In this document: positions 1-57,845 of the stretch, piece by piece | How positions within the stretch are numbered: the first letter of the stretch is position 1 | Layout of the letters: every line of letters starts with the position of its first letter | Virus record (IMG/VR): IMGVR_UViG_3300006353_000001 | DNA: 57,845 nucleotides | Source of the DNA: a virus | Reading direction: 5' to 3' (one strand) | The notes under the pieces: generated by a model | Told to the model about the DNA's origin: nothing | Seen by the model: only the letters and a program-made list of their open reading frames with translations | Databases searched by the model: none | Made by a program: the position numbers and the translations under genes

Positions 1-120
1 GCAGTTAGACGAAATCGCAGAGGAAGGTGTTAGAGATATCGCTGGGCAGATCTTTCGTGCTGCAGTGAAATTCTCCCCGGTCTACAGTGGTGCGTTCCGA
101 GCCAGTTGGCGGATAGCATT
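1..120. repeat. Contig-end direct repeat (identical copy at 57726..57845); genome is circularly closed or terminally redundant, unique length about 57,725 bp
   Basis: Bases 1..120 (gcagttagacgaaatcgc...ggcggatagcatt) recur exactly at 57726..57845. The repeat lies inside an open reading frame, so an assembly overlap is more likely than a physical terminus. Confidence 0.9.
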
Positions 121-334
121 CAACGAGCCCAGAGAGGACGTCACGAACGGACGAGGCCCTGAAAACCCAATCCGCGGCGCGGCCTTCAGGTGGCCGTCCG
201 GATTCAGATTAGGCGATATAGTGATTATCTCCAACAACCAGCCTTACGCTGAGTTGATCGAGTACGCGGGCTGGTCGAATCAAGCCCCGTATGGTGTGCT
301 GAGGTTGGCCATTGCAAGTGTTCAGTACCTGTGA
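2..334 (+). CDS. Neck / tail-completion protein, HK97 gp10-like (3' part; gene starts at ATG 57682 and runs through the end overlap, 125 aa in total)
   Basis: The frame is open from the contig start (ORF track 65..334) and is the same frame as 57682..57845. Motifs SPVYSGAFRASW and YAELIEYAGW resemble gp10-family neck proteins (recollection). It sits between the head-closure and tail-terminator genes. Confidence 0.55.
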   Translation, partial: QLDEIAEEGVRDIAGQIFRAAVKFSPVYSGAFRASWRIAFNEPREDVTNGRGPENPIRGAAFRWPSGFRLGDIVIISNNQPYAELIEYAGWSNQAPYGVLRLAIASVQYL

Positions 335-750
335 AATACGACGTTGTCCAACAGAGTCTTGAGGAGTTCGTGGTGGCCAATTGGTCACACACGATCGTCC
401 AATACGACAATGTGGCATTCAACGCCGAACTTTACAGTGAGTACTTGCAATGCACGATTCGGTTCGGCGAGGCTGCTCAACGCACGTTGGTACGTGAGGG
501 TTGCTACCGCCAAGTCGGTCTGCTCATGTTGACTGCAAAAGTGAAGCCGGGTACTGGCTCTGCCAGGAAACTAGCTCTGGCCACGTTGGCCGCTGACATG
601 GTGAAGAACGTCGTGGTGCATGCGACGGCTCCGTTGATTGCACCGAATGTTGTGTTAAAGGTCCCCGACATGTTCAATGATGACAAGGAACGTGACGGTT
701 GGGTGATGGCGCAAGTCAGTTGCCCGTTCTACTACGATTTCACGGAGTAA
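331..750 (+). CDS. Tail terminator-like protein (tentative)
   Basis: 139-aa ORF. GTG 331 overlaps the upstream stop (GTGA). It lies immediately upstream of the tube protein. The W..YDNVAF pattern resembles DUF4128-type terminators (recollection). Confidence 0.45.
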   Translation: MKYDVVQQSLEEFVVANWSHTIVQYDNVAFNAELYSEYLQCTIRFGEAAQRTLVREGCYRQVGLLMLTAKVKPGTGSARKLALATLAADMVKNVVVHATAPLIAPNVVLKVPDMFNDDKERDGWVMAQVSCPFYYDFTE

Positions 751-755
751 CAATC

Positions 756-2060
756 ATGGCTTCATCCGACACCACAGTCCTTCGCTACGCCTTGGAGACG
801 GTCAAGGGCGTGACGCCGGACAATTCAGTCAAGGCGACTGGTACGTTGACCGGCTCGGCCAACTTCGCCAATTCGGAGACCGTCACCATCAACGGCAAGG
901 TCTACACCTTCGAATCGGCATTGACCAACGTCGATGGCCACGTCAAGGTGGCGGCCTCGCTCGCCCTTTCACTGGTGAACCTCCAAAATGCCATCAACCT
1001 GAACGGCGCCGGCGTGCCCGGTACCGATTACGCCACTGCGACCACGGAACATCCGACGGTCGAGGCTCCTGCGACCACCGCCACCACCCTCACGGCGCGC
1101 GCCAAGGGCTCCGGCACCGCCGGCAACGCCCTGACCACGACGGAAGCCGCCGCCAATGCGGCGTGGGGCGCGGCCACTCTGACCGGCGGCGCGAACGCCA
1201 CGGGCCTCACCCTGAAGCACATCCGTTACACGGGCGAGTCGATCAACTTCAACATCGAAAACACCAAGTCGGCTGAAATCACGCCGTCCCGTGTCGAGAC
1301 TGACCTGATCCAGACGTCTGCCGAAGCCTCCGGCGACATCAACGCGGAACTCTCGTACGGCACTTTCGATGACTTCATCGAAGCGGTGATGTGCGGCACG
1401 TGGACGGCTGACGTGCTGGAGAACGGGACCATCCTGCGGTCGTTCCTGGTGCAGAAGCACTTTACCGACATGGACATCCAGCAGTACCACAACTACAACG
1501 GCATGTCCCTTGAAGGTTGGGACCTGAAGATGGAGATCGGCAAGATCGTCGAGAGCACCTTCAGCTTCATGGGGTTCGGCAACACGCCCACGGAGGGCCA
1601 GATCGGCGGCGCGACCATCGGCGACCCCACGGACACCCAGCCGATGAATGCGGTGACGAACGTCCAAGACTTCATCGTGGACTCAGTGCCGTACGGCGGC
1701 TGCATCAACTCGCTCGGCCTGAACCTCAAGAACAACATCCGAGCCATCCAGTGCTTGGGGTCGCTCGCCGCTCGTGACACCAAGCTGGGTACCTTGGAAG
1801 TGTCCGGCGACATGGATCTGTACTTCAGTGATGGCTCCATGTACGAGCGATTCATCCAAGGCTTGGAATTCCCGTTCAGCTTCCGTCTCGAAGACAATGA
1901 CGGCAACAGTTATTCCATTGCCATTCCACGGGCGAAGTTCGAATCCGCGGAGGTGGTGTCTGGGGGCAAGAACTCCGACGTCATGCTCAGTGGTAAGTGG
2001 CGTGGCCTCCTCGACGGCACCTCCGGGAACGTCATCGAGATCACGCGTGATCCTGCGTAA
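756..2060 (+). CDS. Major tail tube protein with an extra N-proximal domain
   Basis: ORF track gives 699..2060, but ATG 756 follows the upstream stop at 750. 434 aa. Motifs VLRYALETVKG and IRYTGESINF are tube-protein-like. It lies directly upstream of the chaperone pair and tape measure. Confidence 0.65.
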   Translation: MASSDTTVLRYALETVKGVTPDNSVKATGTLTGSANFANSETVTINGKVYTFESALTNVDGHVKVAASLALSLVNLQNAINLNGAGVPGTDYATATTEHPTVEAPATTATTLTARAKGSGTAGNALTTTEAAANAAWGAATLTGGANATGLTLKHIRYTGESINFNIENTKSAEITPSRVETDLIQTSAEASGDINAELSYGTFDDFIEAVMCGTWTADVLENGTILRSFLVQKHFTDMDIQQYHNYNGMSLEGWDLKMEIGKIVESTFSFMGFGNTPTEGQIGGATIGDPTDTQPMNAVTNVQDFIVDSVPYGGCINSLGLNLKNNIRAIQCLGSLAARDTKLGTLEVSGDMDLYFSDGSMYERFIQGLEFPFSFRLEDNDGNSYSIAIPRAKFESAEVVSGGKNSDVMLSGKWRGLLDGTSGNVIEITRDPA

Positions 2061-2079
2061 TCAACCATAGGACATTCAA

Positions 2080-2466
2080 ATGTTCACCGTAGATGCTGAC
2101 CTCTCTCAACTGGAATCCGGAGTCTGGGGCGAATTCTCAGGCTCCGAATTCCTGATCGCACACATCTCCAACAAGAAGTTCCAGCGCTGTCTGGCACGGC
2201 TGCAGCAGCCGCACAAGAAGAAGCTGGAGCAGGGCACCCTCGATCCCATCGTGAATCGGGACATCCTCGCCAAGGCGATGGCCGAAGGCCTGGTCCTCGA
2301 CTGGCGCAGGGTCGTCAATTCGACGAAGCAGGACGTGCCGTACACCAAAGAGGCCGTCGAATCGGCGCTCAAAGCGGATCCTGAATTCCGTGACTGGGTC
2401 AGTGAGTACGCACTGAACCTGGCCAACTTCCGCAAGGAGGTCATCGACGAGATGGGGGAAGACTGA
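2080..2466 (+). CDS. Tail assembly chaperone (lambda gpG-equivalent)
   Basis: 128-aa acidic ORF between tube protein and tape measure, followed by an overlapping ORF in the -1 frame. This is the conserved G/GT arrangement. Confidence 0.65.
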   Translation: MFTVDADLSQLESGVWGEFSGSEFLIAHISNKKFQRCLARLQQPHKKKLEQGTLDPIVNRDILAKAMAEGLVLDWRRVVNSTKQDVPYTKEAVESALKADPEFRDWVSEYALNLANFRKEVIDEMGED

Positions 2467-2837
2467 CGGCTTGGGTCGTCTGGCAGGGCGAGTGGGGTAA
2501 GAAGCGCAAGTTCCTCGAAGAGATGGAGGAGAAGACTGGCGTGACCCCACCAGCTCTGTTGAGGGAGCCCAAGCTGACAGGTCTAGATTTAGAGGTGGTT
2601 GCAGGTTACAACGTACTGGCATCTAGACGCACTGTAGGGTTTTCAGCCAATCCGATTCAGCTGTCAGAGATTCACGCGTTTTTCCAGCTGTTCGGGGAGC
2701 CTTCGTTGCCGAAGGAGCTCTTCATTGAACTCATAGGCACCATGGACACCAAGTACCTGGAAAAAGCAAATGGCGACAAACCTACAAGTCAACGCAACAA
2801 CAAGTCAAGCGGTAGGAGCGTTCAACGCCCTCGCTAG
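2406..2837 (+). CDS. gpT-like -1 frame segment of the tail assembly chaperone (G-T fusion by frameshift, or independent start at ATG 2523)
   Basis: The -1 frame is open from 2406 (stop TGA at 2403..2405) to 2837. It overlaps the last 61 nt of the chaperone ORF and the start of the tape measure gene. Confidence 0.5.
   Translation, partial: VRTEPGQLPQGGHRRDGGRLTAWVVWQGEWGKKRKFLEEMEEKTGVTPPALLREPKLTGLDLEVVAGYNVLASRRTVGFSANPIQLSEIHAFFQLFGEPSLPKELFIELIGTMDTKYLEKANGDKPTSQRNNKSSGRSVQRPR
2454..2460 (+). promoter_or_regulatory. Candidate -1 ribosomal slip site GGGGGAA
   Basis: This is the only homopolymeric run in the 2406..2466 overlap window. In frame it reads atg ggg gaa gac tga. A -1 slip on GGG would give ...EMG-GRLTAWVVWQ... 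It is not a canonical X XXY YYZ heptamer. Confidence 0.3.
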
Positions 2838-5800
2838 CTCGATCGCCAATGCCCAGTCTGGCTTCGCCAGACTGACTCAAACCGTCAATACTGGCACGAC
2901 CGCCTTCGTCAATTACGGCGGTCGTGGCATTGCCAGCCTCACCCGTGGATTCGATCAACTGACGTCCATCGTCGCGCATTCTCTGGACATTCTGAAAGTC
3001 CTGGGCGCCGGCATTGAATTCGTCTTCACGGCGATCGTCAGAGAACTGGACAAACTCCAGGGCTTCAACGCTATCATGTCGGTGACGGCAGGCAGTGCCG
3101 CCACTGCCTCCGACGCTTACAATTTTCTGCGCACCACAGCTGACAAACTGGGTGTGCAGTTCGACGCACTGTCAGGCAACTACGCCAAGTTGGTCGCGGC
3201 CATCCCTGAAGGCGCTGACCGTTTGCAGATCGCTGAGAAAGCGTTCCTTGGCATCGCTCAGGCGGCCAGAACCCTGCACTCCAGCAATCAGGACACTCAA
3301 CTCATGTTCTACGCGATCACCCAGATCGCGTCCAAGGGCGTGGTGTCGATGGAAGAACTTCGCCGGCAGTTGGGTGAGAAGTTGCCCGGTGCGTTGCAGA
3401 TCGCCGCTCGGTCACTGAACACCACCGTCGAAGAGCTCACGAAGGCTATCGGCAAAGGCTTGGTGGACTCCGCCAAGTTCCTCCCATTCTTCGGCGACGA
3501 ACTGATTCGCACGTTCAGTGGATCGGCCGAAAAGGCCTCTCAGAGCGTGTCGGCGTCAATCAATCGCCTGACTAATGTGTGGATCGACTTCGTCAAGCAA
3601 ATTCTGGATTCAGGTGCCGGCCAGTCCATCATCGGGGTGTTCGATGCACTGCGTGAGAAGCTCAGTGACCCGTACCTCATCGAACGATTCGCGGCCCTGA
3701 TCAAGTACCTGGCCGACAAATTCACTGAGTTCATCACGAACCTTACTCAGGAAGACATCCGGAACGGCTTCGACACCTTCACCAAGGGCGTGGAATTGGC
3801 CATCAACATCACCGGCAAACTCATCGAAATCTTCACCTGGGTCATCAATCATGCTCCTGCAGTTGGTGCTGCAATCGGTGCCGTGGCGGGTGCTACCGCA
3901 GGCTTGGTGGCTGGTCCCGTTGGGGCTGCTGTGGGCGGAGTTGTTGGTGCTGCTGGTGGACTGGCTGCTGGATATGCATTGAGTCCGTCGTCCGCTGACG
4001 TGGCTCAGAGACAGCAGTCAGATCAGAACGCCCGTCAAAATCAGGAGCAGCGTCGCCTCGACGCGGAGAACCTCAAGTACACCCAACTCATCCCACTGCT
4101 TCAGCAGTTCAAGGGTCTGAAGGGTCTGGATCAGGTGGAGCCTCTGCTGAAGCAGGAACGGCTGACTCAGAAGACGTTGGACGTCGTCGCCAATATCCTG
4201 ACAGATCCGAAGTACAAGACTGAGCAGGATCGCACGAAGGCGTTGCAGGACTTCTCCAAGTACGGGATCGAGCTCGGTCCACGAGGCACGTTGAAAGATG
4301 TGCTGGGTGGCAAGGGCAAGCCCGACAAGGAGGCTCAGAAGCTCCAGAACACGATGAATCGTGGGTTCGGCCTAGATGCCAACTTCTACGACGAGTGGAA
4401 TCGCCTGACTACCCTGTTCAAGACCGGCCGGATCAATCTCGACGAACTCACTGCGGCACAGGATCGTCTGTTGGACAAGCAGCCGATCATCGCCGAATTC
4501 AATCGTCAGAAGGCCAAGAGCAATGAGGAGGATGGTAAGGGTCTGGATCTGTTGATCAAACAGATCACCGTCAAGGACAAGGCCAATCGCGGGTTGGATG
4601 ATGAGATTCGTCTCGCCGGGCTGCGCAATGACGAGTTGTTCGTCGAGCAAGGTCTGACGAAGATCATCAACGATTACGCGGATGCGGGCATTCCGAAAAA
4701 GGAGATCGATGCATTACTGCCGGCCCTGCGTCAGAAGCTCGAACTGCTGCGTGAGACTCAGCAGATCACTCAGGCCGAGAATGCCATCCTAGACGCCACG
4801 GTCGACAAGTACAAGGCTCAGATCATTCAGCAAAAGGCTATGAAGGCGTTGATCGCTGATCCGACTTCTGGCTTCACGAAGACCGATGCCACAGACCTCA
4901 TCACGACTCAGGATCAGAATTTTGCAGGTTCTGCGGAGTGGATCGCCGCTCAACAACGCAACCTGCAGAACTATTACGCCTATGTACAAGGCCTTCGAAA
5001 CGCTGATCTGATCAGTGAGCAATCTGCTTACCAGGCCAAGTCAGCGGCGGCAGCTGCGTTCAACACCCAACTGAACGACGCGTACGTCAAGGCCGCCGAT
5101 CTGCGGTTGAAGGCCGGATCCACAGACATCATCGATGGCATGATCGCCAGTCTGGGTCGGCTGGCGTCCGGATTCACGAACTTCTTTGCAGGTGCCACCA
5201 CTGCTTTCGGCAATTTCTTCACATCATTCACCGACGGATTCGCCAACAGTGTCGGCCGGGCTATCGTGTACTCTGAGGACTTCGGCGACGCGTTGAAGAA
5301 CGTGGCTCGTCAGGGTATCGCTGAGCTCATCTCAGCCATGGTCAAGTTGGGCATCCAATGGGTCGCCAACGCGGTGTTGGGACAGTCCATTGCGGCGGCC
5401 ACCTTGGCTACTACCACGACAGCAAGTCTGACTGCGGCGACCGCAATGGCCGCAGCCTGGGCACCTGCCGCAGCAGCTGTCTCATTGGCGACGTTCGGAG
5501 CCAACGCCGCCGGAGCCATTGCAGGTATCTCAGCCACATACGCCACCACGGAGGCCTTGGCTCTCACCAGCTTTGCAGGATTCCAATCAGGCGGCTACAC
5601 TGGAAACGGCGGCCTCTCTGATATTGCCGGCGTGGTGCATGGGAAGGAATTTGTGGTCAATGCCGATGCGACCGCCCGCAACCGCGCCACACTCGAAGCG
5701 ATGAATCATGGTCGGGACATAGGCGGTGGCATCAACGTCGTCATCCAAGACTTCACCTCAGGTGACAAGACTTGGGAGGTTGAACAGTTGTCAGAATCTG

Positions 5801-5943
5801 ATGTACGGATCATCGCCCGTGAAGAGGCCAATAAGGCTGTGGATACACGAGCTCCGGTGGCCGTGGCCAATGATCTGAACGATCCGAATTCCAGAACGTC
5901 CAAAGCCATTGCTCGGAACACTAAGAGTGAGCGCAAGAGATGA
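2770..5943 (+). CDS. Tail tape measure protein
   Basis: 1057 aa. Classic tape-measure core (ITQIASKGVVSMEELRRQLGEKLPGALQIAA...TVEELTKAIGKGLVDS), Gly/Ala-rich hydrophobic segments and long coiled-coil-like stretches. It follows the chaperones. Confidence 0.9.
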   Translation: MATNLQVNATTSQAVGAFNALASSIANAQSGFARLTQTVNTGTTAFVNYGGRGIASLTRGFDQLTSIVAHSLDILKVLGAGIEFVFTAIVRELDKLQGFNAIMSVTAGSAATASDAYNFLRTTADKLGVQFDALSGNYAKLVAAIPEGADRLQIAEKAFLGIAQAARTLHSSNQDTQLMFYAITQIASKGVVSMEELRRQLGEKLPGALQIAARSLNTTVEELTKAIGKGLVDSAKFLPFFGDELIRTFSGSAEKASQSVSASINRLTNVWIDFVKQILDSGAGQSIIGVFDALREKLSDPYLIERFAALIKYLADKFTEFITNLTQEDIRNGFDTFTKGVELAINITGKLIEIFTWVINHAPAVGAAIGAVAGATAGLVAGPVGAAVGGVVGAAGGLAAGYALSPSSADVAQRQQSDQNARQNQEQRRLDAENLKYTQLIPLLQQFKGLKGLDQVEPLLKQERLTQKTLDVVANILTDPKYKTEQDRTKALQDFSKYGIELGPRGTLKDVLGGKGKPDKEAQKLQNTMNRGFGLDANFYDEWNRLTTLFKTGRINLDELTAAQDRLLDKQPIIAEFNRQKAKSNEEDGKGLDLLIKQITVKDKANRGLDDEIRLAGLRNDELFVEQGLTKIINDYADAGIPKKEIDALLPALRQKLELLRETQQITQAENAILDATVDKYKAQIIQQKAMKALIADPTSGFTKTDATDLITTQDQNFAGSAEWIAAQQRNLQNYYAYVQGLRNADLISEQSAYQAKSAAAAAFNTQLNDAYVKAADLRLKAGSTDIIDGMIASLGRLASGFTNFFAGATTAFGNFFTSFTDGFANSVGRAIVYSEDFGDALKNVARQGIAELISAMVKLGIQWVANAVLGQSIAAATLATTTTASLTAATAMAAAWAPAAAAVSLATFGANAAGAIAGISATYATTEALALTSFAGFQSGGYTGNGGLSDIAGVVHGKEFVVNADATARNRATLEAMNHGRDIGGGINVVIQDFTSGDKTWEVEQLSESDVRIIAREEANKAVDTRAPVAVANDLNDPNSRTSKAIARNTKSERKR

Positions 5944-7142
5944 CTCAGCTGACTCTAGACGTAGTAGCCAACGGCTACACTGTCACAGAACCCGAACAGA
6001 TCCATTACCAGGCCCTGGAAGGCGGTATGGGTCGGTACACCCTCGACATGGTGGGTGGAGCCAATCGACTTGTGAACGTGACCTGGGTGTGCAGTGGTGA
6101 CGAGTACGAGTACTTGAACGAGTTCTTCCGAACCAATGTAGGATTGGACTGTCCACCGTTCGAAATCATGCTGTTGATAGATGGCAGTGCTCCGGCCGTG
6201 CTGTACGACGGGGTCCAGTTCGTGGAGGACTCGTTCAAGTTGGCCAGCGTCAGTGCGGGCGTATTCACTGTGACAGCTCAGTTGGAGGTGCCACCGCTCA
6301 CGGATGTGGAGACCTGGTTTGACGCTGGTTGGGACGAGGTGTGGCCTGACACACCGCGCAAGCTCAATCTGCATCCACAACAGTCCAACTACAGTATGGA
6401 CTTCGGGTCCGAGATCGTCAGCACCAATCAGGGCGGTCCACAAGGCAGCTACCGCAGATCGTACCTCAATGCGGCGCGTCGTGTGACGGTCAAGTGGTTG
6501 ACAGAGTCCGCTGGTTACGGATACCTACAAACCTGCTACAGGAGCTTCGTGTCCAGTGGTGGCGAGCCATTCTTGATCGATCTGTTACTGGATTCGCAGG
6601 ACGTCACGGAACACCGGGCTTGCTTCGTCCCTGGCTCATTCAGTCTATCTGAACAGAAGGGTGACGCTTACACGATCGACGCAGTGCTGGAAGTCGAACC
6701 AGCTCCGTACGTCGGAGACTTCGTACAGCATCCGTCAGTGTTACCGACTGGCGGTGGCCTCATTGGGTGGTTTGAGCCGGACAATCCGTCATACGGCGTG
6801 GCGACGGAGGGCGCTTCGGGCTCCAGAAGTATCGAGGACGGCCCGTTCCCATCTAGTCAAGATCTGTACCTGGGGGTGGTCGGCTGGATCGATGAGACAG
6901 TGGTGTGGGATCTGGATTGGGTAACAACGTCCTTTTCAGGATTTGACCCGACACTGACAGATCTGGGCGGTGGCAAGGCCATGCTGTCGTGGGTGAACAT
7001 CGATTACCCATTCAATCGCGGTTACGATGCGGGTGTGGCTACGATAACTGCCACCGTCAACGGATCGCCGTCCAACGCTATCGAAGCTGTCATGGCCAGC
7101 CAATTCTACGGCAATTTGGTCTGGGGGCCTGTATCACCATGA
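5940..7142 (+). CDS. Distal/minor tail protein with a tandemly duplicated domain (gpM-equivalent position)
   Basis: 400 aa. ATGA overlap with the tape measure stop. Residues ~25-118 and ~165-262 share the pattern G..G.Y...R.V.V.W...Y.YL...R....PF.I.LL.D....FV..SF.L......A.LEV. Confidence 0.5.
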   Translation: MTQLTLDVVANGYTVTEPEQIHYQALEGGMGRYTLDMVGGANRLVNVTWVCSGDEYEYLNEFFRTNVGLDCPPFEIMLLIDGSAPAVLYDGVQFVEDSFKLASVSAGVFTVTAQLEVPPLTDVETWFDAGWDEVWPDTPRKLNLHPQQSNYSMDFGSEIVSTNQGGPQGSYRRSYLNAARRVTVKWLTESAGYGYLQTCYRSFVSSGGEPFLIDLLLDSQDVTEHRACFVPGSFSLSEQKGDAYTIDAVLEVEPAPYVGDFVQHPSVLPTGGGLIGWFEPDNPSYGVATEGASGSRSIEDGPFPSSQDLYLGVVGWIDETVVWDLDWVTTSFSGFDPTLTDLGGGKAMLSWVNIDYPFNRGYDAGVATITATVNGSPSNAIEAVMASQFYGNLVWGPVSP

Positions 7143-7702
7143 ATCAGATCACTGCTGTCGTACTGTCCAAGCACGGATACCAGCGCAGATTTCGTGATCT
7201 GGACTTCGTGGTGCATCACTCAGTCATCAACAATGCCAGGGATCTGTGCCTAGCTCGGTTTCAAGCTGTTCAGGCCGTCAGAACTCCGTACTTCTTCTAC
7301 CTTGACGACGACGATGATCTGCCGTTCGACTACTTGGATGTGTTGAACGACTGTGTGGCAGCGGGCGCTTGTGTGGCGTACACCGACGAAATCATCGTGT
7401 CAGGTGACTCGTCCGAAATCCGTCGATCAGCGGACTACAGTCAGAGCCTGCACCTGAAACAGCCGTTGCTGATTCATCACTTAGCACTGTGTAGAACGGC
7501 CGACGCACGTGAGGTGGCGCGGACGCTACCCGTAGAACCCTACTGTCCGGAAATGATCCTGTACTGGGAATTGGCCAAGCGTGGCGCGGTGTACGTGCCA
7601 CGTGTGGGGTACGTGTGGAACAGGTCTAACGGCATGCACACGTGGACGTCCACGGCCAAGAGTTGGGTGAGAGCTCCAGAATACTGTGAGGCACATCCGT
7701 AA
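7139..7702 (+). CDS. GT-A fold (family 2-like) glycosyltransferase
   Basis: ORF track gives 6989..7702, but ATG 7139 overlaps the upstream stop (ATGA). 187 aa. It has an N-terminal beta-strand ITAVVLSK, a DXD-type motif YFFYLDDDDDLP, and later ILYWELAKRGAVYVPRVGYVW. Confidence 0.55.
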   Translation: MNQITAVVLSKHGYQRRFRDLDFVVHHSVINNARDLCLARFQAVQAVRTPYFFYLDDDDDLPFDYLDVLNDCVAAGACVAYTDEIIVSGDSSEIRRSADYSQSLHLKQPLLIHHLALCRTADAREVARTLPVEPYCPEMILYWELAKRGAVYVPRVGYVWNRSNGMHTWTSTAKSWVRAPEYCEAHP

Positions 7703-8202
7703 TGTCAGCTTACTCAGAATACTTCCTAGGCCGTTCGAGGCGCGTCGTCGGTCTGCAGCTGTTGCAGATCTCGCACCCGAACTTCTCACAGACATACTAC
7801 AAAGTCCGCAACGCCCGTGGCGGTGTGACAGTGACTTTGGAAACAGACGTCGAGCAGGTGTTCGATTACTTGCCCATGCAGATCACGCCGCTCAAGGCCA
7901 GTGACGATCTGGATACTGGCCTCAGTGTGGTGATGGGCGATATCGGGGAAGTCTTGCCGAAGGAGGTGGACTCCGTTGACGTCAATGACGGCTATTACAC
8001 AGAGCCCACAGTGATCTACCGCCTGTACCGGTCGGACCAACTGACTGCTCCTCTGTACGGACCCATCCCGCTGAAGGTCAAGACGATCACGTTCGATAGG
8101 ACTGGTCTGTCATTCGAAGCCAGGGCCCCACGCCTCAACTACAACAAGACGGGTGAGTTGTACCTGTTCGACAGATTTCCGATGCTCAGAGGCTTCCTGT
8201 GA
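7702..8202 (+). CDS. Minor tail protein L-like (DUF1833-like)
   Basis: 166 aa with a TAATG overlap. GLQLLQISHPNFSQTYYKV resembles the DUF1833 signature (recollection). It is in the lambda gpL position. Confidence 0.55.
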   Translation: MSAYSEYFLGRSRRVVGLQLLQISHPNFSQTYYKVRNARGGVTVTLETDVEQVFDYLPMQITPLKASDDLDTGLSVVMGDIGEVLPKEVDSVDVNDGYYTEPTVIYRLYRSDQLTAPLYGPIPLKVKTITFDRTGLSFEARAPRLNYNKTGELYLFDRFPMLRGFL

Positions 8203-8558
8203 GCATCGACAAGTTCTTCGGTCTGCGATACGACGAGAAGTCGTACAACTGCTATCACTTCACTTGTGACGTGTGGAAGCACCTCACCGACGAGGATCTT
8301 TCACAAATCATTGATGATCAGATGCAGACTTCAGGTAGACTGTACAGGCGATACGTTCGGCAGTTCAGAGAGCTGGATGTGCCGGTGTCACCCTGTCTAG
8401 TGATCATGCAGAATCCCAACGAAGTCGTTCACATGGGCGTCTATTACAAAGGTCGAATCCTGCACTTCTCAAAGGGATTGGGCACCGAGTATATGCCTCC
8501 GGAGGTGGCCTGCCGCCATCACTTGAAGGTCAGATATGCAGCTCGTAATCATTCATGA
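8199..8558 (+). CDS. NlpC/P60-type cysteine peptidase-like tail protein (gpK / GTA g14 position)
   Basis: 119 aa, GTG start overlapping the upstream stop. It has a Cys-His pair in the expected contexts (SYNCYHFTCDVWKHL; VVHMGVYYKGRILH). Confidence 0.55.
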   Translation: MSIDKFFGLRYDEKSYNCYHFTCDVWKHLTDEDLSQIIDDQMQTSGRLYRRYVRQFRELDVPVSPCLVIMQNPNEVVHMGVYYKGRILHFSKGLGTEYMPPEVACRHHLKVRYAARNHS

Positions 8559-11500
8559 CGTTCTGAAGCCACACGCCACCGAAATTTTGGAGGTGGCTGA
8601 CCTGTGCGCGGCGTTGAAGGAGCGATTCCCTGAGGAATTTCCACAGACTGGTAGGCTGTACCACTACCAAGTGGCGGTGGATCACGAGATCACGCCTACC
8701 TGTGAAGGGGACGTAGATTATCTGCAATCCATCAAAGATGGACCAATTTATCTGGTGATCTATCCAGCCGGTATTGAGGTGTTCGTCTATGCCGTGATAT
8801 TCATCTTGTTGGTGGCGGTCGCGATCATGTTGCGACCACAGATTCCCAACTCGACGGCTCGTAATTCTGATACCGGATCGTCTAACAACGCATTGTCAGG
8901 GCGCTCCAACAAACCTCGTGTCAACGGTCGCATTCCTGACATCTTCGGAACTGTTCGATCGGTTCCTGATATGATCGCTCCGCCGTACTCCATCTTCGAA
9001 GACCACATCGAGATCGAGAACTGTTACATGTGCATTGGTCGAGGTGCGTACTTCCTCGAACAGATAGACGGCGTAGAGAGTGTGCGGGACGGCGACACGC
9101 TCGTGTCCAAGATCGATGGCAGTGCCATAGAGGTGTACGGCCCATACAAGTCCCCCAACTCGGGCGACGCGCCGGACTTTCAAATCGGCGACGACATCGA
9201 CCTCCTGGTAGTCACGGCGGCTCGCAGTAAGGCCGTCAATGGTCAGGTACTGCGAGCGCCCAATGAGTCTGACTCACTCAGTGATTTCACAGGCCAAGTC
9301 CGATTCAACTTCCCCAACCAGATAGAGATCGTCGCCGGTTCACAGGATTTCACCACCCTCTTCGACGTCGGTGACACCATCCAAATCTACACGTCACTGA
9401 TCGTGTTCGCCTTCGTGACTCTGGACGGGTTCTACTTCTGGGCCAACAGTCCGCCGGACAATTACCAACTGGTGAGCACTAAGTTCAAGGTCGGTGGCAT
9501 CATCGAAGTCAGTGGTGTTACGATCACTGCCGACCCAGGACCGTTCCTGGCTGTCTACCTTGCCGGAGCGGTGGACGGATCCCTCGTCTTCAACGGCCGT
9601 TACAAGGTGACAGCTTGGACCAGTAACACGCTCACTCTCGACGACCCTGAAGCTGCAGCGCCAGGTTGGGTAGGGCTAGCCGCTGATACCAGCTTTGTCA
9701 CGGTCGGACTGAAGACGATCAACAGCCCGATCAACAGTGACATCCGTGCCGAATTCACAGGTCAATACGAGGTCACTGCCGTGGCGTCGAATCTGTTGAC
9801 GTTGGATACTCCGGCGTACGTGAACGGTGCGTGGATTTGGATGGAGGGTCTGGATCTGGGTTGGGGTGATGCGGCTTTTGGAGATCCCGCGGTAGGCGGT
9901 GAGACTGTCACCATCGGTCTGAGCTCGGGCGGCGACGGGTGGGTCGGCCCGTTTGTGACGGATCAGGTCACCACGAACGAGATCATAGCCAACTTCATAT
10001 GCCAACAGGGCGCGTGGAAGGACAATGGCACGACACAGTACGCGTCTAATGTGACAGTGCAAGTCGGCGTCGCACCTTGCAACGCGGCCGGAGGATTGCT
10101 CGGTACGGAGACATTCTTCACTGCTACGGTGCTAGGCTCCGATACAGTGAAGAGTCAGCGAGCTGTCACACTCCGTACGGACGTATCCCCTGGCAGACAA
10201 TCCGTCAGAGCCCGCCGCATCACGCCGAAAGACGTGGCATTCACCGGGCAGATCTCAGACGAGGTCAAGTGGAGGGACCTGTACGCGGTGTCGCCAGTGA
10301 CGGCTGAGGACTTCGGCGACATCACGACGGTTCAGACACGCACCAGTGCGACCCAAGCTGCCGTAGCGATTTCGGAGAGGCAGATCAATCTGCTGGTAAC
10401 CCGTATGCTTCCGCAACGGATTTCTGGTTCGACGTTCGGATCACTGATCGCCACACGCAGTGCGGCCGACATCCTGTCGTTCATAGCCCTCGACCCCACC
10501 CTCGGAAACCGTACGGTCGACGAAGTGGACTTCGATAATCTGTACAACACGATTGAAGAGATCAAGGCCTACTTCACCGCGTACACCCCATCTGAGTTCT
10601 CCTACACCTTCGATAAGGACAATGTCTCATTCGAAGAGATGGTGTCGATCATCGCCGACGCAGTATTCTGCTCGGCCTACCGTCAAGATAAGTTGAAGTT
10701 GTACTTCGAGCGCGAGGTCGATGACAGTATTATGCTGTTCAACCACCGCAACAAGATCCCAAAGACTGAGAAACGGTCCATCAACTTCGGTCGAGACTAC
10801 GACGGCATCCAATATACGTACGTATCACCTGTGGATGACGCGGTGGTCACGTTCTACGTGCCTGAAGATCAGTCTGCTGTGAAGCCCCAGCCGGTGGAGA
10901 GCATCGGTGTCAGGTCTGTGAATCAGGCTTACCTGCACGCGTACCGTCTGTACAATAAACTGCTCCACCAGACTACGTCGGTCGAGATGAATGTGCTGAG
11001 TGAGGGAGACTTCGTCGCGCTGAACCAGCGCATCCTCATCGAAGACAATACGCGTGCTGATACGTACGACGGTCACGTAGTCAGTCAATCGAGTCTGACC
11101 CTTCGACTGTCCCAGAGATTCCAGTTCGACGACGATGATTATCTGATTTATCTCCAACACCAGTCAGGCGTGGTGGAAGCCATTGCCATCACTGCTGGAG
11201 TGGACGATTACCATGTCGTGTTGGACAGTGCGCCGGCTGAGGCCTTGTCTCTGGACGACGACGCACTCATCCACACCCTCTACACGATCGTCAGAGTCGA
11301 GCAAGGCTTGGCTCGAAAGGCATTCCTCCTCAAGGAGAAGACGTACCCAGACAATTTCACAGTGAAGGCCCTCGCTATCAACTACGATGCTCGGTATTAC
11401 GCCAATGATCATGACATCGAAGAAGAATTGCCGGTATCGAACGAGATACTGCGGATGGCCTTCGACGTCGAGCCACTGATAGAGTCCACTGGTAACGGGT

Positions 11501-12159
11501 GGTTGGAACCTGGCGCCGGCAACGACGAGCCCGGAACTCTGGACGGATCCCTCATAGCCAGGCCTCAACCTACCGCCTATTACTGGTCCTACACTACTGG
11601 AGATCCCCCATCGTCCAACGCCGGATTAGCCCTGCCCACACTCCAATGGACGATAGAGTTCTTCGTGGCCCGTCCAGGCGATATAGATCCAGTCGGCTCT
11701 AGCTGGGAGATTGGTTGCAGTTTCTACGCAACCACGCCGTCATACGCGTACGAAGCTTCTATGGATCTGACAGTGGGCTGGATCCACAACGACGCCACAT
11801 TCCACCCAGTGCCGTTCATCCTCTGGAACGTCACGGGGGACCTTTACCCATTCAGCACTTACGCTGACGCGCCGCTCACGTTGCAGTCCGACAAGATGAC
11901 CCACATCGCTGCGACGTTCGACAACGGCACCGTCAAGGTGTACTGCCATGGCTCGTTGGTGGCCACGTACACAGACGCCGTTGCTGTAGACGAGGCCGAC
12001 ACAGGTTCACCGTATCCGACTGACATGTTCGGCAACTACTTTTCACTGATGCAGTTCTTTGGAGACACGAACCCCGCCTATTTGGATGATGTGGTCGTGA
12101 CTCGGGGTGTGAAGTACACAGGGAGTTTCACACCTGCCACTAAAGCTATTCCCTCATAA
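8536..12159 (+). CDS. Central tail fibre / host-specificity protein: gpI-like N-terminus fused to a gpJ-like body with a C-terminal LamG/ConA-like domain
   Basis: 1207 aa. The N-terminal ~170 aa have a hydrophobic segment followed by SGRSNKPRVNGRIPDIFG (gpI-like). The body is long and J-like. The last ~190 aa (11563..12159) carry a Laminin_G_3-like pattern (TIEFFVARPG...THIAATFDNGTVKVYCHGSLV...YLDDVVVTRG). Confidence 0.7.
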   Translation: MQLVIIHDVLKPHATEILEVADLCAALKERFPEEFPQTGRLYHYQVAVDHEITPTCEGDVDYLQSIKDGPIYLVIYPAGIEVFVYAVIFILLVAVAIMLRPQIPNSTARNSDTGSSNNALSGRSNKPRVNGRIPDIFGTVRSVPDMIAPPYSIFEDHIEIENCYMCIGRGAYFLEQIDGVESVRDGDTLVSKIDGSAIEVYGPYKSPNSGDAPDFQIGDDIDLLVVTAARSKAVNGQVLRAPNESDSLSDFTGQVRFNFPNQIEIVAGSQDFTTLFDVGDTIQIYTSLIVFAFVTLDGFYFWANSPPDNYQLVSTKFKVGGIIEVSGVTITADPGPFLAVYLAGAVDGSLVFNGRYKVTAWTSNTLTLDDPEAAAPGWVGLAADTSFVTVGLKTINSPINSDIRAEFTGQYEVTAVASNLLTLDTPAYVNGAWIWMEGLDLGWGDAAFGDPAVGGETVTIGLSSGGDGWVGPFVTDQVTTNEIIANFICQQGAWKDNGTTQYASNVTVQVGVAPCNAAGGLLGTETFFTATVLGSDTVKSQRAVTLRTDVSPGRQSVRARRITPKDVAFTGQISDEVKWRDLYAVSPVTAEDFGDITTVQTRTSATQAAVAISERQINLLVTRMLPQRISGSTFGSLIATRSAADILSFIALDPTLGNRTVDEVDFDNLYNTIEEIKAYFTAYTPSEFSYTFDKDNVSFEEMVSIIADAVFCSAYRQDKLKLYFEREVDDSIMLFNHRNKIPKTEKRSINFGRDYDGIQYTYVSPVDDAVVTFYVPEDQSAVKPQPVESIGVRSVNQAYLHAYRLYNKLLHQTTSVEMNVLSEGDFVALNQRILIEDNTRADTYDGHVVSQSSLTLRLSQRFQFDDDDYLIYLQHQSGVVEAIAITAGVDDYHVVLDSAPAEALSLDDDALIHTLYTIVRVEQGLARKAFLLKEKTYPDNFTVKALAINYDARYYANDHDIEEELPVSNEILRMAFDVEPLIESTGNGWLEPGAGNDEPGTLDGSLIARPQPTAYYWSYTTGDPPSSNAGLALPTLQWTIEFFVARPGDIDPVGSSWEIGCSFYATTPSYAYEASMDLTVGWIHNDATFHPVPFILWNVTGDLYPFSTYADAPLTLQSDKMTHIAATFDNGTVKVYCHGSLVATYTDAVAVDEADTGSPYPTDMFGNYFSLMQFFGDTNPAYLDDVVVTRGVKYTGSFTPATKAIPS

Positions 12160-12173
12160 TTATCGAGGCGGCA

Positions 12174-12629
12174 ATGCAACTGACCCCACACTTCTCTCTC
12201 GAAGAATTCATTGCGACCAACCACCGCAATATCAACAATCAGTTGCCCGTAGGGCTGACCAACAACGCCCTTCTGACGTGCAACATGCTGGAACGGATTC
12301 GCGCTTACCTCGCAATGGTGGCTGGCAAGGAGATTCACCTGTTCCTGTCCAGCGGGTACCGCTGTAAGCAGTTGAACGACGCGGTGGGCAGTAAGGATAC
12401 GTCTGATCACGTCAAGGCGTTGGCGGCGGATTGGACGGCGCCTGGATTCGGTACACCGTACGAAGTCTGTAAAGCGTTGGAGCCTCAAGTCTCCAACCTC
12501 GACATCGGTCAACTGATCCACGAATACGGCCGATGGGTGCACACCGGTGCAGGCACTCCGAAGGCAGGTCCGAATCGGATCATCTCCATTTCCAACAGTG
12601 GCACTGAAATAGGGATTGTGCGCGTATGA
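12174..12629 (+). CDS. Endolysin, zinc peptidase M15 family
   Basis: 151 aa. Motifs HFSLEEF, SGYRCKQLNDAVGSKDTSDHVKALAAD and RWVH are the H-x6-D...H zinc-ligand pattern of M15 cell-wall peptidases. Confidence 0.8.
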   Translation: MQLTPHFSLEEFIATNHRNINNQLPVGLTNNALLTCNMLERIRAYLAMVAGKEIHLFLSSGYRCKQLNDAVGSKDTSDHVKALAADWTAPGFGTPYEVCKALEPQVSNLDIGQLIHEYGRWVHTGAGTPKAGPNRIISISNSGTEIGIVRV

Positions 12630-12985
12630 CCCAACTACTCATCATAGCAGCTATCTGGGCAATCAGCCTTGCCGGTGTCGGTTACCAAGCCTTCACAATG
12701 GGTCAGGACAACATCAAGGCCAAGAACGCCGACGAGTTCAGCTTGCGACAGCAGACCATCGAAGACGCCCGTGAGGGCGCGGCTCAAGCCATCGCTGGAA
12801 TTCAGATCATCCACCAGACCATTCAAGGGGAGTTGCGCCGTGAGATTCGTACGAACACTATCTACGCTGATTGCAAGCATTCCCCTGATGGGCTCCGCCT
12901 GCTCAACGATGCCCTCGAAAATCGAAAATCAGTTGGACCCAGCGGTGGTGGCAAACTGTCCGCGGCTAGTAGCCCTACAAGATAA
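12626..12985 (+). CDS. i-spanin (Rz-like)
   Basis: 119 aa. N-terminal transmembrane helix (LLIIAAIWAISLAGVGY) followed by a charged helical region. It lies immediately after the endolysin with an ATGA overlap. Confidence 0.6.
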   Translation: MTQLLIIAAIWAISLAGVGYQAFTMGQDNIKAKNADEFSLRQQTIEDAREGAAQAIAGIQIIHQTIQGELRREIRTNTIYADCKHSPDGLRLLNDALENRKSVGPSGGGKLSAASSPTR

Positions 12986-13070
12986 TACCTTCGGCGCTAC
13001 GACCGAGAAGCTCACTGAAGTATCTGAGCAGTACTACAAGTGTCGTAAGGCCGCCGGCGTAAGAGATTGA
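12840..13070 (+). CDS. Candidate o-spanin lipoprotein (Rz1-like), overlapping the end of the i-spanin gene in the +1 frame
   Basis: From GTG 12840 the +1 frame (ORF track 12669..13070) reads MRFVRTLSTLIASIPLMGSAC/STMP... This gives a basic n-region, a hydrophobic core and a lipobox-like MGSAC. The start codon is uncertain. Confidence 0.4.
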   Translation: MRFVRTLSTLIASIPLMGSACSTMPSKIENQLDPAVVANCPRLVALQDNTFGATTEKLTEVSEQYYKCRKAAGVRD

Positions 13071-13107
13071 TTTGGGTGTGTCAGCAGCGCCTGTGACCCG
13101 CAGGCTT

Positions 13108-13138
13108 GAGTGCAGAATGAAAATTCTGCACTCTTTTT
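13108..13138 (+). terminator. Rho-independent terminator ending the structural/lysis operon
   Basis: GAGTGCAGAAT-gaaa-ATTCTGCACTC followed by TTTTT. The stem is a perfect 11 bp with a GAAA tetraloop. Confidence 0.85.
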
Positions 13139-13175
13139 AACTTTCCGGACTAGTAAATGCACGCGGTGAGCGTCG

Positions 13176-13250
13176 TCCGGGACTCCGTACAATACGTCCG
13201 GGAGTCCCGGAGTAGTACAACGTATAAACACCAAGTAGACGGCTCCCGGA
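13176..13250 (+). repeat. Composite palindrome element, copy A (half-site TCCGGGA 13176; palindrome TCCGGGAGTCCCGGA 13197..13211; half-site TCCCGGA 13244..13250)
   Basis: The same three-part element with 21-nt and 46-47-nt offsets recurs at 29966, 40767 and 45139. All copies are intergenic. Confidence 0.8.
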
Positions 13251-13283
13251 AAAACTATATCTGATCAGAGCCTCGAACGTTTT

Positions 13284-13324
13284 GATCAAACTTGTGTACA
13301 CATCGTAATAAAATGTAGTACAAT
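13284..13324 (+). promoter_or_regulatory. Promoter P1 (GATCAAA 13284; -35 TGTACA 13295; -10 TACAAT 13319)
   Basis: Member of a 14-copy family: GATCAAA-N4-TGTACA-N17/18-TACAAT. 18-nt spacer. An ATG at 13330 opens a 21-codon uORF 6 nt after the -10 box. Confidence 0.65.
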
Positions 13325-13354
13325 AGAGAATGTCGTCGCTCCTCCAGACGACAA

Positions 13355-15814
13355 TTGCAGCGCCTGGGTCGGGACTTCCCAGGCGACTTGGATAAGAATC
13401 ATATGGCTGAAGACATCCTGACAGACATAATCACGGAGTTTTTTCAGGGGGGCTGGCGAGTAGCCCCATTCTTCAAGAGCCCAGATGGGTACATAGGAGT
13501 CAAGGCATGGCCTAAGAGAGCGGCTTCCAATGCGATGGAGCTTCAGGCTCTGATAGAAGAACAGAGAGGGCGGTCCCAAAAACAGTTAATTCTGGGGATA
13601 GTCCCGTCACGTGGCCACTACGTGGTCGACATCGACACCAAGAACAACCCATCAGCTCTCCAGCTGTGGAAGGATAAGGTAGTAGAGGCTTACGGCGATG
13701 TGTCGATGGCCATTCCCAACTTGGTGGTGAAGACCAAGTCCGGCGGATTCCACCTCTACTATTCAGACGGTTCGGACCGTCAACTGCACAGTCCCACGGC
13801 TGTGTTCAGTAAAGATTCGGGCATCGACATCCGTGGCTTCACAGGGATGGTGATCGCCCCGACGGCTGTCGGTTCCATGGAGGACTGGCAGCTGGGCGAG
13901 TATGTGATCGTCAAGGGTCGGCCAACCGACAAGATGACTGTTCTAGGTCTGCACAAGATCTTGGGCGAGTCGTATGATGAAGTGGACACCTTCATCAAAG
14001 TCTTGTTGTCAAACGTCAATGAGGCCTTGCGCAACGATAGTGTGAATGAGATGCAGCGGTATCAACTGCTTCCAGACGCAATGATTGTGCCATCGTCCAG
14101 TCGAGACAACACCCTCTACAGGTGTGCGCGCCTGTGTCGATTGGCGGGACTGTCCCAGACCGCAGCTATCGTGTTCATGGCCGCCGTAGCGCTCAGGTGC
14201 GAGGCCACTCCGGAGGAACCGTCCGAGCATTGGCAGAAGCTGGCCACTGACAAAGTGATGCGTGTGTACGCGTCAGAGTCGGAGATGAAGCTACAAACCA
14301 TCTCAGGTCTGTACGATGAACTCAACAACGCCGGAACAGTCCTCCTTCGCGGAGTGTCCAAATCGTATTACTATTTCAGGCACGGCTCTACAATTCTGCG
14401 GATTGAACCACGTACAAGATATTCCACGGATAACATTGGAAATGTTCTGCAAGGGGTGTCCATTTCTGGTGACGATGGTGAGATCCCAGCAAAGAAAGTC
14501 ATAGGGGCTTACAACCCCCCACAAGTGGCGTATAACGCTGCGATGTACCCGAAGGCCGGTATGCCGTACTTCGAGTACGAGGGTCTGAAGTATGTGAACA
14601 CGTACCATGACCCATTTGCGGCTTTCGAGCCCATCCCAGATCTCATGCACCGGGCCAGACCTTTCGTAGAGAAGTTCGCGGAGTTCGCCAAACACATCAC
14701 AGGTTACGAGGACGGCGACGACGCCCACTTGTTGGACAAGTTGGCATGGATCGTGCAGAAACCGTACCGGCGGTTACCCACTGGCACGATCATCTACTCC
14801 CACACACGGGGATCCGGCAAGGACGTGTTCATGTCTCTGGTACGTGAGATTGTGGGTCGGCAGTACTACATGCCCATCACGCTCAAGTCCATCGAGAGCC
14901 AGCACACACTGCTACATGACAAAATCGTGTGCGTGGCGTCTGAAGTACAGTTACAGACAAATGCCCGTGGGACTATAGCTGCGGCTAGTTTCATGGGAGC
15001 CCTCAAAGACATAATCACAGCTAAGACTGTGTACGTGGATGAGAAATTCGTACAAGCCTACAGTGCTCCAATTTTTGCAAACTTCTTTCTGCTATCTAAC
15101 TTTGAACTGTCATCCATCCTTGAGCCGGGAGATCGGCGGTTCGATGTATTCCACGCTGCTGAAGAGAAGCTCGACCAAACCAGGTTCGGTGATCTGGGCG
15201 ATATTGGCAATGACGGTATATGGGTGGAGCGATCCGACATCGACAACCTGTTCCGCAAACACGTCATATACTCCATCAGGAGAGCGTTGCTTGAGCGGAA
15301 TGTAGACAACCTCTTCGACCGCCAAGAAGCGCGGATGAACGAGGTCAAGTCCATCCTCATGGACAGTCAGAATCCGCCGGCCATCGAGTGGCTGCAGCAG
15401 AATCTACCTCCGTACTTCACAGAAGACGTGGCTATGATGGCCTGTCACTTCTGTCCGATGCACCTCCGCCCTGAGTATGTGATGAAGCAGCTCAGAGAAC
15501 ACTTCGGACCGGCTCTCAAACCCCTCTACAGGACTGGCCGAGCCATCCATCGGATGAATGGGGCTCCCAAGTTGGAGCTCAAATCAGACGGCGCTTCGTC
15601 AATACCCATCCTAGATTTCGACATACGTGGCACTGACAATAAGAAGGCTGTGTACTTCTTCAGCAGCGGTGTGCGGGACGCGTGTCCGACAGACAGCGCT
15701 CTCAAAGCCATGCTCCGTACGTGGTATGGATCTATGATTCAGCGATACTATGGTAACGTAACCGCGTTGCCTGGTAAGAAGCCAGATGGTCCGGCGGAGG
15801 ACATCCTGCCCTGA
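13355..15814 (+). CDS. Bifunctional primase-polymerase (Prim-Pol) / SF3 (D5-type) helicase
   Basis: ORF track starts at TTG 13355; ATG 13403 (MAEDILTD) is an alternative. Prim-Pol motifs VVDIDTKNN...VKTKSGGFHLYY. The C-terminal half has a P-loop, YSHTRGSGKDVF. Confidence 0.85.
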   Translation: MQRLGRDFPGDLDKNHMAEDILTDIITEFFQGGWRVAPFFKSPDGYIGVKAWPKRAASNAMELQALIEEQRGRSQKQLILGIVPSRGHYVVDIDTKNNPSALQLWKDKVVEAYGDVSMAIPNLVVKTKSGGFHLYYSDGSDRQLHSPTAVFSKDSGIDIRGFTGMVIAPTAVGSMEDWQLGEYVIVKGRPTDKMTVLGLHKILGESYDEVDTFIKVLLSNVNEALRNDSVNEMQRYQLLPDAMIVPSSSRDNTLYRCARLCRLAGLSQTAAIVFMAAVALRCEATPEEPSEHWQKLATDKVMRVYASESEMKLQTISGLYDELNNAGTVLLRGVSKSYYYFRHGSTILRIEPRTRYSTDNIGNVLQGVSISGDDGEIPAKKVIGAYNPPQVAYNAAMYPKAGMPYFEYEGLKYVNTYHDPFAAFEPIPDLMHRARPFVEKFAEFAKHITGYEDGDDAHLLDKLAWIVQKPYRRLPTGTIIYSHTRGSGKDVFMSLVREIVGRQYYMPITLKSIESQHTLLHDKIVCVASEVQLQTNARGTIAAASFMGALKDIITAKTVYVDEKFVQAYSAPIFANFFLLSNFELSSILEPGDRRFDVFHAAEEKLDQTRFGDLGDIGNDGIWVERSDIDNLFRKHVIYSIRRALLERNVDNLFDRQEARMNEVKSILMDSQNPPAIEWLQQNLPPYFTEDVAMMACHFCPMHLRPEYVMKQLREHFGPALKPLYRTGRAIHRMNGAPKLELKSDGASSIPILDFDIRGTDNKKAVYFFSSGVRDACPTDSALKAMLRTWYGSMIQRYYGNVTALPGKKPDGPAEDILP

Positions 15815-15852
15815 TCAAAGGCGTGTACACCTCGATCAAAACATAGTAAAAT
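15813..15852 (+). promoter_or_regulatory. Promoter P2 (GATCAAA 15813; -35 TGTACA 15824; -10 TAAAAT 15847) for a probably leaderless DNA polymerase mRNA
   Basis: 17-nt spacer. The polymerase ATG (15859) lies 7 nt after the -10 hexamer, and no Shine-Dalgarno sequence is present. Confidence 0.6.
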
Positions 15853-15858
15853 TGACTT

Positions 15859-17709
15859 ATGACACACTGTCTTGACTTGGAAACCGGCACTGAGGACGGC
15901 GATCTCAGTACTGGATACGCCCTCGAACCCTGGCGGGTCCGCCAGGGCAAAGCATTCATCACCAGCCTCCACGTGTACGGAGACAAGGTGGTGAAGAACG
16001 TCAAACGCCCCACCCGTGATCAGATCATCGAGGTGCTGGAAAGTCTGAAGGGTGAGGAGGTGTACTGTCACTTCGCCCTGTTCGACGTGGGCTGGTTGAT
16101 CGCCTCGATCGAGCCAAATCGACTGGCCCGGTTACACACTGCGATCAAGGGCGTGCGCTGGCGAGACACCGCGTTGCTCGCTAAGTGGTGTGTCAACGGC
16201 CGTCGCGCCGACGATATGCGGATCTCGTTCTCCCTCGTCAACCTCATCAACACCTTCAAGGATAAGATGGGCTATGAGGGTGCGGATGAGTTCATCCGCA
16301 TGAAGCAGAACGAGTCGTTCGACTCCAATGATCAGTACTGGGAGCAGCGTGGTCAACGGGATGCTTTGTGGACCTACAGGCTCGCGAAGTTCTTGGAAGC
16401 GCAGTTGCCGGAGGTGTGCAAGCGTGGGTATGTCATCGAGGCCCGATGCATCCCACAGATCGCCAATTCGTGGTTGATGGGTATGTACGTCAACCCCGAG
16501 GCGTTCAAGAGGGCCGAGGCCCAGATCGAGGTGGATATTGCAAATGGATGCAGAGAACTTGGCCTTTCAGAAAGCGTGCTCGGATCTCCAGCGCAGCTGG
16601 GTAGGGTTGTTTTTGGCGATTGGGGATTTCAACCGATCGCTCGAACGCCTACTGGACAGCCGAAGGCTGATGCCGATACCTGGATTCTTCTCGCTCACGG
16701 CTCCGGTGACGAGCGACTCAAGAAAGTCCTCAAGACCAGACAAGCTCTGACTCTGCGGAGCAAGTACATCAAGACTGTGTACGAGGCACTGAGCCGCACG
16801 GGCGACGGCTTCCTCTACGGCAAGCCCATGATGTTCGGGGCCAGCTCTGGCCGCCTCACCTACTCCAGTGACACAGGCGCCGGACTGAAGGCCTCCATTG
16901 CTCAGCATCAGATACCGCGGAAGGACAAGATCATCCGCGCGTACCTGTCCCCGCCTCCCGGCACCAACGTCTTCGAGACCGACGCCATGGCTCAGGAGTC
17001 TCGGATCATGGGCATATGGTCTGGCGATTCTGAGATCATACGCATCTTCAACGAGGGCATCAACTTCCACAGCCACATGGCGTGCCAGATCTATGGCATG
17101 TCGTACGAGGACTTCCAGCATGACTACGAGGCCGGCAACCCGGTCTACATCGAGCGGAGGCAGATGGGCAAGTTGACCAATCTCTCGTGCAACTTCCGGA
17201 TCGGCGGCAAGAACCTGTCCAAGAAGGCTCTCACCGAATACGACACCTACATGAACGAGATGGAGGGTCGGAAGCTGGTCAACACCTTCAAGCGGGCGTA
17301 CCCCGGGGTGCCAGGGTACTGGGACTCCATCATCGCCTTCGCTGCTCAGTACGGTTACTCGTACACCCTTGCTCAGCGCCGGTACAAGGTGCCGAAGGAT
17401 ATGTTGCAGGGGTCGGACGCGTGGAAGGTCGAGGGCACGATCATCAGCCACCCGATCCAGGGTACCGGCGCTGAGCAGTTCCTCGCCGCGTTGAGTTCTG
17501 TGCCGGACGCTCGTATCCAGACCAATATGCACGACGGCATATTCTGGGTGGTGGACGAGGGTCCAGCCGGCAAGGAGGAGTCGGAGTACATCCTCAATGC
17601 CATGAATCAGACCAATTACCAAAAGCTGTGGGACCTGCCAGATCCTCTGTCGATCCCGCTTCTCTACGAAGGTTCCAAAATCGGGACCTCTTACGCTGAC
17701 GTCAAATAA
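15859..17709 (+). CDS. DNA polymerase, family A, with 3'-5' exonuclease domain
   Basis: 616 aa. Exo I motif LDLETGTED. Polymerase motif A FETDAMAQESRI, motif B RRQMGKLTNLSCNFRIGG, and motif C region QTNMHDGIFW. Confidence 0.9.
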   Translation: MTHCLDLETGTEDGDLSTGYALEPWRVRQGKAFITSLHVYGDKVVKNVKRPTRDQIIEVLESLKGEEVYCHFALFDVGWLIASIEPNRLARLHTAIKGVRWRDTALLAKWCVNGRRADDMRISFSLVNLINTFKDKMGYEGADEFIRMKQNESFDSNDQYWEQRGQRDALWTYRLAKFLEAQLPEVCKRGYVIEARCIPQIANSWLMGMYVNPEAFKRAEAQIEVDIANGCRELGLSESVLGSPAQLGRVVFGDWGFQPIARTPTGQPKADADTWILLAHGSGDERLKKVLKTRQALTLRSKYIKTVYEALSRTGDGFLYGKPMMFGASSGRLTYSSDTGAGLKASIAQHQIPRKDKIIRAYLSPPPGTNVFETDAMAQESRIMGIWSGDSEIIRIFNEGINFHSHMACQIYGMSYEDFQHDYEAGNPVYIERRQMGKLTNLSCNFRIGGKNLSKKALTEYDTYMNEMEGRKLVNTFKRAYPGVPGYWDSIIAFAAQYGYSYTLAQRRYKVPKDMLQGSDAWKVEGTIISHPIQGTGAEQFLAALSSVPDARIQTNMHDGIFWVVDEGPAGKEESEYILNAMNQTNYQKLWDLPDPLSIPLLYEGSKIGTSYADVK

Positions 17710-17718
17710 GGAACTCCA

Positions 17719-18399
17719 ATGATCGCACTCTCCTGGTCCCGCCTCAGCACCTTTCAACAGTGCCCGAGGAAGTTCCATCTCCAATTCATCACGAAGTCGT
17801 TCCGTGAAGAGGAGAAGTCCATCCACCTCGTGAAAGGGGAGGAGCTGCACAAGCAGCTCGAGAACTATGTTTTGGCCAAGAATGGTGCGCAGGCGATGCC
17901 GTTGGGGTTCTCCCCTGAAGTACGTGACGCCCTGCCCTACGTCAACAAGCTCTTTGATCTTTACGATTCTGTGCACCCAGAATCCCAAGTTGCGTGTGAC
18001 ATCAACTGGCGGCCGGCCGAGTGGTTCGGCAAGGACGTGGCGTGGCGTGCGATCATGGACGTCGTGGCACTCCGTCCCCAGACGTGCTTCATCGGGGACT
18101 ACAAGTCGGGCAAGATTTATCCTTACGGCAGTGGTTACGGCCAGCTGCATCTGTCTGCTGCCATTGGTCTTGAGCGCTTTCAAGACGTACCTGAAATCAA
18201 CGCCGCCTACATCTACATCGAGCACAAGAAAGTGACCCCGATCAAGGTCACCCGCTCGGAGCTGCCGGCGGTGCGCGCTCACTTCGACAGGGAGTTCGAG
18301 AAAGTGCAGAACGAGGTCAAGTGGGAGCCGACACCAAACGACAATTGCAAGTACTGTCAGGCCACCAAGGCCCAGTGCCAGTTCTCGAGAAAGCTGTGA
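17719..18399 (+). CDS. PD-(D/E)XK exonuclease, Cas4/RecB-like with Fe-S cysteines
   Basis: 226 aa. N-terminal SWSRLSTFQQCPRKF, core IGDYKSGK, C-terminal CKYCQATKAQC. This is the one-plus-three Cys arrangement typical of Cas4-type nucleases. Confidence 0.7.
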   Translation: MIALSWSRLSTFQQCPRKFHLQFITKSFREEEKSIHLVKGEELHKQLENYVLAKNGAQAMPLGFSPEVRDALPYVNKLFDLYDSVHPESQVACDINWRPAEWFGKDVAWRAIMDVVALRPQTCFIGDYKSGKIYPYGSGYGQLHLSAAIGLERFQDVPEINAAYIYIEHKKVTPIKVTRSELPAVRAHFDREFEKVQNEVKWEPTPNDNCKYCQATKAQCQFSRKL

Positions 18400-18713
18400 C
18401 CCCAGAAGGCAAGGCGAAGTTGAAGATTCGTCAGTGGTACAGGGACAACCTCCCCGGCCATTGGCGGGTCTCCCCACGGGGCGGGCCCTTCGGCAAGCAG
18501 GGCTGTCCCGACGATTTGCTGTGCTGGCAGGGCGTATTCATCGCTATCGAGATCAAGTCCGACACGGGCGACACCTCTGCGATGCAGAATCTTCAGCTAA
18601 AGCAGATAAAGGATGCAGGAGGTGTGGCTGCTGTGGTCAGGGGTTACGATGTGCCACGTCTGAACGCCATCAAACAAGCCGTACTGAGGAAGGTGCATGA
18701 ATTTCACGATTGA
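18396..18713 (+). CDS. VRR-NUC domain nuclease
   Basis: GTG 18396 overlaps the upstream stop (ORF track 18321..18713). Motifs GCPDDLLCWQG..FIAIEIKSDTGDTSAMQNLQ...GGVAAVV fit a PD...E.K VRR-NUC core. Confidence 0.65.
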   Translation: MTPEGKAKLKIRQWYRDNLPGHWRVSPRGGPFGKQGCPDDLLCWQGVFIAIEIKSDTGDTSAMQNLQLKQIKDAGGVAAVVRGYDVPRLNAIKQAVLRKVHEFHD

Positions 18714-20121
18714 GGACTATACTTGGCCCGCCTTCATGGGGCGCAAGCCGTTCTATCACCAGAAACACACAGTGAGGTTCATCCTCGCCAATAAGCGGGC
18801 GTTCATCCTCAATGACATGGGGACGGGCAAGACGCTCTCCACCATCTGGGCCTGTGACATCCTCATCACCGCCAAGAAGATTCGTAGGGTATTGATCATT
18901 GGCCCGTTGTCCACCATGCGATCCGTGTGGTTCAACGAGCTCATGCTGAACACCCCGCACCTGGTTGCCGGGATCGCTCACCACCCGATCCGTCAGAACC
19001 GGATCAACATCATCAAGAACCCGACTGTGCAATTCGTGATCATCAACCACGACGGTATCAAGATCGTCGAGGACGAGATCATTAATCAGCAATTCGACGT
19101 GATCATTATCGACGAGATCACCGCATTCAAGTCCAATTCTGAGCGGACGAAGTGCATGAAGCGAATTGCCGATGCACAGTTCAAGGGCAAGAATCCAAAG
19201 CGTCAGCGAGACGGCGGGGTCTGGGGCATGTCCGGCGCTCTCACGCCTAACGCCCCGACGGAGGCGTATTACCCTGCCAAGATCGTGAATCCGCTGAACC
19301 AGTACCTGCCACAGTACTACGGACAGTTCCGCGACGCGTGCATGACTCAGATCAATGAGATGATGTGGGTGCCGAAGCCCATCGCCGCTCAGATCGTGAC
19401 CATGTGCTGTCAGCCGGCCATCCGATTCACCCGTGAGGAGTGCCTCGACCTGCCGGACACCACGTATCAGACGTTGGAGGTGCCGCTCAGTGCGGAGCAG
19501 GCGACCTACTATGACAAGATGCGCAAGGAGGCGATGATTGAATCAGATTCCGGAACTGTTACTGCGGTTAACAGTGCTGTGCTGCTCAACAAACTTCTAC
19601 AGATCTCTGCCGGTGCAGTCAAGAATGACGTGGGTCAAGTCATTGAGATCGGATGCAAGGAGCGCCTCGATCAGCTATTTGAGATCTATGAAGAGACTCC
19701 ACAGAAGAAGCTCGTCATCTTCGCGACGTATCGCGCTACCATCGAGATGCTCATGCGTGAGCTACAGAAGAAGGGTATCGAGGCGGCATGTATACACGGT
19801 GACGTGGCTCAGAATCTGCGTGCTTCTTACATTGAGCGGTTCCAGTCAGGCACCCTGCAAGTCCTTGTCCTCCAACCCCAATCTACGGCTCACGGCATTA
19901 CGCTCACGGCTGCGTCCACGATTGTTTGGTTTAGCCTTATCGCGAGCAACGAGCTTTTCCAGCAAGGAAATGCCCGCATTGTGCGAGCTGGTCAGACGAG
20001 GAAGACCCTCATCATCATGATGGTGGGTACCAAGGCCGAGAAGCACGTGGCCCGCATCCTCGAAAACAAGGATAACCTGTCTCAAGAGGTGCAGAAGATC
20101 TTCGCTAATCACGATTTATGA
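18697..20121 (+). CDS. SNF2-family (SF2) helicase/translocase
   Basis: 474 aa. Motif I LNDMGTGKT, motif II IIIDEITAFKS, and a helicase-C region with QGNARIVRAGQTRKT. Confidence 0.85.
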   Translation: MNFTIEDYTWPAFMGRKPFYHQKHTVRFILANKRAFILNDMGTGKTLSTIWACDILITAKKIRRVLIIGPLSTMRSVWFNELMLNTPHLVAGIAHHPIRQNRINIIKNPTVQFVIINHDGIKIVEDEIINQQFDVIIIDEITAFKSNSERTKCMKRIADAQFKGKNPKRQRDGGVWGMSGALTPNAPTEAYYPAKIVNPLNQYLPQYYGQFRDACMTQINEMMWVPKPIAAQIVTMCCQPAIRFTREECLDLPDTTYQTLEVPLSAEQATYYDKMRKEAMIESDSGTVTAVNSAVLLNKLLQISAGAVKNDVGQVIEIGCKERLDQLFEIYEETPQKKLVIFATYRATIEMLMRELQKKGIEAACIHGDVAQNLRASYIERFQSGTLQVLVLQPQSTAHGITLTAASTIVWFSLIASNELFQQGNARIVRAGQTRKTLIIMMVGTKAEKHVARILENKDNLSQEVQKIFANHDL

Positions 20122-20159
20122 TCGAAGCATTGTCTGTTTTGATCGTGGCGTGGTATAAT
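20120..20159 (+). promoter_or_regulatory. Promoter P3 (GATCGAA 20120; -35 TGTCTG 20131; -10 TATAAT 20154)
   Basis: 17-nt spacer with family architecture. It is followed by SD GGAGA and ATG 20185. Confidence 0.6.
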
Positions 20160-20184
20160 ATGATATTCAACTTGGAGAATTGAT

Positions 20185-20727
20185 ATGGCAGGTGATTGGA
20201 TCGACCCGAATGAGGAGACTGACGAGGACCTAGAGTACTTCAGTGAGGTGTTGGCCGACTTTGAGCCGACTGGCCGAGAGCCGAAGTTCTTCAAGGTTTC
20301 CGAGCTGGACCTGACTCCGGCTCAGTTGAATGAGATGAAGGTCGACGAGCTGATCAAGACCTACATCGACCTGCGCAATCAGATGGGCACCGACCGCAAG
20401 TGCTACAAGCAGCGCGAGGCCAGGATGAAGTTGCAGATGAGCGTGGTCAGCATGCACCTCCGCAACAAGGGCGACCTCGCCGGCGTGGACAGCTTCAAGA
20501 CGCCTCAGGGCACCGCCTATCGCAAGACCTCCGAGAAGTTCAAGATCCAGGACTGGGCTGCTACGTCTCAGTACGTGTTGCAGACCGGCTACATCCACAT
20601 CCTCCAGAAGCGTGTGTCGCCCAATGCCGTGAAGGAGGTCCGTGACCTAGAGGGATTGCCCCCCGGCATCGAGGTCACCACCGAAGTCGAATTCGCCGTG
20701 CGTTCCCCGACCGCCCGTGCGAAGTGA
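20185..20727 (+). CDS. Coiled-coil protein, possibly Mu Gam-like / Gp157-like DNA-end-binding protein (tentative)
   Basis: 180 aa with an acidic N-terminus and a central helix. The C-terminal pattern TPQGTAYRK...KIQDW...LQTGYIHILQKRVSPNAVKEV...GIEV...EFAV loosely matches my recollection of Gam. Confidence 0.3.
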   Translation: MAGDWIDPNEETDEDLEYFSEVLADFEPTGREPKFFKVSELDLTPAQLNEMKVDELIKTYIDLRNQMGTDRKCYKQREARMKLQMSVVSMHLRNKGDLAGVDSFKTPQGTAYRKTSEKFKIQDWAATSQYVLQTGYIHILQKRVSPNAVKEVRDLEGLPPGIEVTTEVEFAVRSPTARAK

Positions 20728-20763
20728 TCTGTAGTCGGGGCCATTAGACAGGAAGACAATAGT

Positions 20764-21018
20764 ATGGGTACCAAGCAACAGGAGATGAAGGACGGGTGCT
20801 TTGCCAAGGCGGCGCTCGACGAACCTCTGTTCGTGCTGCGTGCACAGGACAAGGCGGCCCCCGCGCTCGTGCGGAAGTGGGCCGATGACTTCAACAAATA
20901 CCACACGAAGCGTGGTACCAAGGGTCGCGAGCTGGCTAAGGCCATCCTCAAGCACACCGAAGCTCTTGAAATCGCGGACGCCATGGATGCATGGCACGCT
21001 CGCAAACAGGCAGACTGA
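20764..21018 (+). CDS. Hypothetical protein (84 aa)
   Basis: ORF track. ATG with nearby purine-rich stretch. Co-directional in the replication module. Confidence 0.5.
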   Translation: MGTKQQEMKDGCFAKAALDEPLFVLRAQDKAAPALVRKWADDFNKYHTKRGTKGRELAKAILKHTEALEIADAMDAWHARKQAD

Positions 21019-21019
21019 C

Positions 21020-21943
21020 ATGACCATCGAACTACCAGAACACCTCCGAACCGGCCCACTGGCCGAAGCAGCCGCTCGAGCGCTCATCGATGCACAGAGC
21101 ATGTCCGCGGCGTCCAACAGCGTGCCGCGGATCAGCCTCCGCGGCCGTGAGTTCCGAATTGTGGAAGGCGGCGAGGAAGTCGCCAAATTCCACGGCGAGC
21201 TCGACGTCATCATCCTCGGCGTCGAGCCCGGCCCGGGCAAGATGATCAAGACTTACTACGAGAAGGGTTATCAGCAGGGTGCCAAGGAGCCGCCCACCTG
21301 CTCGTCGGACGACGGCATTGCCCCGTCGCCGTGGGTCACCAACAAGCAATCGCCTCAGTGCAACGGCTGTCCCAAGAACGTGTTCGGCTCGGCCACAAAT
21401 CCCGCCACCGGCAAGCAGACCAAGGCCTGCCGTGACAGCAAACGGATCTGGGTCAAGCTTGCCGACGGCAACGTGCTGAACGGCAAGCCGTACGAACTGA
21501 AGCCGTTCGCCGAGCGCACGATGTACGGCGTCAACATCACTGTCTCGTCCCTCAAGGCGTTCAGTGAATACGGTAACCTGCTGCAGGGTCTGGGTCAGGG
21601 TCCGGCGGTCTGCGTCACAACCCTCGTGATGGTGGACTCGGAGTTCCCGCAAGTCGAGTTCAAGCTGAAGGCCTGGCTCGACGCACAGACCGCGCCGCTC
21701 TCACTGCAAACCGCCGAGAAGCGTCCATGGAAGGTGTACACCAACGCCGGACTGGCACTGGCGGCTCCGGACGGCGGCGCCCGCGCGGGCCTGCCCACAA
21801 GTCTGCCAGGCGTACCCGCCCACCTCCAACAGAAGACCGTGGAGCCTCAGGGCACTCAGACTGTGCTTGACGCGGCTACGCCGGCTGAACCCAAGCCGGC
21901 GGTGAGCACGAAGGACATCGACGACGCCGTCGGTAACTGGTGA
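21020..21943 (+). CDS. Putative ssDNA-binding protein with internal Cys cluster and acidic C-terminal tail
   Basis: ATG 21020 follows the upstream stop (ORF track 20801..21943). 307 aa. Cys cluster CSSDD...CNGCPKN...ACRD. Pro/Ala-rich linker and acidic end KDIDDAVGNW with a terminal aromatic residue, as in many phage SSBs. Confidence 0.4.
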   Translation: MTIELPEHLRTGPLAEAAARALIDAQSMSAASNSVPRISLRGREFRIVEGGEEVAKFHGELDVIILGVEPGPGKMIKTYYEKGYQQGAKEPPTCSSDDGIAPSPWVTNKQSPQCNGCPKNVFGSATNPATGKQTKACRDSKRIWVKLADGNVLNGKPYELKPFAERTMYGVNITVSSLKAFSEYGNLLQGLGQGPAVCVTTLVMVDSEFPQVEFKLKAWLDAQTAPLSLQTAEKRPWKVYTNAGLALAAPDGGARAGLPTSLPGVPAHLQQKTVEPQGTQTVLDAATPAEPKPAVSTKDIDDAVGNW

Positions 21944-21949
21944 TGTTTC

Positions 21950-22061
21950 GGGGGTCGAGGATATAACCGGTGGATCAGCACCCACCTGCCCTTGCAAAAC
22001 GCCTCGGGCAGTGCGCGGACCGCTCTACGTGGGAACCTCCCGCCGCTAGGCCTCGACCCCC
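21950..22061 (+). promoter_or_regulatory. Structured leader closed by an 11-bp inverted repeat (GGGGGTCGAGG ... CCTCGACCCCC)
   Basis: The arms are at 21950..21960 and 22051..22061 and enclose 90 nt. They occupy nearly the whole gap between the SSB-like gene and the carbamoyltransferase gene. Confidence 0.5.
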
Positions 22062-22079
22062 ACCTATTCTGGAGAATAT

Positions 22080-23687
22080 GTGAAATCTCTTCTGCTGACT
22101 CTCGGCCACAACAGCTCCGCCATCCTGATCGAGGACGGCGAGATCAAGTGGGGTTACGAGACCGAACGAGTGACTGGCCTGAAGTCCGATAGCCAGTTCC
22201 CCTCGCCCGTACTGGACAAGTACCTCATGTCCAAGCCAGACATCGCCTACGTCACGCACTGGGCGCCGGACGGGTTGCTGTCCAGCATGAGCTACAAGCA
22301 TTGGAAGCCCGAATACCTCGAGGACGTGCCGATCCGCACACTCGACGTGATGAAGGGCAGGTCCCACCACGACACTCACATGGCGGCCGCCCGCTGCTAC
22401 GCAGGGCCGAGGTTCCCCATCGACCGCACTTACGGGTTCGTGATCGACGGATTCGGCACGATGGGCGAGCACTTCAGCGTGTACGAGATCACCGCCGAAG
22501 GTCAGCGACTGGTCGAGCGGGTGCATGGCTATGACACTAGCCTTGGCCTGTGGTATCAGTACGCCACGGCGTTCATGAGCCTGAAGATGCATGAGGACGA
22601 GTATAAGCTGCTCGGCTACGAGGCTCACGTCGACCCGATGATGGCGCGCAAGCTGGACGATCACGCTGAGGTCGAAGCTCTGCAATGGATCAGCCGCATG
22701 CACGAGTCCGTGTATGGTAGTAAGTACGATCCGATGTATGATCTGAACGCTCTCGCACACGTGAAAGAGCGCGTGTTCAATCACCTCAGTGAGCTGTGCA
22801 AGCTCTTCGGCATCGACGAGGTGATCTCTGTGCGGTCGAGATCCATCATCTCGTACTACGTGCAGCGGGTGCTCGAGCAGGTTGTCCGTGCGAAGGTCGA
22901 GAAGTGGAGGCCCAGGAACGTGCTGTTGTCGGGTGGGTGCTTCTACAACGTCAAGCTCGGCAAGAACGTGATAGAGATGGTCGATGGTCAGACCTGTGTG
23001 TACCCGCTCGCCGGCGACCAGGGCAATGCCATTGGCCTGTACTTCATGGACCACCCTGAATTTGTGTTCCCGGCCGACCTCAATTGGGGGAAGCGTGAGC
23101 TGAAAGACGTGGGACAGGTCCCCAACATGTACGTGGTGGACGAGGTGGAGGCGGCGAACCTCATCCGCCTGATGCTGAACCACTTCGGCTACGTGAACCT
23201 CGTGCGTGGCGCGATGGAATTCGGCCCCCGTGCTCTGTGCAACACCAGCACCCTTGCTCTGCCGACCAAGGACAACGTCGACATCATCAACTCCGCCAAC
23301 GACCGCAACACCATCATGCCGATGGCGCCGGTCATGACGATGTCTCAGTACAAGAATCTGTACGAAAACACGAAACATTTGTGGCGCTCGTACAAGCACA
23401 TGATCGTGGCCATGGAGCACACGGAGCACCCTCTGCCAGAGCTGGCCGGCGTCACGCACGAATACTTCCACCCCTACCACCACCACACCGGTCGACCGCA
23501 GGTGGTGGAGGACGCTGACAGACTCATGTTCGGGCTGCTCAACCAGTTCGGCCCTCTCATCAACACCTCCTTCAACTATCACGGTATGCCTATCGCGCTG
23601 GGCATGGAGAGCATCATCAAGAATCACATGATGCAGTATCAGCGCCAGAAGAATTTCTCAACTGTGGTGATCAGAAATGACAAGTGA
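22080..23687 (+). CDS. NodU/CmcH/TobZ-type O-carbamoyltransferase (Kae1-like N-domain + YrdC-like C-domain)
   Basis: 535 aa. GTG start 4 nt after SD GGAGA. Motifs LGHNSSAILIEDG, GRSHHDTHMAAA, GGCFYNVKLG, GDQGNAIG, then GAMEFGPRALCNTS, IMPMAPVM and INTSFNYHGMPIA. Confidence 0.85.
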   Translation: MKSLLLTLGHNSSAILIEDGEIKWGYETERVTGLKSDSQFPSPVLDKYLMSKPDIAYVTHWAPDGLLSSMSYKHWKPEYLEDVPIRTLDVMKGRSHHDTHMAAARCYAGPRFPIDRTYGFVIDGFGTMGEHFSVYEITAEGQRLVERVHGYDTSLGLWYQYATAFMSLKMHEDEYKLLGYEAHVDPMMARKLDDHAEVEALQWISRMHESVYGSKYDPMYDLNALAHVKERVFNHLSELCKLFGIDEVISVRSRSIISYYVQRVLEQVVRAKVEKWRPRNVLLSGGCFYNVKLGKNVIEMVDGQTCVYPLAGDQGNAIGLYFMDHPEFVFPADLNWGKRELKDVGQVPNMYVVDEVEAANLIRLMLNHFGYVNLVRGAMEFGPRALCNTSTLALPTKDNVDIINSANDRNTIMPMAPVMTMSQYKNLYENTKHLWRSYKHMIVAMEHTEHPLPELAGVTHEYFHPYHHHTGRPQVVEDADRLMFGLLNQFGPLINTSFNYHGMPIALGMESIIKNHMMQYQRQKNFSTVVIRNDK

Positions 23688-24102
23688 CAACATTCATGTG
23701 CCCGACTTCTCGCAAGACATCGTCGGCAAAATCTTCGACTTCAATGAGCAGGTCATCGGTACCGGCGATGTGGACTTCAACTGCCTCACGCAGAAGCAGT
23801 TCGACTGGACCGTGAAGTTCGTGAAGGAGGAGTTGACGGAATTCTCCGAAGCTTTCGCCGAGCAGAACATGATCAAGATGGTGGACGGGGTCCTCGATCT
23901 GATCTACGGTGCGATGGGCACGCTCAAGAAGATGGGGCTCACCCGTGAGCACGTCTATGCCTGTATGAACGCCATCCACGCCGCCAACATGACCAAGAAG
24001 AAGGGGGTCGTGGCGTCACGTGGCAGTGACGAGGACGCCGCGAAGCCAGTCGACTTCGTGCCGCCGGACGAAGCCATCGGACAGATCCTCTTTCTGGAGT
24101 AA
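23677..24102 (+). CDS. MazG-like all-alpha nucleoside triphosphate pyrophosphohydrolase
   Basis: 141 aa. Motifs EELTEFSEAF...MVDGVLDLIYGAMGTL...IHAANMTKK are typical of phage MazG/PRA-PH-like NTP-PPases. Confidence 0.65.
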   Translation: MTSDNIHVPDFSQDIVGKIFDFNEQVIGTGDVDFNCLTQKQFDWTVKFVKEELTEFSEAFAEQNMIKMVDGVLDLIYGAMGTLKKMGLTREHVYACMNAIHAANMTKKKGVVASRGSDEDAAKPVDFVPPDEAIGQILFLE

Positions 24103-24105
24103 ATC

Positions 24106-24669
24106 ATGAGACTCATCCTCGAGGGACCTGACAACGCCGGCAAGACTACGCTCGCCCGAAAACTGTGCGACGAGTTGGGCGCTGCACTGATCTACTTCCA
24201 CCCGGGCGGCAAGCCCGCCGACCAGGTGGCCGAGTTCGAGTGTATGCAGGAGCAGTTCAACAAGCTCCGCGACAACTCCAACATCCTGATGGATCGGATC
24301 ACTCCGATCAGTCAGCGAATCTACAACCCCGACCCGGTGGCCGACCACTACCGGGCGGAGGCCCTGACCCGGATGATGGTGTTCGCGCCGGTCATCGTGT
24401 ACTGCCGACCCAGCACTGACCTCCTCCTGCGAGTGCAGGACTTCAAGTGGCGGCCGGGGGAGACCGAGGAGCACAAGCAGAAGATCATCGACGGCCAGCA
24501 CACCTTCGTGCTGCGATACGACGATCTGATGCGGAAGATCCCCCACATCGACTACGACTGGGAGCATGAGCTAGCTCCCATGCAGTACACGACCATCCTG
24601 CAAGGACTGATGGGCCGTCGTGACATGGAGGCGAAGCTCCACACGCTCATGAACCTGAGGGGCATGTAA
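24106..24669 (+). CDS. P-loop nucleotide (dNMP/thymidylate-like) kinase
   Basis: 187 aa. The N-terminal MRLILEGPDNAGKTTLARKL matches the thymidylate-kinase-type P-loop context. Substrate unknown. Confidence 0.55.
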   Translation: MRLILEGPDNAGKTTLARKLCDELGAALIYFHPGGKPADQVAEFECMQEQFNKLRDNSNILMDRITPISQRIYNPDPVADHYRAEALTRMMVFAPVIVYCRPSTDLLLRVQDFKWRPGETEEHKQKIIDGQHTFVLRYDDLMRKIPHIDYDWEHELAPMQYTTILQGLMGRRDMEAKLHTLMNLRGM

Positions 24670-25487
24670 TGCGGACCCTCCAAGGCTCCAACAACCTCCA
24701 CACCATCATGCTGGCGTACGGCACCTGCATGAAGGCCAAGGAGGTCGAGATCCGTGGCCAGAAGTGCCGCAACGTCCGTGACATGGCGCTCCTGCTCGAC
24801 GCTCGAAAGTGTCCGGTCACTGCCTTCAGGGCTAGGAATCTCAACCTCACCTACGCCAAGAAGGAGATGCTGTGGTACCTCGGCGCAGACCCGAAGGACG
24901 ACTCGATCGAGAAGCATGCCACGATGTGGAAGAAGCTGAAGCAGGCGGACGGCTCCTACTTCAGCAACTACGGGCAATACATCTTCGACGACGCGAATCA
25001 GCCCAGTCAATTCGTCTACGTGATCAATACGTTGGCCGAGGACCCTCAGTCCCGCCGTGCGAGCATGGTCCTGCTGCAGCCGAAGCACCTCTTCCGTGAG
25101 AACACAGATGTCGTGTGCACGTACGCTCTGCAGTTCACGATCGAGGACAGCATGCTCCACATGACCGTGCTGATGCGGAGCAACGACATCGTGTTCGGGT
25201 TCACGAACGACGCGTTCTGCTTCTGGAACATCATGGCATTGGTGTACGCCGTGCTGCTCAAGAAGTACCCGACCCTGGTGATGGGCACCTACACCCACTT
25301 CGCTGGCAGCATGCACGTCTACGAGCGGCATTACAAGATGCTGAACGAGATCGTCGGCGAGCCCAACGGCGGTTCGTTCAGAGTGGACGTGCCGTTCCCG
25401 ACGTCCGAAGAGGCCGTCGCCCTCGTCAAGTCCAATGGCAGGGAGGGCGACGGTGAATACACCAAATGGCTCAAGGCCGAGTCGTGA
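24669..25487 (+). CDS. Thymidylate-synthase-fold pyrimidine hydroxymethylase, T4 gp42 (dCMP hydroxymethylase)-like
   Basis: 272 aa. Motifs EMLWYL, SNYGQYIF, DPQSRRASMVLLQP, VVC(150)TYALQF, MRSNDIVFGFTND(181) and MHVYERHY. Cys codon at 25116..25118; Asp codon at 25209..25211, which is nucleophile +31. Confidence 0.75.
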   Translation: MRTLQGSNNLHTIMLAYGTCMKAKEVEIRGQKCRNVRDMALLLDARKCPVTAFRARNLNLTYAKKEMLWYLGADPKDDSIEKHATMWKKLKQADGSYFSNYGQYIFDDANQPSQFVYVINTLAEDPQSRRASMVLLQPKHLFRENTDVVCTYALQFTIEDSMLHMTVLMRSNDIVFGFTNDAFCFWNIMALVYAVLLKKYPTLVMGTYTHFAGSMHVYERHYKMLNEIVGEPNGGSFRVDVPFPTSEEAVALVKSNGREGDGEYTKWLKAES

Positions 25488-25914
25488 CGCCTACTTCGTG
25501 CAGATGACCGCGCTCGTCGCGCAACGCGCGACGTGTGCTCGGCGCCAGGTGGGGTGCGTGCTGGTGAACGAGCAGGGTCACGTGATGGCCACAGGCTACA
25601 ACGGTGTCTGTCACGGCGCTGTCCACTGCATCGACGTGCCATGCCCAGGCGCCAAGTTCCCGTCTGGCCAGGGGCTGCACCTGTGCGAGGCGATCCACGC
25701 GGAGCAGAATGCTCTGTTGCAGTGTAGGGACATCAACGAGATACACACTGCCTACGTCACGTCCAGCCCATGCATCCACTGTGTCAGGCTGCTGTGCAAC
25801 ACCGGCGTCAAGCGCGTCGTCTTCTCTGAGGTCTACCCACATGCCGAATCCGAACGAGTCGCCAGAAACCATGGTATTGAATGGATCCACCACGCCGATC
25901 CACAAGTGCTTTGA
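25435..25914 (+). CDS. dCMP deaminase
   Basis: 159 aa. Motifs RATCARRQVGCVLV, CEAIHAEQNAL and SPCIHCVRLL (HAE + PCxxC zinc motifs). The start overlaps the hydroxymethylase by 53 nt. Confidence 0.85.
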   Translation: MAGRATVNTPNGSRPSRDAYFVQMTALVAQRATCARRQVGCVLVNEQGHVMATGYNGVCHGAVHCIDVPCPGAKFPSGQGLHLCEAIHAEQNALLQCRDINEIHTAYVTSSPCIHCVRLLCNTGVKRVVFSEVYPHAESERVARNHGIEWIHHADPQVL

Positions 25915-26131
25915 GCACTTCCTCGAATTCAACGACCTGAAGAACTGCACGAAGGAGCAGATTCAGCAGATGGAGTTCGTGTTCTACTGCTCCGCCATGC
26001 ACACGTACAACATCCTTGTCGAGTGCATGCGACGGGACCCGTCCATGACCCTGATGGTCAGTGTGACGGCCGCCATGCGATCTGACCTGAACGACTACTT
26101 CGAAGACAAACCCTCACCAACCATCAACTGA
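25871..26131 (+). CDS. Hypothetical protein (86 aa)
   Basis: ORF track 25604..26131. The part upstream of ATG 25871 lies inside the deaminase gene and is probably not translated. Confidence 0.45.
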   Translation: MVLNGSTTPIHKCFEHFLEFNDLKNCTKEQIQQMEFVFYCSAMHTYNILVECMRRDPSMTLMVSVTAAMRSDLNDYFEDKPSPTIN

Positions 26132-26133
26132 CT

Positions 26134-26412
26134 ATGAGCATCATCATCTACGGCCCAGTCGGTGTGGGCAAAACTTACAACGCCGAAGCTCTGAAGAAGC
26201 ACTTCAAGATGAGGTACGTCCGCGACGCCAACGACTACCCGCCGGCCATCGACCCGTACCCGAAAACTCTTGGTCAGATGGAGGAATTCAAGGCCGGGTT
26301 CGAGCTGTTCCTCACGGACACGTTTCCGCCCGAGAACTACCCGTTCCGCGCCACACGGCGCATCTTGTCGTACGCCGAAGCCTGCAAACTGGCCAACATC
26401 GAACAGCCCTGA
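26134..26412 (+). CDS. Small P-loop protein (92 aa)
   Basis: The N-terminal IIIYGPVGVGKTYNAE is a Walker A motif. I saw no clear Walker B, and the protein is unusually short for an NTPase. Confidence 0.45.
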   Translation: MSIIIYGPVGVGKTYNAEALKKHFKMRYVRDANDYPPAIDPYPKTLGQMEEFKAGFELFLTDTFPPENYPFRATRRILSYAEACKLANIEQP

Positions 26413-26451
26413 TCGACGGCGTGTACAACGGCAGCCGGAAGGCTGTACAAT
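26411..26451 (+). promoter_or_regulatory. Promoter P4 (GATCGAC 26411; -35 TGTACA 26422; -10 TACAAT 26446)
   Basis: 18-nt spacer. The core GGCGTGTACAACGGCAGCCGGAAGGCTGTACAAT is nearly identical to P10 and P11. It is followed by SD GGAGAG and ATG 26470. Confidence 0.65.
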
Positions 26452-26469
26452 AATCACTTTGGAGAGTGT

Positions 26470-27567
26470 ATGCAAGACCTTCAATGGACGCCGCTTTGGC
26501 GCAAGAATTCTCTGGGCATCGGCACGTGGCGTGTCTGTGCCATGGTCGAGACCGCCACGCGCGGCAAAATCTTCATCGCGCACAGCACAGTCGAGGGTGG
26601 CAGTGAGGTGCGGCACGAGGATCCAGTCGTCACCAACAACTCCGGCCGCACCATCCAGCAGCAGCTGGACCTCGAGATGGCCTCCCGCATCAGTCGGATG
26701 AAGGACAAGGGCTACAAGGAGACGCGCGAGGCAGCTCTGTTGGGCAGCACGAATCAGATGGGCCTGGCCAATCCCATGCTGGCGTTGGCCCTCGCCAAGG
26801 TCACGCTGACCCAGTCGATGATGGCCAACGCCTACGTGCAGCCGAAGTTCGACGGTCACCGGTGCCTGATCACTAAGCAGGGCGGCGACATCCTCGCCTA
26901 CACCCGCAAGGGCAAGCCGATCACCACCATCCCGCACATCCTCGAAGACGCATATCGGTGGATGCAGGAGGGCGACACCCTCGACGGCGAATTGTACATC
27001 CACGGCATGAAACTGCAATCTATCAGCAGCCTCATCAAGGCGGAGCAGCCTGACAGCCGTAAGCTGAACTATCATTGGTACGACATGGTTGATCGCACGA
27101 GGTTCTTCGATCAACGGTTCGCCACGATGCGGGACCTGCACGCCAATTGCGAGACTAAGCAGATCGAGCTCGTGCCGACCGAGAAGGTCACGAAGATGGC
27201 CGAGGTCTACGATCACTTCAAGAAGTCCCGAGCCGCGGGCTTGGAGGGCTCGATGCTGCGACTGTCCATCGCCGGGTATCAGGACGGCGCCCGTGTCTCG
27301 CAGCTGATAAAGGTCAAGGCGCGTGAGGACGGCGAGGTCACCGTGCTGGGCGGGCGCGCCTCGTCACAGGGCTGGGCTATTCTGCGAGTAGACTTCAACG
27401 GCAAGCAATTCGACATCTCGGCTCCAGGCTCCGTGCCGGAGAAGACCGAGGTACTGAAGAACCTCGACAGATACATCGGCAAATTGCTGACGATCGAGTA
27501 TGCCATGCTCACTGACGACGGGATCCCGTTCCACGCCGTCGCCACAAGGTGGAGGGATGACCTGTGA
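26470..27567 (+). CDS. ATP-dependent DNA ligase
   Basis: 365 aa. Motif I QPKFDGHRC, motif III LDGELY, motif IV region, motif V EGSMLR..LIKVK. It has an N-terminal extension of ~120 aa. Confidence 0.85.
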   Translation: MQDLQWTPLWRKNSLGIGTWRVCAMVETATRGKIFIAHSTVEGGSEVRHEDPVVTNNSGRTIQQQLDLEMASRISRMKDKGYKETREAALLGSTNQMGLANPMLALALAKVTLTQSMMANAYVQPKFDGHRCLITKQGGDILAYTRKGKPITTIPHILEDAYRWMQEGDTLDGELYIHGMKLQSISSLIKAEQPDSRKLNYHWYDMVDRTRFFDQRFATMRDLHANCETKQIELVPTEKVTKMAEVYDHFKKSRAAGLEGSMLRLSIAGYQDGARVSQLIKVKAREDGEVTVLGGRASSQGWAILRVDFNGKQFDISAPGSVPEKTEVLKNLDRYIGKLLTIEYAMLTDDGIPFHAVATRWRDDL

Positions 27568-27752
27568 AATGCAATCTGTGCGGTAGGGGCGTGTTCGAGA
27601 TCGGCGGCTATCTCGAACGAGTCAACCAGAAGGGTGTGCCCGGCGTATTCGAGTGCCGACCCAACTGTGACGCTCAACAATCTCAGGAGGAGAACCTCCT
27701 GCAAGCCATTGATGGAGGTAAGGGTGAACCCGATCTACCATCGAACCAATAA
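27564..27752 (+). CDS. Small Cys-containing protein (62 aa)
   Basis: GTG start 7 nt after SD GGAGGG, overlapping the ligase stop. Cys motifs CNLCG...CRPNC suggest a zinc ribbon. Confidence 0.45.
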   Translation: MKCNLCGRGVFEIGGYLERVNQKGVPGVFECRPNCDAQQSQEENLLQAIDGGKGEPDLPSNQ

Positions 27753-27960
27753 TATGCTGTTGGCCGCCAACGGCATTCCCGACACGATCGACATCACGGC
27801 CACGATGTTGACGAAGGACGATGGGAAGTTGCACGCCGTCGTCACGATGTGGAAGCCCACGCCGGAGGAGCTGGAACTGCTGAACTCCAACGGCTGTGTG
27901 GCGCTCCACGTGCACAGTGCCTCGCACCCTCCTGTGTGGGTGTCGGTGGAACCCATATGA
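27724..27960 (+). CDS. Hypothetical protein (78 aa)
   Basis: ORF track 27634..27960. GTG 27724 is preceded by SD GGAGG at 5 nt. ATG 27754 is an alternative start. Confidence 0.45.
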   Translation: MNPIYHRTNNMLLAANGIPDTIDITATMLTKDDGKLHAVVTMWKPTPEELELLNSNGCVALHVHSASHPPVWVSVEPI

Positions 27961-28244
27961 TGCCGTTCGAGGAGGGTTGGATTCCGAGGGGTTGGACCCG
28001 TGGTGAGAAGTTGTACCATCGCCCGGCCCAAAACTTGCCCGGTCGATTCACAGGCACCATCGAGCCACTCGTGGAGATGGTGGACGGGTGGCCGAGCGTG
28101 CCTCCGCTCGGCCCGGGCGATGTGGTACCCGACGTAGTCATCGTCCGTTACGACTGGTCAGAGCGTGGCAAGGTCATGAAGTGGTTGGAGTGGTGGACGG
28201 CCGTCAAATCTGATGCATCTGCATGGAATCCGAATGGACGATAA
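27957..28244 (+). CDS. Hypothetical protein (95 aa)
   Basis: ATG 27957 overlaps the upstream stop (ATGA). ORF track 27849..28244. Confidence 0.5.
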   Translation: MMPFEEGWIPRGWTRGEKLYHRPAQNLPGRFTGTIEPLVEMVDGWPSVPPLGPGDVVPDVVIVRYDWSERGKVMKWLEWWTAVKSDASAWNPNGR

Positions 28245-28677
28245 CCCTGAACGATTGGACGCCCTCAACTTGCTGTGCGGTTCGGAGATAGGCCGTGGCA
28301 TGACGCGTCATGTCTTCGAATGCCGTCTCCGACCGGAGTTAGTAGTCAAGGTGGAGAGGGGCGACCGGTCACACTTCCAAAACATCCTCGAGTGGCACGT
28401 GTGGAGTCGGGTGGCCGGTACTGCTTACGAGCAGTGGTTTGCTCCGGTGGAACACCTGTCCCACGAGGGCCGCCTGCTGCTGATGTGGAAGACCGAACCG
28501 CTCCGAGCCGACGAACTGCCTAAGAAGATGCCTGCGTTCTTCACTGATCTGAAGGCTAGGAACTTCGGCGTGCTACAAGGGCGTGTGGTGTGCCACGACT
28601 ACGGCAGTACCCTGCTAAATGAGGTAGGCATGACCAAGCGCATGCAGACTGTGACCTCTTGGAGGATGACAGGATGA
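28213..28677 (+). CDS. Minimal protein-kinase-like protein
   Basis: 154 aa. Gly-rich loop plus Lys (GSEIGRGMTRHVFECRLRPELVVKVE), catalytic-loop-like FFTDLKARNFGV, and DFG-like VVCHDYG. Confidence 0.45.
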   Translation: MHLHGIRMDDNPERLDALNLLCGSEIGRGMTRHVFECRLRPELVVKVERGDRSHFQNILEWHVWSRVAGTAYEQWFAPVEHLSHEGRLLLMWKTEPLRADELPKKMPAFFTDLKARNFGVLQGRVVCHDYGSTLLNEVGMTKRMQTVTSWRMTG

Positions 28678-28916
28678 CCTACAGACCTACATACTGCAAA
28701 TCCCCAGATCTGACTGGTAGTTCGTGTGAAGGCTGTACGGATCGATGCACGTACAAGCCGCTCACGACATTCATGTGTGGACCGAATCGAACGTGTCAGC
28801 ACGATATGTCCGGCTGGGAGGACATAGTCGAATCCGACGGACGTGTCAGTGGCGGTACGTCCAAGTGCGTGATCTGTGGAGAGACCGCGTACAACCTCTC
28901 TATGTGGGGAGGCTGA
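28674..28916 (+). CDS. Cys-rich small protein (80 aa)
   Basis: ATG 28674 lies 7 nt after SD GGAGGA and overlaps the upstream stop (ORF track starts at TTG 28659). Ten Cys, including CEGCTDRC and CVICG. Confidence 0.5.
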   Translation: MTYRPTYCKSPDLTGSSCEGCTDRCTYKPLTTFMCGPNRTCQHDMSGWEDIVESDGRVSGGTSKCVICGETAYNLSMWGG

Positions 28917-29258
28917 GTGGCACTGATCCACAATCGCAAGATTCCAGTCCACGCGATGGCCTTTGCGGAGATGTGCCTGCTCCTGAATCAGGACGGGCAC
29001 ACCCGCATCCAACTGCGTGACAAGCTCGGTCTGAATCAGGTTACGATCAACAATTGGATAACATTGCTGATCCGTCGTAAGCTGATCTATATCTGTGATT
29101 GGGTGCCGCCGATCCGTGGCAACTTCACGCCCGTATGGGCTTGGGGTTACTGTGTCAAGGACGTGCCTAAGCCGCCTCCGATGACCAAGACTCAGTACCA
29201 GCAGAGGTATGTCGCTAAGAAACGCCGAACGTTCGGCTTAACTGGAGTAAGTGCATGA
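28917..29258 (+). CDS. Winged-helix / HTH DNA-binding protein (candidate regulator)
   Basis: 113 aa. GTG start after SD GGGAGG. IQLRDKLGLNQVTINNWITLLIRRKLI has a helix-turn-helix pattern. The C-terminus is basic. Confidence 0.45.
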   Translation: MALIHNRKIPVHAMAFAEMCLLLNQDGHTRIQLRDKLGLNQVTINNWITLLIRRKLIYICDWVPPIRGNFTPVWAWGYCVKDVPKPPPMTKTQYQQRYVAKKRRTFGLTGVSA

Positions 29259-29518
29259 ACAATACCGACGACGGAAAGACCGTAGCACCCAACGACAACG
29301 CGTCCGGTCAGGCTATGGAGTGTCCTGGCGACGGGTCTTTTGACAAGGATGGCAAGCCCATCCGCTACCGCCACGCCTGGTCGTGGGTGTGGGCCGACCA
29401 CCCCACCGACAAGACGTTGAGGGTATGGACCGACCGAATGCGGTGCGACAACTGTCGGCAGGAGAAGCAGTCCAGTCGGGGAGAGGGTGACGTGGAGGTC
29501 ACGAGGGTGCTGCTATGA
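29255..29518 (+). CDS. Hypothetical protein (87 aa)
   Basis: ORF track with an ATGA overlap on the upstream gene. Confidence 0.5.
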   Translation: MNNTDDGKTVAPNDNASGQAMECPGDGSFDKDGKPIRYRHAWSWVWADHPTDKTLRVWTDRMRCDNCRQEKQSSRGEGDVEVTRVLL

Positions 29519-29961
29519 CACACTGGGTCCTCGGATTCGCCTTCGACGACCTGGGCAGGGTGGCGCTCATTCGCAAGAACAAGCCTGATTGGCAACACGG
29601 CCGTTGGAACGGCATCGGAGGCAGAGTTGAACAAGAAGCATGCTTCGACGCTATGGAGCGCGAGTTTCGTGAAGAGACCGGAGTCACGATCTCCGCCGAG
29701 CGTTGGCGACTCGTCGGCGACATCCAAGTCCCCACTGGCAGGGTCGACGTCTTCACCTACACCGGGCCGGAGATTCGACATTGCAAGACTGTGGAAGCGG
29801 AGCCCGTGACCCTCTTCCTGATCGAAGCTGTGCGGAAGCACCTCACTTGCATCGAGAACGTCGTGGCACTGATCGAGCTGTGTCAGATCAAGCCGGATGC
29901 CACTGCGGCGCCGACTCCGCACTTTACGTTGAAGTACGAGCTCGGAACGTCGCACAGGTGA
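29515..29961 (+). CDS. Nudix hydrolase
   Basis: 148 aa with a complete Nudix box, GGRVEQEACFDAMEREFREETGV (GX5EX7REUXEEXGU). Confidence 0.8.
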   Translation: MTHWVLGFAFDDLGRVALIRKNKPDWQHGRWNGIGGRVEQEACFDAMEREFREETGVTISAERWRLVGDIQVPTGRVDVFTYTGPEIRHCKTVEAEPVTLFLIEAVRKHLTCIENVVALIELCQIKPDATAAPTPHFTLKYELGTSHR

Positions 29962-29965
29962 CGCG

Positions 29966-30040
29966 TCCGGGACGTTCGGTGATACGTCCGGGAGTCCCGG
30001 ACGTATAGTACGTATAAACACCAAGTAGACGGCTCCCGGA
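29966..30040 (+). repeat. Composite palindrome element, copy B (TCCGGGA 29966; TCCGGGAGTCCCGGA 29987..30001; TCCCGGA 30034..30040)
   Basis: Same 21-nt and 47-nt offsets as copy A. The spacer CGTATAAACACCAAGTAGACGGC is identical to copy A. Confidence 0.8.
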
Positions 30041-30106
30041 AAAATTCACTCTAAAAAGTCCGGGGACAGGGGACAGCCCCAGTAATTGTAACACAACGTA
30101 ACCGAT

Positions 30107-30146
30107 GATCAAAAGTGTGTACTCCTGGTCGCTCCTGGAGTACAAT
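30107..30146 (+). promoter_or_regulatory. Promoter P5 (GATCAAA 30107; -35 TGTACT 30118; -10 TACAAT 30141)
   Basis: 17-nt spacer. ATG 30153 (a 29-codon uORF) lies 7 nt after the -10 box. Confidence 0.6.
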
Positions 30147-30152
30147 AGCTAC

Positions 30153-30327
30153 ATGTTCAAAGACGCGCATTCTCCAGCCATGACGGGGCAGTGGTGCAAA
30201 AAGCCGGGGTCCGGGCGCGTCTTGCACACCTCACGGGTGTGATTGCATATGCCGGACCTCGGCGCCCCTCAATTATCCGGGAGCCGGGTGGCCCTCCCTC
30301 GACGAGCCACTAACATTGGAGAATGTT
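30153..30327 (+). promoter_or_regulatory. Long structured 5' leader (about 175 nt) with uORF
   Basis: A 9-bp long-range stem AAGACGCGC (30160..30168) / GCGCGTCTT (30215..30223). A hairpin CACACC-tcacg-GGTGTG (30225..30241). A TCCGGGAGCC box at 30277..30286. Confidence 0.4.
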
Positions 30328-30627
30328 ATGCAGAAGCGTCACCTCAGACTGGTGCATACTGATGCCCAGGTCGCGGCGTCAGTTCGCAAGAAGAAAACTG
30401 CCACTACGGAGCGCCGTTTCCAGACCGACTACGCCGGCGCCTGGCCCGGCCATTGCAAGACGCGTGAGTCAGCGCTCATGGCTGCCTGCAAGCACATCAT
30501 CTCCGACAACTACGTCAGGGCCACGATCACCGACAAGCACACCGGCGAGACCGTCGCCCGTGTGAGGGTTTCGGCCGACCGCAAGCGCGCGATCATCGAA
30601 ACCGTCAAACCGTTCAAGAAGGTGTGA
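30328..30627 (+). CDS. Hypothetical basic protein (99 aa)
   Basis: ORF track 30316..30627. ATG 30328 is preceded by SD GGAGA (30317..30321). Confidence 0.5.
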   Translation: MQKRHLRLVHTDAQVAASVRKKKTATTERRFQTDYAGAWPGHCKTRESALMAACKHIISDNYVRATITDKHTGETVARVRVSADRKRAIIETVKPFKKV

Positions 30628-30628
30628 C

Positions 30629-30952
30629 ATGGCGATCTGTAAATTCTGCCACGGGCAGATGTCCTGGGGGCGGGACGATGTCGCGGATAGGTGGATCCCC
30701 CTCGTCCCGTTGGAGGAGCATGAGGGTCTCACCCGCACATTCATGGACGAGAACGGCGTGCTGCGTGCTGAACACCGATTGATCTGCCCTGCGAGGCTGG
30801 GTCCGTCGGCCGTCCGTGTTCAGCGCCTCGCCGTGCCGGTCCAGGGCGACGAGATCATCAGTCCGATGCCCCAGGAGTCACAGCAGCCACGACGTCGCCG
30901 TCGCAAGAGCAAGACGTCCGAAGCGGCCATCTCAGACGACATCCCCTTCTGA
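30629..30952 (+). CDS. Zinc-ribbon-like protein ending in an SSB C-terminal tip motif (…SDDIPF)
   Basis: 107 aa. N-terminal CKFCHG, an Arg-rich stretch QQPRRRRRKSK, and last residues AISDDIPF. Confidence 0.55.
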   Translation: MAICKFCHGQMSWGRDDVADRWIPLVPLEEHEGLTRTFMDENGVLRAEHRLICPARLGPSAVRVQRLAVPVQGDEIISPMPQESQQPRRRRRKSKTSEAAISDDIPF

Positions 30953-30954
30953 CC

Positions 30955-31431
30955 ATGGACAAATACGTAGAAACCTACATCAAAGTCAACGTCCACGTCG
31001 ATGCGGCACAGCGGGTGTGGTGCAAGGGCGAGCAGCTCCACCCTGTCAACGACGGGGTCGTGCAGAAATTCCTGCTACCGATCAGCAAGATCCTCTTCAC
31101 GTTCCAAGACTTCAAGTTGGCCGGCGCCCGAGTGGACGTGGTCACACTGCGGTCGCTAGCCCAACAGGGCGCCGAGGGGCGTTGGAAGGAGAACATCGAG
31201 CAACGGCGCAAGGACGGGTTGCCAAGCAACGTCTACATCGCCAACGCCCGCACGGTGGAGTACAACCTCGCCAAGGGCAAACCAGCTCCCGTGCTGAAGT
31301 ACGTCGGCCGTAGACGGGATCAGATCACCGAAGTCTACGACACCGTGGACGAGGTGGTGGACGCTATGTCCAGGGGCCTGTGGCGCAAGGAATTCGCCCG
31401 TGGTGGTAGAGCAAAAAGGAGAATCAAATGA
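30955..31431 (+). CDS. Hypothetical protein (158 aa)
   Basis: ORF track. Tightly packed, with a basic C-terminus. Confidence 0.55.
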   Translation: MDKYVETYIKVNVHVDAAQRVWCKGEQLHPVNDGVVQKFLLPISKILFTFQDFKLAGARVDVVTLRSLAQQGAEGRWKENIEQRRKDGLPSNVYIANARTVEYNLAKGKPAPVLKYVGRRRDQITEVYDTVDEVVDAMSRGLWRKEFARGGRAKRRIK

Positions 31432-31706
31432 ACGGAAAACGCTTTTCGATCTTCAGCCGTGAGGCTCGGATGCCCCCGGAGGAGCAGCTCCGCCGTGAGG
31501 CCGAGGTGGAGGCCGCCGGGCTGGAGCGGGACATCCTGCAGAAGAGTCTCGACGCCATCAAGATGAATCACGAGCTGCAGATCAAGCAGGTGATGATCCA
31601 GTGTGCCATCGCACAGCGGAAGCACCTGCTCGAATGGCTCAGCCGTGAGATCCCGGTCGGCATGGCCGCCGAGCGGGTGGACGAGATCCTGCGAGGCACG
31701 CCTTGA
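31428..31706 (+). CDS. Hypothetical coiled-coil protein (92 aa)
   Basis: ORF track with an ATGA overlap. Confidence 0.5.
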   Translation: MNGKRFSIFSREARMPPEEQLRREAEVEAAGLERDILQKSLDAIKMNHELQIKQVMIQCAIAQRKHLLEWLSREIPVGMAAERVDEILRGTP

Positions 31707-32089
31707 AGCCGCAGCACAAGGCATCCGTCACGAGGGTGGCGGAGGTCATGGCCGTCGCCCTCGTCCGGCTGAGGAAGATGTCACTACCGTGCGAGGTCCC
31801 GCAAGTCGTGATCCACAGGAGCGTCATGACCCCGCTCGTGGTCTACAACGGCACGACGCACAAGCTCTTCCTCCGTGAGGACTGGCTCGACAAGGACCCG
31901 AGCCTGGCTGAGGTGCGAGACCCTGTGCTCGACGCCATGGCCACTCTGGGCCTCGTGCTGGACCACAAGAAGCGCCTCGACAGGCACAGGACTGCCGCCG
32001 TGCCGAGCAAGGTGCAGGTGCCACAGTTGGCAGGCTACAAGTCGGCCAAGTGGCGGTACTTCCACAACCTCCTGGTGAAGTCATGCTAA
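31703..32089 (+). CDS. Hypothetical protein (128 aa)
   Basis: ORF track. TTG start overlapping the upstream stop; the start is uncertain. Confidence 0.45.
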   Translation: MKPQHKASVTRVAEVMAVALVRLRKMSLPCEVPQVVIHRSVMTPLVVYNGTTHKLFLREDWLDKDPSLAEVRDPVLDAMATLGLVLDHKKRLDRHRTAAVPSKVQVPQLAGYKSAKWRYFHNLLVKSC

Positions 32090-32538
32090 ATCACGTGGTC
32101 GTGCAGCCAGCCGGCGAGTCCGCTTGCAGGGTGTGGATCCTGCCCGGAGATGCCGAAATCGAGGGCGACTTCGAGAGTTGGGCATTGCGGCACGGCGATC
32201 AGATCGTCTTCGCCAATCACAAGATGCACAGGATGCTGAAGGACTTCCACGTCCTCGGCAACTACCAAGCCGGAGCCCTGTACGGCTACTCCTTCGACGA
32301 CATGTGCGCCATCATGCGCACCAAACTCGGCCCATCGGACCGTGAGCGGGTCATTGAATTGCAGGAGGGTGTCGACTTTGTGAAGGTCGACCGATCGGAC
32401 GGCCGCTGGGAACTGTTCTTCGAATTCGTGAGCCAGGGGGGCCTGTTTTTGATCAAGGCACTGGTCATGGCCGGTAAGTTCCTCGGCTGGATGATCCTCA
32501 TCCCGATGCTCATCCGGATCTTCAGCAAGCGCAAGTAG
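32083..32538 (+). CDS. Hypothetical protein with C-terminal membrane anchor (151 aa)
   Basis: ATG 32083 (ORF track 32050..32538). C-terminal hydrophobic segment GGLFLIKALVMAGKFLGWMILIPMLIRIF. Confidence 0.5.
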   Translation: MLNHVVVQPAGESACRVWILPGDAEIEGDFESWALRHGDQIVFANHKMHRMLKDFHVLGNYQAGALYGYSFDDMCAIMRTKLGPSDRERVIELQEGVDFVKVDRSDGRWELFFEFVSQGGLFLIKALVMAGKFLGWMILIPMLIRIFSKRK

Positions 32539-32553
32539 GCCATGATTACCCAC

Positions 32554-32593
32554 GATCAAAACGGTGTACTCCCGGCCTCCTTAGTTATATAAT
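32554..32593 (+). promoter_or_regulatory. Promoter P6 (GATCAAA 32554; -35 TGTACT 32565; -10 TATAAT 32588)
   Basis: 17-nt spacer with family architecture. Confidence 0.65.
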
Positions 32594-32675
32594 TGTTCTA
32601 GTTGTTGATGAGGTGACGGTGCAACCGCTTCGACAACCCATCCGATCAAGCACCACGTCATCAAGGATGATACCA

Positions 32676-33293
32676 ATGAAACGCTCCAAAATGCTGACCT
32701 CGTTCGCCGCTGCAATGGCGCTCCCCGGCATGTGCTCGCTGACGGCGGAAGCCGAAACGGCTGATGTCGGTGCTCCGACCGTCGACGCTGCTGCGGCATC
32801 CGCCGCAGAGGCTCGCAAGCGCGCTCCGGCTGCCAACTTCCTCCCGATCGTCCGCGGCCGCCTCCCGCTGCTCTTCGTGCACGCCATCCGGTTCGACCCG
32901 GTGCTGAACGCGATGGGCAACAAGGATCTGGCGACCAAGTTCGCGACGTCGGTGGGCAAGGTCTTCGACATCAAGAAGGGCCGCAACTTCGCCTACGTCA
33001 AGCAGGACTTCGTGCCCTCGGCCGAAGACGTTGCTGCGTCGGAAGCCTGGATCGGCCAGGTCGGCAAGGAAAACGCCAAGGGTCTCGCGACCTCCGGCGA
33101 CACTGCCCTGATGCAGAAGACGCTCGACGAGTACAAGGCCAAGGGCCTTGCGACGCCCGAGCAAGTGGCGGCTCTCTCGGCGGCTCGCGCTTCCACCCGG
33201 CCCGCCAAGGCGCCGGCTGCTCCGGGCAGTGCGCCGGCCAACGCTGAAGCTGGTGCCTCGAGCGCCGGCAAGGCGGACGATCTGTTGAGCTGA
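32676..33293 (+). CDS. Ala-rich protein with possible N-terminal signal peptide (205 aa)
   Basis: ORF track 32613..33293. ATG 32676 lies 9 nt after AAGGA. It starts MKRSKMLTSFAAAMALPGMCSLTAEA/ET. The C-terminus is Ala/Pro/Lys-rich. Confidence 0.5.
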   Translation: MKRSKMLTSFAAAMALPGMCSLTAEAETADVGAPTVDAAAASAAEARKRAPAANFLPIVRGRLPLLFVHAIRFDPVLNAMGNKDLATKFATSVGKVFDIKKGRNFAYVKQDFVPSAEDVAASEAWIGQVGKENAKGLATSGDTALMQKTLDEYKAKGLATPEQVAALSAARASTRPAKAPAAPGSAPANAEAGASSAGKADDLLS

Positions 33294-33397
33294 TCGAGCG
33301 TAGGCAGAGTAAACTGCCTCAGTTTAAAATCTTCGCTGAAACTGTTTCTGATCAAGTTACGGAGACAGCGGGATCTGAAACCAAATCTCCGAAGGAT

Positions 33398-33510
33398 GCC
33401 GGCTTCGGCCGGTGTCCTGAGGGGTGTGGCTCGCAAAGTGAATCCGATGATGCTGCTAGAAGCGGCTAATTCGGTGCAGCGGACGCTAACGGCCACACCC
33501 CTCAGGGCAG
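33398..33510 (+). other. Large intergenic stem-loop structure (candidate structured RNA or DNA cruciform)
   Basis: Perfect 15-bp inverted repeat CCTGAGGGGTGTGGC (33416..33430) / GCCACACCCCTCAGG (33492..33506). It is preceded by CCGGC-TTCG-GCCGG (33399..33412), and the 61-nt loop has further internal pairings. Confidence 0.55.
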
Positions 33511-33563
33511 AGACCCTGCTAGATACTTCAGCTGCTGCTTGAGGTTTGCGTTTTGGAGAATGC

Positions 33564-33944
33564 ATGTCGACGCTCAAGATAGTAGCCAACGACACCCCGC
33601 AAATCGTGATGGACCTGGTCTCCGACCTAGGTCCTATCGACTTGTCCGATCCGGGGACCGTCGTGAACTTCAAGGTCAAGAACCCGGCGGGTGACGTGAC
33701 CACTGTGGTGTGTGACAAACTGGCCGGCCTCAAGCAGGAGGACGGCACGATCATCACCACTCCTCCATACAACGTACTGGGCACCGGCGGCCGATGCGTC
33801 GCCAACTGCCCGGACACGCTCTTCCCGACCAATCCGGTCGCGGACGAGACCGACTACACTGCTGAAATCGAAATCGTCACCGGTGGTGGCATCACGTCTA
33901 CGGTCTACCGGATCGTCCGGATGATCGTCCGCAACGACTATTAG
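33564..33944 (+). CDS. Small beta-rich protein, possibly Ig-like fibre/baseplate accessory (126 aa)
   Basis: ATG 33564 after SD GGAGA (ORF track 33546..33944). First gene of a four-gene block that ends in the large fibre-like protein. Confidence 0.5.
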   Translation: MSTLKIVANDTPQIVMDLVSDLGPIDLSDPGTVVNFKVKNPAGDVTTVVCDKLAGLKQEDGTIITTPPYNVLGTGGRCVANCPDTLFPTNPVADETDYTAEIEIVTGGGITSTVYRIVRMIVRNDY

Positions 33945-33952
33945 GAGCCATC

Positions 33953-34411
33953 ATGGCAGCAGGAACATTTCTCATCTACGCCAAGAACAAGGATCGCATC
34001 TCGATCCGTGACTTGCTCAGTGCGACGGTCAAACTCGCCCTCGTCACGAGCGCCTACACGCCGAACGTGGAGGAGGACGGGCACTCTGTGTGGGCGGACG
34101 TGTCGGGCAACGAGATCGCCAACGGCAATGGTTACACCACAGGCGGCGCGACCCTCGCCAATGACGTGGCGACGGTGATCGAAGACGGTGTCGCCTACGA
34201 CTCCGACGACGTGGTGTGGACGGCCTCGGGCGGCTCGATCCCGGCCCACCGCTACTACGTGATGTATGTGTCGGGCTCTCTGTGGGGTCTGACCAGTCCG
34301 CTGATCGGCTACTTCGTGGGCGATGCCACGCCGGCGGACATCCCTGCCACGACCGACACCAACACGCTCACCGCGTTCGCGCCGTCCGGCGGCTGGTACG
34401 ACTTCGTCTGA
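33953..34411 (+). CDS. Hypothetical structural-like protein (152 aa)
   Basis: ORF track. SD AGGAG. Acidic and beta-rich. Function unknown. Confidence 0.55.
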   Translation: MAAGTFLIYAKNKDRISIRDLLSATVKLALVTSAYTPNVEEDGHSVWADVSGNEIANGNGYTTGGATLANDVATVIEDGVAYDSDDVVWTASGGSIPAHRYYVMYVSGSLWGLTSPLIGYFVGDATPADIPATTDTNTLTAFAPSGGWYDFV

Positions 34412-34418
34412 GGCAGTC

Positions 34419-35261
34419 ATGCTGAACCTCGGCACGACCTCTTCGAAGGTCACGCTGACCACTGGGTCGGCGGGTCAGATCGCGTCACGATACTCGTACG
34501 TGGACGACCTGCTCAGTGGCCCGACCTTCACGCCTGGCGGCGCAGTCAACGCCGACATGACGACCGCCACTACGGCGGACCTCGTGCCGGTGCCAGCCAG
34601 TGGCACGGTCCGGAACGTGTTGGAGATGGTGATCTCCAACGAGTCGACCACGGTCGCCAACCTGTGCAGTGCCATCATGACCGATGGCACAAACACCTCT
34701 CTGCTGTGGGAGGGCACGCTCCAGCCCAAGGAGCGTGCCGTCTTCGACGAGAACGGTGTGTGGACGGTCTACGACAGCAGCGGTCGTCAGCAGGCGCCGT
34801 CCACCAAGTTGGACGCCAAGAAGTATGTCTCGGCGGACGTCGCCTTCGCCACCGCAGGCACGTGGGCCGACGTCACCGGACTGACCCAGGCACTGCAGTC
34901 GGGCAAGAAGTACTGCTTCGAAGCCCACCTGTACCACATCAGCAACGCCACCACGACCGGCGCCCAATTCGGCTACAACATCGGGGCAGCCCCGACCGAA
35001 TCACAGATCTCGACGATCGACACGGTCACTGGCAGTGTGACGGCGTCGGCCCATTCGGCCGGCTCAGTCACAGCACGTGACACTGCGGCGACCGCCCAGA
35101 CCACTGGCTCCGCCGCCATCACGATGGGTATCCTGTCCGGTTACCTGCAACCGAGCGCCGACGGCACGTTCGCCATCCGGTGTGCGTCAGAAGTGTCGGT
35201 GGCCAACGGCGTGATCGTCAAGAAGGGTTCATGGTTGCGGATCTGGGAAGTCGATTCTTGA
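34419..35261 (+). CDS. Putative fibre/receptor-binding-like protein (280 aa)
   Basis: ATG 34419 (ORF track 34323..35261). Thr/Ser/Ala-rich. The C-terminal half reads like a jelly-roll head (KKYCFEAHLYHISN...GTFAIRCASEV...KKGSWLRIWEV). Tentative. Confidence 0.4.
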   Translation: MLNLGTTSSKVTLTTGSAGQIASRYSYVDDLLSGPTFTPGGAVNADMTTATTADLVPVPASGTVRNVLEMVISNESTTVANLCSAIMTDGTNTSLLWEGTLQPKERAVFDENGVWTVYDSSGRQQAPSTKLDAKKYVSADVAFATAGTWADVTGLTQALQSGKKYCFEAHLYHISNATTTGAQFGYNIGAAPTESQISTIDTVTGSVTASAHSAGSVTARDTAATAQTTGSAAITMGILSGYLQPSADGTFAIRCASEVSVANGVIVKKGSWLRIWEVDS

Positions 35262-35269
35262 GGCCTTGA

Positions 35270-37930
35270 ATGGCTGCGATCTCAACTGCAAAGGACGGGT
35301 TTCAGGACGGCGTCCAGAACACTGCCCTGTGGGACATCGGGTTCCACGAAGGCTTCGAGGGCGGGTCGACGGTCTCCGAAGTCGGCGGGGTGTTTCGCAT
35401 CACTCCCCCGACCGGGAGCGGCACACTGTCCCGCAACGGGTACATCACCGACGCGACCTACGACCTCACGGCCGATCGCTGCTTCGTCAAACTGGTCACG
35501 GCCCCCAACCAGATCAGCAGCAGTTGCCAAACGTTCTTCACGCTCACGTACGACTCCAACACAGCCGTCCAGTTCTACATCGCCGAGGGCACGATCTACG
35601 CCCAAGATCGGACGTTCGGCAGTCAGCACGACAACGGCAACACTGCCTTCGTACTGGCCACCCACAGTTGGCTGAGCATCAGGCACAGTGCCGGCAACAT
35701 CATCTGGGAGACTGCTCCCAGCACCGCATCTGATCCTCCGGCCGGCGGCGACTGGGTGGCGTTCGCCACACTCGCAGATCCATTCCCAGACGCCGGCGGC
35801 AACGTCAACGCTCTCAAGATAAACCTCGCGGGCGGCACGTTCCAAAGCGAGGCGTCCCCCGGCATCATCGAGTTCGACGGCCTCAACGGCGCGACGACCC
35901 AGTTGAACGGCGACGTCGGCCCGACCATCACAGCCCAGCCGTCCAACCAATCGATCACCGAGGGCAACACCGCCACGTTCTCGGTCAGCGCCACCAGCAC
36001 TACCACGATATCGTATCAGTGGAAGCGTGACGGGGTCAACGTCGGCACCAACAGTGCTACGTACGTCTACTCATCCAGCAAGGGCGAGGCGCCGTCCACG
36101 ACGTCCATCACCTGCGTCCTCACAGATTCCGGTGGCACGGCCGCCACCACTGCGGTGGACTTGGTGGTGCGAGCCGGCACGTGGGTCGCCCCCAAGCGGA
36201 AGCGGCCCGCCAACCGATACTACTTCTCGGCCGCAGGGTGGTTCAGCTCCACCCTGACGCCCAAGACCCTGTTCCACGCGTTCATGGGCTACGCGCCCAC
36301 GAGCAACAACCACTCCGTGACCCCGGTCAAGGGCCACATCACTGCCGCAGGTCACGTGCCGGTGGTGGTGCGCCGCAATAACCAGCGGATCTTCACGACC
36401 AAGGGTCACGTCACTTCGACCGGTCGTCAGCCGACGGTGACTCAGACCTACAAGGTCATCACCCGAGTCATCAAGGGTCACATCAGCTCCACCGGCCACA
36501 CGCCGACGGTTACCCGCACCCTGCACCAGGTGGTGCGCCCGGCCAAGGGGCATATCACTGCGACCGGCCACCAGCCCGCCGTCGTCCGCACCGCGCACCA
36601 GGCAGTCCACCCGGTCAAGGGCCATGTCACTGCAACGGGTCATCAGCCGACGGTCACTCGAACCGCCGGAGCCAACGTCCGCCCGGTCAAGGGCCTCATC
36701 AGCTCAACGGGTCATCAACCGACGGTCGTCCGCACAGTCAACAACGCCGTCCGCCCGGCCAAGGGCCACGTCACATCGACGGGTCGTCAGCCCGCCGTCG
36801 CCCGCACGGTCAACAACGCGGTCCGCCCGACCAAGGGCCTCATCACCGCGACCGGCCATCAGCCGACGGTGGCGCGCACCCTGCTCAACGCAGTCCGCCC
36901 GGCCAAGGGCCACATCACTGCAACGGGTCGTCAGCCGGCCATAGCCCAGGGCGGTGCCGCATTCGTCCTGCCTATCAAGGGCCACGTCACCTCGACCGGT
37001 CGCCAGCCAGTCGTCGCCCGAACGGCGAATCAGTCGGTGCACCCGACCAAGGGTCACGTCACCTCGACCGGCCGCCAGCCGACGATCGCCCGCACCGCGA
37101 ATCAGCGAGTGACCCCGGTCAAGGGCCACGTCGCCTACACCGGCCGTCAACCGGACGTTCAGCAGACCTCCGGCGCCGCGGTGCACCCGATCAGGGGTCA
37201 CGTCACGTCGACGGGTCACCAGCCCTCGGTCGTCCGCACCTCGAACCAAGTCGTCCGCCCAGTCAGAGGGCACGTCACTGCAACGGGGCGCCAGCCGACG
37301 GTGGTACAGAGTCACCACCAAACTGTTCACCCGAGCAAGGGTCACGTCACCGCGACGGGGCGGATCCCCACCGTACAGCGCACCTCTGGCACCACAGTCA
37401 GACCCGTCAAGGGTCATATCAGTTACGTGGGTCGGGCTCCCTCGATCGTCCAGACTCAGCACCACGTGGTGCGCCCGGGCCGTGGCCACATCACCGCGAC
37501 GGGTCGCCAACCGTCGATCCGTCAGGCCTTCGGGGTCCACCCGGTCAGGGGGCACGTCACTGCAACGGGCGGTCAGCCGACCGTCGTCAGGACCGCCCAT
37601 CAGTCCGTCCGACCGGTCCGCGGTGCGCTGAGGTACACCGGTCACCAGCCGTTCGTCGCACAGGGCGGGGTTCACTTCGTACAGCCGATCAAGGGTCGGG
37701 TCACCTACACGGGTCGTCAGCCGATCGTCGTGCAGCGGCCGCCCACGCCGGTCTACTTCGACTCCCCGACCATATCCGCCACTGTGACCGTACTGAACAG
37801 TCTCAGCGGCGTGACGTACGACGCGCCACGCGCCTCGCACATCGAGGTCCTATCATCGGGCGACGCCGAGCACGCCCAGAACCTGCTCGGCTCCATAGAG
37901 GTTGCTCCCAACCCACAACTAAGAAGGTGA
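35270..37930 (+). CDS. Large fibre-like protein: lectin-like N-domain, Ig-like domain, 20 x 24-aa repeat shaft
   Basis: 886 aa. Ig-like segment at 35921..36175 (TITAQPSNQSITEGNTATFSVSA...ISYQWKRDGVNVG). The repeat array has unit V(R/H)P(V/A)KGH(V/I)T(A/S)TG(R/H)QPTV(V/A)RT.N... Confidence 0.6.
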   Translation: MAAISTAKDGFQDGVQNTALWDIGFHEGFEGGSTVSEVGGVFRITPPTGSGTLSRNGYITDATYDLTADRCFVKLVTAPNQISSSCQTFFTLTYDSNTAVQFYIAEGTIYAQDRTFGSQHDNGNTAFVLATHSWLSIRHSAGNIIWETAPSTASDPPAGGDWVAFATLADPFPDAGGNVNALKINLAGGTFQSEASPGIIEFDGLNGATTQLNGDVGPTITAQPSNQSITEGNTATFSVSATSTTTISYQWKRDGVNVGTNSATYVYSSSKGEAPSTTSITCVLTDSGGTAATTAVDLVVRAGTWVAPKRKRPANRYYFSAAGWFSSTLTPKTLFHAFMGYAPTSNNHSVTPVKGHITAAGHVPVVVRRNNQRIFTTKGHVTSTGRQPTVTQTYKVITRVIKGHISSTGHTPTVTRTLHQVVRPAKGHITATGHQPAVVRTAHQAVHPVKGHVTATGHQPTVTRTAGANVRPVKGLISSTGHQPTVVRTVNNAVRPAKGHVTSTGRQPAVARTVNNAVRPTKGLITATGHQPTVARTLLNAVRPAKGHITATGRQPAIAQGGAAFVLPIKGHVTSTGRQPVVARTANQSVHPTKGHVTSTGRQPTIARTANQRVTPVKGHVAYTGRQPDVQQTSGAAVHPIRGHVTSTGHQPSVVRTSNQVVRPVRGHVTATGRQPTVVQSHHQTVHPSKGHVTATGRIPTVQRTSGTTVRPVKGHISYVGRAPSIVQTQHHVVRPGRGHITATGRQPSIRQAFGVHPVRGHVTATGGQPTVVRTAHQSVRPVRGALRYTGHQPFVAQGGVHFVQPIKGRVTYTGRQPIVVQRPPTPVYFDSPTISATVTVLNSLSGVTYDAPRASHIEVLSSGDAEHAQNLLGSIEVAPNPQLRR
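36317..37756 (+). repeat. Tandem 72-bp (24-codon) coding repeats, about 20 units
   Basis: I counted 20 consecutive units in the translation, from VTPVKGHITAAGH... to VQPIKGRVTYTGRQPIVVQRPPTP. They also produce the spurious antisense ORF 36704..37840. Confidence 0.85.
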
Positions 37931-37933
37931 TTC

Positions 37934-38482
37934 ATGCTGCGACGCAAACATTTCATGGCCGACCTGGAGACGATGGACACTGCTCCGACGGCGGCCATCG
38001 TCTCGATCGGGCTCGTGTACTTCGACGATGAGAAGGTCCTCGACCAGTTCTACACGCCGATCAGCCTCTCCTCGAGCCTCGAGGCCGGCCTCACCAAGTC
38101 ACAGAGCACGATGGATTGGTGGGCCAAGCAATCGCCGGAGGCCCGCTCCGCTTGGCAGACGCCGGACGCGCCCCCGTTGCTGAATGGCCTCACGAAGATG
38201 GTGCGGTGGATGGAGGCTCACACGACGCCCAAGACCACAGCCATTTGGGGCAACGGAGCGAGCTTCGACGTGCCCATCCTCGAATCGGCCTTCAGAGCCG
38301 TCGGCGCCAACGCGCCGTGGGACTTCTGGAACCACATGTGCTTCCGCACGGTGAAGAGCATGTTCCCGGACGTCGGCGCCATGCCACGAGCCGGCACGCA
38401 CCACAACGCGTTGGACGACGCGATGCATCAGGTCCAGCACCTTTTGCAGATCATCAAGGTCAAGAAGCTCGACATCAACTGA
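37934..38482 (+). CDS. DnaQ-like 3'-5' exonuclease
   Basis: 182 aa (alternative start ATG 37955, MADLETMDT). Exo motifs DLETMD, WGNGASFDVPIL and HHNALDDAMHQ. Confidence 0.7.
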   Translation: MLRRKHFMADLETMDTAPTAAIVSIGLVYFDDEKVLDQFYTPISLSSSLEAGLTKSQSTMDWWAKQSPEARSAWQTPDAPPLLNGLTKMVRWMEAHTTPKTTAIWGNGASFDVPILESAFRAVGANAPWDFWNHMCFRTVKSMFPDVGAMPRAGTHHNALDDAMHQVQHLLQIIKVKKLDIN

Positions 38483-38492
38483 GGAGCTCTCC

Positions 38493-39518
38493 ATGAGTAA
38501 GAGTCACTGGGCCGCGATGAACGGCCTGCGGTGGTTGATGGAGCATCCCGACAAGAAGGTGGCGGTGGTATACGGAAGTCACGAGCGGGCCCGTCACGAA
38601 TTTCAGAAACTGGCCGACTTCATCTGCATGCACGGGTGTGAGTTGCACTTCATTCGCTCTGCATTGCGTATCGAATTGGTGAAGGAGGCTGGTGGAGGTA
38701 CGTTGCACTTCGTATCCTTGAACAGTGATCACGACCTGCCTCGGTGGCGGGGCTATCGTATGAACACGATGGATTCGTCCGACTACGAACACCCTCGTCT
38801 TGCGAACACTGATCTACTCTGGGAGTTTCACATCCACACTCGGGCTACGTCGATCAACGGCGTATACAACGAGTACTGGGACGGTGTACAATATACACCT
38901 TGGCGCAACAACTTGGAGAAGCCCGTGTCCACGAAAACCTACCACTACGCCGATCTGCCGTTCAAGTTCGCGCCGCCCAGCAGTGAGGAGCTGTGGGAGC
39001 GACAGCAAAAGGCACGGGCGTTGGTTCGAGGTGAGGCCGCTCATCGAATGACAGAGGTAATGATCCGTGGCAATGAGGTCCTCCGACAATTGCCGTTCAA
39101 GGCCAAAATCGAAGGCGAGGGCCTGCTGTACACCGTCGGCCAGAACATCGGCGGCCGCATCCTGCCCTCGATCTACACCCGCCTCGCCGAGGCGATCGGC
39201 CCGGGCAACTGGCTCCGCGGCAACCGCGTCATCTGCCGAATCAGCAGCATGAACGAGGGCCACCTCGAGAACAGCCTCAAGTTGCTGAACGAGTCACACG
39301 GCAATTTGGTGGCCAAGGCCACTGAGCTGCTGGGTCGGATGGGCAAACACTTCGGCGAGGGTCAACCCCTCATCGACGCGTGCAAGCACATGATGGCCAC
39401 GGACGTGTCGGGGATCTATCCGGTCTTCGACGAGCTCGAGGCCGAACTGCTCAAGCGGCGTGAGGGTGTGCCTGAGCACGACCTCGATTACCTGGCCAAC
39501 GACCGATTGGAGTGGTGA
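38493..39518 (+). CDS. Hypothetical protein (341 aa)
   Basis: ORF track with SD GAGGA. No motif I can assign. Confidence 0.6.
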   Translation: MSKSHWAAMNGLRWLMEHPDKKVAVVYGSHERARHEFQKLADFICMHGCELHFIRSALRIELVKEAGGGTLHFVSLNSDHDLPRWRGYRMNTMDSSDYEHPRLANTDLLWEFHIHTRATSINGVYNEYWDGVQYTPWRNNLEKPVSTKTYHYADLPFKFAPPSSEELWERQQKARALVRGEAAHRMTEVMIRGNEVLRQLPFKAKIEGEGLLYTVGQNIGGRILPSIYTRLAEAIGPGNWLRGNRVICRISSMNEGHLENSLKLLNESHGNLVAKATELLGRMGKHFGEGQPLIDACKHMMATDVSGIYPVFDELEAELLKRREGVPEHDLDYLANDRLEW

Positions 39519-39775
39519 TGGGCACGATGAATGTGCAGATCACCGACGAGATGCTGTCGGACTTCAAGACGTTGATCGACCGCGGCCTCAACTGCTGGGA
39601 CCCGAAGGAGGCGCCGGCGTGGGCCTTCCGACTGTCCGACGCGGTCGGGGCCCGCATCGAATCGATCGCCGCTGCTAAGGCGCGAGCGCCGGAAGGCATG
39701 GAACTGCGTGCCAACGTCGAACGGCCGGACGGCGTCGAGATGTCCATCTACGTGCCGAAGGGGGATCAATCATGA
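39512..39775 (+). CDS. Hypothetical protein (85-87 aa)
   Basis: ORF track. GTG 39512 or ATG 39518, both overlapping the upstream stop. Confidence 0.5.
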   Translation: MVMGTMNVQITDEMLSDFKTLIDRGLNCWDPKEAPAWAFRLSDAVGARIESIAAAKARAPEGMELRANVERPDGVEMSIYVPKGDQS

Positions 39776-39969
39776 GTGAGCTCAAAATGGGCGGCCGCGA
39801 CATCTGGGTCAAGTACACCTCGAAGGAGGGGTCGTCCTGGACCTCGTACCACCGAGTGTGGGACGTCGGCACCTTCATGACGGCCCGTCAGCGCGAGGTG
39901 GACAAGCCCGACAGCAAGCTCAAGTCGGCCGAACAGGTCGTGCAGCCACCGTGGAGGAAGGCCGCGTAA
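39772..39969 (+). CDS. Hypothetical protein (65 aa)
   Basis: ORF track with an ATGA overlap. Confidence 0.45.
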   Translation: MSELKMGGRDIWVKYTSKEGSSWTSYHRVWDVGTFMTARQREVDKPDSKLKSAEQVVQPPWRKAA

Positions 39970-40091
39970 CGTGAAGGCTCGACCTGAATTCCTCGATCTG
40001 GCCCGGCATTTGCGGGTCCATATTGACGGGTATGCCGGATGGCAGTGAGGCCGTCACCGTGCTCTTCTCGATCGAGGCCTGGAGGTTGTTC

Positions 40092-40132
40092 GATCAAATG
40101 TGTTTACAATGGCAGCCAGAGAGTTGTACAAT
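40092..40132 (+). promoter_or_regulatory. Promoter P7 (GATCAAA 40092; -35 TTTACA 40103; -10 TACAAT 40127)
   Basis: 18-nt spacer, followed by SD GGAGA and ATG 40155. Confidence 0.6.
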
Positions 40133-40154
40133 AGCACATGCAACCGGAGAATGC

Positions 40155-40376
40155 ATGATCATCGAACTCAAAGATCACGTGAACGTCGCACGGGGCGACG
40201 GCACCTTCTACGTCGCCCACAAGGGCCGCCGTGTCAACTACCACTGCCAGCGCCGGCTTGACAGGTCTCTGGTCCACGCCTTCAGCGTGTACGAGGCCAA
40301 GACCTGCAAATTCCACCTGCACAAGGAGGTCTCCACCGGGGACTCCGACGATCAAGGGAGGCCGAAATGGCTCTGA
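40155..40376 (+). CDS. Hypothetical protein (73 aa)
   Basis: ORF track gives 40023..40376, but promoter P7 lies inside that ORF. ATG 40155 has an SD. Confidence 0.5.
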   Translation: MIIELKDHVNVARGDGTFYVAHKGRRVNYHCQRRLDRSLVHAFSVYEAKTCKFHLHKEVSTGDSDDQGRPKWL

Positions 40377-40759
40377 CCACTGAACCCGTATACGTCATGG
40401 GCTACCGCACGTCGGACGGCGAAATCTTTCAAGGCCCCAAAGGCTACGACGAAGCCCTGGTGCATCAGAAGAAGGTCGACCTGGCCGACTGGATCGCCAA
40501 CCGTCAGCACCTCATCACGGATATGCCGGCGATGGCGCTAGCCGACATGCTGTTGGGGGCTTACAACATGCAGCCGAAGGAGGTCGAGCGGGCCGAGGAA
40601 GTGCCGAAGCCCAAGCCGTACGACGATTACAAGACCGCGGACACATTGCCGACGCCCCTGACCGACGAGCACAAGTGCACCAACTGCGGCACCCTGCACG
40701 GAAGATTCGAATCAATGTGCCCGCAATGCGGACACGTCAACGACGACATCCCGTTCTGA
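40367..40759 (+). CDS. Zinc-ribbon protein ending in an SSB C-terminal tip motif (…NDDIPF)
   Basis: 130 aa with SD GGGAGG. C-terminal CTNCG...CPQCGHVNDDIPF. Confidence 0.6.
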   Translation: MALTTEPVYVMGYRTSDGEIFQGPKGYDEALVHQKKVDLADWIANRQHLITDMPAMALADMLLGAYNMQPKEVERAEEVPKPKPYDDYKTADTLPTPLTDEHKCTNCGTLHGRFESMCPQCGHVNDDIPF

Positions 40760-40766
40760 AGCGCTC

Positions 40767-40841
40767 TCCGGGACGTCCGGTGACGCGTCCGGGACTCCCG
40801 GAGTAGTAGCTCGTATATTCACCAAGTAGGCGGCTCCCGGA
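40767..40841 (+). repeat. Composite palindrome element, copy C (TCCGGGA 40767; TCCGGGACTCCCGGA 40788..40802; TCCCGGA 40835..40841)
   Basis: Offsets of 21 and 47 nt, identical to copies A and B. Confidence 0.8.
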
Positions 40842-40867
40842 GAGCGCGCCACAAATGAAAGGCTGAC

Positions 40868-41080
40868 ATGATCGAGTTCATAGTGAAGCGCCACGGCACC
40901 ACCATCGCGGTGGTGAACGGGCACCAACTGCCTTACCGGGCCAGCAGGCTCATCCTCAATGGCAACGAGTACGAGGTGGTCGCCGTGAGGCATATCTACC
41001 ACACAGATAAGCACGGTGCACAGCATACCGCCGAGCTGGACCCGCCCGAGGTCCACGTCAACCACATCCGAGAGATGTGA
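40868..41080 (+). CDS. Hypothetical protein (70 aa)
   Basis: ORF track. First gene after palindrome element C. Confidence 0.5.
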   Translation: MIEFIVKRHGTTIAVVNGHQLPYRASRLILNGNEYEVVAVRHIYHTDKHGAQHTAELDPPEVHVNHIREM

Positions 41081-41265
41081 TGAGCGACGTCATGGCCGTG
41101 GGCACCATCATGCTGCTGGGCGGCATGTTCTACGGCATGTGGAAGCCAATCCAGAAGAAGGGGTGGACGTGGCACGACTGCCTGTGCACCCTGCCGATCT
41201 TCGTGGGGTTCACGATCCAGGTGATCTGTCTCATCGACTGGGCGTGGCTGAAACTGACTCCTTGA
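41077..41265 (+). CDS. Small two-TM membrane protein (holin-like topology, function unknown)
   Basis: 62 aa with hydrophobic segments VMAVGTIMLLGGMFYGMW and CTLPIFVGFTIQVICLIDWAW. Confidence 0.5.
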   Translation: MMSDVMAVGTIMLLGGMFYGMWKPIQKKGWTWHDCLCTLPIFVGFTIQVICLIDWAWLKLTP

Positions 41266-41303
41266 TCAAATGAGTGTACACCCGATCACGGGCGGTGTAC
41301 AAT
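41264..41303 (+). promoter_or_regulatory. Promoter P8 (GATCAAA 41264; -35 TGTACA 41275; -10 TACAAT 41298)
   Basis: 17-nt spacer. The discriminator GTACGT is shared with P11 and P13. Confidence 0.65.
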
Positions 41304-41346
41304 GTACGTACGGTGCTAGTTCGCACCATGTCTGTTGGAGAACAGT

Positions 41347-41565
41347 ATGCTGGTAGAGGTCATCTCAGTCAACACGGGTCTCACCGGTCGCGGCCAGATG
41401 CGCGTGATCGCGGTCCAGTACCACGCCTGGGACAAGGAGATGGAGGCCAAGATGCGTCGGGCCGAGCCCCTGTTCGACACGCCCATGCCCGGCATGTCGG
41501 AGATGATGCGGCAGCGCATCTCGGACGGCACACATCGCACCGCGATCTTCGAGTTGGCGGAGTGA
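41347..41565 (+). CDS. Hypothetical protein (72 aa)
   Basis: ATG 41347 after SD GGAGAA (ORF track 41335..41565). Confidence 0.5.
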   Translation: MLVEVISVNTGLTGRGQMRVIAVQYHAWDKEMEAKMRRAEPLFDTPMPGMSEMMRQRISDGTHRTAIFELAE

Positions 41566-41568
41566 GTC

Positions 41569-41868
41569 ATGGCAGTACAATGCATCATCACAGGCTGTGA
41601 CCTGTTGGACGTCAGGAACGACCGGTTCGTCCACGGCGACCTCCACTGGATCAGTGGAGAGTTCCGCAAGGGGCGTGACGGGCGGGGCGTCTACATCTTC
41701 AACGCCGTCACGGACGAGTTGGTGAGGCCTCGCTGGTTCGATGGCCAGGCCAACCCACACAAGTGCCAGATCCTCCTGTCGGGCGACTACTTCGAGCGGC
41801 GCGGGGTCTTCGTGATCGACTCCGATCAAGCGGAGCTCAACGCCATCGCAAAGGCCTACATATCATGA
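41569..41868 (+). CDS. Hypothetical protein (99 aa)
   Basis: ORF track. Confidence 0.5.
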   Translation: MAVQCIITGCDLLDVRNDRFVHGDLHWISGEFRKGRDGRGVYIFNAVTDELVRPRWFDGQANPHKCQILLSGDYFERRGVFVIDSDQAELNAIAKAYIS

Positions 41869-42131
41869 GCCACGACTCAGACCTCAAGCTCGAGGCACGG
41901 GCTCACTGGAACACCGCCTTTGTCACGTGCACAGGCAAGCACGTGGACTGCCACGACCCGAAGCAGATGGTCGAGATGTGGCACGCCGGTGAGACCTTCC
42001 GCCTCTACAACTGGGGGCCGATCACCCGCGACGACGCGCTCAAACTGCGCATGTCCGGCTTCACCCACATCAAATTCGTGTGGCAAGTGCCGGGCGAGCC
42101 AGTGCAGTCTCACGACATGGAGCTGAAATGA
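41865..42131 (+). CDS. Hypothetical protein (88 aa)
   Basis: ATG 41865 overlaps the upstream stop (ORF track 41763..42131). Confidence 0.5.
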   Translation: MSHDSDLKLEARAHWNTAFVTCTGKHVDCHDPKQMVEMWHAGETFRLYNWGPITRDDALKLRMSGFTHIKFVWQVPGEPVQSHDMELK

Positions 42132-42256
42132 GCGCCACCATCCTCCACATCGGCATCGGCGTCCTCATTGGACTGTGCATCGGTCTGGGCCTCGCGTTCA
42201 GGTACTGGCCGACGGAGCCCGGCGAGTTCGACCACCCTCGTATGAGGCGGCCGTGA
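42128..42256 (+). CDS. Small single-TM membrane peptide (42 aa), not in the ORF track
   Basis: ATG 42128 overlaps the upstream stop (ATGA). It reads MSATILHIGIGVLIGLCIGLGLAFRYWPTEPGEFDHPRMRRP. Its stop overlaps GTG 42253 of the next gene. Confidence 0.4.
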   Translation: MSATILHIGIGVLIGLCIGLGLAFRYWPTEPGEFDHPRMRRP

Positions 42257-42522
42257 CCGAGATCTACCGCACCTACGACGACGTGGCCGGCTTCGAGGGC
42301 CCGATCGAGGTCGAGTTCCGCGTCACGTCGTGGGGCCGCCCGTCCAACTACATCGACCCCTCTGACCCGATGGAGGCCCACGTCACGGTGGCGTGGTACG
42401 AGGAGGGCGAATCCACGATCGAGTTCTGCCCGTACGGCGAACTAGATGAGTGGCTCATGCAGAAGTTCTACGAAGACCCGCCCTACCAGGGAGACTTCAT
42501 TGACGACGAGCCATACTATTAG
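42253..42522 (+). CDS. Hypothetical acidic protein (89 aa)
   Basis: GTG 42253 (ORF track 42175..42522) with a GTGA overlap. Confidence 0.45.
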   Translation: MTEIYRTYDDVAGFEGPIEVEFRVTSWGRPSNYIDPSDPMEAHVTVAWYEEGESTIEFCPYGELDEWLMQKFYEDPPYQGDFIDDEPYY

Positions 42523-42955
42523 CCCGTACAACCTGTTGCAGGAGCAGCAGCTGGGCCACGACCCCGTCGACTGGCGGATCCTCGTGTGCTGCATCCTCCT
42601 CAACCGCACGAACGGTCGCGTCGTCAGACCGCTGATGGACGAGCTGTGGAAGCGGTGGCCGGGCCCCATGTCGATGGCACACTGCATGCCCGATCAGCTG
42701 GCGGCCTTCGTGCGACCGCTCGGCTTCGGCGAGCAGCGGACCCGCAACCTCAGACACATGTCGGACCAGTACGTGGAGCTGACGAGGGCCACGCCGATGA
42801 GCGCCTTCGTCGACGGCGGGTGGGCCCGAGGCCTGTCCGGCTGCGGCCAATACGCCGTCGACTCCATCAACATCTTCGTGTACGGCAAGACCGACGTGGT
42901 CACCACCGACACGTGGCTCAACAAATACCTGGAGTGGAGAAATGCACAACGCTGA
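42446..42955 (+). CDS. HhH-GPD DNA glycosylase, MBD4 glycosylase-domain-like
   Basis: Start ATG 42446 or TTG 42500. Motifs SPYNLLQEQQLGHDPVDWRILVCCILLNRTNG, LGFGEQRTRNL, GCGQYAVDSINIF and WLNKYLEW run parallel to my recollection of the human MBD4 catalytic domain. Confidence 0.6.
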   Translation: MSGSCRSSTKTRPTRETSLTTSHTISPYNLLQEQQLGHDPVDWRILVCCILLNRTNGRVVRPLMDELWKRWPGPMSMAHCMPDQLAAFVRPLGFGEQRTRNLRHMSDQYVELTRATPMSAFVDGGWARGLSGCGQYAVDSINIFVYGKTDVVTTDTWLNKYLEWRNAQR

Positions 42956-43259
42956 CCTCAAGAGACTGGCCGTCCTCACGCGGCTCAACACCATGTTCCG
43001 CGGCGACCACTTCGACGTGTGCGCCATCACGGATTGCAGAGACCTGTTGGCGCCCGTCGCCGACGGCTGGGCAAGCAACGAGTCGATGCAGATCCTCAGG
43101 ACGATCCACTGTGTCAAGTGGCGGGACATGCCTCTCGCACTGCGCAGTGAGGTCCCGCACATGGTGTCCCAAGTGCTCGGCCTGGCCGAGCGGTTCGACC
43201 CGCAGAACATGACCGGCAAGTACGACGCCGGCATCGGCCAATACCAACTGGAGGAGTGA
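42942..43259 (+). CDS. Hypothetical protein (105 aa)
   Basis: ORF track with SD GGAGA. Confidence 0.5.
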   Translation: MHNADLKRLAVLTRLNTMFRGDHFDVCAITDCRDLLAPVADGWASNESMQILRTIHCVKWRDMPLALRSEVPHMVSQVLGLAERFDPQNMTGKYDAGIGQYQLEE

Positions 43260-43492
43260 TGCCCAACAGAGCAGACCTCACAAATCAGCGCTTCGGCCGC
43301 CTCAAGGTGCTGTCGTTCAGCCACATGGACAAGGACTCCAACCGGCACTGGCTCTGCGTGTGCACGTGCGGGAACCGAGTCACCGCGCCCGTCGGCAGAC
43401 TGAGGGCCGGCAAGGTCAAGTCCTGCGGCTGCCTCCGGGTCGAGCACGTGCGCCGCATGAACGCCGCCGGGCTCAATCATCGATCAAAGTGA
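43256..43492 (+). CDS. Small zinc-ribbon protein (78 aa)
   Basis: LTNQRFGRLKVL...HWLCVCTCGN...KVKSCGC is a pattern common in small phage proteins. Function unknown. Confidence 0.5.
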   Translation: MMPNRADLTNQRFGRLKVLSFSHMDKDSNRHWLCVCTCGNRVTAPVGRLRAGKVKSCGCLRVEHVRRMNAAGLNHRSK

Positions 43493-43522
43493 TGTACAAC
43501 GGGCGCAGGGACGGCGTACAAT
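43482..43522 (+). promoter_or_regulatory. Promoter P9 (GATCAAA 43482; -35 TGTACA 43493; -10 TACAAT 43517)
   Basis: 18-nt spacer, followed by SD GGAGA and ATG 43549. Confidence 0.65.
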
Positions 43523-43548
43523 TGCTGAATAGCAATTGGAGATGCGAT

Positions 43549-43752
43549 ATGGACGACGCCCCGGACCTCAACGACCTCGCCGAACTGGCGCGGGCCACCT
43601 CGGAATTCGTGGGTTTCAGCGACCTCGAGCTCTCGAAGGAGGTCCACCTGCGGATGAGGGGCGAGGCGCTCCGCACGCTGCCCTCGCACAACTGGACGGC
43701 CTGGATCAGGCGGGCCGTCGCCGAACTCGACAGAAGGATGAACCGCTCATGA
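43549..43752 (+). CDS. Hypothetical protein (67 aa)
   Basis: ATG 43549 downstream of P9 (ORF track 43360..43752). Confidence 0.5.
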   Translation: MDDAPDLNDLAELARATSEFVGFSDLELSKEVHLRMRGEALRTLPSHNWTAWIRRAVAELDRRMNRS

Positions 43753-43943
43753 GACAGCTGATCGTCGGACTCGTCGTGCTGACCCTCGTGGTCAGCACTT
43801 CGCTCGTCGCCGCCGCGTGGCACGCGTACAATGAGTGCTCCGAGCTGGTGGGCACACTGATCAAGGACACGCCTGTCACTTGGAAGTGTGTGATCCCGAC
43901 CAAGCGAGAGGTCGTCCCCCGCCACAGCCGGAGCATCGCGTGA
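43749..43943 (+). CDS. Small N-terminally anchored membrane protein (64 aa)
   Basis: ATG 43749 with an ATGA overlap. It starts MRQLIVGLVVLTLVVSTSLVAAAW. Confidence 0.5.
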   Translation: MRQLIVGLVVLTLVVSTSLVAAAWHAYNECSELVGTLIKDTPVTWKCVIPTKREVVPRHSRSIA

Positions 43944-44308
43944 TCCCCTCGTCGGCCGAACTCCGCAGGCGCCTCAAGCGCGACGGCGACATGGACCCGC
44001 TCAGGCCGCACGAATGGGCGAGCCTCGTCCAACTGCTCGAGATCCTCGAAGAGATCGGACACAGCTACGACGGCAACATCTCGCCCAGGCAGCAGCCGCA
44101 GGTCGACACGACGCCGCGATCGGTCTACTCCGCAGACGCAGAGGCGTGGTGGGCCGCCGAGATGTCCATGCAGAAGTTCCTCAGCTGCGACCACGTGCAC
44201 AAGATTCTCCACTTCTACTCCATGTCCAGTGGCATCTGCAGGGACTGTGGTCACACATTCACCGTCAAGGTCGGAGCTCTCGGCAACGACACCTATAACT
44301 GGAATTGA
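43940..44308 (+). CDS. Hypothetical protein (122 aa)
   Basis: GTG 43940 overlaps the upstream stop (ORF track 43835..44308). C-terminal Cys/His cluster CDHVH...CRDCGH. Confidence 0.45.
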   Translation: MIPSSAELRRRLKRDGDMDPLRPHEWASLVQLLEILEEIGHSYDGNISPRQQPQVDTTPRSVYSADAEAWWAAEMSMQKFLSCDHVHKILHFYSMSSGICRDCGHTFTVKVGALGNDTYNWN

Positions 44309-44312
44309 CAAA

Positions 44313-44681
44313 ATGCGACACAAGACACTCCAAGCCTTCGAAGAGATCGACGCGGCCGTGTTCAGTGGAGACCTCCTCTACACGGACGCCGAGATGTTCC
44401 GCGACCACCTGAAGCGGTGGGTCAGCGCCCACAACCAGCACAAGACCTTCTTCGACGGGGTCCACCCCCCGACCGCGGACGAGATCTGCACGGAGGGGCT
44501 CCGCGAGGCACTGCTGACGCTCTCCCAGTCGTGGACCCCGAAGCAGCTCCAGCTGTTCAAGTCGGCCTACCTCTGTGAACCGAAGGACGTGCCGGCCGGG
44601 CAGAAGCTCATCGACGCGTACAACCTCGCGCGGAGGTCCGCCATCCAGCGGATCATCGCAGATACGGCCGTCGAGCCGTGA
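44313..44681 (+). CDS. Hypothetical protein (122 aa)
   Basis: ATG 44313 (ORF track 44229..44681). Confidence 0.5.
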   Translation: MRHKTLQAFEEIDAAVFSGDLLYTDAEMFRDHLKRWVSAHNQHKTFFDGVHPPTADEICTEGLREALLTLSQSWTPKQLQLFKSAYLCEPKDVPAGQKLIDAYNLARRSAIQRIIADTAVEP

Positions 44682-44842
44682 CCGCAACCACGTTCGGCGG
44701 GCCTGAATGTCCGCCACCGCCCCACGCGGGGCACGAGGACTACGGCTAGCTCAGCGCTCCCGAGGGCGGGGTGTGATTCTTGATGGTCTTGCTGACCCCG
44801 CCTGTCAGGAGCGCCGACGAAACACGACACAGGAGAATCGTC

Positions 44843-45094
44843 ATGAACATGTTCGGGGGACTCACCTCCAAGAGCTTCGGGCCCGACCTGAACGGGGGCG
44901 GCTCGCTGCAAGAGCGGTACGGGCGCGTCAACGGAGACGTGCGGACCCGCACGTTCCCGATCAACGGGGTCGTCGACGTCTTCAGACTCTACACCGTGAC
45001 GGAGATGGTGGGACTGCTCGGCGCCCATCGGCCGGTCGACGTCTCGGACCTCGCGCGTCGCATCTCGAACTGGCGAGAGCACTACGGGTCTTGA
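44843..45094 (+). CDS. Hypothetical protein (83 aa)
   Basis: ATG 44843 after SD AGGAGA (ORF track 44780..45094). Confidence 0.5.
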   Translation: MNMFGGLTSKSFGPDLNGGGSLQERYGRVNGDVRTRTFPINGVVDVFRLYTVTEMVGLLGAHRPVDVSDLARRISNWREHYGS

Positions 45095-45138
45095 AATTCG
45101 TCGTTAGTTCGTACGTTAGTACTACACTGTAGAGCGCG

Positions 45139-45212
45139 TCCGGGACGTTATAAGTGTGCTCCGGGACTCCCGGAGAGCGCTCGTTCAGAACTATATTACG
45201 ACGGCTCCCGGA
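45139..45212 (+). repeat. Composite palindrome element, copy D (TCCGGGA 45139; TCCGGGACTCCCGGA 45160..45174; TCCCGGA 45206..45212)
   Basis: Offsets of 21 and 46 nt. The spacer is more diverged than in copies A-C. Confidence 0.75.
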
Positions 45213-45235
45213 CGTTTTAGACCTAATTTAGGGCG

Positions 45236-45265
45236 TGTACAACGGCTGCCAGGAGGCGGTACAAT
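45236..45265 (+). promoter_or_regulatory. Promoter P10 (-35 TGTACA 45236; -10 TACAAT 45260)
   Basis: 18-nt spacer. GGCGTGTACAACGGCTGCCAGGAGGCGGTACAAT is almost identical to P4 and P11. This copy lacks the upstream GATCAAA box. Confidence 0.6.
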
Positions 45266-45304
45266 ATACACACCGGCGCACATCAAGCGCCGTCGGAGAG
45301 AGTC

Positions 45305-45517
45305 ATGAACACCACACTGCTGACCGTCGCGGGCTACGAGCGCGAGACATTCGAGGAGGACTGGGAGGACGTCGGCGGCCCGGAGTCGGGGCCACGCCTC
45401 GTCGGCCACCCGGCCGGAGAGGTTTTCACCCTTGCCGACCACGAAATCGTCGTGATCGACAACGCAGTGATCCACCACGGCGCCGTGCCGGCTCTCCCCG
45501 AAGGGTGGAACCCATGA
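45305..45517 (+). CDS. Hypothetical acidic protein (70 aa)
   Basis: ORF track with SD GGAGAG. Confidence 0.5.
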   Translation: MNTTLLTVAGYERETFEEDWEDVGGPESGPRLVGHPAGEVFTLADHEIVVIDNAVIHHGAVPALPEGWNP

Positions 45518-45816
45518 CGCCCGTACAGATCGCCCGCGTCACAATCCGCCACCAGCAGTACCTCCACCACGTGCGCGAGTGGGTCGTCGCGGTGGAGGCC
45601 GGCGACAGAGACCTCCGCGACTACCACGAGCACGCCGTGATGGACCGGCTGGTCGCGGACGGAGTCTTCACCGCGGCAATGAGGTCGCGGGCGTTCGTCG
45701 AGCGCCAGTCCATCGAGTTCGGACACATGGCCATCTGCGTATACGACGGCCCCGAAATCTTCGACCCGGAGCGGTGGTTCCTGGTCGGCAATTCCCACAC
45801 CGTAGAGGAGCACTGA
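45514..45816 (+). CDS. Hypothetical protein (100 aa)
   Basis: ATG 45514 with an ATGA overlap (inside ORF track 45235..45816). Confidence 0.5.
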   Translation: MTPVQIARVTIRHQQYLHHVREWVVAVEAGDRDLRDYHEHAVMDRLVADGVFTAAMRSRAFVERQSIEFGHMAICVYDGPEIFDPERWFLVGNSHTVEEH

Positions 45817-45827
45817 CGGAGCGTACC

Positions 45828-46001
45828 ATGCCCACCAGAAAATCCATCGAAGAGATCGCACAGAAACTGGCCAAGCAGTTGGCCAGGTCCGACAAATTTC
45901 ACGAGGACCTTGAACCCGGCGAGGTGGCCTGGATCCTGAGGAACCTCGTCAAGAAGGTCAAGTGGCAACAGCGGGTCATCGACAGGCTCAACGCCAGCTG
46001 A
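45828..46001 (+). CDS. Hypothetical helical protein (57 aa)
   Basis: ATG 45828 within ORF track 45579..46001. It starts MPTRKSIEEIAQKLAKQL... Confidence 0.4.
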   Translation: MPTRKSIEEIAQKLAKQLARSDKFHEDLEPGEVAWILRNLVKKVKWQQRVIDRLNAS

Positions 46002-46035
46002 CCCCCGCACCACAACCCCAATCGGCACATTACAC

Positions 46036-46320
46036 ATGGCAGGCACACACTACACCCTGGACCGGGACTGCAAAGAACCAGAGCCCCCGAAGGAGAAGCC
46101 ATGCAAGCGGTGTGGCAAGGTGAAACCCAACGACTTCGTCCACTTCGGTAAGAAGTGGAAGGGCAATCGCACCACGTACGTGACCAACGACGTGTGTGCG
46201 CAGTGTAAGCACGACAAGCACATGGCGACCCTCGCTGAGAAGCGTAAGTTGGATCGTGAGTACGCCGAATTCAAGCACCAGCAGTTCCTCGAGCTGGTCA
46301 AGAAAAACCAGAAGCAGTGA
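46036..46320 (+). CDS. Lys-rich Cys4 zinc-finger-like protein (94 aa)
   Basis: ORF track. Cys motifs CKRCGK...CAQCKH. Confidence 0.5.
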   Translation: MAGTHYTLDRDCKEPEPPKEKPCKRCGKVKPNDFVHFGKKWKGNRTTYVTNDVCAQCKHDKHMATLAEKRKLDREYAEFKHQQFLELVKKNQKQ

Positions 46321-46326
46321 GTCACT

Positions 46327-46366
46327 CGAGTGTCCATTGCGGACACTCGCACGCGCCCCTCGTGCG
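46327..46366 (+). terminator. Two adjacent GC-rich hairpins after the last + strand early gene (possible terminator, no U-tract)
   Basis: CGAGTGTCC-attgc-GGACACTCG (46327..46349) and CGCACG-cgcccct-CGTGCG (46348..46366). Confidence 0.4.
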
Positions 46367-46375
46367 CGAACCTAT

Positions 46376-46448
46376 GTTAGCTACCGGGGGAATCATGACC
46401 TATGGGCTCGATCCGGGGTTAGCTACTGGGGAAACCATGGCCTAAGGG
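46376..46448. repeat. Two 31-bp imperfect direct repeats (iteron-like)
   Basis: GTTAGCTACCGGGGGAATCATGACCTATGGG (46376..46406) and GTTAGCTACTGGGGAAACCATGGCCTAAGGG (46418..46448). 26 of 31 positions are identical. Confidence 0.75.
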
Positions 46449-46544
46449 ACCGGATCGCGGGACCACGAACCTCGCGCTTCGGGCGTTGTGCCCAAATCCA
46501 CGCGGATTACTAACATGGACCTGGATAGATAGCCCTAGGAAAAC

Positions 46545-46770
46545 CACCAAAAGTAGTAAATCTTGGAGCCTTAAGTTATTATCCGGATTGAACTTTATGT
46601 ATTTACCTATTATATACTACATAAGTTAGTATTATTATTCAAATATATAAAATCCATGATCAATCAATGGTCTCTAATTGGTATTATTATATATTTATTT
46701 AGTAGCTCCCCGAACGAAAATAGTACCGGAGTGGTAATCTCAGTTTCCCGTTATAAATTAATAACTTAAG
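46545..46770. other. Strongly AT-rich non-coding island with short TAAGTTA / TATTATTAT repeats (candidate DNA-unwinding element / origin or packaging region)
   Basis: The composition switches visibly from the GC-rich genome background. There is no ORF of convincing length. Confidence 0.6.
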
Positions 46771-46772
46771 AC

Positions 46773-46814
46773 TCCCGGACGTTTACGGGAGCCGGGTAAA
46801 CCTTTGGGTAAACC
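46773..46814. repeat. Partial palindrome-element boxes (ACTCCCGGA, CGGGAGCCGGG) plus tandem GGGTAAACC x2
   Basis: TCCCGGA at 46773..46779, CGGGAGCC at 46786..46793, and GGGTAAACC at 46794..46802 and 46806..46814. Confidence 0.6.
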
Positions 46815-47011
46815 TAATGACGCAAAACATCTCAGGTGCTAACGGGCCGTCACAAACGGCACAGTTCTACGTATTCAGTGACACAAACGGCACAAAAATG
46901 GCGTTGGTTTCACGATCCCTGTACATTGAACCTCGCACATCGAACGATGCGGGCCCTCGAGGCACGTCGTGCCACGCCCAAGTTGCCCCTGCTCAAAGTA
47001 CGTTAGACCAT

Positions 47012-47052
47012 GATCGAGGGCGTGTACAACGGCTGCCAGAAGGTGGTACAAT
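47012..47052 (+). promoter_or_regulatory. Promoter P11 (GATCGAG 47012; -35 TGTACA 47023; -10 TACAAT 47047)
   Basis: 18-nt spacer, near-identical to P4 and P10. It is followed by SD GGAGA. Confidence 0.65.
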
Positions 47053-47096
47053 GTACGTGTGCGACGATCGAAGCACACTAACCGGAGATCATGATC

Positions 47097-47573
47097 ATGA
47101 ACGCTAAGGAAATGGAAGCCACGATCGTGGCCCTGAGGGCCCGGATCGATGAATTGGAACGAAGCACGACGCGCGGTGCACTGGACGAGCTCGCAGCCCA
47201 ACTGCGGACCGTGGACGAGGCCGGAGCCTCCCGGGTCGAGGAACTCAGGGCGATGATCGAGGAGCACCGCACGTCGCACGACGCACTGAAGACGAAGGTC
47301 GACGAAATGAGCGCCGCGTTGGCTGACATCATGCCGAAAGTGCTCGCACGGAACGCGTCGGCTGCGGTGAAGCGCAATATGGTCGACGCCGACGCCCTGA
47401 GGGTCATCGTGGGGGACCTCAAGAACATGCCGCACAAGGAGGCGGCCGAGGCGGCGGGCATCACGTACGCCCAAGTGTACTCGTGCAGGCTCGAGTACAC
47501 CTTCAAACACATCCACAAGCAACTGAGGGATTCCGGCCAGACGAACCCGTGGGCCAAGGACGCGAAGAAGTAG
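47097..47573 (+). CDS. Coiled-coil protein with C-terminal HTH-like domain (paralog of 48241..48564)
   Basis: ORF track 47091..47573; ATG 47097 has better SD spacing. The C-terminus HKEAAEAAGITYAQVYSCRLEYTFKHIHKQL...NPWAKD matches HKDAASALGLTYGQVYSCRLGYTFKTIHKEV...NPWIKA of the minus-strand gene. Confidence 0.6.
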   Translation: MNAKEMEATIVALRARIDELERSTTRGALDELAAQLRTVDEAGASRVEELRAMIEEHRTSHDALKTKVDEMSAALADIMPKVLARNASAAVKRNMVDADALRVIVGDLKNMPHKEAAEAAGITYAQVYSCRLEYTFKHIHKQLRDSGQTNPWAKDAKK

Positions 47574-47617
47574 CGAACGGGCGAACGGGCGCGAGGCCCG
47601 TCGGGGCCGTGAGTACG

Positions 47618-47640
47618 AACGGGCGCGGAGCCCGTTTGTC
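47618..47640 (+). terminator. Rho-independent terminator (+ strand)
   Basis: AACGGGC-gcgga-GCCCGTT followed by TGTC. A similar hairpin without a U-tract lies at 47585..47601. Confidence 0.6.
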
Positions 47641-47680
47641 GGCTCCGGGCGGGTAGGCCCGCTGGGGTCCGGGCACGGGG

Positions 47681-47703
47681 AAAAGCCCGCTCGGTGGCGG
47701 GCT
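47681..47703 (-). terminator. Rho-independent terminator (- strand)
   Basis: On the minus strand it reads AGCCCGC-caccga-GCGGGCT followed by TTTT, directly after the mini-ORF stop at 47709. Confidence 0.7.
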
Positions 47704-47708
47704 GGGGA

Positions 47709-47756
47709 TCAGTGCTTCCGGCGGTACATCACGAGGAGGATCGCGATGAGGATCAT
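47709..47756 (-). CDS. 15-aa hydrophobic mini-peptide (MILIAILLVMYRRKH), translationally coupled
   Basis: Its ATG (47756..47754) overlaps the stop of the 90-aa ORF as ATGA. It is followed 6 nt later by the minus-strand terminator. Too short for the ORF track as a separate ORF. Confidence 0.35.
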   Translation of the reverse strand: MILIAILLVMYRRKH

Positions 47757-48025
47757 GCGTGCACCTTCGAGTGCTGGGCGAGGCGGCCGATAGGGAGGAC
47801 TGTCCCACAGTGGCACTCGCAGTAGGCGCGAAGCGCGAAGCGCCTGAATCGGCGACCTTCGCGCTTCGCCGGCAGAGGATTCACCCAGCACTTGAACCCC
47901 TGGATCTGCCGTTCTGGGAGGCCGGCCTCCGGCCACTTATCCTTCGGACGGAGTCCGAAGAGGACTTTGACCGTTGAGTCATGTGCGGGCCACTTGGACC
48001 CGGGCTCTGTGATGTAGAGTTCCAT
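47753..48025 (-). CDS. Hypothetical Cys/His-containing basic protein (90 aa)
   Basis: ORF track. It contains YCECHCG...HSKVH. Member of the only minus-strand cassette. Confidence 0.5.
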   Translation of the reverse strand: MELYITEPGSKWPAHDSTVKVLFGLRPKDKWPEAGLPERQIQGFKCWVNPLPAKREGRRFRRFALRAYCECHCGTVLPIGRLAQHSKVHA

Positions 48026-48029
48026 GGTG

Positions 48030-48167
48030 TCACCACACCGCCCGAAGGATCCGTTGCCAGAGGCTGGGCTTGGTGAAGATGGTGCGGGCGAGGGGCGATG
48101 GCCTTTGCCACGGGTGGACCACCCGCTTGGGGTCCAGGTACTGGTTTGCCGAGAATTCCGATTTCAT
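48030..48167 (-). CDS. Possible small protein (45 aa), not in the ORF track
   Basis: ATG 48167 is preceded by GGAGAAGG. The stop lies 4 nt before the ATG of the 90-aa ORF. It starts MKSEFSANQYLDPKRVVHPW... Confidence 0.3.
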   Translation of the reverse strand: MKSEFSANQYLDPKRVVHPWQRPSPLARTIFTKPSLWQRILRAVW

Positions 48168-48240
48168 ATGCCTTCTCCAAGGTACCAGTGTCCGGGATTG
48201 GGCACTGGTTATTGGAGCCCCCGGGTGGGGGCCGGCCGGA

Positions 48241-48564
48241 TTAAGCCTTGATCCAGGGGTTGGGGTTGGCTGAGGAGAAGACCTCCTTGTGGATGGTCTT
48301 GAAGGTGTAACCGAGACGGCAAGAGTAGACTTGTCCGTAGGTGAGGCCGAGTGCCGAAGCCGCGTCCTTGTGCTTCTTCGAAGCGTGTTCCCCGATCAGG
48401 ATGCTTCGCGCGTCGTCGTCGGTCATCTCCTTGTCGGAGGTCTTCGGTGTGGTCTTGGCCTGGAGTTCCGCGACCTGAGCCTGAAGGCTGAGGATGGCGA
48501 GGACCATCTCCTTGTTGGTCATGGAGCGGACGGCTTCAACTTGGGTGGTTTCAACTTGGGACAT
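48241..48564 (-). CDS. Coiled-coil protein with C-terminal HTH-like domain (candidate repressor/regulator; paralog of 47097..47573)
   Basis: ORF track, 107 aa. SD GGAGA. Its promoter is embraced by an 11-bp inverted repeat. Confidence 0.6.
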   Translation of the reverse strand: MSQVETTQVEAVRSMTNKEMVLAILSLQAQVAELQAKTTPKTSDKEMTDDDARSILIGEHASKKHKDAASALGLTYGQVYSCRLGYTFKTIHKEVFSSANPNPWIKA

Positions 48565-48595
48565 TTGATTCTCCGGTTATGTACATCAACATGAT

Positions 48596-48635
48596 GTACA
48601 AGATAGAATATACTGTGTATGTGCTATCTTGTACA
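48596..48635 (-). promoter_or_regulatory. Minus-strand promoter P14 (-35 TGTACA 48630..48635; -10 TATATT = 48607..48612) flanked by inverted repeat GTACAAGATAG / CTATCTTGTAC
   Basis: 17-nt spacer. The inverted-repeat arms at 48596..48606 and 48624..48634 overlap the -35 box and the start region, which is an operator-like layout. Confidence 0.6.
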
Positions 48636-48764
48636 ACATCATTACATCTTATTACATCTCATTCATTTAGTTTTGTTTTTCTTTTTGTTTTTCTTGATTT
48701 TCTATAATTCTATTATACATGTAACGATGGCTAATGTACAACATCATTACAATCTGTTACATCT
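48630..48764. repeat. Two ~30-bp direct repeats (TGTACAACATCATTACA...TTACATCT) in an AT- and pyrimidine-rich spacer
   Basis: Copies at 48630..48659 and 48735..48764. The first 17 nt are identical. TTACATCT recurs, with a T-rich tract between the copies. Confidence 0.7.
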
Positions 48765-49024
48765 TAAAAACAAGGCAGGGGCCCTGTTTCCGCCCAGGCC
48801 CCGGGGGCAGCTTACCGGGCATTTCGAACATATGCACTGTAAACAGTGTCCAGGGCGCAGCCACAATCGGGCTCGCACGAAGTGCGACGTACGAGGCGCA
48901 TAGTACTGATAATGACGTACGGGGCTCAAAGTGCGAAGTCCCAGAAATTTTGATCATTAAATCATGTCCCCTGGATCGCGGGATCAGCACCTCGCACCGC
49001 GCGCGACGCCCCGCGAATCCCCCG

Positions 49025-49064
49025 GATCGAAACGGTGTACACATGTGCAAAACCGTGGTACAAT
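49025..49064 (+). promoter_or_regulatory. Promoter P12 (GATCGAA 49025; -35 TGTACA 49036; -10 TACAAT 49059), probably a leaderless transcript
   Basis: 17-nt spacer. In-frame ATGs at 49065 and 49071 immediately follow the -10 box, and there is no SD. Confidence 0.6.
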
Positions 49065-49070
49065 ATGACC

Positions 49071-49418
49071 ATGAGCGTGACATCTGTCATCAGGGTCAGG
49101 GGGCCGTCGGAGATGGCTCTGGAATTGATCCGTCGGGACTTCCCCGATTACCACCCCCTCATTGCGTTGGCCAGGTTGGCTCACTCGAAGGAGGCGGAGG
49201 AAGACCCACGCTTCGCGCTAGAGGTGCACAAGACTGTGCTGCCCTATGTCGTGCCGAAACTGAGCTCGGTCGAGGTAAAGGAACAGGGTGACCCGGACGA
49301 CAGACGGGTCATTGTGAGCCTCTTCGACCAAGTCCAACTCGAAGATGGTCGCATGGTGGACGTTGAGGTGCCGTTGGTCACCGACGTGTCTGAGCTCGTG
49401 CGCCTAGATGCTGACTAA
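49071..49418 (+). CDS. Possible small terminase subunit / packaging accessory protein (tentative)
   Basis: 115 aa (ORF track 49035..49418). First gene of the late region. The pattern DPRFALEVHKTVLPYVVPKLSSVEV recalls small-terminase-like proteins. Weak call. Confidence 0.3.
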   Translation: MSVTSVIRVRGPSEMALELIRRDFPDYHPLIALARLAHSKEAEEDPRFALEVHKTVLPYVVPKLSSVEVKEQGDPDDRRVIVSLFDQVQLEDGRMVDVEVPLVTDVSELVRLDAD

Positions 49419-49447
49419 TGAAATCATCAACCTGAAGGAACATCAAC

Positions 49448-49906
49448 ATGTCAGTCGTCGTCAAATCCCTCATCAACACCTCGCAGACCCTCGACTCGGT
49501 CGCGCTCGGGCCGTTCGCGACCCAGACCAGGGCGGGGTCCACTGCGGCGCTCGTGGCGGCAGCCGCCGCCCACACGATCCAGATGGACGAGGTCGACTCG
49601 GACGTCCCGGGCGTCACGATGTACAGTGTCGTGCCGGTGACCACCGACGTCGTGACCCCGCCCGTCGGCACCGAGGTGGCGCTGATCAGCCCGGCGGGCA
49701 CGATCGCGGCCATGACGCTGAACATGCCGGCGTCACCGTACGACGGCCAACCGTTCGAGGTGGCCTTCGACCAGATCATCACCGCGCTGACCATGGCGGC
49801 GCCGGCCAGTGCCACCCTGAAGGGCGCGCTGACCGCGGCGACCGCCAAGGGCTTCGCCAAGTGGCGGTACTCGAAGGCCGCGACCACCTGGTACCGCGTC
49901 GGCTGA
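49448..49906 (+). CDS. Hypothetical Ala/Thr/Val-rich protein (152 aa)
   Basis: ORF track with SD AAGGA. Confidence 0.55.
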   Translation: MSVVVKSLINTSQTLDSVALGPFATQTRAGSTAALVAAAAAHTIQMDEVDSDVPGVTMYSVVPVTTDVVTPPVGTEVALISPAGTIAAMTLNMPASPYDGQPFEVAFDQIITALTMAAPASATLKGALTAATAKGFAKWRYSKAATTWYRVG

Positions 49907-49921
49907 CCGAGGGGCGCTCCG

Positions 49922-50161
49922 GTGGAGGCACTCATCGGAGCCATCGCCACAGCAGGGAATCTCGCCGTTCTGGTGCTGATGGTCTGCTGTGGCGGGCTCT
50001 ACCTCATGCTCAAAGAGGAGCGGAGGTTGGAGCGGGAGGCGCGCAGGGAAGACGCGGTTCACTGTGCGCAGGCCACGGATCGGCAGACCGAGGCCGTGAA
50101 GGCGCTGACGGAGGTGTTGACACAGCTCCGGGTCGACGGAGCCAAGCGAAGGGTGGGCTGA
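49922..50161 (+). CDS. Membrane-anchored coiled-coil protein (79 aa)
   Basis: GTG start. TM segment AIATAGNLAVLVLMVCCGGLYLML followed by a charged helix. Confidence 0.45.
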   Translation: MEALIGAIATAGNLAVLVLMVCCGGLYLMLKEERRLEREARREDAVHCAQATDRQTEAVKALTEVLTQLRVDGAKRRVG

Positions 50162-50173
50162 TTGCTCGAATTT

Positions 50174-50341
50174 GTGAAACGGCTGCTCGAACAGCGGTAC
50201 GAGCGGCGGCGCACAACGGACTTTGGAGCCCTAGATCGCTCAGTTGAAGCAGAGAACAAGAGCCGGGAAGCCCATGACAGCCTCATGGACGAGTTGGACA
50301 GGCTGAAGGAGCTACTCGGAGATGACGGGCGGATGCATTGA
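50174..50341 (+). CDS. Possible small helical protein (55-59 aa), not in the ORF track
   Basis: GTG 50174 or TTG 50162. The stop overlaps TTG 50338 of the next gene. Confidence 0.3.
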   Translation: MKRLLEQRYERRRTTDFGALDRSVEAENKSREAHDSLMDELDRLKELLGDDGRMH

Positions 50342-50760
50342 ATTGGTCACTGATCGTGGAGGCCGTTGTGATGGGGATGTACGTCCCCATCGTCGTGATG
50401 AGCGGGGTCGCGTGCTATCTGTACACTAAACGTGTGCTGATACCTGCGATCAGGGGTCGGTACTTCCGTCTGGAGCACCACGCGGTCGCCCTGGCGGCGA
50501 TAATGGCCCTGGCGGCGCACTTCACGGAGAATCTGTACTACGGGGTGGCCCGGATCAGTGACAAGTGGCTGTACTCGATGATCGGAGTGCTCCCGGTGGT
50601 CGGTGCGATGAAATTGCTGGTGCTGGTGTCGGCTATTCTGGCGACCTCGGTGTACAACAAGGCGGTCTTCGGCGAGGCGAACCTCCGGAGGCTGCTACTG
50701 ATAGTGCTCTACATGTGGCTGGTAGGCTCGGTCGTCACAATATTCGTGAAAGTGCACTGA
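50338..50760 (+). CDS. Integral membrane protein, about four TM helices (140 aa)
   Basis: ORF track. Four hydrophobic stretches are visible. Confidence 0.5.
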   Translation: MNWSLIVEAVVMGMYVPIVVMSGVACYLYTKRVLIPAIRGRYFRLEHHAVALAAIMALAAHFTENLYYGVARISDKWLYSMIGVLPVVGAMKLLVLVSAILATSVYNKAVFGEANLRRLLLIVLYMWLVGSVVTIFVKVH

Positions 50761-50763
50761 AAA

Positions 50764-51642
50764 ATGAACCACTCTCTGCTGGCGCTGATGTTGGGGGTCG
50801 TCGCGTGGTCCCCGGCGGTGGCGGACGTCGTCACCACGACGCCGACGCCCATGACGTACGTCGCCAAGCGAGGCACGACGAACATTGCCACGAATCTGCC
50901 GGACGTCGCCTCCTGCTGGTCGAAGGTGTACGCGGACGTCGAGGCGCGGAAAACCGGCAGCAATTACTCGTGCGTGGGGACTTCCAAGGCCACGGTGTCG
51001 TACAAGGCGCCCGCACCCTGTGGCCCGGCGCCCGCCTCGCTGACCCAGAACGCTCAGTGCCCGTCCGGGACGACTGGGACGTTCGCCCAGGTGAAGACGT
51101 GGTCGTCCGTCGCGGCCCCGGAGTGCTGGAGGGTCGCCCCGGAGTGGTCACCGACGACCCCGCCCGTCGGATCCTGCCCGGTGGCTCCCGCGCAGACCTG
51201 GACGTTTCTGGGATACGAGTACGACGACGTCCAGCTGACCGTGCCGGCGAATTCGACGGTCCGGTACGGCTACGGATCGACCTGGGTGCAGAAGACGGTC
51301 TCCGGGGCTTTCTATTGTGACAACGCGACGTTCACGGATCCATTCCCGGGTCAGCGGAAGCAGTGTGAGCTGTTGCAGGTGCCGCAGGTTACAGGGAGCG
51401 CGAAGCTCTCGTGGACGGCCCCGACGACGAACGCCGACGGCACTCCGCTGACCGACCTAGCTGGGTACAGGGTGCTGTGGGGCACCTCCCCTGGCAACTA
51501 CACGAATTCAGCTCAAGTGAACGGCCTGGGGGCGACCCTGGACAACCTGGCGCCCGGGACGTACTACTTCGTGGTCCGGGCGGTGGACACTTCGGCCAAC
51601 GAGAGCGCCGACTCTGCTGTGGTGTCGAAGACGGTCAAGTGA
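50764..51642 (+). CDS. Secreted Cys-rich protein with C-terminal fibronectin type III domain
   Basis: 292 aa. Signal peptide MNHSLLALMLGVVAWSPAVA/DV. FN3-like LSWTAPTTNADGTPLTDLAGYRVLWGTSPGNY...GTYYFVVRAVDTSANES. Confidence 0.6.
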   Translation: MNHSLLALMLGVVAWSPAVADVVTTTPTPMTYVAKRGTTNIATNLPDVASCWSKVYADVEARKTGSNYSCVGTSKATVSYKAPAPCGPAPASLTQNAQCPSGTTGTFAQVKTWSSVAAPECWRVAPEWSPTTPPVGSCPVAPAQTWTFLGYEYDDVQLTVPANSTVRYGYGSTWVQKTVSGAFYCDNATFTDPFPGQRKQCELLQVPQVTGSAKLSWTAPTTNADGTPLTDLAGYRVLWGTSPGNYTNSAQVNGLGATLDNLAPGTYYFVVRAVDTSANESADSAVVSKTVK

Positions 51643-51643
51643 G

Positions 51644-52090
51644 GTGATGATGGAACGCCTGGGCAAACTCCTGGACCAGTTCACGCTGGAGACGATGATC
51701 CCGGCGGTCGTGCTGGCCCTGCTGTTCTCCGGATTCGCCCTGATGCTGGCCTGGGCCCAGCTGAATACGAAGAATCGATTCGACGTCGCGGACTTCTTCC
51801 GCGACGAGAAGGGTAAGGCCTCTAGCGGTCGGGCCTTCGCCTTCGTGGCCCTGGCCATCCACAGTTGGTGGGTGGCGACCCTGGTGTTCCAGAAATTGGC
51901 CACGGTCGACCACTTCCTCTACTACGGGCTGATCTGGGCCGGCACGCCCGCCGTGATGATGTTCGCGTCGAGGTGGGGAGGCAATCTGCCATTCTCACAG
52001 CCCGGGTACGCCCCGACCAGTGACCCAGCCGCTCCGGCGCCGCCGGTACCGCCCAGCCCCACGGACGTGAAGGTGACGGTCACCCAATGA
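51644..52090 (+). CDS. Three-TM membrane protein with Pro-rich tail (holin candidate)
   Basis: 148 aa. TM helices MIPAVVLALLFSGFALMLAW, AFAFVALAIHSWWVATLVF and FLYYGLIWAGTPAVMMFA. Confidence 0.4.
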   Translation: MMMERLGKLLDQFTLETMIPAVVLALLFSGFALMLAWAQLNTKNRFDVADFFRDEKGKASSGRAFAFVALAIHSWWVATLVFQKLATVDHFLYYGLIWAGTPAVMMFASRWGGNLPFSQPGYAPTSDPAAPAPPVPPSPTDVKVTVTQ

Positions 52091-53505
52091 GCACTGAGTT
52101 CAAGCTCTACGTCAAGCAGAAGCGGGCGCTGATGACGTCGGCCATGGAGGTCCTGTACGGCGGGGCCGCGGGTAGTGGGAAGAGTTACATGATGCGTGTG
52201 CTGGCGATCATCCTGTGCATGGAGATCCCCAACATCAAGATCTTCCTCTTCCGGCGCATGTACAAGGAATTGTACATCAACCACGTGTTCTCGCCGGACG
52301 GGTTCCTCGTGATGATGAAGGCCTTCATCGACCGAGGGGACTGCGTCTTCAACAAGTCGGACGGGGTCTTCAATTTCTGGAACGGTGCCCAGATCTACCT
52401 GTGCCACGCTCAGCACGAGAACGACATCCAGCAATACCTCGGGGCCGAGATACACTGCCTGTTGATCGACGAGGCCACTCAGTTCACCGAGAAGATGATC
52501 AGGTTCCTCCGCACACGTGTGCGGTTAGGCGGTCTGCCAGTGCCAACCCGCTGGCAGGGCCTGTTGCCCAAGATCATCTACGGCACGAACCCGGGCGGTC
52601 CGTCCCACGCCTACTTCAAGCGCGGGTTCGTGGTGCATGGCGAAGGTCACATTTTCAAGGCACCCGTCAACGACGGTGGCATGACTCGAGAGTTCGTCCC
52701 GGCGAGGTCCAAGGAGAACCTCGTGATGCTGAAGAACGACCCGAACTACGATCAGCGAATCATGGGTTTGGGCGACGAACGTCTGGCATTGGCTTACCTC
52801 GAGGGGAACTGGGATCTGGAGGACGGCGCGGCCTTCGCGGATCTGTGGGACCCCGCCCACCACGTCATCAACTCCATCGTCATCCCGAGGACGTGGCGGC
52901 TCGACAGGTCTCACGATTACGGCTACTCCGCCCCGTGCGGCACACTGTGGTGGGCGGAGTCAGATGGCACGAAGGTCGTCATCAACGACAAGCAGGTGAT
53001 CATACCTCGCAAATCCATCGTGCTGATCAGTGAACTCTACCTCGCCGACAAGGAGGACAAGGGCCTCCGTCTGCTGCCGTTCGAGATCGGTCAGCGGATG
53101 CACGATCACGAGGCGGCGATCCAGTTGCGGGTGCGCACGGAGGCAGGCCCTGCAGACGCGTCAATCTTCGACAAGGACCGTGGAATGACCGCGATCCATG
53201 ACGAGTACGTGAAGCGCGGGATCAGGTTCACGAAGTCCGACAAGCGCCCCGGCAGCCGTGAGCGTGGCTTTGTGCTGACGCGTCAGATGCTGAAGGCCGC
53301 GGCCAACCGAAACATCGAGCAGCCTTGGCTGCTGTCGCACCGTAACTGCGTACACTTCAATTCCCAAATCCCCGAACTGCCGATCGATCCGGAGAACCCT
53401 CAGGACGTCGACAGCGCGGCCAACGATCACCTCTACGACGGGGCTCGGTATCGTGTGCTCAAGGGCATGATGCAGGGCGGTACGTCAGAGATCTACGGTA
53501 CCTGA
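52087..53505 (+). CDS. terL: Terminase large subunit
   Basis: 472 aa. Walker A YGGAAGSGKSY, Walker B HCLLIDEATQF, and a C-terminal nuclease-like region. It lies upstream of the portal gene. Confidence 0.85.
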   Translation: MSTEFKLYVKQKRALMTSAMEVLYGGAAGSGKSYMMRVLAIILCMEIPNIKIFLFRRMYKELYINHVFSPDGFLVMMKAFIDRGDCVFNKSDGVFNFWNGAQIYLCHAQHENDIQQYLGAEIHCLLIDEATQFTEKMIRFLRTRVRLGGLPVPTRWQGLLPKIIYGTNPGGPSHAYFKRGFVVHGEGHIFKAPVNDGGMTREFVPARSKENLVMLKNDPNYDQRIMGLGDERLALAYLEGNWDLEDGAAFADLWDPAHHVINSIVIPRTWRLDRSHDYGYSAPCGTLWWAESDGTKVVINDKQVIIPRKSIVLISELYLADKEDKGLRLLPFEIGQRMHDHEAAIQLRVRTEAGPADASIFDKDRGMTAIHDEYVKRGIRFTKSDKRPGSRERGFVLTRQMLKAAANRNIEQPWLLSHRNCVHFNSQIPELPIDPENPQDVDSAANDHLYDGARYRVLKGMMQGGTSEIYGT

Positions 53506-53512
53506 GGCAGAC

Positions 53513-54871
53513 ATGGCAAAAGACATCAAGAAATTCTGCCACCCGGACTATGCGAAGTACATGCAGGACTACGAGAAGATCCGTGACTGCTACGAGGGTG
53601 AGCGAGCGATCAAGGACAAGGGCGTCAAGTACCTCAAGAGACTGAAGGCTCAGTCTCAGGAGGACTACGACAATTACCTGTTCCGGGCACTGTTCTTCCC
53701 GATCACCGGCAAGACTGTCACGTCCATGGTCGGCATGGCGACCACGAAGCCGCCGGAGGTGAAGTACCCCGCGGATATGGAGAAGTACTTCGTCGACACT
53801 GAGCCGGGGTATCAGTTCACTGAGACGTACGTGAGCACTTTCAGTGAAGTGACGCTCATGGGGCGCTACGGCATCCTCATCGACGCTCCGATGCTCGGAG
53901 ATCCGTACCCGACGGCGTACCTCGCCGAAAACATCGTCAACTGGCGCCTGGACTCCAGCACCAAGCTGCCGGTGATGCTCCTGCTGCGCGAGTGTCGTGT
54001 GGTGCCGGGCGAGGATCAGTTCGAGATGGTGGAGGTGGTCCAGTACCGCCACTGCTTCATGAACGGCGGAATCTACTACCAGGAAGTGTTGGACGACGAT
54101 CTGAAGGTTGTCATACCTGCGTTTGCGCCGACATTCTCTGGCGTGACGATCGACTTCATCCCATTCACCGTCATCGGAGCCACGGGCATCCACATGGAGG
54201 CCGACAAGCCTCCGATGCTCGACATCTCGACGATCAACATCAGCCACTACCTCACCAGCGCCGATCTGGAGTGGGGGCGCCACATCGTCGGTCTCCCGAC
54301 GCCGGTGGTGTCCGGGGTCGACTCCAGCACTAAACTGAGCATCGGCGGCACGTCGGCGTGGATCTTGCCGGTCGTGGAGGCAAAAGCCTTCTATCTGGAA
54401 TTCCAGGGACAGGGCCTGAAATCTCTGGAATACGCCATGACCGAGAAGGTCGGTCTGATGGCTACGATGTCCGCCAGACTCGTAGACAGCTCCACCAGAG
54501 GTTCGGAGGCCGCCGAGACCGTCAAACTGCGATACATGAGCGAGTCGGCGTCCCTGATCCACATCATCAGCTCGGTGGAGACCGGGATGCGCCTGGTGTA
54601 CACCATGCTCGCCAAACTCAAGAAAGCGTCTGGTCCAGTCACCATGACGTTCTCCAGAGAGATCCTTGGCATCAACATCACCTTCAAGGATCTGGAAATC
54701 CTATTCGAAGCGTATCTCAACGGCGAGATCAGCCGTGAGTCGCTGCTGTACAACATGCGTCGTCTTGACGCAGTTGATCCATCGAGGACCGACCAAGAGG
54801 AACTCGATGCAATAAAGGACCCGCCGCCCAAGCCGAGTCCGACTCCCGCTGCACCACAACCAACGAGGTAA
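53513..54871 (+). CDS. Portal protein (DUF4055-type)
   Basis: 452 aa. The N-terminal YEGERAIKDKGVKYLKRL...YDNYLFRALFFPITGKTV matches the DUF4055 portal signature (recollection). It follows the terminase. Confidence 0.75.
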   Translation: MAKDIKKFCHPDYAKYMQDYEKIRDCYEGERAIKDKGVKYLKRLKAQSQEDYDNYLFRALFFPITGKTVTSMVGMATTKPPEVKYPADMEKYFVDTEPGYQFTETYVSTFSEVTLMGRYGILIDAPMLGDPYPTAYLAENIVNWRLDSSTKLPVMLLLRECRVVPGEDQFEMVEVVQYRHCFMNGGIYYQEVLDDDLKVVIPAFAPTFSGVTIDFIPFTVIGATGIHMEADKPPMLDISTINISHYLTSADLEWGRHIVGLPTPVVSGVDSSTKLSIGGTSAWILPVVEAKAFYLEFQGQGLKSLEYAMTEKVGLMATMSARLVDSSTRGSEAAETVKLRYMSESASLIHIISSVETGMRLVYTMLAKLKKASGPVTMTFSREILGINITFKDLEILFEAYLNGEISRESLLYNMRRLDAVDPSRTDQEELDAIKDPPPKPSPTPAAPQPTR

Positions 54872-54874
54872 ACC

Positions 54875-55618
54875 ATGGGTCTGAAATACAAAATCGCGAA
54901 GCTGGAAGACGTCCCCGAAAACGTCCGCAGCCTGTACAAAGCCGAGGGCGACGGATTCGTCTTGGACGCCGAGGGCGTGGTGCCGAAGGAGCGTCTCGAC
55001 GAGTTCCGCACCAACAACATCAACCTCACCCAACAGCTGGAAAAGCTGAAGGGCGTGGACCCCGTCAAGTACGCGGAACTGATCGCGCTGGACAACAAGG
55101 TCAAAGAGGGTGAACTGATTAAGAAAGGCGACCTCGAAGGCGTGGTCAATCTGCGGGTCGAGGCCATGCGGACCGACCTCACCTCCAAACTCAGCACCGC
55201 CGAAGCCAACGCCGCCAAGATGGCGTCACAACTCAGCAAAGTCATGGTGGACGACCAGGTGAAGACGTACGCCATCAAGACCGGCGTCCGTGACACGGCC
55301 GTGGACGATGTGGTGCTGCGGGCGCGCGGCATCTACGTGATGGACCCGGCTGTGGGAGCCCCCGTGCCCAAGAACGACAAGGGTGAGGTGATCTTCGGCA
55401 AGGACGGCAAGACCCCCATGCCTATGGAGGAGTGGATGGTCGGCCTGAAGACAACAGCCCCTCACCTGTTCGCACAGTCCAGTGGTGGCGGCGCGGGCGG
55501 CGGCGGTCGTCCGGGCGCCGGTGGCGACCTCAGCAAGGCATCCCCCACTGACAAGATTGCCGCTGGCCTTGCCGCCGGTGGCCTTGCCAGGGACTTGCCA
55601 GGAGGCGCAGCGGCCTAA
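54875..55618 (+). CDS. Scaffolding protein (GP20-like)
   Basis: 247 aa. Helical and charged with a Gly/Ala-rich tail. It lies between the portal and the major capsid protein. Confidence 0.65.
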   Translation: MGLKYKIAKLEDVPENVRSLYKAEGDGFVLDAEGVVPKERLDEFRTNNINLTQQLEKLKGVDPVKYAELIALDNKVKEGELIKKGDLEGVVNLRVEAMRTDLTSKLSTAEANAAKMASQLSKVMVDDQVKTYAIKTGVRDTAVDDVVLRARGIYVMDPAVGAPVPKNDKGEVIFGKDGKTPMPMEEWMVGLKTTAPHLFAQSSGGGAGGGGRPGAGGDLSKASPTDKIAAGLAAGGLARDLPGGAAA

Positions 55619-55626
55619 TACCCCTC

Positions 55627-55666
55627 GATCAAAGGAGTGTACAAAGCGCGTCGGGCGCGTTATAAT
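55627..55666 (+). promoter_or_regulatory. Promoter P13 (GATCAAA 55627; -35 TGTACA 55638; -10 TATAAT 55661) upstream of the capsid gene
   Basis: 17-nt spacer. It is followed by a ~140-nt leader with three hairpins. Confidence 0.65.
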
Positions 55667-55809
55667 GTACGTATGACGCCACCTTAGGGCCTAGGGTGGT
55701 CGTCCAGATCGGTGTATTCCAGACCGCTTGGCAAGCGATCTGGAATGCGTAGGCCCCTCCGGCGGAGGGTAGATGACGCAGATCGTCCACTCAACATCGG
55801 AGCCTCCAA

Positions 55810-56745
55810 ATGGCCTCACTCACTCTCGTCGAAGCGGCGAAGATTCAGCAGAATCCCCTGATCTCGGGGATCATCGAATCGGTCGTCACCGTCAACCACA
55901 TGTACCAGGCGCTGCCGTTCGATCAGATCGTCGGCAATGCACTCCTGTACACGCGTGAAAACGCCATCGGCGGTGTCGCGCCGATCGGCATCGGCGGTGG
56001 TTCCAACACCATCCCGGCGGCCGCCAAGACGCCCGCAACCTTCACCCCGGTCACCACGCCTCTCAAGGCGCTGATCGGTGACGCCCTCGTCGATCACTTC
56101 ATCGACACGACCATGGGCAACAACAACAACCAGACGGCGGTCCAAGTCGCGTCGAAGGCCAAGGGCCTCGGCCGCGAGTACCAACGTCAGTTCATCCTGG
56201 GCGATTCGGCGGTCGACCCGCTCGAGTTCGACGGTCTGGCCAAGCTGATGCCGGCTGCTCAGACGATCGACGAAGCTTCGGCTCCGCTGACCCTGGAAAT
56301 GTTGGACGAGGCGATCTCCGGTGTGAAGGCCAAGGACGGCGCGGTGGACTTCTTCGCAATGCCTGACATTGCGATCCGCAAGTACTTCTCGGTGCTGCGT
56401 GCGGCCGGCGGCGCGACCATCGGCGAATTCCGCACCATGCCGGACGGTCAGCAGATCCCGGTCTACCGCGGCGTCCCGATCTACCGCAACGACTACATCC
56501 CGATCCTGAACCCGGGCGGCGCGGTCCGCGAGACGGACATCTACGCCGGCTGCTTCGACGACGGTTCGCGCAAGACCGGTATCGCGGGTCTGACCTCGGT
56601 GGTGCAGAATGGCATCTTCGTCAGCTACGTCGGCGAAGCCGAACTGACGAACGACACCATCACCCGTCTGCGGTTCTACGCGTCGATGGCGATCTTCAGC
56701 GAACTCGGCGTGTTCAAGCTCGAGCAGGTGCGCGTCGCCGGCTGA
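55810..56745 (+). CDS. Major capsid protein
   Basis: 311 aa with SD GGAG. It follows the scaffold gene, has its own strong promoter, and has an HK97-fold-like size and composition. Confidence 0.8.
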   Translation: MASLTLVEAAKIQQNPLISGIIESVVTVNHMYQALPFDQIVGNALLYTRENAIGGVAPIGIGGGSNTIPAAAKTPATFTPVTTPLKALIGDALVDHFIDTTMGNNNNQTAVQVASKAKGLGREYQRQFILGDSAVDPLEFDGLAKLMPAAQTIDEASAPLTLEMLDEAISGVKAKDGAVDFFAMPDIAIRKYFSVLRAAGGATIGEFRTMPDGQQIPVYRGVPIYRNDYIPILNPGGAVRETDIYAGCFDDGSRKTGIAGLTSVVQNGIFVSYVGEAELTNDTITRLRFYASMAIFSELGVFKLEQVRVAG

Positions 56746-56757
56746 TCGAGGTCCGGC

Positions 56758-57303
56758 GTGTCGATCGCGATCAACAACACGCCACTATCTCCGCTCTGTA
56801 ACTCATACGTGAGTTCGGCGGAGATGGGGCTGTATCTGCGTGACCGAGTGAGCGAGACGGTGTTCGATCTGTGGGACGCGTTGGACGTAGAAGTTCAGCG
56901 CACCTACATGGTCAATGCCACTCGCTTCCTGGACTACGCGGTGGAGTGGATCGGCGATCGATACTCCCGTGACCAGCGACTCGACTGGCCGCGGGTGAAC
57001 GCCTTCTTCGACGGCTACTACCTCGACCCCATCACGTTCCCACAGCAGGTCATGGACGCTGCCTGTGAGATGGCGCGGTGGATGATGGAGAATGACGGCG
57101 TCATCTCCGTAGCTCAGAACGCGGCTTTTGACTCGATCAAGGTCGGGCCGATCGCCATCGACTTCAACGAAAACGTCTCCGGCACCAAGGACAAGTACTT
57201 CCCCGATGTGGTGGCGTACATCCTGTCCGGATTAGGGACTGTGCAGCCGCCCGATATCCCAGGATCGAATCGGCTGAAGCAAGTGAAACTGCAACGTGCT
57301 TAA
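56758..57303 (+). CDS. Head-tail connector / adaptor (gp6-like, DnaT_2-like)
   Basis: 181 aa, GTG start after GAGG. The pattern SYVSSAEMGLYL...ATRFLDYAVEWIGDRYS...LDWPRV is typical of head-tail connector proteins (recollection). Confidence 0.55.
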   Translation: MSIAINNTPLSPLCNSYVSSAEMGLYLRDRVSETVFDLWDALDVEVQRTYMVNATRFLDYAVEWIGDRYSRDQRLDWPRVNAFFDGYYLDPITFPQQVMDAACEMARWMMENDGVISVAQNAAFDSIKVGPIAIDFNENVSGTKDKYFPDVVAYILSGLGTVQPPDIPGSNRLKQVKLQRA

Positions 57304-57685
57304 GCAGACAGTCCTCGGCGCAGTCAGAACGGCCAAGTTTGCGTTGGACGATCTGGTGATTATGGCTAAGTTGGTGACCAAGGGCGAGGCAGTGCACGTC
57401 CCTGGTTCGGCACCCACTTATCCAGAGTCACTGAAGGACATCAGCATTGTGCTGGTGTCGTACAAGGCAAAAGAAATTGACGGTGATCGCATCAGGGCCA
57501 ACGATGTGCAAGGCCTGGTCTTTCCAGAAGACGGAAACCCTGTGCCGAACACCAACGACGTGATTAGAGTACTGCCTGCTGATAGCGGGGCCTTCACGCC
57601 CGGCGATTATCGGGTGATCGTCAACGATAAGACATTTGCGGGGAACGCTCTGGCTGTATCCATCTGCCAACTTCGATTGCTATGA
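57296..57685 (+). CDS. Head-closure / head-tail joining protein
   Basis: 129 aa, GTG start overlapping the upstream end. It lies between the connector and the gp10-like protein. Confidence 0.45.
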   Translation: MLKQTVLGAVRTAKFALDDLVIMAKLVTKGEAVHVPGSAPTYPESLKDISIVLVSYKAKEIDGDRIRANDVQGLVFPEDGNPVPNTNDVIRVLPADSGAFTPGDYRVIVNDKTFAGNALAVSICQLRLL

Positions 57686-57845
57686 TCTATGTCACTACGA
57701 TTTCGTCTGACTGGCCAACCAAGAAGCAGTTAGACGAAATCGCAGAGGAAGGTGTTAGAGATATCGCTGGGCAGATCTTTCGTGCTGCAGTGAAATTCTC
57801 CCCGGTCTACAGTGGTGCGTTCCGAGCCAGTTGGCGGATAGCATT
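57682..57845 (+). CDS. 5' part of the HK97 gp10-like neck protein gene (continues at position 121 of the window through the overlap)
   Basis: ATG 57682 overlaps the upstream stop (ATGA). The frame stays open to the contig end and matches the frame of 2..334. Confidence 0.55.
   Translation, partial: MIYVTTISSDWPTKKQLDEIAEEGVRDIAGQIFRAAVKFSPVYSGAFRASWRIA
57726..57845. repeat. Second copy of the contig-end direct repeat (identical to 1..120)
   Basis: Exact identity read by eye over all 120 bases. Confidence 0.9.

Follow-up and report, generated by a model that had tools for sequence, protein, structure and literature searches.

What reads a composite, G+C-rich repeat that recurs in the intergenic gaps of a phage genome, and in which form is it read: as duplex DNA, as a folded single strand, or as RNA? 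The window, by which is meant the whole stretch of 57,845 nucleotides that was analyzed, represents the complete, circularly assembled genome (57.8 kb) of a siphophage. No close DNA relative of this genome was found among cultured or deposited phages, and for its terminase and PrimPol the protein relatives, in Xp15 and Acinetobacter phages, are all distant. It carries twelve near-identical promoters of the sigma-70 type (family promoters) and one intrinsic terminator. The original prediction described four copies of a repeat arranged as half-site, full site and inverted half-site. All four are present as exact sequence matches, co-oriented on the plus strand (Table 1), and each is built from four 7-base TCCGGGA words in the layout →→←←, giving a module of 75–130 bp. 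The order is H1 (TCCGGGA), a 14 nt spacer, H2 and H3 (TCCGGGA and TCCCGGA, separated by a single G or C), a second spacer of 31–32 nt, and finally H4 (TCCCGGA), which is preceded by CGGC. The measured steps bear out the proposed geometry, with 21 nt from the start of H1 to the start of H2 in 4/4 copies, and 47 nt from the start of the palindrome to that of H4 in copies A, B and C (46 nt in copy D). Spacer 2 contains a conserved motif, cGTA-WWA, in which C, G, T and A occupy spacer positions 10–13 and are followed by W-rich sequence. The full conserved unit comprises the four oriented heptamers, CGGC, the spacer motif and ~40 nt upstream, and for copy A it extends from ~13141 to 13263.

Table 1. 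Coordinates of the element copies, partial sites and neighboring signals in the window.
Feature	Position	Strand	Details
Copy A	13176..13250	+	H1 13176-13182, H2-G-H3 13197-13211, CGGC 13240-13243, H4 13244-13250
Copy B	29966..30040	+	H1 29966-29972, H2-G-H3 29987-30001, H4 30034-30040
Copy C	40767..40841	+	H1 40767-40773, H2-C-H3 40788-40802, H4 40835-40841
Copy D	45139..45212	+	H1 45139-45145, H2-C-H3 45160-45174, H4 45206-45212; spacer 31 nt
Terminator	13108..13140	+	11-bp stem, GAAA loop, T-run; closes late operon 36 nt before copy A
Family promoter P13295	13295..13324	+	gATCAAA..TGTACA-N18-TACAAT; drives replication module
Isolated inverted extended H4 box	30276..30286	-	exact 11-mer CGGCTCCCGGA; 5' leader downstream of P30118
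Site E remnant (fifth site)	46773..46794		TCCCGGA, 6 nt, inverted box TACGGGAGCCG with one mismatch

Within the window, the palindrome TCCGGGANTCCCGGA has four exact matches and none with one or two mismatches, against a chance expectation of 0.46 even when two mismatches are allowed. Sixteen of the 22 TCCGGGA/TCCCGGA heptamers lie inside the four copies, and the extended H4 box, CGGCTCCCGGA, occurs five times exactly, where ~0.03 would be expected from length alone. No avoidance of CCGG or related words was seen elsewhere in the genome.

All four full copies are intergenic, as had been claimed. Copy A sits between the late terminator and promoter P13295, while copy B begins 4 nt past the stop of a NUDIX gene (29515-29961). 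Copy C is internal to the operon started by P40103, where 7 nt separate it from the upstream stop (40759) and 26 nt from the following ATG (40868), and copy D follows its upstream stop by 44 nt as the gene was called, or by 7 nt if a longer overlapping ORF is used. From H4 to the -35 box of the next family promoter there are 44 nt (copy A), 77 nt (copy B, to P30118) and 23 nt (copy D, to P45236); copy C is not at a promoter, and no family promoter was found after it. Because this distance varies, the family promoters have good -35 (TGTACA) and -10 boxes, and 9 of the 12 lack the element, a classical activator site at a fixed position, one of the roles proposed earlier, is not supported. Activator-dependent phage promoters of the Mor/C, Ogr or MotA type keep their activator site at a set distance from the -10 and have no -35. 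A rho-independent terminator is not supported either. The terminator scan flagged 13108-13140 as the sole canonical intrinsic terminator of the genome and did not flag the element; what comes after H3 and H4 there is non-T, and in copies A and B it is A-rich.

Two partial boxes predicted at 30277..30286 and 46773..46793 are both real. The first, together with H4 of copy B, brackets P30118, the two lying 236 bp apart. The second is what remains of a fifth site (E), and full elements are found at the equivalent position in the related contigs L003 (8846-8920) and L018; the spacers of copy D are nearest to those of the site-E copy L003b. The remnant abuts an AT-rich cassette, with boxes flanking the cassette at 46565-46775, and isolated boxes and single heptamers cluster around the conserved AT-rich early control region. 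The minimum of the cumulative GC skew falls near 46.9 kb.

A scan of related genomes, which the original prediction had proposed as a check, found the element to be present in relatives: an ortholog of copy A lies upstream of the PrimPol gene in 21/21 examined relatives with a PrimPol at least 63% identical. Copy A adjoins the PrimPol-helicase gene in all clades. In every ortholog and in outgroup-1, it follows a strong intrinsic terminator and precedes the next promoter, with 44-51 nt between H4 and the promoter among copy A orthologs. Diverged genomes have orthologs of sites A, B, C, D and E (for example, copy B with L013:4115, and copy C with L011:8127 and L065), and gene content varies around site C. 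In an alignment of 31 distinct copies, drawn from genomes of 42–66% GC, little or no variation is seen in the CCGG cores and in H4, the central bases are G,G,C,C throughout, and the columns of the spacers approach randomness. Spacer lengths are likewise fixed, spacer 1 being 14 nt in 26/26 copies that have H1, and spacer 2 being 31-32 nt in 31/31 copies. Exact CGGCTCCCGGA boxes outside full elements number nine, against ~0.2 expected, and occur in both orientations. The orientation of the element equals gene direction at 5/6 independent sites, and a perfectly conserved copy in L009 is inverted relative to its flanking genes (antisense to its operon), as well as to the other copies of its contig.

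In more distant relatives, the same gap is filled by rearranged or re-worded versions of the element. In L026, each of the four heptamers is altered at the equivalent position (TCCGGAA, TCCGGAA, TTCCGGG, TACCGGA) in a background that is otherwise like that of L005, and a scan for a TCCGGAA lineage returned only the L026 contig and three unrelated matches. The distant L075 has a →→←← array of another heptamer (AAGCGCT twice, AGCGCTT twice), in which the 21-bp step recurs; beyond these four sites, AGCGCT occurs nowhere else in 6.5 kb. In L018, the outer pair T:A is changed to G:C, with H1 and H4 keeping T and A, while in outgroup-1 the two central heptamers are swapped (G:C to C:G) and the gap between them is widened from 1 to 5 nt. 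No analogous composite with another word was found in L068-L070. In one genome, two loci whose flanks are unrelated share a 129-bp, element-containing block with 100% identity. In contig L003, the left flank of one of these loci is joined to the right flank of the other, a junction that may be an assembly chimera across the repeat. Among 185,579 species genomes no prophage copy was found; the one true match came from a phage contig in the bin of an archaeal MAG, and seven others were chance matches. A full-text literature search for the heptamer gave nothing but incidental primer-type matches. Judged by the comparison of relatives, the element is a trait of the phage family.

Recognition by protein at the level of duplex DNA is the best supported reading, because it is sequence rather than structure that is conserved, the spacings are fixed, copy A keeps its place between terminator and promoter, and boxes occur in both orientations. 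The dimeric protein site proposed originally is therefore upheld as regards DNA-level recognition, but a simple dimer is too simple, since the unit consists of four heptamers, CGGC, the spacer motif and ~40 nt upstream, homogenized as a 129-bp block. In our estimate, there is an even chance that a putative sequence-specific, oligomeric DNA-binding protein, probably phage-encoded, recognizes the element as an array in double-stranded DNA. Binding by a protein, its oligomeric state and its regulatory outcome are what we infer from the anatomy, conservation and distribution described above. Each TCCGGGA(S) heptamer would be one oriented binding unit, with the back-to-back H2-N-H3 pair nucleating binding, H1 placed exactly two helical turns (21 bp) upstream, and H4, in its extended form, 38-39 bp downstream over a bendable, A/T-rich spacer that carries cGTA-WWA. 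Extra subunits could then capture H1 and H4, so that ~75-130 bp would be folded into one nucleoprotein complex. Such complexes would stand at transcription-unit junctions, with single boxes near the early control region and around P30118. They may serve as boundary or operator complexes that block or modulate transcription arriving from upstream and tune the adjacent promoter during the infection programme, possibly via looping between boxes.

Also counted in favor of a protein-bound array are the lack of significant covariation (see below), the inverted L009 copy, the homogenized block, the coordinated change of all four words in L026 and the re-worded layout in L075. Other observations fit it less well. 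Some changes keep complementarity specifically in the central pair (L018, outgroup-1), and the swap with its 5-nt gap in outgroup-1 is easy for a hairpin but awkward for a rigid protein dimer. The H3-H4 distance of 38-39 bp (~3.7 turns) does not correspond to a whole number of helical turns, and a symmetric role in DNA needs no co-orientation with genes of the kind seen at 5/6 sites. The candidate binders are a further difficulty. Three genes with helix-turn-helix (HTH) proteins had been suggested, of which 28917-29258 shows no DNA-binding signal. The other two, 47097-47573 and 48241-48564, are paralogous, share a small helical (HTH-like) head that does not vary, and are the only recognizable DNA-binding candidates; the family has no Pfam, PDB-sequence or significant fold match, the fold matches of the head to sigma region 4 and LuxR-type HTH domains being non-significant (E > 1). 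Because this family is also found in L069, where the heptamer is absent from 15.9 kb, its link to the element is weak.

The palindrome had been said to be incapable of a useful hairpin, which is wrong: a 6-bp stem with a 3-nt loop is predicted (-9.6 kcal/mol as RNA, -5.9 as DNA). It is conceivable, though unlikely, that the element is a signal in single-stranded or supercoiled DNA, in which the complementary heptamers would fold into a central hairpin of 6-7 bp, and H1 and H4 would pair in addition or instead. The fold would be read by a replication-type enzyme, for example as a PrimPol-helicase loading or priming signal, an origin component or a strand-specific nick site. The strict G,G,C,C center is what pairing demands, the central-pair changes in L018 and L026 are compensatory, and the potential to fold survives rearrangement: the 6-bp stem and 3-nt loop of the ingroup are replaced in outgroup-1 by TCCCGGA-N5-TCCGGGA (7-bp stem, 5-nt loop), and in L075 by TTAAGCGCT-N5-AGCGCTTAA with a 9-bp stem. 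A role in replication would also suit the presence of 4/4 window copies on one strand, the constant position of the syntenic copy beside the PrimPol-helicase/PolA module, and the clustering of boxes by the AT-rich, iteron-flanked cassette, which could be an origin and lies close to the GC-skew minimum. However, the covariation is statistically non-significant, the stems are short for cruciform extrusion, and pairing of H1 with H4 would enclose a 14 x 32-nt internal loop with no consistent spacer pairing. Isolated single boxes have no nearby pairing partner, the L009 copy is inverted against the others on its contig, and no nickase or HUH gene was recognized in the gene calls. The PrimPol C-terminus, a possible reader, gave an AlphaFold model too poor for use (pLDDT 44.7).

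Folding bears equally on the proposal, which we regard as quite improbable, that the element acts as RNA. A polycistronic mRNA would fold either in nested form (H1:H4 and H2:H3) or as an H-type pseudoknot (H1:H3 and H2:H4), and the fold would direct processing, affect stability, or act as a switch for antitermination or attenuation; the heptamers would not vary because all four must pair interchangeably. Copy C and the copies in L004, L011, L018, L040 and L042 directly precede a ribosome-binding site and ATG, and so must be transcribed through. The short distances of copies B, C and (by the longer ORF) D from upstream stop codons and the co-orientation with genes at 5/6 independent sites agree with this, as do predicted folds that are moderately more stable than those of shuffled sequences (z-scores -0.7 to -3.4). 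Both strands fold equally well, however, and no significant covariation was found under the nested or the pseudoknot model: the RNAalifold covariation term was +0.1, and two pairs showed a double change, with observed values inside the shuffle and slide controls. Among mismatches at the variable pair, G:T and A:C were about equally common (4 vs 3), which argues against strand-specific (RNA) selection. A purely structural, covarying RNA thus lacks support. Rfam 15 gave no match at the gathering score over the whole window, the best conserved copy has, in all orthologs, a strong terminator before it and the next promoter after it, the L009 copy runs antisense to its operon, isolated boxes point either way, and loop lengths are rigid while loop sequences drift, which is unusual for RNA. 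Spacer-to-spacer pairing was considered and rejected, the short complementarities falling in different registers between copies, and extension of the H1:H4, H1:H3 and H2:H4 stems into the flanks was inconsistent, with only copy C gaining six pairs.

A similarly slim prospect is that the element is itself a promoter dependent on an activator or an alternative sigma factor. The H2/H3 palindrome would be the factor site ~31 bp upstream of the start, cGTA-WWA would serve as a -10-like element, and H4 would fall in the leader at ~+11. The spacer motif keeps a fixed distance of 16 nt from GGGAC of H2, resembling ECF-type GGAAC-N16-CGT (a weak likeness, and our own reading), and in copy C and the same five contigs named above genes directly follow H4 without a family promoter; the non-significant sigma region 4/LuxR-type matches of the 47097-family head point the same way. 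Yet most copies have A or G instead of T at position 6 of the supposed -10, the base after GGGA is G in one third of them, and a promoter has no need of H1, H3 and H4. The L009 copy would fire into the end of a convergent gene, and neither a sigma nor a Mor/C-type gene was found by Pfam or PHROGs. Least probable is a MITE-like repeat or recombinase site spread among module junctions mainly for mosaic exchange: the identical 129-bp block at two loci, the L003 junction, the placement of copies at module junctions and the variable gene content of site C would suit it, but sites A-E are orthologous across diverged genomes, the flanks show no target-site duplications, no transposase or recombinase gene was recognized, the L003 junction is possibly an assembly chimera, and words and spacings show so strong a purifying pattern that some function other than mobility is indicated.

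The preferred reading, an array bound by protein, invites comparison with known systems. In cluster A mycobacteriophages, stoperators bound by the L5-type immunity repressor are short words repeated in short intergenic spaces and near promoters; they are mostly oriented with transcription and are thought to stop or modulate it at unit boundaries (PMC9283540). Each is a single, asymmetric 13-mer bound by a monomer; a genome has over 20 of them, and the phages are temperate and their repressor is known (PMC9283540). The element resembles them in that a short specific word recurs in intergenic gaps and near promoters, and in orientation to the extent that 5/6 sites are co-oriented, whereas the L009 copy is inverted and isolated boxes point both ways. 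Unlike stoperators, it takes the form of four to five composite arrays, each with four pseudo-palindromic heptamers at set, asymmetric distances, and in place of more than 20 sites the genome has four full copies, one remnant and one isolated box, all intergenic. No integrase or repressor family was recognized in the gene calls or by Pfam/PHROGs. The ribbon-helix-helix (RHH) protein omega (ParB) of plasmid pSM19035 binds 7-bp heptads in both orientations, cooperatively and with one dimer per heptad; a →→←← set of four is a functional unit, and the sites overlap promoter regions (PMC9499535). These heptads (WATCACW) must be contiguous and gapless, in runs of 7-10 (PMC9499535). The element shares the direct and inverted 7-bp units and the →→←← set of four, but its heptamers are spaced by 14, 1 and 31-32 nt and its word is G+C-rich. 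No RHH family was found by Pfam in any called gene, and small ORFs of unclassified fold remain. A ParA-type gene was likewise not seen in gene calls or by Pfam/PHROGs, leaving the centromere-like role suggested originally without support.

Origins of the lambda or P4 type and P1 parS combine short, mixed-orientation boxes at fixed, asymmetric distances with a bendable A/T-rich segment in one nucleoprotein complex; in P4, initiator sites lie at two separated loci (ori and crr) and are bound by the C-terminal domain of a primase-helicase. The element likewise has mixed-orientation boxes around an A/T-rich spacer, and copy A always adjoins the PrimPol-helicase gene; it differs in its four to five dispersed copies, in the lack of ParA/ParB, and in having no IHF consensus in the spacer. 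Sigma-54 and IHF consensus sequences were sought by inspection in the upstream box and spacer 2, and rejected. Among signals read as single strands or nicks, the promoters of the phage N4 virion RNA polymerase are DNA hairpins with a 5-7-bp stem and a 3-nt loop, and the localized nick sites of phiKMV-, T5- and M6-like phages number a handful of same-strand sites per lytic genome, those of the phiKMV-like phages having a G+C-rich consensus that contains CTCCGG. A short DNA stem with a 3-nt loop, few same-strand sites and a G+C-rich word are common to the element, but it departs from them in consensus and in composite layout, and no gene for a nickase or for an RNA polymerase of the N4 type was recognized.

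Most likely, then, the element represents a known kind of device, the operator or boundary repeats of phages, in a new form. It is rather improbable that it belongs to an undescribed class of phage chromosome boundary module, in which a four-word →→←← array with a two-helical-turn step would be bound by one oligomeric factor, its word re-coded (TCCGGGA to TCCGGAA to AAGCGCT) with architecture and position kept; such a module would act as a protein insulator that replaces terminators, or as a folded-strand loading signal for the PrimPol-helicase. To name the reader would be to learn how a lytic phage orders its programme with a dozen promoters and one terminator, and the reader and the element together would supply a compact, orthogonal DNA-protein pair. 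The re-coding of words within a kept architecture (L026, L075), if confirmed, would be a clean natural example of co-evolution between site and reader. The clade has almost no annotated regulators, and the element, which marks transcription-unit junctions, is its clearest cis-acting signal. The clade is large and consists of uncultured siphophages represented in many metagenomes, with ~100 PrimPol clusters at 90% identity and a wide GC range.

The window is a rotation of a circularly assembled metagenomic contig of 57,866 bp (ENA ERZ27257642, with gene calls), and belongs to a siphovirus-type phage with almost every gene on one strand; its terminase and that of Xanthomonas phage Xp15 share 46% identity. 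No close DNA relatives were found among deposited phages, nor any prophage copies in species genomes. The original prediction described four copies (A–D) of a composite element, and a sequence search returned exactly the same coordinates, all on the + strand. Each copy consists of a heptamer H1 (TCCGGGA), a 14 nt spacer, the 15-bp palindrome TCCGGGA(G/C)TCCCGGA (H2-N-H3), a second spacer and the heptamer H4 (TCCCGGA), with CGGC always directly 5' of H4. The start of H1 is 21 nt from that of the palindrome in each window copy, and the palindrome start is 47 nt from that of H4 (46 nt in copy D). Four exact matches to the palindrome occur in the window, where just 0.46 would be expected even with two mismatches allowed, and 16 of the 22 heptamers are parts of copies A–D. 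As the heptamer is TCC-N-GGA, its orientation is set by the central base alone, and this reads G, G, C, C from H1 to H4 without exception among the copies (→→←←).

Twelve promoters of one family (consensus gATCAAA-N4-TGTACA-N17/18-TAcAAT) were found on the + strand, and are named here by start coordinate. This single family drives early, replication and structural genes, each member with an upstream box containing GATC (gATCaaa). Against at least 12 same-strand promoters, there is one canonical intrinsic terminator in the 57.8-kb window (13108-13140), at the end of the operon for late structural and lysis genes. From the T-run of this terminator it is 36 nt downstream to copy A, which in turn is 44 nt 5' of the -35 of P13295, the promoter driving the replication module (PrimPol-helicase, PolA and others). 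For copies B and D, the preceding gene is the last of its operon, and P30118 and P45236 lie 77 and 23 nt downstream, respectively. Copy C is within the P40103 operon, with a stop codon 7 nt upstream and the next ATG 26 nt downstream. Promoters 26422, 40103, 45236 and 47023 share a conserved spacer, ACGGC(T/A)GCC(A/G)G, directly 3' of the -35; it matches the extended H4 box ACGGCTCCCGGA at 8-10 of 12 positions, a likeness that may be coincidental because relatives in which heptamers are scarce or absent also retain this spacer.

Coordinates of the element copies, promoters and associated features (L-numbers denote loci of relatives)
Feature	Location	Strand	Remark
Copy A, H1 (TCCGGGA)	start 13176	+	sequence search of window
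Copy B, H1 (TCCGGGA)	start 29966	+	sequence search of window
Copy C, H1 (TCCGGGA)	start 40767	+	sequence search of window
Copy D, H1 (TCCGGGA)	start 45139	+	sequence search of window
Family promoters	13295, 15824, 26422, 30118, 32565, 40103, 41275, 43493, 45236, 47023, 49036, 55638	+	
Family promoter	48740	-	
Isolated CGGCTCCCGGA box	30276-30286		window; brackets P30118 together with copy B
AT-rich cassette	window 46565-46815; L003 8315-8590; L009 3976-4443; L068 ~740-1200; L070 ~5040-5330		
Identical 129-bp block	L013 10342-10470 = L006 8177-8305		contig IMGVR_UViG_3300047478_000188
Carbamoyltransferase, PRA-PH/MazG-like pyrophosphatase, thymidylate-synthase homolog, dCMP deaminase cluster	22080-26000		
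Genes of this cluster	22080-23687, 23677-24102, 24669-25487, 25453-25914		

In IMG/VR, pattern scans that each omitted one part of the element, a different one each time, picked up this composite in about 12 viral contigs, along with a few chance matches. Loci were also fetched by PrimPol homology, with the element not presupposed, and in 21 of 21 relatives with PrimPol at least 63% identical the gap from the late terminator to the PrimPol promoter contains the element. At 58-61% identity (L039-L042) the same gap holds a slightly altered form that lacks H1. Thirty-one distinct copies were aligned and curated; fixed or almost fixed among them are the CGGC, the central bases and the CCGG core of each of H2, H3 and H4. 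The first spacer is 14 nt in all 26 copies with H1, and the second is 31-32 nt in all 31. The second spacer keeps the motif order cGTA, W-rich, A-Y-A, A-a-G-n-T, CGGC, and other spacer columns are near random across genomes with a GC content of 42% to 66%. The conserved stretch continues outside the element for about 40 nt on the upstream side (with the boxes GTACGAAC, TWWAGTA and GCACAC) and about 13 nt on the downstream side.

By synteny there are five orthologous sites, A to E, the first four of which are present in the window. Site E, upstream of the 47097 gene, is only a remnant there (46773-46794), and full copies are found in L003 and L018. The palindrome of L018 has its outer pair changed from T:A to G:C, with T and A kept in H1 and H4, and in L026 the equivalent position is altered in all four heptamers (TCCGGAA, TCCGGAA, TTCCGGG, TACCGGA) against an otherwise unchanged background. 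One genome carries, at two loci with unrelated flanks, a 129-bp block that spans exactly the conserved unit and is 100% identical between them. In L003 (1-1200; from a different sample) the left flank of one of these loci is joined to the right flank of the other, which reflects recombination via the repeat or else a chimeric assembly.

There is perhaps an even chance that the element is a recognition array in duplex DNA for an oligomeric, sequence-specific protein, which would bind the element and form boundary or operator complexes where transcription units meet. The fixed 21-bp step from H1 to H2, two helical turns, fits protein-duplex geometry. It is unlikely that the element is a DNA signal for replication, priming or nicking that acts as a hairpin or folded single strand; its changes keep complementarity and the element constantly adjoins PrimPol, but the stems are short and isolated boxes occur without a pairing partner. 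The palindrome had been thought incapable of forming a useful hairpin, yet it folds with a 6-bp stem and a 3-nt loop (predicted -9.6 kcal/mol as RNA, -5.9 as DNA), and full elements fold somewhat better than shuffles, with both strands about equal.

Four findings speak against a function within mRNA. A strong terminator precedes, and the next promoter follows, the most conserved copy (site A) in every ortholog. The perfectly conserved copy in L009 is inverted relative to the flanking genes, and there a beta-helix depolymerase-like gene on the opposite strand ends 9 nt from H4. Exact CGGCTCCCGGA boxes outside full elements number nine in the family loci (about 0.2 expected) and occur in either orientation. 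Finally, these boxes and lone heptamers gather at the early control region described below. As to base pairing, covariation was not significant for either the nested model (H1:H4 plus H2:H3) or the pseudoknot model (H1:H3 plus H2:H4); shuffle and slide controls gave ranges that include the observed values, and the RNAalifold covariation term was +0.1. Two pairs of the central palindrome hold most of the variation: the loop-closing pair 6:10 (G:C in 22 copies, A:T in one as a double change, G:T in four, A:C in three and C:C in one) and the outer pair 1:15 (T:A in 26, G:C in one as a double change, T:G in one and T:C in three). G:T is about as frequent as A:C, so nothing points to selection acting on a single transcribed strand. 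An RNA element appears improbable, given the position of copy A and the inversion in L009, even though transcription must cross copies B, C and D. A factor-dependent promoter inside the element has a similarly slim chance; the GGGAC-N16-CGTA geometry is fixed, but the -10 is poor and H1, H3 and H4 would be superfluous. A mobile or recombination site, to which the duplicated 129-bp block might point, is highly improbable, as the sites are orthologous and show no target-site duplication, and no recombinase gene was recognized.

More distant relatives retain parts of the arrangement. In outgroup-1 (PrimPol 40-41% identical; L072, L073) the gap holds TCCCGGA-N5-TCCGGGA, 33 nt and (CGGC)TCCCGGA, without H1, the 33-nt spacer carrying the cGTATTAA motif as in closer relatives. 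The central heptamers are thus swapped and their gap widened from 1 to 5 nt, and they are still exact inverted repeats; because the word is pseudo-palindromic, the swap amounts to one G:C to C:G flip. In outgroup-2 (PrimPol 36-37%; L074, L075) there are no TCCSGGA heptamers in the terminator-to-promoter gap. All four AGCGCT words of the 6.5-kb locus L075 (PrimPol 37%; 1.1 expected in the locus) fall in a 96-bp stretch of this gap (1560-1656), in the order AAGCGCT, AAGCGCT, AGCGCTT, AGCGCTT, again →→←←, although this is one instance only. The start-to-start steps are 58, 11 and 21 bp, compared with 21, 8 and 39 bp in the closer relatives. From these gaps, architecture and position outlast the word, as co-evolution with a recognizing protein predicts; since hairpin potential is also kept, this alone does not separate the two DNA-level models.

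The early control region near which the isolated boxes and single heptamers are concentrated is a conserved ~200-bp AT-rich cassette (GC ~29%) between perfect 15-17-bp inverted repeats, TTAAGTTATTA(ATT) and (AATT)AATAACTTAAG, with flanking direct repeats (iterons) GGGTAAACC. Its sequence is maintained across genomes of 42-66% GC, just 5' of a 47097-family gene. The cassette may be an origin of replication or a control region for early genes, and the cumulative GC skew minimum is near 46.9 kb. The long intergenic region before the cassette contains two tandem 42-nt units that share 76% identity (GCGCGAACCTATGTTAGCTACCGGGGGAATCATGACCTATGG; 46364-46447).

The products gp47097-47573 (+) and gp48241-48564 (-), originally proposed as binders, are divergently transcribed paralogs with a common, almost invariant C-terminal helical domain of ~65 aa (…GLTYAQVYSCRLEYTFKHVHK…; consensus …KRNMTDADAxRVLTGDLKDxxHKEAAExxGLTYAQVYSCRLEYTFKHVHK…), preceded in gp47097 by a highly variable single helix of 90 residues (AlphaFold pLDDT 90.8). 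Searches of Pfam and of PDB sequences found no relative of them, and fold matches were not significant, the top ones (all E >1) being sigma-region-4, LuxR and resolvase HTH domains, and with at least 100 homolog clusters in metagenomes they are a new HTH-like family. Co-occurrence with the element does not hold up: contig L070 has a 42%-identical homolog and a perfect element, whereas in L069, whose homolog is 50% identical and keeps this head, heptamers are absent from 15.9 kb including the control region. L068 has a single heptamer, and the same phage has a perfect copy A (L071). Common to these control regions are the AT-rich cassette, iterons and GCACATCG-like repeats, which are more likely targets of the family than the element. 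The C-terminus of the PrimPol-helicase is a positional candidate only, its model (pLDDT 44.7) being unusable.

The architecture resembles multi-box nucleoprotein sites such as P1 parS and P4 ori/crr. The nearest functional analogue is the L5-type stoperator, a repressor site scattered at gene-block boundaries (PMC9283540), but stoperators occur more than 20 times as one asymmetric 13-mer, unlike the element. The nearest formal analogue is found in the heptad arrays of omega and other RHH proteins, where →→←← is a functional unit (PMC9499535), but omega-type heptads are contiguous and those of the element are not. No cognate repressor, RHH or ParA gene was recognized in the window. Lacking defining features of each family, the element is therefore a member of none, though it may work alike. 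It is a real cis element, strongly conserved across the clade, whose fixed architecture of four words is unusual; it is new in form and of a general kind already known (phage operator/boundary repeats).

Between the last late gene and the terminator is a conserved non-coding stretch (13075-13107) with a hairpin, GCCTG-TGACCC-CAGGC (13089-13105), for which L001, L002 and L037 have compensatory variants (GCCG-TGACCC-CGGC); it may be an RNA element at the late-transcript 3' end. Copies outside site A have, in the place of that site's late terminator hairpin, a palindrome based on GTTCGTACGAAC about 25-35 nt 5' of H1, a perfect 16 bp in L070 (1560-1575) and also seen in L009 (~2388-2402) and the window (45103-45117). 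Lastly, the cluster from carbamoyltransferase to dCMP deaminase is kept in all relatives and outgroups, which suggests that the phage DNA contains a pyrimidine that is non-canonical or hypermodified; NUDIX, HhH-GPD glycosylase and Rv2179c-like exonuclease genes are found elsewhere in the genome.

Follow-up and report, generated by a model that had tools for sequence, protein, structure and literature searches.

The window analysed here, a stretch of 57,845 nucleotides (IMG/VR record IMGVR_UViG_3300006353_000001), represents the complete genome of an uncultured phage and carries on its + strand a cluster of five co-directional genes, with the following features.

22080 to 23687, + strand: two-domain (Kae1-like plus YrdC-like) O-carbamoyltransferase, 535 aa (Pfam, PHROG, homology)
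23217 to 23249, + strand: motif EFGPRALCNTS in the YrdC-like domain of the carbamoyltransferase (Cys387, Thr389), a variant of the canonical W...EFGPRALGNRS
23677 to 24102, + strand: MazG/PRA-PH-type all-alpha nucleoside-triphosphate pyrophosphohydrolase, 141 aa (PRA-PH, PHROG)
24106 to 24669, + strand: P-loop (d)NMP-kinase-fold protein, 187 aa (phrog_761, AlphaFold model)
24669 to 25487, + strand: thymidylate-synthase-fold (TS-fold) enzyme, 272 aa (Pfam Thymidylat_synt, 9e-20)
25116 to 25118, + strand: codon of the catalytic Cys150, aligning with T4 gp42 Cys148 and E. coli Cys146
25209 to 25211, + strand: codon GAC of Asp181, the pyrimidine-specificity residue, aligning with T4 gp42 Asp179 and E. 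coli Asn177
25435 to 25914, + strand: zinc-dependent dCMP deaminase, 159 aa, with HAE and PCxxC motifs (Pfam, PHROG)

The original prediction had described five abutting or overlapping genes, and the open reading frames were recovered at exactly these coordinates, with an overlap of 11 nt between the carbamoyltransferase and the MazG-like gene, a spacer of 3 nt between the latter and the kinase gene, an overlap of 1 nt (TAATG) between the kinase and TS genes, and one of 53 nt between the TS and deaminase genes. All the motifs quoted earlier were found in the translations, and Pfam and PHROG profile searches agreed, far beyond chance, with the families assigned to the five proteins. The carbamoyltransferase gene sits in a block devoted to replication and nucleotide metabolism, with a helicase on one side and a ligase on the other. 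The window contains a single TS-fold gene; searches of it for homologues of DHFR and of glucosyltransferases (including beta-gt) found none, and a ThyX motif did not occur inside any real ORF. Aminotransferase, radical-SAM and PLP genes typical of thymidine-hypermodification-type pathways were absent from the ORFs scanned.

The carbamoyltransferase matched Carbam_trans_N (4e-17), Carbam_trans_C (8e-21) and phrog_1601 (3e-56). Over its full length it was 39% identical (E 4e-115), a level that does not guarantee an identical acceptor, to the 5hmC carbamoyltransferase of a sewage phage contig that makes 5-carbamoyloxymethylcytosine (Yang et al., eLife 2021, PMC8670742). GGAG occurs at 22071-22074, upstream of the GTG start, and homologues align from residue 1 at the N-terminus. 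The family profile matched NovN, GdmN and TobZ in the PDB (E 1e-22 to 5e-33), whereas the single sequence showed low similarity to the solved antibiotic-pathway enzymes (7e-13 at best). His10, His96, His100, Asp123 and Asp313 were invariant among family members (n = 14). Upstream of EFGPRALCNTS, Leu374 (codon 23199-23201) replaces the canonical W; the characterised 5hmC enzyme has I...EFGPRALCNTT, the variant EFGPRALCNT[ST] being common to both, while NovN and chain 7xb6 display W...EFGPRALGNRS and GdmN W...EFGPRALGHRS. Motif positions separating the enzymes of modified contigs were identified by Yang et al., who singled out W408, G421 and R423 of TobZ (PMC8670742); the spacing of W, G and R (13 and 15) fits these residues, with the numbering taken from that spacing. 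The window enzyme is predicted to be a 5-hydroxymethylcytosine carbamoyltransferase.

In the TS homologue, Asp181 lies 31 residues past Cys150, within MRSNDIVFGFTND (T4 counterpart, MRSNDVVFGFRND), and the alignment placed it, as had been proposed, at the position of gp42 Asp179 and E. coli Asn177. Thr151, following the catalytic cysteine, occupies the position of E. coli His147, which is Thr149 in gp42. The best PDB matches were MilA CMP hydroxymethylase (4e-22) and T4 gp42 (4e-19), with ThyA at 2e-10 or weaker; blastp gave 81.6 bits for gp42, 48.1 for E. coli ThyA and 47.8 for the enzyme of Xanthomonas phage XP12. Identity to gp42 was 28% (E 1e-22), and SNYG, VCT and MRSNDxVFGFxND were common to the TS homologue and gp42 but not to the XP12 enzyme. 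The earlier preference for gp42 over ThyA was upheld by the ranking of PDB matches and by the blastp scores; the protein is more similar to MilA and gp42, both hydroxymethylases, than to ThyA or the 5mC-forming XP12 enzyme, and is predicted to be a dCMP 5-hydroxymethylase. Since Asp occupies the specificity position also in 5mC-making dCMP methylases such as that of XP12 (2024 preprint), the choice of hydroxymethyl over methyl rests on this similarity ranking together with the need of the carbamoyltransferase for a hydroxyl.

The pyrophosphatase matched Pfam PRA-PH (2.4e-8), phrog_671 (2e-18) and phrog_18404 (e-18), and, weakly, DR2231, a MazG-like protein in the PDB; its context suggests a dCTP (possibly also dUTP) pyrophosphatase. 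The P-loop protein matched phrog_761 'thymidylate kinase' (7e-16), and Pfam Thymidylate_kin was found in some of its homologues. Its AlphaFold model (pLDDT 92.9) has a dNMP-kinase fold and was closest to SPbeta YorR, thymidylate kinases and deoxynucleoside kinases (TM about 0.5-0.6); by its context, the protein would be a 5hm-dCMP kinase. The deaminase matched dCMP_cyt_deam_1 (2e-20) and phrog_174 (3e-42) and shared 29% identity with T4 cd (E 4e-16); MafB19-deam was also among the Pfam domains of the cluster.

The five genes occurred in identical order in Xp15 (Xanthomonas phage, NC_007024, genus Alachuavirus), in the IMG/VR loci L005 and L006, and in 14 other IMG/VR loci; Acinetobacter phage Effie was collinear, with the pyrophosphatase matching in two places. 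The pyrophosphatase was found at the corresponding place in Xp15, L005 and L006, a deaminase followed the TS gene in these three and in Effie, and the L006 carbamoyltransferase was 49% identical to the characterised 5hmC enzyme. The whole replication block of Xp15 and Effie was collinear with the window (PolA, exonuclease, helicase, two conserved ORFs, carbamoyltransferase, MazG, kinase, TS, deaminase, ligase), with amino-acid identities of 26-50%; nucleotide-level similarity between the window and the Xp15/Acinetobacter phage group was nil. Genome sizes were comparable (about 48-56 kb in these relatives, roughly 57.7 kb in the window phage), and for Acinetobacter phages HHU4 and MD-2021a the likeness is known from carbamoyltransferase and TS matches only. 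Related carbamoyltransferases were present at 80 viral loci; 71 of these had a TS-fold gene within 6 kb, which carried Asp at the specificity position in 67 cases. In Xanthomonas, Acinetobacter and Bacteroides phages, the carbamoyltransferase stayed linked to an Asp-type TS at identities between 31% and 59%. Nothing in the annotations seen for the Xp15 and Effie records ties the module to DNA modification; in the literature searched, no mention of Xp15 together with a carbamoyltransferase was found.

From the genes present, their homology, the residues of the active sites and the linkage conserved among phages we infer the activities of the window proteins and the composition of the virion DNA: the cluster most probably serves the replacement of cytosine by 5-carbamoyloxymethylcytosine in an Xp15-like tailed phage. 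Because base and enzyme were both described in 2021 (PMC8670742), it is a further instance of a system already known and not the undescribed DNA hypermodification initially claimed. In vitro, the characterised enzyme converted 5hmdC in DNA and 5hmdCTP to 5cmdC, required carbamoyl phosphate and ATP, and was inactive on 5mdCTP and 5hmdUTP (PMC8670742). The published contig bears a thymidylate synthase homologue along with the carbamoyltransferase, and co-occurrences of PRA-PH and dCMP deaminase were reported for modified contigs generally (PMC8670742). The Pfam set of those contigs (Carbam_trans_N/C, Thymidylat_synt, PRA-PH, dCMP_cyt_deam_1 and MafB19-deam; PMC8670742) matches the content of the window cluster; a dNMP kinase was not discussed by Yang et al., the word 'kinase' being absent from their main text (PMC8670742). 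Likeness to their system extends to a two-domain, full-length homologue with the ALCNT[ST] variant, the TS linkage (of Asp type in the window), the PRA-PH and dCMP deaminase companions and the predicted product, 5cmdC; the window phage differs in being another member of the lineage, from a JGI metagenome, with an enzyme activity that is predicted. In the literature searched, no cultured phage was found for which 5cmdC had been detected in the virion DNA.

In the proposed pathway, the MazG-like pyrophosphatase would convert host dCTP to dCMP, keeping dC out of the phage DNA and feeding the later steps. The TS-fold enzyme (Cys150, Asp181) would use methylene-tetrahydrofolate to turn dCMP into 5-hydroxymethyl-dCMP, which would be phosphorylated by the P-loop kinase to 5hm-dCDP and then by host NDP kinase to 5hm-dCTP. 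The deaminase would divert part of the dCMP to dUMP, and host ThyA would make dTMP from it, since the phage itself encodes no thymidylate synthase. The carbamoyltransferase would use carbamoyl phosphate and ATP to form carbamoyl-adenylate, from which the carbamoyl group would pass to the oxygen of the 5-hydroxymethyl group to yield 5-carbamoyloxymethylcytosine; the acceptor could be 5hm-dCTP that has yet to be incorporated, or single-stranded DNA at the replication fork. Such DNA would probably benefit the phage by resisting host restriction nucleases. The order of events first envisaged (dC to 5hm-dC, then O-carbamoylation) holds as far as sequence can tell, in view of the Asp residue, the grouping of the TS homologue and the homology of the carbamoyltransferase.

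The logic would be that of T4, where gp42, gp1, gp56 and cd are followed by glucosyltransferases: dCTP depletion, dCMP hydroxymethylation, phosphorylation, partial deamination for dTMP and decoration of the hydroxyl. T4 decorates with glucose, whereas the window phage is predicted to use carbamate and lacks a td or frd of its own. The description of the cluster as T4-like stood for the pathway logic and for the resemblance of the TS homologue to gp42 and of the deaminase to cd, but not for the MazG-like protein and the kinase, which showed no pairwise similarity to gp56 and gp1, respectively; among the four nucleotide enzymes, detectable homology to T4 was confined to two.

At the deamination step the window phage may depart from T4: where phage 'dCMP deaminases' are linked with Asp-type TS homologues, many of them favour 5mC/5hmC nucleotides over dC (2024 preprint). 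With such a preference, part of the 5hm-dCMP or 5hm-dCTP would become 5hm-dU, and both pyrimidines would be altered, 5hmU (or a derivative) standing for some or all T, with or instead of 5cmC. That preprint took its pool of deaminases from contigs with a link to Asp-type TS homologues; over 60% of the 56 active ones were selective for 5mdCTP and/or 5hmdCTP vs. dCMP/dCTP, and seven candidates gave 5hmdU in vivo; the lack of a ThyA in the window is also consistent with this reading. We nevertheless consider it unlikely: dTMP can come from host ThyA, the deaminase is homologous to T4 cd, a maker of dUMP for dTMP synthesis, the characterised carbamoyltransferase is inactive on 5hmdUTP, and selectivity for modified cytosine is polyphyletic and unreadable from sequence.

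XP12 resembles the window in that its Asp-type TS adjoins a dCMP deaminase, and five of seven Asp-type TS homologues tested made 5mdCMP (2024 preprint). A dCMP methylase producing 5m-dCMP, with a deaminase converting 5m-dCTP to dTTP and a carbamoyltransferase acting on something other than DNA, is however very unlikely here. The methyl-adding XP12 enzyme is ThyA-like (closest to ThyA, 101 bits) and is encoded beside a DHFR in a phage that has no carbamoyltransferase, whereas the window has no DHFR and its TS is tied to gp42 by the bit scores and the three motifs; the close linkage of carbamoyltransferase and TS genes and the inactivity of the characterised enzyme, which needs a hydroxyl, on 5mdCTP also favour hydroxymethylation.

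TobZ, NovN and GdmN resemble the window enzyme in combining Kae1-like and YrdC-like domains, in their conserved His/Asp metal motifs and in the EFGPRAL core, and the window enzyme probably acts, like them, via carbamoyl-adenylate; they differ in the ALGNRS (GdmN, ALGHRS) vs. ALCNTS motif and in having small-molecule hydroxyls as acceptors. These solved relatives, the PHROGs category ('moron, auxiliary metabolic gene') and the carbamoyltransferases of cyanophages and jumbo phages outside such a context (about 25% identity over half the protein) would fit an auxiliary metabolic gene beside a 5hmC module, acting on a sugar, an antibiotic-like metabolite or a cell-surface molecule. Such an acceptor seems highly improbable, as the nearest characterised relative acts on 5hmC, the gene overlaps its neighbour inside the replication/nucleotide block, and its linkage to Asp-type TS genes is kept among divergent phages.

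In work by Lee et al. from 2018 and 2022, thymidine hypermodification reportedly uses P-loop kinases on 5hmdU in DNA. Given this precedent and a kinase substrate deduced from context, the window protein might, like 5-HMUDK, phosphorylate 5hmC in DNA towards a different, further-derivatised base; this is hardly credible, as none of the companion genes of such pathways appeared among the ORFs scanned, its model is nearest to mononucleotide kinases, its PHROG and some Pfam assignments are to thymidylate kinase, and any 5hm-dCMP that a phage makes has to be phosphorylated by a kinase, gp1 in the case of T4.

The chemistry anticipated for this phage, hydroxymethylation of cytosine followed by carbamoylation of the hydroxyl, appears to be right at the level of sequence. 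The carbamoyltransferase of the window (CTase, 535 aa) aligned by BLASTP practically end to end (residues 1-533 of 535; 39% identity, 55% positives, E 4e-115) with the phage-encoded 5-hydroxymethylcytosine (5hmC) carbamoyltransferase of Yang et al. (eLife 2021; PMC8670742), used here as the sequence printed in that paper and referred to as the characterised enzyme, and the accompanying thymidylate-synthase-fold protein (TS homologue, 272 aa) is predicted to be of the hydroxymethylase type. The original prediction had held the final base to be undescribed, but 5-carbamoyloxymethylcytosine and the enzyme that forms it were already reported in PMC8670742; the window is a further example of this known system and reveals no new kind of chemistry.

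The five co-directional genes of the module were each located on the + strand exactly where they had been predicted. All the motifs quoted for them were found in the translations, and each family assignment was confirmed by Pfam and PHROG scans; in NCBIfam, the five proteins gave sub-threshold matches only.

Genes of the module, with their Pfam and PHROG matches
22080-23687, + strand, CTase (Carbam_trans_N 4e-17, Carbam_trans_C 8e-21, phrog_1601 'Nol-like carbamoyltransferase' 3e-56)
23677-24102, + strand, MazG-like pyrophosphatase (PRA-PH 2e-8; nucleotide pyrophosphohydrolase PHROGs at e-18)
24106-24669, + strand, kinase (phrog_761 'thymidylate kinase' 7e-16)
24669-25487, + strand, TS homologue (Thymidylat_synt 9e-20)
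25435-25914, + strand, deaminase (dCMP_cyt_deam_1 2e-20)

The first two of these genes share 11 nt, the second and third are separated by 3 nt, the third and fourth share 1 nt and the last two share 53 nt. A GGAG stands five bases before the GTG start codon of the CTase. The 53-nt overlap (25435-25487) is read in two different frames. Alignments with the homologues from L005, an IMG/VR comparison locus, back both protein ends encoded in this stretch, C-terminal for the TS homologue and N-terminal for the deaminase, and the overlap suggests that translation of the two genes may be coupled. A promoter and terminator scan of 20000-28000 yielded nothing above shuffled expectation.

The CTase displayed the two-domain NodU/CmcH/TobZ architecture, with both Pfam domains exceeding their cut-offs, and its family profile matched TobZ at 1e-22. 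H10, H96, H97, D98, H100, D123, D313, the EFGPR stretch and the NTS-N-H motif were invariant among 14 family members; the conserved His and Asp residues are the predicted metal ligands, as in TobZ, and the YrdC-like nucleotide site is conserved as well. The enzyme encoded at L006, a second IMG/VR comparison locus, provided an intermediate link, its identity being 49% with the characterised enzyme and 42% with the CTase of the window. Residues W408, G421 and R423 of TobZ mark the three positions at which carbamoyltransferases of modified contigs differ from all others (PMC8670742). W, G and R are present in NovN and chain 7xb6, with the motif W-x7-EFGPRALGNRS, and also in GdmN, where the motif reads ALGHRS; the matching spacing of 13 and 15 points to these as the positions equivalent to those of TobZ. 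There, the window CTase has L374, C387 and T389, where I, C and T stand in the characterised enzyme, so that comparison of the motifs (L...EFGPRALCNTS in the window vs. I...EFGPRALCNTT in the characterised enzyme) indicates that the CTase shares the Cys and Thr substitutions.

In the presence of carbamoyl phosphate and ATP, the characterised enzyme converts 5hmdC into 5-carbamoyloxymethyl-dC (5cmdC); conversion reached ~70-100% on single-stranded DNA and ~60% with 5hmdCTP and was weaker on duplex DNA, with no action on 5mdCTP or 5hmdUTP (PMC8670742). It comes from a sewage phage contig that bears a TS homologue besides the carbamoyltransferase, and the same authors found that the carbamoyltransferase domains of modified contigs co-occur with Thymidylat_synt, PRA-PH, dCMP_cyt_deam_1 and MafB19-deam (PMC8670742). 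The Pfam set of the module is exactly this co-occurrence set.

The TS homologue was aligned with two sequences from annotated records, T4 gp42 and E. coli ThyA. Its Cys150 aligned with gp42 Cys148 and E. coli Cys146, and Thr151 occupied the position of E. coli His147, as in gp42. The Asp expected at the specificity position was found there: Asp181 (codon 25209-25211, GAC), 31 residues past Cys150, aligned with gp42 Asp179 and E. coli Asn177. The predicted proximity to gp42 was likewise borne out (81.6 bits in blastp vs. 48.1 for E. coli ThyA), and the best PDB relatives were the CMP hydroxymethylase MilA (4e-22) and gp42 (4e-19), with ThyA at 2e-10 or weaker. Among the phage tblastn matches listed below the carbamoyltransferase-bearing phages, many were T4-like gp42 genes. 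The best tblastn match was in the Ralstonia jumbo phage RsoM2USA (MG752970.1; 43% identity), which also carries a distant carbamoyltransferase-like gene (25% identity), the two loci (7631-8422 and 123542-124699) being ~115 kb apart.

Since Asp at the specificity site has also been found in dCMP methylases (2024 preprint), the TS homologue was compared with the 5mC-forming enzyme of phage XP12, to which it scored 47.8 bits; for the XP12 enzyme, ThyA is the nearest (101 bits). The window contains a single TS-fold gene, and tblastn of the window detected no second thymidylate synthase, DHFR, T4 beta-glucosyltransferase or HAD phosphatase; a ThyX motif search of the window found none in a real ORF. 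XP12 has a DHFR beside its TS, unlike the window. Given the higher score to gp42 than to the XP12 enzyme, the single TS-fold gene and the lack of DHFR and ThyX, a dCMP hydroxymethylase is the best-supported reading of the TS homologue. The missing DHFR and the linked CTase, which needs a hydroxyl, point indirectly to a 5-hydroxymethyl product (a hydrated exocyclic methylene) rather than a 5-methyl one.

The description of the module as 'T4-like' stood for only part of it. The TS homologue aligns with gp42 and the deaminase is a homologue of T4 cd (E 4e-16; 29% identity across 165 columns), but neither the MazG-like protein nor the kinase had significant similarity to gp56 and gp1, respectively, by blastp and phmmer, pairwise sequence methods that may miss a remote fold relationship. 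Their roles are probably analogous to those of gp56 and gp1, and the absence of pairwise similarity suggests analogous steps rather than ones inherited from a T4-like ancestor. PDB sequence searches with these two proteins gave marginal matches. Because this sequence evidence was weak, homologues of the kinase were collected and aligned and its structure was then predicted. The model (pLDDT 92.9) had SPbeta YorR, thymidylate kinases and deoxynucleoside kinases as its best Foldseek matches (probability 1.00, TM 0.5-0.6), which supports its assignment as a putative P-loop mononucleotide kinase; we infer that its substrate would be 5hm-dCMP.

The gene for the TS homologue lies ~1 kb downstream of the CTase in the same gene string, and this linkage was widespread among relatives. 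The protein database contained 1277 relatives of the CTase with E-values no higher than 1e-20; identity was at least 51% throughout the best 120 of these 1277, many being located on contigs of 50-58 kb. A look-up of contigs encoding the window CTase itself retrieved nothing but a 2.2 kb fragment. A profile scan of IMG/VR gave 80 loci with carbamoyltransferases 31-59% identical to that of the window, and a TS-fold gene was present within 6 kb in 71 of them; several of the other nine are cut by contig ends. Asp occupied the specificity position in 67 of the 71 linked TS-fold genes. The full order carbamoyltransferase, MazG, kinase, TS and deaminase was found in 17 of the 80 loci. The replication block of the window was collinear at the protein level (26-50% identity) with those of Xanthomonas phage Xp15 and Acinetobacter phage Effie, all five module genes being included in unchanged order, and two IMG/VR genomes (55 and 59 kb) had the same arrangement. 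All enzymes of the predicted pathway (pyrophosphatase, kinase, hydroxymethylase, deaminase and carbamoyltransferase) are thus encoded in a fixed five-gene cassette in an Xp15-like lineage. The module is differently built in Bacteroides phage BF503P1 (OP172670.1, 6986-13015), where the gene for a carbamoyltransferase 31% identical to the CTase precedes two separate genes, each with the annotation dCMP 5-hydroxymethyltransferase, and a dUTPase. The carbamoyltransferases of cyanophages and of some jumbo phages were far more distant (~25% over half the protein).

The mechanism that we consider quite likely is replacement of dC through 5hm-dC, with subsequent carbamoylation of the hydroxyl. dCTP would be hydrolysed to dCMP, which would then be hydroxymethylated, phosphorylated and incorporated as 5hm-dC; the CTase would transfer the carbamoyl group through a carbamoyl-adenylate, acting either on the dNTP or, at the fork, on single-stranded DNA. 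Part of the dCMP would be deaminated to dUMP, from which the ThyA of the host would make dTMP. The substrate of the deaminase is uncertain in view of a 2024 preprint, according to which many phage 'dCMP deaminases' adjoining Asp-type TS genes favour 5mC or 5hmC nucleotides, a trait of polyphyletic origin. This selectivity speaks for the formation of 5hmU through the deaminase, which we nevertheless regard as unlikely. Similarly improbable is the related outcome in which a deaminase selective for modified cytosine supplies 5hm-dU nucleotides, making both pyrimidines non-canonical, or in which the carbamate is processed into an undescribed base. A methylase scheme like that of XP12 shares the Asp at the specificity site but was rejected as very unlikely, given the difference in scores (81.6 bits to gp42 vs. 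47.8 to the XP12 enzyme) and the lack of DHFR in the window. Action of the CTase on a non-DNA acceptor was considered and rejected as highly improbable. That the P-loop protein could be a DNA kinase of the 5-HMUDK type of thymidine hypermodification was the least credible of these readings, its fold matches and gene context both arguing against it.

The 2021 paper gives 5cmdC as the final virion base only as a prediction (PMC8670742). Literature searches on 5cmdC/5-carbamoyloxymethyl and on the Xp15 carbamoyltransferase yielded just this paper and a 2024 preprint citing it, with no later report of 5cmdC in virions and no virion DNA analysis of a cultured phage with the module. The window adds a closed genome of ~57.7 kb to the phages predicted to carry 5-carbamoyloxymethylcytosine. 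The same pairing of carbamoyltransferase and Asp-type TS occurs in the cultured phages Xanthomonas Xp15, Acinetobacter Effie and HHU4, and Bacteroides BF503P1, so 5cmdC can be searched for directly in their virion DNA; therein lies the practical value of the finding.

The first 120 nt of the window (1-120) are identical to the last 120 nt (57726-57845), which indicates a closed assembly, circular or terminally redundant, of which 57,725 nt are unique; it is probably a complete phage genome. Neither the module nor 50 kb of the window had a megablast match among GenBank phages; at the DNA level this is a new phage, with relatives detected only by protein comparison. All genes with homologues were on the + strand; the window yielded no tRNA genes.

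Other genes of the window
13355-15814, Prim-Pol/primase
15859-17709, family A DNA polymerase
17719-18399, exonuclease
18697-20121, SNF2-type helicase
26470-27567, ATP-dependent ligase
29515-29961, + strand, Nudix hydrolase (Pfam NUDIX 2.6e-9; weak NCBIfam match to NudG-type pyrimidine dNTP diphosphatase)
52087-53505, large terminase
53513-54871, portal

The Nudix hydrolase is a second candidate, besides the MazG-like protein, for clearing dCTP or other dNTPs. In L005, L006 and L013, the last being another comparison locus, its gene is likewise conserved downstream of the ligase. Between the deaminase and the ligase, a 92-aa ORF (26134-26412, + strand) with the Walker A motif GPVGVGKT matched phrog_14685. 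Three conserved ORFs were located immediately upstream of the CTase (20185-20727, 20764-21018 and ~21020-21943, all + strand); those at 20185 and 21020 had counterparts in the same place in Xp15 (gp41 and gp40), Effie, L005 and L006, and the 21020-21943 protein was Cys-rich and had no Pfam match. The start listed for one ORF, 20801 (TTG), probably lies upstream of the true one, since the alignments of homologues start near residue 62-74.

Site counts over the whole window, against a zero-order expectation, gave no sign that C-containing restriction sites are avoided. GATC (477 vs. ~210 expected) and TCGA (453 vs. ~210) were over-represented and TTAA was strongly under-represented (15 vs. ~102); the TTAA deficit may be mere composition or codon bias in a genome of 58-60% GC. 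Long antisense ORFs, such as one of 550 aa opposite the CTase (21975-23627, - strand), were shadow ORFs typical of high-GC DNA.
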